DNA from: an uncultured virus (IMG/VR IMGVR_UViG_3300022555_000035)
Taxonomy: Duplodnaviria; Heunggongvirae; Uroviricota; Caudoviricetes
Strand: one strand, 5' to 3'
IMG/VR virus record: IMGVR_UViG_3300022555_000035
DNA length: 20,614 nucleotides
In this document: piece by piece, positions 1 through 20,614 of the stretch
Layout of the letters: each line of letters opens with the position of its first letter
Position numbering within the stretch: the first letter of the stretch is position 1
Translations under genes and position numbers: made by a program
Notes under the pieces: model-generated
Seen by the model: the letters and a program-made list of their open reading frames with translations, nothing else
The model's database searches: none
What the model was told of the DNA's origin: nothing

Positions 1-11
1 TTACCAAGATA

Positions 12-3000
12 ATGGGAGAATATTCTGCTGGACAGTTTACAGAGATGTATACTGCTATTAAGAATGCTCTTGCAAATCCACAGTCTGCTTTAGGTAGTCT
101 ACAGGCACAGATAAATCAGGCAATGGGAATAAAAAATACCGCTGCAAATTCTCAGAAAATGATGATGGCTGGTCCTATACAGGCAATGAAAATGTCTGCT
201 ACTACTGGGTTAAAAGATATCATGGACCAGGTAATGACTACTACTCCTAAAGGATCTGCTGGGTATCCTGCACTAATGCGACAAGCAGAAGCCTATAGAG
301 ATACACTAACTAAAATTGCTAATATTAATAAAGAAGTATTCGGCGAGCATGCCACTGGTGCACAGGAGAAGACAAGAGGATTCTTCAGTTCTATGATTCG
401 TGCAGCTACTGCTTTAGGAGCTGCTTGGTATATGATTAGTCGTATACAAGTAGCATTCCAAAGTCTTGTAATGCCGGGATTGACATATGCAAGATTAATT
501 GAGACTACTAATGTAGGATTTGCTGCCATACTGATGTCAATGACTAAGTTGAATGGTCAGTCACTTACATGGGTTCAATCAATGAATATGGCCGCTGATT
601 TATCTAAAGAAGTGACAGATAATGCTCTTCGTTTTGGACTAGATGCAATTGAACTACAAAAGCTCATTCAAGGTGTCGTAGGTGCAGGTCTCGGTTCTAA
701 TATGTCACTCGAACAAATTATCAGATTATCTACAGTTGCAGCCTCTGCTATTAAGCAAATTGGATTACCTGATACACAGTTCATTCAAGAAGTTCGAGAT
801 ATGATGCAGGGCGGTATTCAGATACAGAGTTCCGTTCTTGCTACGCAGTTAGGTTTGACTGACGCGATTGTCAATCAGGCCCGTGCATCTGGAACGGTAT
901 TTGAAATGCTTATGGAACGGATGTCTGGTTTCGCTGCTGGACAATCTGCCGTATTTGATACTCTTGACGGAAAAGTAAACATGACTGTTGACGCTTTCAA
1001 ACGCCTTTCAGCTGAAGGCGTGGCTCCGTTGATTAATACGGCAAAGCCTGTGCTCGATTTCCTCTTGAAAGAAATGATTACAAACTTTGACGCTTTCAGA
1101 AAAGGTGCTTCTCCTGAATTCAATACTACTTTTATAACAAAAATGCAAGAGGCAATACGTACTTTTATAAAAGTATGTAGAGATGCTATTAATGTACTTG
1201 AAGTTCTATACAATGCTTTTAAAATAGTAAGTAAAGTATCAGATTGGTTACCTGGTTCTGGTACTTCTCAATTAGCAGCAGTACTTATTTACTGGTTCGG
1301 TATTAGGAAAATAATGGTAGCTCTTCCTGCAGCAGGTAAAGCAATTGTAGCAATGTATCAAGAAATTAAAGCGGCTGCATACGCTGCATCAATTGCACAA
1401 ACACTTGCTGGAGGAACTGCAACTACAGGTACTACTGCTGTTGCCGGTGCTGCTGTTGCCGGTGCTGCTTCTAGAGTAATATTAGGCTCCGCAGGCCAGG
1501 TAATAAGTACTGTAGCACCTGCAGCTGCCGCTGGTACTGGTATAGCAGGAGCACGTGCTCTTGTAGCCGGCGGAGGATTAGGTGCGGGCATATTAGCTGC
1601 TTTTGGCGGCGCTGCTGGTATTGCTAGTGTTGCTCTTCCAATAATATTAGCAGTAATTGCTACAGGCGCGATTGCATATTATTTAAGTAAGAGCGGTTAT
1701 GGTAGTGCTTTACCTACAGAAAAAGCTCCTTCTATAGCAAACTTTACTGCAATGCGTAAAAAGTATGATAGCCCTCTCGAAGGTGAAGATGCTGGAGAGA
1801 TTGGTAGTCTCTACGAAACCTATCAACGAGAGATAGTTCTTATTGATGACAAGCGTAAAGAACTGTTAGAGACGTTCCGCGTAGGTAATATTGATAAAGA
1901 AAAGCTCACCACCGAACTTACCGCCCTATATGAAAAAGAAGTTGCAATGGATATCGAGCGACAAAAAGTTGTTAAAGAGGCTCTCGAGAAGCAATTACTA
2001 GCTTTAGGTGCTCCTTTAGTCGCGTCGCCAGATCTTGATATCAGCGATATTATCAATAGAGGCGAATATGTTGGTAATGTTACTGTAGGAGAATCTGATG
2101 CTGTACAGGCAGTTAGAGCTAAGATTGAAGCAGTAACCGCTGAGATACAAGCACTGTTTAACATCGGTAAGTTAGCTAGAGATAAAGCAGCTACACTTGC
2201 TGGTATCGAAGCTAAAAATGCCACTGTTAAGCAACCAGAAATCGAAGCAATTCGGAAAGCAATTTCTGAGTATCACAGTAACCGTATTGACATGGAAGTA
2301 TCAATTGCAAAGAAGAGCAATGAGCTTATACTGCAACGGTTAGAAAGATTATACTCCGCTCGTGGTATTTCCTCAGCTGATTATGTAGCTAAGAAATTAG
2401 CAATTGAATTAGCTAATATTGATTTGGATATTGCAGCTGCGAGACAGAAGCAAGGACTCATTATTAATGAGATGAGATTGCTACTCAATAATATGGTTAC
2501 TACAGTACGTGATGCCATTAAAAATGCAAACACTGATGTAACTAAACAAAAAGTTAGAGCTACAAGCATGGGGGATTTGGTTGATCTTACACAGAAAAAT
2601 GTAGGTCAGTATAAAGTAGGTTGGATGCCAGGTAGATATAACGCACAAGAAGATGGCGTATATGGTCAAGTAAACAGCTCTATCCTGTTAGATTTTCAGC
2701 GGGTAATGAACTGGTTAAGTATTAATCAACCAGGACAAACAACAGTTACGAGTACTAATCGTACAGGAGATCCTGGTGCTCATGGCGGAGGATTAGCATT
2801 CGATCTTCAAAATGCTAGCTGGTATGGTAAAGAGGTCAGAGCAGGTTCACCTGAATGGGTTGAAGCACAGAAAATGATTAAAGCATTCACCGATATGGGT
2901 CTTACTGTATTGAATGAATTAAATCCCGAAGATGCACGTAAACAGTATAAAGATCCAGCAAATGCTCCTGCTTGGGGAGGAGCGCATTTAGATGTACGTG

Positions 3001-5069
3001 TAGATAATTGGGCAGAATTACTATCAATGCCTAAGACAGGATCTGCAGCACAATTTAACCAAGACGTATATGGCGCTCCTACAGCAGAGAAGGAAGCTGT
3101 TAAACAAGGTTTAATAGCAGTAGCAAAAGCAGGTTTAGGGGGCCCCATGTCGGCGGGTAATGGCATGGCACGTATTGATGCAGAAGTTGCTGCAGTAATG
3201 GCTAGACTAGGTATTAGGCCGAAAGAAGTTAGTCCTACAGTTGCTAATGTAACAGATAAATCAACAGGTATCAATAGGCTGATATTAGATCGTTTGTTAG
3301 CTCTTAACTCATTAGGATCTAATGCTTTGGGTATACAACAAATATCTGAAACATTGAATACGCAAGGAGCATTTGAAAAATTAGGGGAACAAATATTCAA
3401 TGCTGAAACACAAAAGACAATGGCTATTGAGAAGGCTTATTATGAGCTTATTGATAAACACATTGAAGATATTATGTCTACGCTTACTTTCCTGGACAAA
3501 GCAGAAAAAGCATCGCCTACTCCTATTAAAGCTTCTGAGTATAAAGCCATATCTGCTCCTTCTCAGGCAGATTTCGAGCGTTGGGCAAATCTACAGAAAA
3601 CTAAACCTATTGAGGCATATCCGGAAATACTTGCGGAATTGGTTAAGAAATATGAACTTGAGGCAAAAAGCAATCCAGAGGCTAGAGCGGTACTTCGTAC
3701 AATTCTAGACTTCATCAAAGAGAATAGGCAGCAACTTACTGAAGGGGGCCCCAGTGCGTTAAAAGGCTTTACTACCGTATCACAAAATGCTGCAGCTACT
3801 GCTAATGTTACTAGTGCTATAACAACTGCTGAAACATCCGCAGCTGCTTTGGAAAAGGGTACTAATGAAGTATTACGTAAGAGTTATGGAAAATCTTTTG
3901 CACAGCTTAAAGCTGAGTTAGATAAAGTATTTGCCAACGATGAATATGCTGCTACTATCAGAGTATTAGAAAATGCAATGACTAATCTACTGACGGTAGC
4001 GGGTAAGACTATCAATGACAAAGAATACATCGCGTTACAGAAGACACTGGAAGAAACTAAGAACAAGGTAAATGATCTCAAAATAAGTTCTCTGGAAATG
4101 TTTGTTGCAATGGCTAAAGGTGATTACTCATTAGCCGAAGCTAATCGTAAACTGAAGAACTGGAAAGGCGGGCCTACTGGGGGCAATGCAGTAGATAATG
4201 CACAGAGACAAAAAGATGCACAACCGCAACTGCAAACATGGCAAGCACAATGGGAATCACAACAAACGCAGCTAAATCAAGAGAATGCTTCTCCTAATAG
4301 AGATATAAGCAAAGTAATCGCACTCACCAATGCCATTGCAACTCTCAAGGGACAATACGCTGATTTGAACAAGGAAGTCAGCGGATTCTCCATATCAGGA
4401 GCTGCGTGGATTAATACAGCAGGGTTACATGAAGTAATGGCTACTAGTATGGCAGATTCTTTCATGAGTATCATTGATGGTTCTAAATCCGTAGTAGAGG
4501 CCTTTAAATCAATGGCACTAAATGTGGTTAAATATATTCTCCAAATGATGCTGCAGGAGCTGGCCTGGAAAGCAACTTCTTCTATTCTGAAGGGAATAGG
4601 ATTTGGTGGAGGAGCTACTGCTTCTAGTGGTAAAGGATCCTTCCTTCAGGGTAATACTTCTGGTGGTATATCTGGTATTTTTGGACAGTATGCTGAAGGT
4701 GGTTTAATCAAAGGTCCAGGTACAGGTACTAGCGATTCCATATTAGCACGAGTAGCCAATGGAGAGTTTATTGTAAGAGCAGCATCTGTTGATACTTACG
4801 GAGTAGATTTCTTCCAACGTCTGAATAAAGGATTGATTCTTTCTAATAAATTGCCACGCTTTGCTGACGGCGGATTAGTGACATCACAGTCGCAAACAGC
4901 CAATCTCTTCCAGGCGAACGGCGCATCTTCTGCTCCTGCTTCTACAAGCAATTCCCCGTCGATAGTAATGCATATACACACTCAAAACGCAGAATCTTTC
5001 CGACAAAGTAAAGGACAGATTACAGCAGATATGACCAGAGCCTTGATGCAAGGAAGGAGAAATATGTAA
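12..5069 (+). CDS. Phage tail tape measure protein, probably 5'-truncated by the window edge, with an internal M15-like peptidase domain
   Basis: 1685-aa Ala-rich helical ORF with hydrophobic segments. C-terminal motifs YAEGGLIKGPGTGTSDSILARVANGEFIV..FADGGLV and AESFRQSKGQI..GRRNM are typical of TMPs upstream of DUF2460 genes. The frame is open from base 3 (ACC AAG ATA ATG), so the true start is likely upstream. Confidence 0.93.
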   Translation: MGEYSAGQFTEMYTAIKNALANPQSALGSLQAQINQAMGIKNTAANSQKMMMAGPIQAMKMSATTGLKDIMDQVMTTTPKGSAGYPALMRQAEAYRDTLTKIANINKEVFGEHATGAQEKTRGFFSSMIRAATALGAAWYMISRIQVAFQSLVMPGLTYARLIETTNVGFAAILMSMTKLNGQSLTWVQSMNMAADLSKEVTDNALRFGLDAIELQKLIQGVVGAGLGSNMSLEQIIRLSTVAASAIKQIGLPDTQFIQEVRDMMQGGIQIQSSVLATQLGLTDAIVNQARASGTVFEMLMERMSGFAAGQSAVFDTLDGKVNMTVDAFKRLSAEGVAPLINTAKPVLDFLLKEMITNFDAFRKGASPEFNTTFITKMQEAIRTFIKVCRDAINVLEVLYNAFKIVSKVSDWLPGSGTSQLAAVLIYWFGIRKIMVALPAAGKAIVAMYQEIKAAAYAASIAQTLAGGTATTGTTAVAGAAVAGAASRVILGSAGQVISTVAPAAAAGTGIAGARALVAGGGLGAGILAAFGGAAGIASVALPIILAVIATGAIAYYLSKSGYGSALPTEKAPSIANFTAMRKKYDSPLEGEDAGEIGSLYETYQREIVLIDDKRKELLETFRVGNIDKEKLTTELTALYEKEVAMDIERQKVVKEALEKQLLALGAPLVASPDLDISDIINRGEYVGNVTVGESDAVQAVRAKIEAVTAEIQALFNIGKLARDKAATLAGIEAKNATVKQPEIEAIRKAISEYHSNRIDMEVSIAKKSNELILQRLERLYSARGISSADYVAKKLAIELANIDLDIAAARQKQGLIINEMRLLLNNMVTTVRDAIKNANTDVTKQKVRATSMGDLVDLTQKNVGQYKVGWMPGRYNAQEDGVYGQVNSSILLDFQRVMNWLSINQPGQTTVTSTNRTGDPGAHGGGLAFDLQNASWYGKEVRAGSPEWVEAQKMIKAFTDMGLTVLNELNPEDARKQYKDPANAPAWGGAHLDVRVDNWAELLSMPKTGSAAQFNQDVYGAPTAEKEAVKQGLIAVAKAGLGGPMSAGNGMARIDAEVAAVMARLGIRPKEVSPTVANVTDKSTGINRLILDRLLALNSLGSNALGIQQISETLNTQGAFEKLGEQIFNAETQKTMAIEKAYYELIDKHIEDIMSTLTFLDKAEKASPTPIKASEYKAISAPSQADFERWANLQKTKPIEAYPEILAELVKKYELEAKSNPEARAVLRTILDFIKENRQQLTEGGPSALKGFTTVSQNAAATANVTSAITTAETSAAALEKGTNEVLRKSYGKSFAQLKAELDKVFANDEYAATIRVLENAMTNLLTVAGKTINDKEYIALQKTLEETKNKVNDLKISSLEMFVAMAKGDYSLAEANRKLKNWKGGPTGGNAVDNAQRQKDAQPQLQTWQAQWESQQTQLNQENASPNRDISKVIALTNAIATLKGQYADLNKEVSGFSISGAAWINTAGLHEVMATSMADSFMSIIDGSKSVVEAFKSMALNVVKYILQMMLQELAWKATSSILKGIGFGGGATASSGKGSFLQGNTSGGISGIFGQYAEGGLIKGPGTGTSDSILARVANGEFIVRAASVDTYGVDFFQRLNKGLILSNKLPRFADGGLVTSQSQTANLFQANGASSAPASTSNSPSIVMHIHTQNAESFRQSKGQITADMTRALMQGRRNM

Positions 5070-5683
5070 TGGCTACTGTACTAGGATTCCATGACGTACA
5101 ATTTCCTAAAGAACTATCCTGGGGCGCTATTGGCGGTCCAGGATATAGTACAGGAATAGTTAAAACTGTTACGGGAGGAGAATCTCGTTTACCTATCTGG
5201 GCACAGGCTCGTTGTTCGTATCAAGTAGCACACACTATAAAAAGTCAAGCAGAGATGGATATACTACGTAATTTCTTCTTGGCACGAAAAGGTAAAGCGT
5301 ATGGTTTTCGTTTTCATGATTGGATGGATTATAGTGTAAAAGGGCAGTACTTGTTTACAGGACCAGATATTCAAGGACAACTAGTCAAGACATATATTGA
5401 CGACAATGGTTATACTGATACTCGAATTATTAGTCGTCCGATAATGGATACTATCGTATTATATGTCAATTCTGTAAAAGTAGCTACAGGTAGTGTATAT
5501 TATATTAACTCTAATGGATTAATTACTTTAGGGTTTGAAATTCTCGATGGCGATATTATATCAGCCGACTTTGAATTTGATGTACCTGTACGATTCAATA
5601 TGGATAACATGGATATTGTGGTTGAAGATTTCGATTGTTTCTCTTGGAATGGTATTACTCTTATTGAAGTAAGAGAGGTATAA
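5069..5683 (+). CDS. DUF2460 (TIGR02217-like) distal tail protein, copy 1
   Basis: Motifs FHDVQFP..GGPGYST, FFLARKGKAYGFRFHDWMD, FEFDVPVRF, ITLIEVR. TAATG overlap with the TMP stop. Confidence 0.9.
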   Translation: MATVLGFHDVQFPKELSWGAIGGPGYSTGIVKTVTGGESRLPIWAQARCSYQVAHTIKSQAEMDILRNFFLARKGKAYGFRFHDWMDYSVKGQYLFTGPDIQGQLVKTYIDDNGYTDTRIISRPIMDTIVLYVNSVKVATGSVYYINSNGLITLGFEILDGDIISADFEFDVPVRFNMDNMDIVVEDFDCFSWNGITLIEVREV

Positions 5684-5687
5684 CATT

Positions 5688-7373
5688 ATGATAATGGATA
5701 CTATTATACCCGATGTTGATGTTGAAGCATTACCTTTTCATGAAGCATTATTTCCTGCAGCAATATCTAAAGGAGTTTCAGGAGGACCACGTTTCAATAC
5801 TGGTATAGTTTGTGTAAGTTCTGGTAATGAGCAAAGAACACAAAATTGGGCAGATCCTGTTTACGCATTTAATGTCACACATGCAGTAAAAAGTCAAGCA
5901 CAATTAAATATGCTAATTGCTTTTTTCAGGTTAAGAAAAGGTAAGGCAACGGGTTTTCGTTTTCGAGATTTTACCGATTACAAAATTACTGGTGGCTGGT
6001 TGATGACAGGTGACGCTGCTACAAATATGAACGGCTTACAAATTGCAAAATATTATATTGATATCAATACTGCTTATTATACGAAGCGTATAATAAAGAA
6101 ACCTGTAGCAGGTACTGTAGTATTATATCTTGACGGAGTAGTAGCAGGTGCACAGTATTACACAGTAGACTATACTACAGGTAAAATAACAGCAGATTAT
6201 ATACCTACAGTAGGAGAGATAATATCTATTGATTGTGAATTTGATGTACCTGTCAGATTTGATATTGATGAGATGCCTGCCTCTATTGATGATTGGGATT
6301 CCTATTCCTGGAGCGGCATTACGCTGAATGAAGTAAAATTAGCTGACCCGTCCGCAGGTTCCGGTAATACTAATACCGGTGTATTGTTGTTTTTAGAGCA
6401 GCGGACTGTTGAAATTGAGTCCGATGGCTACTATGAAGAGATACAGCAGTTTTGGCTGGTGACTCGCAGTTTTACATCAAGCTTAACAACTGAAGTTCAA
6501 ATCACGCCGCCTTATAGTTCACCAACGGATTATCCATATCAAGTAACTTTTTTTGTCGCGGAGGGGAACGATTATTTCATTTTGTGGAGTGGCGAAATAC
6601 TGGAGCATAACGGCGTTCGCACAAATGTAGAAGCAGATGCGTATTATCAGGTTGTGCAGGATGCGAAGATTGAAAACGGCGAAGTTGCGTGGTGGGTATT
6701 AATACAAGGCACGGGTTATTATAACAACTCTACACAACACCGGCCTTGGGTTGTCAAGCTGCTTTGTTTCCACAATACACAGCTTTTTAGAACGGTGGAT
6801 TATTCTGCTCAAATGGACGCGCTGGCACTTCCGGGTTACGTGGCCACACTAACCAACATCTCGCCGCAACGGTGGACAAACACAATATATCTGACGGGCG
6901 ACCAGTACAACGATTATTCAGCAGCGGACATCGTTATCAGACAGGGATATTGGATGCGTAGTTTGTTAGGGGAATGGCTGTATGTTAGAAATAAAATTCG
7001 AAATTCGCAGACAGGAGAGTATACTGAATCAAGCATTAATGCCTTCCCGACTAAAACGAGAACACTTGTTAACGACATCACAATAACGCAGGTATTCAAA
7101 GCTCGCTCAGATGGATGGGGGGGAGAATGGATATATACCGAATACGGGATAGAAATTGGCCAAAGTACGTTTGCAGTCCCGGATGGAAATACAGGGTATA
7201 ACAGCGGCTGTACCGTGTTTGGTAGCGGGAATGGCAAAGCGTGGGCAATTAATCCGGAAGATGGTACGTGGGAACTTTATACGCCGGGCAAAAATATACA
7301 ATCTGGTACGTTTGCGCCATGCTTGAATAGAACCGCTTATCTTTACACGGGCACTTTACCCGCATTACGCTGA
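5688..7373 (+). CDS. DUF2460 distal tail protein, copy 2, with a 341-aa C-terminal inserted extension
   Basis: Residues 1-220 carry FHEALFP..GGPRFNT, FFRLRKGKATGFRFRDFTD, EFDVPVRFD, ITLNEVK. Residues 221-561 are an unrelated aromatic/beta-rich region lying between 32-bp direct repeats. Confidence 0.88.
   Translation: MIMDTIIPDVDVEALPFHEALFPAAISKGVSGGPRFNTGIVCVSSGNEQRTQNWADPVYAFNVTHAVKSQAQLNMLIAFFRLRKGKATGFRFRDFTDYKITGGWLMTGDAATNMNGLQIAKYYIDINTAYYTKRIIKKPVAGTVVLYLDGVVAGAQYYTVDYTTGKITADYIPTVGEIISIDCEFDVPVRFDIDEMPASIDDWDSYSWSGITLNEVKLADPSAGSGNTNTGVLLFLEQRTVEIESDGYYEEIQQFWLVTRSFTSSLTTEVQITPPYSSPTDYPYQVTFFVAEGNDYFILWSGEILEHNGVRTNVEADAYYQVVQDAKIENGEVAWWVLIQGTGYYNNSTQHRPWVVKLLCFHNTQLFRTVDYSAQMDALALPGYVATLTNISPQRWTNTIYLTGDQYNDYSAADIVIRQGYWMRSLLGEWLYVRNKIRNSQTGEYTESSINAFPTKTRTLVNDITITQVFKARSDGWGGEWIYTEYGIEIGQSTFAVPDGNTGYNSGCTVFGSGNGKAWAINPEDGTWELYTPGKNIQSGTFAPCLNRTAYLYTGTLPALR
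6316..6347 (+). repeat. 32-bp perfect direct repeat, left copy (GCATTACGCTGAATGAAGTAAAATTAGCTGAC)
   Basis: Identical to 7362-7393; encodes ITLNEVKLAD, the end of the DUF2460 domain. Confidence 0.97.
6348..6372 (+). repeat. 25-bp perfect direct repeat, copy 1 (CCGTCCGCAGGTTCCGGTAATACTA)
   Basis: Identical to 8242-8266; both copies read PSAGSGNT in frame. Directly abuts the 32-bp repeat. Confidence 0.97.
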
Positions 7374-7393
7374 ATGAAGTAAAATTAGCTGAC
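7362..7393 (+). repeat. 32-bp perfect direct repeat, right copy, followed by TAA
   Basis: Identical to 6316-6347. Followed by TAA (7394-7396) and the GGAGG RBS (7401-7405) of the hub gene. Confidence 0.97.
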
Positions 7394-7413
7394 TAATGTA
7401 GGAGGAGAGATTT

Positions 7414-8835
7414 ATGCCTGCTGTTACTGCTAAAGAATGGCTCAATGATCCAGTAGTGCACCCTGCATGGTGCTGGTATTTGAAATTGACAGATGGTACT
7501 GAAATGGGATTTACTAGCCATGACAAAAATATAACATACAACAATGTGTTATATGAAGCTGCGACAGGTTTCGTACCCTCAGCAGTAGAAACAAGTAATA
7601 ATATGGCAGTAGATAATTTAGAAGTACAAGGGTTCCTTAACAGTGATAGAATTACTTCTCATGATCTAATGTCCGGTCGTTATGATATGGCAGAAGTTTG
7701 GGTATATATTCTTAATTGGGCAGATTTAGGTAAGCTGCCTTTGATTGTACGACGCGGTATGCTAGGAGAAGTAAAACACAGTAAGCAATCATTCACTGCG
7801 GATTTGCGCGGGCTCCTGGACGCGTATCAGGCTAAAGCAGGTAAGATTTATCAAAAGATATGCAGAGCGCATTTTGGCGATAGTAAGTGTCAGGCAGATG
7901 TTACTGCATATACTGCTTCTAGTTCAGTGTCTGAGATATATACTGACGGAAATATTGAGACTTACTTGTCACAAGCTACTACGTTTTTTAACTATGGTAT
8001 ACTTACCTGGACATCAGGAAAAAACAATGGACTAAAAATAGAAGTAAAATATTATACGCTAACTACTTCTGGAGGAATAATTCAGCCGTTCACGCCCCCC
8101 ATTTGGGTTCCAGCTGTAGGCGACACTTTTACAGTGATTGCCGGATGTGATGGTAATTTTACTACTTGTCAAGCAAGGGGAAATTATATAAATTTCAGAG
8201 CAGAACCCTATGTACCAGGTAACGACTATATGACCTCATATCCGTCCGCAGGTTCCGGTAATACTACTACTAATACTTCTGGTACAAGTGCTGTAACTTA
8301 TCCCTTAATATCTAGTACAGGCGGAGCTAATACTTACTCATATACTGATACGAATGGTGTTATACAACATACTGATCAAACCTGTACAGTAGTTACTATA
8401 CAAATAGCAGCAGCTGTTGTAACAGATCCTACAAAATTGGCCTATATTATATGGGTACCTTCTTTGACATATTTTTTAGAGGGAGGGCAACAATATACTA
8501 TGGGACTAAATAATTCTTATATAGGATCAAGTAATGTACTTGCATCAGTTAATATAGGAGCGGCAGAATCAGAAGCTACAAGTACGTGGCAGCATTGCTC
8601 AACTACTGGTGCTTGGACTAAAGTACAAATTTATGGTGCTGATTACTGGCAAGCACCTGCAAGGACATTACTGACTGATCAGCCTTTAAATAGTACTTTT
8701 CAGATTGTTTGTAGAGCAGGTGAGGGTATTGATGCTGCTAATGTAATTTTAATATTTGGGGCTCTTGGTTCGATGTGTGATTGTGTTAGACCTCCTGCTG
8801 CTAATAATAATAATAATGATGGAGGTAATCAATAA
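7414..8835 (+). CDS. DUF2163 / phage BR0599-family tail hub protein with a ~197-aa C-terminal extension
   Basis: Motifs DGTEMGFTSHD, AVDNLEVQG, GRYDMAEV, CRAHFGDSKC, GDTFTVIAGCDGNFTTC..NFRAEPYVPGND, including the conserved Cys set. GGAGG RBS. Canonical position between DUF2460 and NlpC/P60. Confidence 0.9.
   Translation: MPAVTAKEWLNDPVVHPAWCWYLKLTDGTEMGFTSHDKNITYNNVLYEAATGFVPSAVETSNNMAVDNLEVQGFLNSDRITSHDLMSGRYDMAEVWVYILNWADLGKLPLIVRRGMLGEVKHSKQSFTADLRGLLDAYQAKAGKIYQKICRAHFGDSKCQADVTAYTASSSVSEIYTDGNIETYLSQATTFFNYGILTWTSGKNNGLKIEVKYYTLTTSGGIIQPFTPPIWVPAVGDTFTVIAGCDGNFTTCQARGNYINFRAEPYVPGNDYMTSYPSAGSGNTTTNTSGTSAVTYPLISSTGGANTYSYTDTNGVIQHTDQTCTVVTIQIAAAVVTDPTKLAYIIWVPSLTYFLEGGQQYTMGLNNSYIGSSNVLASVNIGAAESEATSTWQHCSTTGAWTKVQIYGADYWQAPARTLLTDQPLNSTFQIVCRAGEGIDAANVILIFGALGSMCDCVRPPAANNNNNDGGNQ
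8242..8266 (+). repeat. 25-bp perfect direct repeat, copy 2
   Basis: Identical to 6348-6372; sits exactly where the BR0599 core ends. Confidence 0.97.
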
Positions 8836-9269
8836 TGATTACAAGGCAAGCTATTATAAATGAAGCCCGTACATGGATAGGTACTAAATGGCAGCATCAG
8901 GCCAGTCTCAAAGGGGTAGCTTGTGATTGTGTAGGATTACTTCGCGGTACTTTAGGTAATCTTACAGGAGAAAAATACATTGAAAATGTAGATTATCCGG
9001 CTACATGGCATCTTTTCAAAAAAGAAGAACAGCTGTATAATAACATGGCAATGTATACCAAAGAAATACCTAAAGAGGAAATGCTCCCAGGAGATCTTAT
9101 CTTGTTTGGTTTCGGTAAAGGTCCTGCACATCATTGTGGGATACTTGCTACTCCTACGACGTTTATTCATTCGTGGGCAGATATTGGTAAGGTAGTCGAG
9201 ACTCGTTTGGATGATTTTTGGACGAAGCATATTCGTAAAGTTATGCGGCATCCGGAGGTAATTGATTAA
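8835..9269 (+). CDS. Phage NlpC/P60-family cell wall peptidase / tail assembly protein
   Basis: EARTWIGTKWQHQ..GVACDCVGLLRG (catalytic Cys), PGDLILF, HCGI (His), FIHS. TAATG coupling to both neighbours. Confidence 0.93.
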   Translation: MITRQAIINEARTWIGTKWQHQASLKGVACDCVGLLRGTLGNLTGEKYIENVDYPATWHLFKKEEQLYNNMAMYTKEIPKEEMLPGDLILFGFGKGPAHHCGILATPTTFIHSWADIGKVVETRLDDFWTKHIRKVMRHPEVID

Positions 9270-11602
9270 TGGCAACTCTGATAATCGGCGCAGTATTAGC
9301 CGCGAGTCCCATCTTGGGTCCAGCTGCATGGCTCATTAGTTCTTTAATCATGACAGGTGCTGGTTTTATCGATATGCTACTTTTTGCTCCTAAAACTCCA
9401 GATCAAGAAGGTCCAAGGATGGATGACCTAAAAATTCAGACGTCTACTTTTGGCGCTCCTATTCCTATTGTATATGGTACTACTCGTATCGCAGGTAATA
9501 TTATTTGGGGTACTGATTATACTGAGCATACAAAAACAGAATCTGCCAGCAGCGGTGGAAAAGGTGGTGGAGGTGCTAAGGTTAAATCATATACGTACTC
9601 CATTACTTTTGCTGTGGGATTGGCGCAAGGTCCTTGTTCGTTTGATAAATCTTTACAAAAAGTTTGGGCTGATGGTAAAATATTTGATATGACTGATATA
9701 GCCTATACTTTTTATGAGGGTACAGAAACTCAAATGCCAGATACTTATACTGAAGGTATTTTAGGTGTAGGTAATGTACCTGGGTATAGAGGATTATGCT
9801 ACATAGTTTTTCATGATTTAAATGTAAGTCCTATGGGTAATCGTATTCCATCATTATCATTCGAAATTAAGTCCAATAAAAGTAATAAGCTTAATGAAAT
9901 CCTGAGCGATATAAGTCTTGATGCTGGTTTAACCGTTGATGATATTGATGTTACAGATCCTGCTATTTGTGATATTACTATTTCTGGTATGTATATTGAT
10001 GGTAATAAATCGTTTAGAGAGCGTATAGAACCATTGTCTCTTGTGTATTTGTTTGATGGCGTAGAGACGAACGGTAAAGTAGCATTCAAAAAACGAAATC
10101 TTACTAAAAATGTAGTAAAAATTACTGATTCTGAACTAGGAGCGTATGAGTCGTCGGCATCAGAAGATCCATATACAATTACTAGGAAATATGAACGTGA
10201 ATTACCTGCATCTCTTTGGTTAGAGTATATTGCTAAAGATGGCGATTATCAATTAGGAGGTATGCCTGCATATCGTATTAATACGGTTAGTAAAGAAGAG
10301 CAAAAGATTACAGTACCCATTGTAATGGAAGATGCTGATGCTAAGAGTGTAGCAGAATTACGACTATTTGAACAGTGGTCTTCTCGTAGTACTTTTGAAG
10401 CTGCTTTATCTTTACGATATGCGTATCTAATTCCTGGTAATCCTATTGAAGTTACGCTTAATGATGGCAGTGTTCATTTATTGATGATAGTCAAAACATC
10501 TTTTGGAGGGCCCGGCATATTCAAAATAACAGCAGTGTTCTCAGGTGCAACGGCATATACAACTGCAGGAGGAATTGTAAAAACTGTAGATACTATTACA
10601 GGGATTACTTCTTACACAACTACTACAGCCGCACGTATTGTGGATACAAGTGTAGTACAAACACCGGCATTACAACCTACTACTGTTTATCATGAGATAA
10701 TGGATATTTGTCGCTTACCAGGTGATACCAGTACGGATTATGATTTTGCCTATGTAGCAGCAGGCGCTGTAGTTTTCTATGGTGCAAATACTTTACGCAC
10801 CTATGACGGTGGTACTACTTGGCCATGGGCTGCAGAGAATGATGTCAATGCTACTATTGGTGCTACTAATACTCTTCTCAATTCAGGACCTGTATACTTC
10901 TTTGATGAAGGTAACACTGTAACTGTTACACTGATAAACGGTACGTTATCTAGTCATACGAAAGAAGAAGTATATGCTGGATATAACTTAGCAATAATCG
11001 GCAATGAGATTATTCAATTTAGAACGGCTACATTAATTGCAGAAAAAGTATATGTACTTTCGGGATTGCTACGTGGTTGTGGTGGTACAGATGATCAGAT
11101 AGGAACGCATACAGTAACTGATAGATTTGTGCTGTTGATATTTTCTTCGTTAGAGCGAATGCCTATACCAACTACTGACAGAAATGTCATACGAAATTAT
11201 AAATTCGGCCCCTACACAAAAGCTATAACTAGTAATCTTTATTCCGATAAGACATTTACAAGTACTGGAAGATCTTATAGAAATTGGTCAGTGTGTCAGG
11301 TAAAAGGCGTAAGAGATGATACAGGCGAGTTGACTATTTCATGGGTACCTCGTAGTAGAGTCGGTTCTACTTGGTCCGACTATATTGATGTTACTCTTAC
11401 TAGTCCGGAAGTGTATACAGTTGAAATAATGTCAGAAAGTACGGTTGTAAGAGAAGTAACAGTAACTGCAGCTACTACATATGTATATACAGTAGCAAAT
11501 CAAACAGCGGATTTTGGTTCTAGTCCTGATGAGGTTATGATACGTATATACCAGATGGATACAGTAATAGGTCGCGGAATAGTAAAAGAAATTACAATAT
11601 AA
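9269..11602 (+). CDS. Central tail / host-specificity protein (Phage-tail_3, RcGTA megatron-like, without the TIM-barrel domain)
   Basis: EGPRMDDLKIQTSTFGAPIPIVYGTTRIAGNIIW, GGKGGG, VWADGK, PGYRGLCYIVF..GNRIPSLSFE, EIIQFRTA..LSGLLRG..GT, ISWVPRSR, IYQM..IGRG. Confidence 0.9.
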   Translation: MATLIIGAVLAASPILGPAAWLISSLIMTGAGFIDMLLFAPKTPDQEGPRMDDLKIQTSTFGAPIPIVYGTTRIAGNIIWGTDYTEHTKTESASSGGKGGGGAKVKSYTYSITFAVGLAQGPCSFDKSLQKVWADGKIFDMTDIAYTFYEGTETQMPDTYTEGILGVGNVPGYRGLCYIVFHDLNVSPMGNRIPSLSFEIKSNKSNKLNEILSDISLDAGLTVDDIDVTDPAICDITISGMYIDGNKSFRERIEPLSLVYLFDGVETNGKVAFKKRNLTKNVVKITDSELGAYESSASEDPYTITRKYERELPASLWLEYIAKDGDYQLGGMPAYRINTVSKEEQKITVPIVMEDADAKSVAELRLFEQWSSRSTFEAALSLRYAYLIPGNPIEVTLNDGSVHLLMIVKTSFGGPGIFKITAVFSGATAYTTAGGIVKTVDTITGITSYTTTTAARIVDTSVVQTPALQPTTVYHEIMDICRLPGDTSTDYDFAYVAAGAVVFYGANTLRTYDGGTTWPWAAENDVNATIGATNTLLNSGPVYFFDEGNTVTVTLINGTLSSHTKEEVYAGYNLAIIGNEIIQFRTATLIAEKVYVLSGLLRGCGGTDDQIGTHTVTDRFVLLIFSSLERMPIPTTDRNVIRNYKFGPYTKAITSNLYSDKTFTSTGRSYRNWSVCQVKGVRDDTGELTISWVPRSRVGSTWSDYIDVTLTSPEVYTVEIMSESTVVREVTVTAATTYVYTVANQTADFGSSPDEVMIRIYQMDTVIGRGIVKEITI

Positions 11603-11617
11603 AAGGAGAGAGATGTA

Positions 11618-12499
11618 ATGAGCAGTAATTATACTACGAGAATAGCTCTTCCATACCTTGCAGTGGCACAGGCGCAAAAAGAATTAGCTCATAATGAGGC
11701 GTTGAACATACTGGATATTTTTGTTCAGCCAGTAGTACAAGCTATGCAAAACACTCCGCCAATCGCGCCTACATCTGGACAGGCTTGGATTGTCGGCAGT
11801 TCCCCTTCAGGCGTATGGGCGTCTCATGCTGATTCTATGGCTTATTATCTCAGTGGCTGGTTTTATTACTCTCCTTTTTTAGGTATGAAATTCTACAGTG
11901 TGGCTGATGATGCTGATTATGCTTATGGTTCTACTGGTTGGAATATTTCTGTAGGAGCACAAGGGCCTACTGGAGCTACTGGTGCAACAGGTGCAACAGG
12001 TGCAACAGGTCCTGCTGGATTGTCTGCAGATATGGTTACTAATACCTATTTAGCTAATATGGTCACAGGTACTATTAAAGGACGTGTGGCTGCAGGTACG
12101 GGTGATCCTTCTGATTTGACTGCCGCACAAGTACGTACTTTATTAAATGTAGCAGAAATCGGTAGTACTCCGGTAGATTTCACAATGTTTTTTCCAGGTA
12201 CGTATACTGCTTCGCAAATACTTGCGAAACTGAAAATGATACGTGAAATAGTATTACCTGCATCGCTTACTGGATCTGTTGCTGATATAGGTATTAATCC
12301 TGCAGCCACTGCCGTATTATCTATATTACAAAACAATACAGAAATAGGTACGGCTTCTATAAGTACTGCAGGTGTTGTTACGTTTACTTTTACAGCAGAA
12401 ATTACTTTAGCGGCAGGTGACATACTTAAGATATTGGCGCCTGCTTCTATCGATGCTACTCTTGCAAATGTATCATTATCTTTGACAGGAGTGAGATAA
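11618..12499 (+). CDS. DUF2793-containing tail fibre protein with short collagen-like repeat
   Basis: N-terminal LPYLAVAQAQKELAHNEALNILD..WIVG..GVW; Gly-X-Y run; fibre motif LANMVTGTIKGRVAAGTGDPSDLTAAQVRTLLNV; AGGAG RBS. Confidence 0.88.
   Translation: MSSNYTTRIALPYLAVAQAQKELAHNEALNILDIFVQPVVQAMQNTPPIAPTSGQAWIVGSSPSGVWASHADSMAYYLSGWFYYSPFLGMKFYSVADDADYAYGSTGWNISVGAQGPTGATGATGATGATGPAGLSADMVTNTYLANMVTGTIKGRVAAGTGDPSDLTAAQVRTLLNVAEIGSTPVDFTMFFPGTYTASQILAKLKMIREIVLPASLTGSVADIGINPAATAVLSILQNNTEIGTASISTAGVVTFTFTAEITLAAGDILKILAPASIDATLANVSLSLTGVR
11981..12007 (+). repeat. 9-bp tandem repeat (GGTGCAACA)x3 encoding collagen-like GAT
   Basis: Read directly from the sequence. Confidence 0.9.
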
Positions 12500-12765
12500 A
12501 TGTCACTTATATTATTTGAGGGATTTGATATTTATAGTAATGTATTTCTAATAGATGCTGCAATAGTTGGTGCTACTGGAGCATCATTTCCAGCAGGTCG
12601 TTTTGGAGGTAAAGCACTTGCAATACATATGCAGTTACACAAATTCAAACAGAAGTAATTACTCAGTCTACTGGTGAAATACGTGTATCATTACTGGCTC
12701 TATCAGTACTAAGCAGTACAGAGGCACCAAGTAGTACTTACTACCCAATTATTTGCACGACTTAA
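12500..12765 (+). pseudogene. Probable deletion remnant of virion structural gene(s)
   Basis: ATG 12500 directly follows the upstream stop and gives MSLILFEGFDIY..GRFGGKAL.. (52 aa, stop at 12658). A second frame (12613-12765) reads ..YAVTQIQTEVITQSTGEIRVSLLALSVL..* with no start codon. Confidence 0.55.
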
Positions 12766-12821
12766 AGGGGCCCAGGTGCACGGGTCCTAATTAGTAATAA
12801 TTACTATTTAAGCCAAAAGTG

Positions 12822-12850
12822 TTGATTTTTTTATAAGGGTGTAGTATAAT
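12822..12850 (+). promoter_or_regulatory. Sigma70/sigmaA-type promoter
   Basis: TTGATT (12822-12827), 17-bp spacer, TATAAT (12845-12850) in an AT-rich intergenic gap. GGGGGG RBS at 12861-12866 precedes ATG 12875. Confidence 0.75.
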
Positions 12851-12874
12851 ATATAATATAGGGGGGTCTATAGT

Positions 12875-13303
12875 ATGGCATCTGGACGAGCAGATCTTAT
12901 AATGGAAAAGGGCTCCGATTGGTACGTGCTGCTAACTACTAACCAAGTAGATGGCACTCCTACTGATCTTACTGGCTGGAATGCTCGTTGTCAGATACGT
13001 AAAACAGCTAGTACTTCTTCACCCGTAGTAGCAGTTCCTATTGCTACTATTGACAATCCATTGGATGGAGAAGTAGTATTGACACTTACTGCAGCAGAGA
13101 CTTCTACCATACCTACTTCAGGATCTAATTTTACAGAACCATCGCGTTATCTATATGATTTGGAAATCTTCGTATTAGAAGACGTATTGGGTGTAGATGG
13201 CAATCCTGTATTAGATGCTAATGGTAATGTTACACAAGAAGAAACAACAACGGCTAAACTACTTCATGGATTCATAAGTGTAATTCCGGAGGTACCTAAA
13301 TAA
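12875..13303 (+). CDS. Small beta-sandwich virion adaptor protein (BppU-N / LtfC-like)
   Basis: Pattern DL..EKGSDW..DGTPTDLTGWNARCQIR..GEVVLTLTAAET..YLYDLEI..LLHG...V.PEV, common upstream of phage fibre genes. Confidence 0.65.
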   Translation: MASGRADLIMEKGSDWYVLLTTNQVDGTPTDLTGWNARCQIRKTASTSSPVVAVPIATIDNPLDGEVVLTLTAAETSTIPTSGSNFTEPSRYLYDLEIFVLEDVLGVDGNPVLDANGNVTQEETTTAKLLHGFISVIPEVPK

Positions 13304-13866
13304 TGGCTGATGTAGAAGTTGTTGCTAATAATAAGACTACTGCCGTAACAGTAACTTATCTACCTCGCGGACCTCAAGGCAAGCCCGGCAATCTCGGAGT
13401 TTCTGGTTCTAAAGGAGAAAAAGGTGATTCAGGTCCTCCGGGAGAACAAGGACCTCCTGGTAAAGAAGGAAATCCTGGTGTACCTGGTCTTCGTGGTGAA
13501 TCAGGGGCTACGGATGCTCCCACTGATTACTTTTGTGGCGTAGGTGCTCTTAACTTGGGGCAACCAGTTTTCCTCACAGCTACAAATACAGTACTACCTG
13601 CGACAGCTGAGAATATTTCTCATGCTGGCAGAGTAGTTGGTATAGCCTTAAATGACGCTGTCACTGGTGAGATAGTACGAGTTAAACGTAGCGGAACCGT
13701 TACGAAAGATTCGTGGGACCTCACTCCTGGACAGCGTTATTATTTGGGCCCGGGAGGCGAATTTGTTCTTGATCCAGAAGGAATGGCGTTCGCACAGAAA
13801 ATGGGATTAGCAGAAGCTGCAACATCGTTGTTTATTCAAATGGAGTCGCCTATAGTATTATTATAA
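13303..13866 (+). CDS. Collagen-repeat fibre protein with C-terminal DUF2190/cement-like domain (module copy A)
   Basis: Long Gly-X-Y tract followed by GQPVFL..HAGRVVGIA..GEIVRVKRSG..WDLTPGQRYYLG..QKMG; paralog of 14232-14690. Confidence 0.75.
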   Translation: MADVEVVANNKTTAVTVTYLPRGPQGKPGNLGVSGSKGEKGDSGPPGEQGPPGKEGNPGVPGLRGESGATDAPTDYFCGVGALNLGQPVFLTATNTVLPATAENISHAGRVVGIALNDAVTGEIVRVKRSGTVTKDSWDLTPGQRYYLGPGGEFVLDPEGMAFAQKMGLAEAATSLFIQMESPIVLL

Positions 13867-13881
13867 GGGAGGAAAAATAAC

Positions 13882-14100
13882 ACGGCTAAAAAGTTTATTA
13901 CTCTGGTAAATGGTGTACAGCATCTCATTCCGTCAATTGATACTTCAGCGGGTGCTGGAAGTGCAGGAGAAGTTATTGCTGCGGATGAGAATGGAAAACT
14001 CAACCCTAGCTTTCTTCCGACTGGTGTAGGTGCAGATAATGCATCGCTGCCCGCAACTGAAGCCCTTGCAGCGGGCGATTTCTGTAATATCGTAGTGTAG
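13882..14100 (+). pseudogene. 5' remnant of a paralog of the 14713-15228 gene (ACG in place of ATG, truncated)
   Basis: GGGAGG RBS, then ACG-AKKFITLVNGV..DTSAGAGSAG..GKL..LPTGVGAD..EALAAGDFCNIVV*, aligning with MAAEKFITLNNGV..DTSAGVGDAG..GKL..LPSGIGAD..EALAAGDFVNIW. Confidence 0.88.
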
Positions 14101-14110
14101 TGGCAAACGG

Positions 14111-14242
14111 GACGGCGTGCAGTATTCTGACGTAGCGGCTTACACCTATGATGTGGAACTGATTACCATCTCGACCGGCAAGGTCCATCGGTGGCTGAAC
14201 GGCAGCGTGTCAATCAGCCCGGAGGTGACGTATGGCGAATGA
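14111..14242 (+). pseudogene. 3' remnant of a paralog of the 12875-13303 adaptor gene
   Basis: Startless frame DGVQYSDVAAYTYDVELITISTGKVHRWLNGSVSISPEVTYGE* aligns with SGSNFTEPSRYLYDLEI..AKLLHGFISVIPEVPK*. Confidence 0.8.
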
Positions 14243-14690
14243 GCCGATTGTCGCGGTTATCGCCGCGACTGAAACGATTGTCGCGGTAGTACGTGAGAGG
14301 GGTATTCCGGGACCACCCGGGCCTCCGGGATCCTCGGCAGCAGAGGAACTAACCGCATACACAGCAGGCGGCGCCATCAATGCCTATCAGCCACTTTTCA
14401 TCACGAACTCGCTGACGGTACTGCCGGCATCCGGCGAAAATGCCACTCACGCCGGCAGGATAATTGGCATGAGTATCAGTGCTGCGGCAACCGGCGAAAC
14501 AGTGTACTGCAAACGGTCGGGCAATGTGACTAATCCGGCATGGGCGTTGACACCCGGGGAGAGGTATTATATTGGCGCCGGAGGGGAGTTGACCACAAGC
14601 ACAACCGGGATGGCCTTTGTTCAGAAAATCGGCATCGCAGACTCCGCAACAGTGTTGTTTTTGCAAATTGAACCGCCCATACTCGAGTAA
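14232..14690 (+). CDS. Short collagen + DUF2190/cement-like protein (module copy B)
   Basis: GIPGPPGPPG, then QPLFIT..VLPAS.EN.THAGRIIG..KRSG..WALTPGERYYIG..GMAFVQKIG; paralog of 13303-13866. GGAGGTG RBS. Confidence 0.8.
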   Translation: MANEPIVAVIAATETIVAVVRERGIPGPPGPPGSSAAEELTAYTAGGAINAYQPLFITNSLTVLPASGENATHAGRIIGMSISAAATGETVYCKRSGNVTNPAWALTPGERYYIGAGGELTTSTTGMAFVQKIGIADSATVLFLQIEPPILE

Positions 14691-14712
14691 TAAAAAATAG
14701 GAGTGTGTAAAC

Positions 14713-15228
14713 ATGGCAGCAGAAAAATTTATCACTTTGAACAACGGCGTAATGCAGCAAAAATCGGCAAACGACACGAGCGCAGGCGTAGGTGATGCAG
14801 GCAAGCTTATCGCCCTTAATTCAACCGGCAAACTCGATGAAACGCTGCTACCGTCCGGAATCGGCGCGGATACTTTTGTTGCTGCAGCATCTGAAGCGTT
14901 GGCAGCCGGAGACTTCGTAAACATCTGGGAAGACACGGGAACCGTAAAAATCCGCAAAGCAAACGCGACCGATGCGACAAAAAAAGCTGACGGATTCGTC
15001 AAAGCTGGGGTTTCGTCCGGCTCAAACGCCACGGTTTATTATGAAGGCGAAAACGTGCTGACAGGGCTGACGGTCGGCACTCGCTACTACCTGTCAGCGG
15101 CTACCGGAGGAGGATTCACGGCAACCGCGCCCAGCACTTCCGGAAATGTAGTGCAGTACCTGGGCACGGCGCGAAGTACTACTGTCCTGCGGTTTGAGGT
15201 TGAATCGGCAATAACGATTCTGGCGTAG
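14713..15228 (+). CDS. Virion protein with DUF2190/cement-like domain
   Basis: ASEALAAGDFVNI..RKANAT..ADGFV..GLTVGTRYYLS..VVQYLGTA; AGGAG RBS. Confidence 0.75.
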   Translation: MAAEKFITLNNGVMQQKSANDTSAGVGDAGKLIALNSTGKLDETLLPSGIGADTFVAAASEALAAGDFVNIWEDTGTVKIRKANATDATKKADGFVKAGVSSGSNATVYYEGENVLTGLTVGTRYYLSAATGGGFTATAPSTSGNVVQYLGTARSTTVLRFEVESAITILA

Positions 15229-15232
15229 CGCC

Positions 15233-15349
15233 ATGAAAAACATTCTGACGCTCGCAAACGGGCAGACGGCGGCGGTGAAAAACCCGCCTGTCGTCTACAC
15301 AGCACAACCGGCGGACCCGGTGGACGGCGATAACACTGGCATAATGTAA
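15233..15349 (+). pseudogene. 38-aa ORF, probable truncated fibre N-terminus
   Basis: MKNILTLANGQTAAVKNPPVVYTAQPADPVDGDNTGIM*. Ends just after a P..P..GD fibre-type motif, where base composition turns AT-rich. Confidence 0.5.
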
Positions 15350-15358
15350 GTAAGTGAG

Positions 15359-15386
15359 AAGGGGTTGTTAAGAGCAACCCCTTTTT
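15359..15386 (+). terminator. Putative intrinsic terminator hairpin
   Basis: AAGGGGTTG (15359-15367) pairs with CAACCCCTT (15375-15383), running into a T tract that ends at 15386. Confidence 0.65.
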
Positions 15387-15398
15387 GGAGGTGATTAG

Positions 15399-17723
15399 GT
15401 GGCGACACTATTTAGTTCGACAAATCGCAACGCATCGATAACGATATCCAATTTTGGTTTAACGGCTACATGGGGAGGAAATCAGGCTTCTGTTGCAGCA
15501 GATACATCAAAAAATGACGGAAAAAGATATTTCGAAATAGAGCTTCGCGACCCAGGTGCAGGCGGATATACCGGAATAAATATTGGAGTAGCTGTTGATA
15601 CTGACTTTACAAATCACAATCTTCCTATGGTAAATGGACAGGGAACATGTCCAACATGGTCAATAGCTTGTGGTTGTGCAGGAAACAATCCTTCATATAT
15701 GTATAAGAACAGTACGCTAATTCAAAACCCAACACCGGCAGTTGGTTATCATGCAGGACACAATGTGGTACTCGGTATAGGAATAGACTTTGTTGCAAAT
15801 CTTGCACAGTTTTATTGCGATGGAAACCTATGGGGTACAGCAGTAGACATTTCAGACAGAGGTGGTGCGCCATTGTTCCCTGCGTTCATGGGTCAGGGAG
15901 GATGGGAGTTTCCACAAATATATGGAAAGTTTTACGAATCAGCAATAGTGTATCTTCCGGAAGGATATGCTTCGTGGGACGCTTACGCTTATGTTGAGCC
16001 ACAAGATTCTGGATTTTTAATGACATTGCTAAATGGAGTTTGGACTGCAATGAGCGGCACATCAAAATCTGCGCTCGCCTATTTTGATGGTGCAAAGTGG
16101 GGAGTAAAAGAGCCGGGAACAGCGGGACAAGCCCTGAAAATAGGAGACGCGGGAGACTTGGAGTGGGGGGAAGTTGCGGGAAGTGGAGGAAGCGGAATAG
16201 TAATCTCCCCCACAGAACCGGAGAACTCGGAAGAAAATGCTTTATGGATAGATGAGTCTGATGGGACTACAGGACTTGTAGTTTATCAACCTTCCATCCT
16301 TCCTTCTTATACGATTGACCCAGATGCTCCATCTTTTGGAGGGGGAGCTTTATATGTTAAACAAGGAGGATTATACTTCCAAGATTATCTCGGAAATAAG
16401 ACGAAACTTGTGGAAGAAAAAGGAGTCAAGGAAGTCTCCATTTTAAGATTTAATGGAGATTTAACGGATGAAAAAGGAAATGTGTGGACTGCCTATAATG
16501 GAGCTTCCATTGATTCCACAACAAAAGTATTTGGAAGTGGAGCTTTGCGTTGTAATGAGAACTCACAATATATCGGGACACTTAAAGGGGAATCTTTTAA
16601 TTTTGGAACCGGGGACTTTACAATTAAAGCCCGTGTTATGTTTTCGGGAAGTTTTTCAAATAGGACGTTTTTTGCGGGGAATAGTGATTTCTGGTTAGGG
16701 ATAATTACCAATAGTGCAGGAAAACTAATGTACTTTGCAAGCTCTATAGGAAGCAGTTGGGATATAATATGCGGAGATGGGGGACCGTTGAATGGTACAG
16801 GAAGCCATACGCTTGTTTTAGATACTTTTTATGATATTGTATTTGAAAGGAGGAGCGGGATATTCATTGCCTTTGTGAATGGAGAAGTTGATTTGACAGT
16901 AACCTCTACTGCTTCAATTATCAATAGACCGACCGAAAATATTAATATTGGGCGTTGGGGAAATGGAGGACTTTTTGGAAACATAAGAGTGGATGATTGG
17001 GTAGTTCTAAAAGGGGAAGCTCTTTATTCTGGAGCCTATACAGTTTCAACTTCTGCTTATGCTTCAACTGTTCTTACAGAGCCAGAACCCATCCCCACAG
17101 TGACAGAAATTTTAAACGCAGCCATTGGAGAAGTTTCTGTAGGAGAGCCAGCAGTCGTGCCAAACGTAGGGAAAGCGTTACTGTACTTAATTCCTGTATA
17201 CGTTCTTGGGACTACTTCTTTGATACCTATAATGACAAGTAATACTGCTCCTTCTGGAACTGCCAGTGCATCTTCAATTTATAACTCCTCTTATAATGCG
17301 TGGGTTGCATTTAATGGGACCGTTACGAGTGACGCGGATTGTTGGCATACTAATACTACCCCTCCCGGAAATTTAGTTTATGAATCCGCGACGGATATGT
17401 GTGTTGGTGGGTATGCAATTACAACACGTACTACGATGAGTGCATCATCAAATCACGCCCCTAAAACGTGGACTGTAGAATACTATGATGTGAGTACTTC
17501 AACGTGGATTGTTGTTGACATTCAAACGTCGAAAACTTTAGCAGCGTCCACTCGATACGAGTATTCCTTTACACAGGAGTATACAGCGAAAAAGTTTAGA
17601 CTGAATGTAACAGAATCTCTGACAGGACAGTATATAGCAGTTGGGGAGTTTGCATTACTACCACGAATTTTGTCTTATAATCTCAGTGCAAAATTATCCG
17701 ATGGAAGTAAACGGAGTGTTTAA
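15399..17723 (+). CDS. Multidomain tail fibre / receptor-binding protein (SPRY-like + LamG/ConA-like + F5/8-type-C-like)
   Basis: GTG start with GGAGGTG RBS. SPRY-like GKRYFEIE..LGIGIDF..LFPA..LPEGY; LamG-like FGSGAL..FGTGDFTI..NIGR..DDW; discoidin-like LIPIMTSNTAPSGTASASS..AWVAFNG..APKTWTVE. Confidence 0.75.
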   Translation: MATLFSSTNRNASITISNFGLTATWGGNQASVAADTSKNDGKRYFEIELRDPGAGGYTGINIGVAVDTDFTNHNLPMVNGQGTCPTWSIACGCAGNNPSYMYKNSTLIQNPTPAVGYHAGHNVVLGIGIDFVANLAQFYCDGNLWGTAVDISDRGGAPLFPAFMGQGGWEFPQIYGKFYESAIVYLPEGYASWDAYAYVEPQDSGFLMTLLNGVWTAMSGTSKSALAYFDGAKWGVKEPGTAGQALKIGDAGDLEWGEVAGSGGSGIVISPTEPENSEENALWIDESDGTTGLVVYQPSILPSYTIDPDAPSFGGGALYVKQGGLYFQDYLGNKTKLVEEKGVKEVSILRFNGDLTDEKGNVWTAYNGASIDSTTKVFGSGALRCNENSQYIGTLKGESFNFGTGDFTIKARVMFSGSFSNRTFFAGNSDFWLGIITNSAGKLMYFASSIGSSWDIICGDGGPLNGTGSHTLVLDTFYDIVFERRSGIFIAFVNGEVDLTVTSTASIINRPTENINIGRWGNGGLFGNIRVDDWVVLKGEALYSGAYTVSTSAYASTVLTEPEPIPTVTEILNAAIGEVSVGEPAVVPNVGKALLYLIPVYVLGTTSLIPIMTSNTAPSGTASASSIYNSSYNAWVAFNGTVTSDADCWHTNTTPPGNLVYESATDMCVGGYAITTRTTMSASSNHAPKTWTVEYYDVSTSTWIVVDIQTSKTLAASTRYEYSFTQEYTAKKFRLNVTESLTGQYIAVGEFALLPRILSYNLSAKLSDGSKRSV

Positions 17724-17738
17724 AAGGAGGGCGGGAAA

Positions 17739-18722
17739 ATGAGTCAATTAAAACAAAAGAAAAACGGGATATGGACACCTGTTAGTGGTCCCACTACTGT
17801 ATTCAATATGAACTCAATACCTTCCTATACCGCAGAGCCTCCTACCCCTGCTTATGGGGGAGGGGAAGTTTATTCGAAGCAGGGGGGATTGTATTTCAAA
17901 GATTACCTCGGAAATACAACGATACTTGTTGCGGAGAAGGGGGGATACCCAACTTCCTATTTGAGTATGCTCCATTTTGAAGGAGATTTAACTGACGATA
18001 TAGGAGCAGTGTGGGTTAAAACTGGAGCAGTGGATTTAACAACTTCCAAAAAGAAATTTGGAGCATCCGCTCTAAACTTTCCGGGAAGTGGAACTCTTGT
18101 GCGGAACACCTCGTTAGTAATTGGGACAGGGAACTTTGAATATGATTTTCAGATTTATTTTGAATCCTCCCCCGGAGGATGGACTCAAATATTTGGGGCT
18201 ACCAATACAGGGGGAGTTGCTTTTGCTTATGTTGGGGGAACTATTTCGATGGGATGTGCCGGGATAGCCGACCTGTTAAATGCCTCCTTGACACTATCTG
18301 CACAGACTTTTCATCATATTAAATTTGGAAGACGAAGTGGAGTAGGATATATTCTCGCGGATGGAGCTTTAGTTGCCTCTGGAGCAGTGACCAGAGATTA
18401 TGGAACTTTTAATATTAAGATGGGAGAAGATGTTGGCGGGGGAAGAAATTTAACCGCTGTCATAGATGAGTTGAGAATATCCACAGAGTTGACTGATATA
18501 ACTACCTATACCCCTCCTACTGCTGCCTATGCCCCTGTAACCTTGACTGAACCTCCCGCAATTCCTATTCCGTCTGCTCGATCTCTTCTGGATATTCCCA
18601 TTGGAGTTCCCGCCACTCTTCCGGAAGCAGGAAAGTTGCGGATTTATGGGGAACTGTTGTCTGCTGTTGGGACATACGTTTTGAAAGCGAAAGATAGTGC
18701 AGGAACTATTTACACCTTATGA
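17739..18722 (+). CDS. LamG/ConA-like tail fibre protein, paralogous to the middle of the upstream gene
   Basis: PSY..GGG..Y.KQGGLYF.DYLGN.T.LV.EKG..F.GDLTD shared with 15399-17723; KKFGASAL..GTGNF..IDELRIS; AGGAGG RBS. Confidence 0.78.
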   Translation: MSQLKQKKNGIWTPVSGPTTVFNMNSIPSYTAEPPTPAYGGGEVYSKQGGLYFKDYLGNTTILVAEKGGYPTSYLSMLHFEGDLTDDIGAVWVKTGAVDLTTSKKKFGASALNFPGSGTLVRNTSLVIGTGNFEYDFQIYFESSPGGWTQIFGATNTGGVAFAYVGGTISMGCAGIADLLNASLTLSAQTFHHIKFGRRSGVGYILADGALVASGAVTRDYGTFNIKMGEDVGGGRNLTAVIDELRISTELTDITTYTPPTAAYAPVTLTEPPAIPIPSARSLLDIPIGVPATLPEAGKLRIYGELLSAVGTYVLKAKDSAGTIYTL

Positions 18723-18742
18723 GAAAGAGGGGGGTAAGGTTT

Positions 18743-19249
18743 GTGGAACCGAGAGAATTTTTTGAGCGAGTAATGCCCGTAGTTCAAGAAGCATGTAACC
18801 GATGGGGACTCTACCCATCGATTGCAGGAGCACAGTTATTCCTTGAGAGCAAGGGAGGGAACAGCGAACTTGCTGTCAATGCGAATAACATTGCGGGGAA
18901 GAAATTAAATCGCGGGAAATTTGAACCGTATTTTAAAATGACCAATGAGTATTTGACCTGCACAGAGGAGCAAGCAATAGCACAGGGATTTACTCCCGTG
19001 GATGTTTCCCGCAATCTTTACTCAAAGCCCCTCCCCTTCAATATGTATGCCTCTTGGAACGAGTGCATTTACCACTACTGTGAAAATATAATGACCTCCA
19101 AATGGTATACAGTTCCTGTGTCTCAGCTTAACGATTACAATAACTTCCTCCACGCTCTTATTGTTGTGTATGCCCCTAACCATCCCACCTATTATGATGA
19201 TATACTAAGAGTCGTGGAGCAGTATAATCTGCGTAAATATGATTATTAA
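18743..19249 (+). CDS. GH73 (FlgJ/glucosaminidase-like) peptidoglycan hydrolase, probable endolysin
   Basis: PSIAGAQLFLES (catalytic Glu)..LAVNANNIAGKK..FNMYASWNE..YAPNHPTYYD. GTG 18743 preferred over ATG 18719 because of the AGAGGGGGG RBS. Confidence 0.85.
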   Translation: MEPREFFERVMPVVQEACNRWGLYPSIAGAQLFLESKGGNSELAVNANNIAGKKLNRGKFEPYFKMTNEYLTCTEEQAIAQGFTPVDVSRNLYSKPLPFNMYASWNECIYHYCENIMTSKWYTVPVSQLNDYNNFLHALIVVYAPNHPTYYDDILRVVEQYNLRKYDY

Positions 19250-19263
19250 GGGGGGAGAGATAA

Positions 19264-19591
19264 GTGGCATACGTTACTGAAATGATTACCGGGAAGACAT
19301 GGAGTAGAACTTGTGTGAGGAAGAATGCTGCGGGAGCAGTGATTCCCTATGGCAGAGCCACCGTGGGGAGCAGACTTATCCTCAGGTCCACAAATAGCTC
19401 GAAGAGGAATGTTTGCCACGGATGCCTCCGTGCACGGGGAGTCCGAAATAGTTTTGAATGAGGGACAGGGATTTGGATTGTTTTTGCGTAATGCCTCCGC
19501 ACAATTCTTTCACGAGTTTATCGCTGTTGTAGTTATTGATGCCCCGGATGTAGTTACCGGGGGAAGTGTAGCTACCAGTTATGCTTTCTAA
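19264..19591 (+). other. Overlapping ORF pair, probably one ~108-aa gene split by a +1 frameshift
   Basis: Strong RBS and GTG 19264 give ..KNAAGAVIP. At ATT-CCC-TAT-G (19342-19351) the +1 frame continues MAEPPWGAD.. to the stop at 19591. Confidence 0.5.
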
Positions 19592-19643
19592 GCTCACTGG
19601 GGAAAGGAGCACCACATCTGCCGTTAATTAAGGGGGTTTTGGC

Positions 19644-20117
19644 GTGTGCCGCATATTGATTATTGATACCGACCCGCAGGTAATCGATGTAGTGCAGCGG
19701 TATTTGCAGGAGTTTGACGTGAAAATGGTTGACGGTCCCGCAGCCTTGGCCGCTTACTTGCAAGACGAACCCGCAATAACATTAGTCTGTCCGCAGCAGG
19801 GGTTATCGGTAATTAAAGAACTGGCGGCAGCAGGTGCGGGAACCTGCCCGTCGAGGCTGTGCGGCTTGACTGCAGACTTGACCGAGACGGCGGTCGATGA
19901 GCTTTATAATGCAGGTGTGACAGACATCGTCTGGAAGCCGCTTCATCCTGTGTTAATTCAGCGGCGGCTAAACGACATATTGACATTTCAGCGTATTTAC
20001 GGCAAGGAAAGAAATCAAGCGTCTTTTATTGTGGATATAACAGACAGACTGGAGCAGTTGAATCAACGAGCAAGGGCTAAAGTGGATGCTATTTACCGCG
20101 ACAGAGGCCTGCTGTGA
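19644..20117 (+). CDS. Degenerate CheY-like receiver domain protein (pseudo-receiver)
   Basis: RILIIDTDPQV..G..AL..P..TLVC..GLSVIKEL..LTA..AGVTDIVWKP..LIQR matches the REC pattern; Cys49 sits at the expected phospho-Asp position. AAGGGGG RBS, GTG start. Confidence 0.8.
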   Translation: MCRILIIDTDPQVIDVVQRYLQEFDVKMVDGPAALAAYLQDEPAITLVCPQQGLSVIKELAAAGAGTCPSRLCGLTADLTETAVDELYNAGVTDIVWKPLHPVLIQRRLNDILTFQRIYGKERNQASFIVDITDRLEQLNQRARAKVDAIYRDRGLL

Positions 20118-20572
20118 GACGGTCAAACGCTGATGTCAGGGCGCAGCGGATGAAAGACCCGTTTCCCGTTTACAATGAAAAATGTATCGGATGCAGAGAA
20201 AAGTCAAAAAAAATTCAGGACATCTGCTATGGCGTAGAGGATGCATCTTTTGAAATCGAAGATGCTGCAGAAGTATTAAAAACGCTGAACAGCAGGCAAA
20301 ACGGATTTGATGACCGATTGACAGCGGATGAAATACAGCAAGATATTATTGACAAGCGGCTGGTAAATGCGGAAAGCAAGCTGAAAGATGTGGAAACCCT
20401 GACGCGGCGAATGGACGAAACAGAGAAAGGGCTGCTGCCGGCATTAGTGCTTGTTGCAAGATACGACAGAGTAAAAGTAATCGCGGCTTTTGTAATTGTA
20501 GTTGTATCGACGCTGACAGCACTTTTGATGCAAGTTCCCTCAAGTTGGTGGGGGAAGGTGTTTCGCATATGA
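20114..20572 (+). CDS. Coiled-coil protein with C-terminal transmembrane helix (holin-/XhlA-like architecture)
   Basis: CIGC motif, charged coiled-coil region, hydrophobic VIAAFVIVVVSTLTALLM near the C-terminus. GTGA overlap with the upstream stop; exact start uncertain. Confidence 0.6.
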   Translation: MRRSNADVRAQRMKDPFPVYNEKCIGCREKSKKIQDICYGVEDASFEIEDAAEVLKTLNSRQNGFDDRLTADEIQQDIIDKRLVNAESKLKDVETLTRRMDETEKGLLPALVLVARYDRVKVIAAFVIVVVSTLTALLMQVPSSWWGKVFRI

Positions 20573-20614
20573 TTAAATTAAAAGTGTCGAAGCCGCTGAT
20601 GATTGTTGTCGCAG
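20569..20614 (+). CDS. Partial ORF with basic then hydrophobic N-terminus (possible lysis membrane protein), runs off the window
   Basis: ATGA overlap, GGGGAAGG RBS, MIKLKVSKPLMIVVA... Confidence 0.5.
   Translation, partial: MIKLKVSKPLMIVVA

Follow-up and report, generated by a model that had tools for sequence, protein, structure and literature searches.

Results

Organization of the tail-tip genes

The window, by which we mean the whole stretch of 20,614 nucleotides that was analysed, belongs to a freshwater siphophage with an RcGTA/lambda-type tail tip, and its tail-tip genes follow the order tape measure, Dit1, Dit2, hub (gp84_N/BR0599), NlpC/P60 and megatron-like protein. All features described here lie on the plus strand. 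Two distal tail (Dit) genes of the Rcc01695/DUF2460 type stand in tandem. The first, Dit1 (5069..5683), encodes an unextended protein of 204 aa (PF09343, 4.7e-52) that is 44% identical to the core of the second, and its 3′ end was recognized in a repeat search of the window as a diverged homologue of the 32-nt sequence described below. The second, Dit2-X (5688..7373), is a fusion ORF of 561 aa that comprises a Dit core (residues 1–220), a linker (221–230), a segment that we call module X, and a terminal Ala-Leu-Arg and stop codon drawn from a repeat. Residues 18–217 match DUF2460/PF09343 (4.1e-50, 170.5 bits; cut-off 30.4), and the core passes TIGR02217 (1.6e-52, 178.1 bits versus a threshold of 136.65) and matches the RcGTA Dit of PDB entry 6tba at 1.3e-27. 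Dit2 is thereby a member of this family by sequence and by gene position, but with 561 aa it departs from the family habit of about 200 aa ending at the domain. The hub gene that follows (7414..8835) has, by family matches, a gp84_N plus BR0599 core (residues 1–276) and a 197-aa C-terminal extension, Y, which is preceded by a linker.

A perfect direct repeat flanks an in-frame insert

The sequence GCATTACGCTGAATGAAGTAAAATTAGCTGAC is present in two perfect copies in direct orientation, at 6316–6347 and 7362–7393, with 1046 bp from start to start. These were the only two matches in the window when up to three mismatches were allowed, and none of 100 dinucleotide shuffles gave two or more. The left copy comprises the final 10.7 codons of the Dit2 core, up to the last sense codon GAC, and leads in frame from the Rcc01695/DUF2460 core into an extension of 341 aa (residues 221–561). 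The right copy is read by the fusion ORF in a frame other than that of the Dit2 core, giving Ala-Leu-Arg-TGA (stop at 7371–7373), such that the protein terminates PALR within the repeat. In the original frame the same copy encodes ..ITLNEVKLAD, after which come TAA, AGGAGG and, at 7414, the hub ATG; it retains the ancestral Dit2 3′ end, and the segment 7394–7413, as read from the sequence, carries the relic TAA (7394–7396) of an ancestral short Dit2 together with the hub ribosome binding site (RBS) AGGAGG. The initial annotation of this DNA had described the spaced repeat that ends the DUF2460 domain, the in-frame 341-aa extension and the out-of-frame use of the right copy ahead of a preserved TAA and RBS, and each of these features was confirmed.

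The unique insert (6348–7361) is 1014 nt long, which is exactly 338 codons, all of them open, and lies precisely after the last sense codon of the second Dit gene and before its stop codon. It consists of a single in-frame ORF fragment; the repeat search of the window revealed no terminal inverted repeats at its ends, and no Rfam RNA family matched in the window. Its GC content of 0.453 and GC3 of 0.445 compare with 0.361 and 0.205 for the Dit2 core and 0.397 and 0.297 for the hub core, which bears out the earlier impression that the insert is richer in GC than its flanks. With GC3 values of 0.157–0.297 among its tail-tip neighbours, the insert is compositionally foreign relative to the tail-tip module, although its GC3 does not stand out against the rest of the phage, whose head and other genes range from 0.36 to 0.67.

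Integrity of the assembly and search for a short allele

A 32-nt repeat is barely longer than a k-mer of 31, and the Logan contigs break at this repeat, as might be expected of an assembly chimera in which an insert from another genome was joined at a k-mer-sized repeat. Against this possibility, which the initial annotation had raised, the same arrangement with identical joins is present in three other assemblies, and these and G001 are base-identical to the window (0 mismatches over 6–14 kb). The 561-aa fusion protein is encoded on 27, 1 and 1 contigs, and all 29 assembled contigs of its cluster carry the long form. In Logan contigs from three studies (2016–2020), the 1074-nt contig containing the insert has depths of 34.7, 105.4 and 127.9, while the flanks have depths of 32.2–30.6, 119.1–126 and 135.1–129.5; the insert/flank ratios of 1.10, 0.86 and 0.97 scatter around 1, and insert and flanks co-vary over a four-fold range. 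The unitig of the 32-mer has depths of 80, 240 and 290, about twice those of insert and flanks. The equal depth of insert and flanks and the doubled depth of the 32-mer indicate that the insert occurs once per genome, at the abundance of the phage. A fourth run of low depth also holds a piece of X (contig 6388–6617). Furthermore, the reading frame is continuous through the left junction, and the 5′ end of the insert copies a sequence of the same phage. The arrangement is not an assembly artefact, and a chimera is scarcely credible.

The initial annotation had also suggested a recombinational on/off switch. As an on-to-off device, the repeats would be kept since recombination or slippage between them regularly yields a subpopulation with the 220-aa Dit2, as a form of host-range bet-hedging. 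At 32 bp, the repeat has the length that phage or host recombination systems require, and the annotated geometry holds: a crossover between the copies would keep the hub RBS and leave an intact short Dit2 ORF that closes with ..KLAD-TAA. Phages are documented to undergo deletions at direct repeats (PMC5630979), and in run X3 the insert lies about 14% below its flanks (105 versus 119–126), a difference that we treated as noise, though a minority deleted allele would look alike. On the other side, an exact look-up of the short-allele protein with both possible starts gave no match among ~15 billion proteins, and no short Dit with more than 70% identity to Dit2 was found in a length band of 121–385 aa. 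The uniformly long form of the 29 contigs and the depth ratios around 1 likewise speak against the device. No joints or loose ends across the insert were seen in the Logan contigs, but contigs built at k=31 cannot display the deleted junction: deletion over a 32-nt repeat makes no new 31-mer, so that these contigs say nothing against a deleted allele.

Loss of a segment between direct repeats is, moreover, irreversible, because the excised 1046-bp circle would contain neither a replicon nor a recombinase gene, and the reversibility of a phase switch is thus missing from this direct-repeat arrangement. The 43 kb inspected yielded no recombinase, and the identity of the two copies needs no selection if the event was recent. 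We consider the on-to-off device unlikely, and the proposed switch is left unsupported.

The short Dit is the ancestral form

Comparison with relatives, which the initial annotation had recommended as a way of finding empty sites, proved informative. At the DNA level the window had no match among 50,697 phage records. At the protein level, the closest homologue of Dit2 in the 121–385-aa band (P0011; 70% identity) is a short Dit that ends ..GITLVEVKLV. Across a survey of 80 genome loci, Dits stop 0–2 codons past the domain in all 78 closed frames, a count that left out three further frames running off contig ends, and across 80 viral loci they stop no more than seven codons past the domain in all 80 closed frames. 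Every one of the 157 surveyed Rcc01695-family loci with a readable end has a short Dit. Because the closest relative and these 157 loci are all short, the extension of Dit2 is derived and the short form ancestral. As judged from these sequences, a C-terminal extension of the Dit is unique to Dit2-X in the survey of 157 Rcc01695/GTA-type loci readable to the end. A literature search found no description of a C-terminally extended Dit with flanking repeats, and none of the papers found for DUF2460, Rcc01695 and TIGR02217 concerns extensions, as judged by titles and abstract openings.

Module X has one distant homologue

Module X proper, the foreign coding segment (6377..7361; GC3 0.445), has a single distant homologue, P0010, a free-standing protein of 505 aa that was detected by HMMER (E 4.8e-6) among 1.84 billion representatives. 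The two proteins are homologous at both ends (BLASTP, two stretches of 93 aa with 41% and 34% identity). By comparison of the C-termini, ..YPYTGALPAAPE in P0010 and ..YLYTGTLP|ALR in X, the junction lies some 3–4 codons before the stop of the source gene, and X retains the C-terminus of the P0010 family minus about 3 residues. The 338 open codons and the homology to P0010 identify X, on sequence grounds, as real coding sequence. P0010 itself is a singleton on a 2.8-kb contig and has no match in viral contigs; in the ESM Atlas it gave phage-tail-like leads, all of them below threshold (<=0.79) and not counted as evidence. Two of the three HMMER matches to X (P0008 and P0009) were rejected as low-complexity or repeat proteins.

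Other searches with X gave only this phage's two contigs among viral contigs, one identical locus among metagenome contigs, no match among genome contigs, and the query alone in a word-based protein search; nor was a paralogue found in the 43 kb of the phage genome inspected. AlphaFold2 modelled X with a mean pLDDT of 31, and no usable result was obtained from Pfam, PHROGs, NCBIfam, PDB sequences or the ESM Atlas, with no match to a carbohydrate-binding module (CBM) family. With no fold or family match, the role of X must be judged from its position at the baseplate and from analogy with decorated Dits, by which it is most likely an accessory host-adhesion module. X is a candidate new adhesion domain of an orphan family.

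The insert begins with a copy of the hub linker

The insert opens with a 29-nt linker (6348..6376) encoding PSAGSGNTNT, which is identical at 28 of 29 positions to the hub sequence at 8242–8270, where the repeat search and a motif count place the linker PSAGSGNTTT (8242..8270) at the boundary between the hub core, ending ..GNDYMTSY|, and extension Y. A 25-mer of the linker is exact at both sites, none of 100 shuffles had two or more copies, and both copies are codon-aligned; the linker was absent from all other viral contigs searched. Apart from the linker, Y and X have no homology, and no family match was found for Y. In L097, the closest viral relative, the same hub boundary ..GNDYMTSY| is followed by a different extension, of 102 aa, while the hub C-terminal tail is merely 1–30 aa in 66 of the 67 other viral hub frames examined. 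If the 32-nt Dit2 end is called A and the 29-nt linker B, the two repeat families interleave in the order A-B-X-A-hub-B-Y.

This interleaved order would fit a two-step history, a variant of the domain capture discussed below, in which a relative possessed a hub-linker-X gene and unequal crossover brought hub-X to a position ahead of the resident 32-mer, TAA, RBS and hub-Y. Dit2 would then have become fused to linker-X when the first hub core was later lost by an in-frame deletion, accounting for both repeats. Consistent with this history, the hub boundary holds different modules here (197 aa) and in L097 (102 aa), nearly all other viral hubs examined have short tails at that boundary, and Dit1/Dit2 provide a precedent for tandem duplication at this locus. 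It requires two illegitimate events, though, none of the databases searched gave a hub-X protein, and the GC3 of X (0.445) is unlike that of the hub (0.297) or Y (0.157). We regard it as distinctly unlikely.

Families of mobile elements

Searches for recombinase, integrase and resolvase families found none in the 16 ORFs of the window, in agreement with the initial annotation, or in 23 upstream ORFs (together 43 kb of a genome of ~83–86 kb). This result bears on the idea, put forward at the outset, of an att-like integration footprint, whereby a small mobile cassette with a 32-bp core would have entered at the Dit 3′ end by means of a site-specific recombinase acting in trans. Identical 32-bp "cores" do stand on both sides of the insert, and the original 3′ end of the target gene, now displaced, survives in the right copy, just as it does in the attR of classical integrations. 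Yet the insert is a lone in-frame ORF fragment without terminal inverted repeats, its 5′ end copies the phage's own hub linker, and the inserted copy does not restore the stop codon of its target, unlike classical elements. Nor were copies found at other sites or in other genomes, as an integrative element would leave: the 32-mer was absent from other viral contigs and always present twice in those of this phage, and X-like proteins are limited to this phage and the distant free-standing homologue. What stands of the att-like proposal is a generic insertion footprint; an att site is very unlikely.

A transposable element with a target site duplication (TSD) was rejected on the lack of an inverted repeat at the insert ends and of a transposase family in the window; a duplication of 32 nt is, besides, far longer than usual TSDs. 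A diversity-generating retroelement was likewise rejected, with no reverse transcriptase family in the window and with repeats that are 32 nt long and identical.

Discussion

Dit2-X probably represents the capture of a domain, recent and now fixed, which came about through illegitimate recombination or template switching and produced a C-terminally decorated Dit. According to this proposal, a 1014-nt in-frame segment, made up of a 29-nt copy of the hub linker and ~985 nt of a foreign gene running nearly to the natural 3′ end of that gene, would have entered Dit2 right behind its last sense codon, ahead of the stop. Template switching, or else illegitimate recombination or unequal crossover between sister or related genomes, may have served as the mechanism. 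A return to the phage sequence 32 nt upstream of the point at which it had been left would have duplicated the Dit2 3′ end, and the 32-nt repeat is by this reasoning a scar. The product would be a ring-forming Dit core followed by a linker and ~330 residues of X at the C-terminus.

The 32-nt repeat is thus most likely an insertion scar and not a working on/off switch. It does permit precise reversion through homologous recombination or slippage, but this would amount to rare one-way loss and not to a regulated switch. Direct repeats are known to give deletion mutants in phages (PMC5630979). Dit2-X gives no grounds to postulate a new kind of genetic switch.

One feature of the locus sits less comfortably with domain capture: for random illegitimate recombination the junctions are very tidy, falling at the last sense codon, at the start of the linker and ~3 residues from the donor C-terminus. 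Selection for function can explain this tidiness, and a more directed cassette mechanism also could. As a long shot, the two interleaved repeats might be the working joints at which this phage lineage exchanges the C-terminal modules of its tail tip as cassettes. Were this so, adhesion modules would move between hub and Dit at a conserved Ser/Gly/Thr linker, and the 32-nt repeat would let a population shed its module precisely, giving virions with alternative tail tips.

Decorated Dits are an established route to extra host-binding capacity in siphophages, the acquisition of which is usually invisible because the junctions have decayed. The capture proposed for Dit2-X would be young enough to be read: the target duplication of 32 nt is perfect, the hub linker has been reused, the donor segment extends nearly to its own stop, and the composition at synonymous sites has not yet drifted to that of the neighbours. 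It offers a concrete and testable example of domain capture at the phage baseplate.

Among known systems, the integrative elements that target gene 3′ ends and whose attL and attR have a common core resemble this locus in their identical flanking sequence and in the rightward displacement of the original 3′ end. They differ in that no integrase was seen here, and the insert is an ORF fragment without other copies, which fuses onto its target and does not restore it. Deletion-prone direct repeats are known from phages T7, lambda and Sf6 (cited in PMC5630979). There, as at Dit2, short direct repeats around a dispensable segment permit precise deletion, but the segment in Dit2 is an in-frame domain, and not a spacer or insertion sequence, and no deletion variant was observed, which k=31 contigs cannot show.

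RcGTA possesses a single Dit of 210 aa (g12, Rcc01695; PDB 6TBA), which ends at the domain and whose C-terminal Arg209 contacts the baseplate (PMC7296036). The Dit2 core belongs to the same family, and the genes for tape measure, Dit, hub, peptidase and megatron follow the same order, whereas this phage has two tandem Dits, the second with 341 extra residues. In the evolved Dit described for siphophages of Gram-positive bacteria (Lactobacillus, Lactococcus and Streptococcus), a ring core bears a peripheral carbohydrate-binding adhesin module, which is by definition inserted in a loop of the galectin domain and which attaches to the host that the main receptor-binding protein also binds (PMC7291167). 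The initial annotation had likened the Dit2 product to such proteins, and the likeness holds insofar as Dit2 also carries an extra module, of 341 aa beyond the core, but not as to insertion in the galectin-domain loop. X matches no CBM family and is fused C-terminally after the last core residue, by way of a Ser/Gly/Thr linker, to a Dit of the Rcc01695/DUF2460 type, in which the 32-nt duplication scar is still visible.

Results

By family profile search, the window reads as a tail-tip operon of the RcGTA/lambda type, in the order tape measure, Dit1, Dit2-X, hub, NlpC/P60 peptidase, Rcc01698-like 'megatron' and fibres, the fibre genes carrying DUF2793 and collagen repeats. Dit1 (5069-5683, 204 aa) is the first of a tandem pair of distal tail protein (Dit) genes; the second, Dit2-X, is a fusion ORF of 561 aa (5688-7373) identified by ORF calling and translation, and the hub gene (7414-8835) encodes Phage_phiJL001_Gp84_N and BR0599 domains. 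Residues 18-217 of Dit2-X match DUF2460 (4.1e-50), and its core also matches TIGR02217, 'phage distal tail protein, Rcc01695 family' (178 bits; cut-off 137), and the RcGTA Dit structure 6tba (1.3e-27).

A repeat search of the window located the 32-mer GCATTACGCTGAATGAAGTAAAATTAGCTGAC in two copies of 100% identity (6316-6347 and 7362-7393; 1046 bp between starts); allowing up to three mismatches added no other match, and at least two matches occurred in 0 of 100 dinucleotide-preserving shuffles. The left copy finishes on the last codon of the Dit2 core (..ITLNEVKLAD), from which the frame continues for 341 residues. The right copy is translated in a different frame in the fusion ORF (ALR-TGA); read in its original frame, it leads into TAA, then AGGAGG and, at 7414, the start of the hub. 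The initial annotation had described the perfect repeat, the in-frame extension and the out-of-frame right copy with its preserved stop and ribosome-binding site, and in all three respects it was borne out. Between the two copies lie 1014 nt of unique insert (6348-7361), a whole number of codons (338).

The insert opens with 29 nt (6348-6376, PSAGSGNTNT) that match the hub gene at 8242-8270 (PSAGSGNTTT) at 28 of 29 positions. Both copies of this linker are codon-aligned, and the hub copy lies exactly at the end of the conserved hub core (..GNDYMTSY), where a 197-aa extension, Y, begins. The linker was absent from every other viral contig searched, and comparison of Y with X, the module beyond the Dit core and linker, revealed no relationship outside it. 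The genome order is A (32-mer), B (linker), X, A, [TAA, RBS, hub core], B, Y. Y (8242-8835) had no family match; it has a very low GC3 (0.157) and an Asn-rich C-terminal tail (..PPAANNNNNDGGNQ).

An assembly chimera at a k-mer-sized repeat, the case that the initial annotation had named against its own reading, is ruled out by identical joins in other assemblies and by insert depths that track the flanks. The arrangement recurs in G001, a separate sequence record, in an 82.6-kb metagenome contig and in two IMG/VR contigs of different metagenomic origin, with 0 mismatches over 6.0-14.2 kb. Public runs carrying the stretch come from three freshwater/lake metagenome studies (2016, 2017, 2020). 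Their Logan contigs (k=31) split at the repeat, as expected: the left contig reaches 6345 and the right one begins at 7364, with the repeat as a 32-nt unitig and the insert as a contig of 1074 nt (6318-7391). Insert and flank depths were 34.7 and 32.2/30.6 in run X1 (ratio 1.10), 105.4 and 119.1/126 in run X3 (0.86), and 127.9 and 135.1/129.5 in run X6 (0.97). The depth of the 32-mer unitig (80, 240 and 290, respectively) approximates that of insert plus flank, and therefore the insert is present once per phage genome over a four-fold abundance range.

Relatives were surveyed among the best 80 of more than 580 confirmed matches in each of two collections, bacterial genomes and viral contigs. 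In the former, 78 Dit frames stop 0-2 codons past the domain and 3 more run off contig ends; in the latter, each of the 80 closed Dit frames ends no more than 7 codons past it. Within the 121-385-aa band searched, the closest Dit2 homologue (70% identity) stops at the corresponding point with ..GITLVEVKLV, followed by homologues of about 199 aa at no more than 54% identity. These comparisons indicate that the short Dit is the ancestral form. The suggested search of relatives for empty sites or different inserts thus returned short Dits in both surveys and no Dit decoration, this phage being alone in the sample. Among the same best matches, 68 hub frames were closed in the bacterial genomes, with stops 4-18 codons past the core alignment, and 68 in the viral contigs, where 67 of the 68 (or, with L097 set apart, 66 of the other 67) end within 30 codons. 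The exception is L097, whose Dit is 50% identical and which is the closest relative among the viral contigs; at the ..GNDYMTSY boundary its hub continues into 102 aa unrelated to Y, and thus C-terminal hub decoration is a feature of the sub-lineage.

X had no matches in Pfam, PHROGs, NCBIfam or PDB sequences, and a word-based protein search returned only X itself. HMMER, run in full against 1.84 billion representatives, reported three matches, two of which were rejected as repeat-protein noise. The third, P0010, is a free-standing singleton of 505 aa on a 2.8-kb contig; it gives two alignments of 93 aa each, one near either end of X (41%, E 2e-8; 34%, E 1e-6). By these searches X is nearly an orphan. 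The C-terminal ends correspond (P0010 ..NRVAYPYTGALPAAPE; X ..NRTAYLYTGTLP followed by ALR), so the right junction lies about 3-4 codons short of the donor gene's natural stop, and the GCA (Ala) opening the right repeat may represent junctional microhomology. As the initial annotation had noted, the insert is more GC-rich than its flanks: GC3 is 0.445 in X against 0.205 in the Dit2 core, 0.297 in the hub core, 0.157 in Y and 0.21-0.30 in other tail-tip genes. Elsewhere in this phage, head genes and others range from 0.36 to 0.67; thus X is foreign to the tail-tip module, yet like the rest of the genome's gene pool.

The genome itself is a compositional mosaic, in which the tape measure-to-fibre block (window 1-13900) has a GC3 of 0.21-0.30 and the rest (G001 1-16500 and window 14200-20600) has 0.36-0.67 in head genes and most others; the whole tail-tip module may have been imported from a lower-GC lineage. 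A GC-rich island at 14232-15228 (GC 0.53-0.56) contains overlapping long ORFs on the plus (14232-14690, 14713-15228) and minus (14349-15032) strands, the plus-strand ORFs having only weak Phage_cement_2 and PHROG matches, so that either strand may be the coding one. Downstream of a glucosaminidase-type lysin (18719-19249), a 157-aa ORF (19644-20117) matches response-regulator receivers at 21.4 bits, below the 30.2 cut-off. In L015, another record used beside the window, the large terminase (7409-9559; Terminase_6C, 4.9e-9) may hold an intein, residues 139-231 giving a weak Intein_splicing match (25 bits, below the 35.8 cut-off). A DUF6884 protein gene (L015:5805-6200, minus strand; 4e-25) is extremely AT-rich (GC 0.225, GC3 0.083) among neighbours of about 46% GC and is probably a recent import.

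Discussion

The feature is best read as a domain capture that is recent and fixed and whose insertion scar can still be seen. The initial annotation had also entertained a recombinational on/off switch, in which X would be excised between the repeats; this reading is not supported and is an unlikely alternative. The exact 220-aa (or 218-aa) short protein was not found among about 15 billion proteins, no short Dit above 70% identity occurred in the 121-385-aa band, and every member of the Dit2-X protein cluster (27+1+1 contigs) is the long form. Deletion between direct repeats is one-way, and recombinase families were absent from the 16 ORFs of the window, as already noted there, and from 23 ORFs in 22.5 kb upstream. 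No Logan contig joins across the insert, although k=31 contigs cannot display the deleted allele, since loss of the sequence between two 32-nt copies yields no novel 31-mer; depth permits a deleted fraction of roughly 0-15%, the insert being 14% low in run X3. Rare precise reversion is physically expected, because PMC5630979 describes direct repeats giving deletion mutants in other phages, but nothing points to its being put to use.

We propose that the insertion arose through illegitimate recombination or a template switch, in the course of replication or of a co-infection. A nascent or broken strand would exit Dit2 at the last sense codon, pick up linker and X, either from the hub-linker-X gene of a relative or by copying first the hub linker already present and next some foreign DNA, and re-enter the phage 32 nt upstream of its exit, thereby duplicating the Dit2 3′ end. 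We propose that the junctions are tidy because selection favoured an in-frame, foldable product and intact hub translation signals. A two-step variant, in which unequal crossover sets hub-X beside hub-Y and an in-frame deletion then removes the first hub core, also fits, and agrees with the A-B-X-A-hub-B-Y order.

Dit1 and the Dit2 core (5688-6347) are 44% identical paralogues. Tandem Dit pairs are rare, with one among the best 80 of more than 580 loci in bacterial genomes (L052, from a Burkholderiaceae MAG, where both Dits are 208 aa long and the hub is short, at 299 aa) and one among the best 80 of more than 580 viral loci (L115); in cultured phages, 131 Dit places in 117 records allow up to 14 two-copy records, e.g. 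Brevundimonas and Ruegeria phages. Joined to G001 (G001:C1:16801 to window 5069), the tape measure ORF encodes 3606 aa, and the rule of ~1.5 angstrom of tail per tape measure residue predicts a tail about half a micrometre in length, which would be unusually long. The RcGTA Dit is described as a hexamer in which odd subunits contact the hub and even subunits the megatron, with the C-terminal Arg209 at the baseplate interface (PMC7296036). Dit1 and Dit2 may be specialised for such alternate positions, which would place three copies of X on each virion.

By analogy with RcGTA, X would be free to extend outwards from the edge of the baseplate on a flexible Ser/Gly/Thr linker joined to the end of the Dit core. 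Structure prediction of X gave no usable fold (pLDDT 31), so that an adhesion role stays an analogy; of the 'evolved Dit' first envisaged, the decoration itself stands, as a 341-aa extension, and the predicted structure does not add to it. Because of its position on the baseplate and the precedent of decorated Dits, X is most plausibly an accessory adhesion module. In phages that infect Gram-positive bacteria, the modules that decorate Dits are carbohydrate-binding and attach to the host (PMC7291167). Here, the insertion gave rise to a new form of Rcc01695-type Dit, decorated at its C-terminus with an orphan module.
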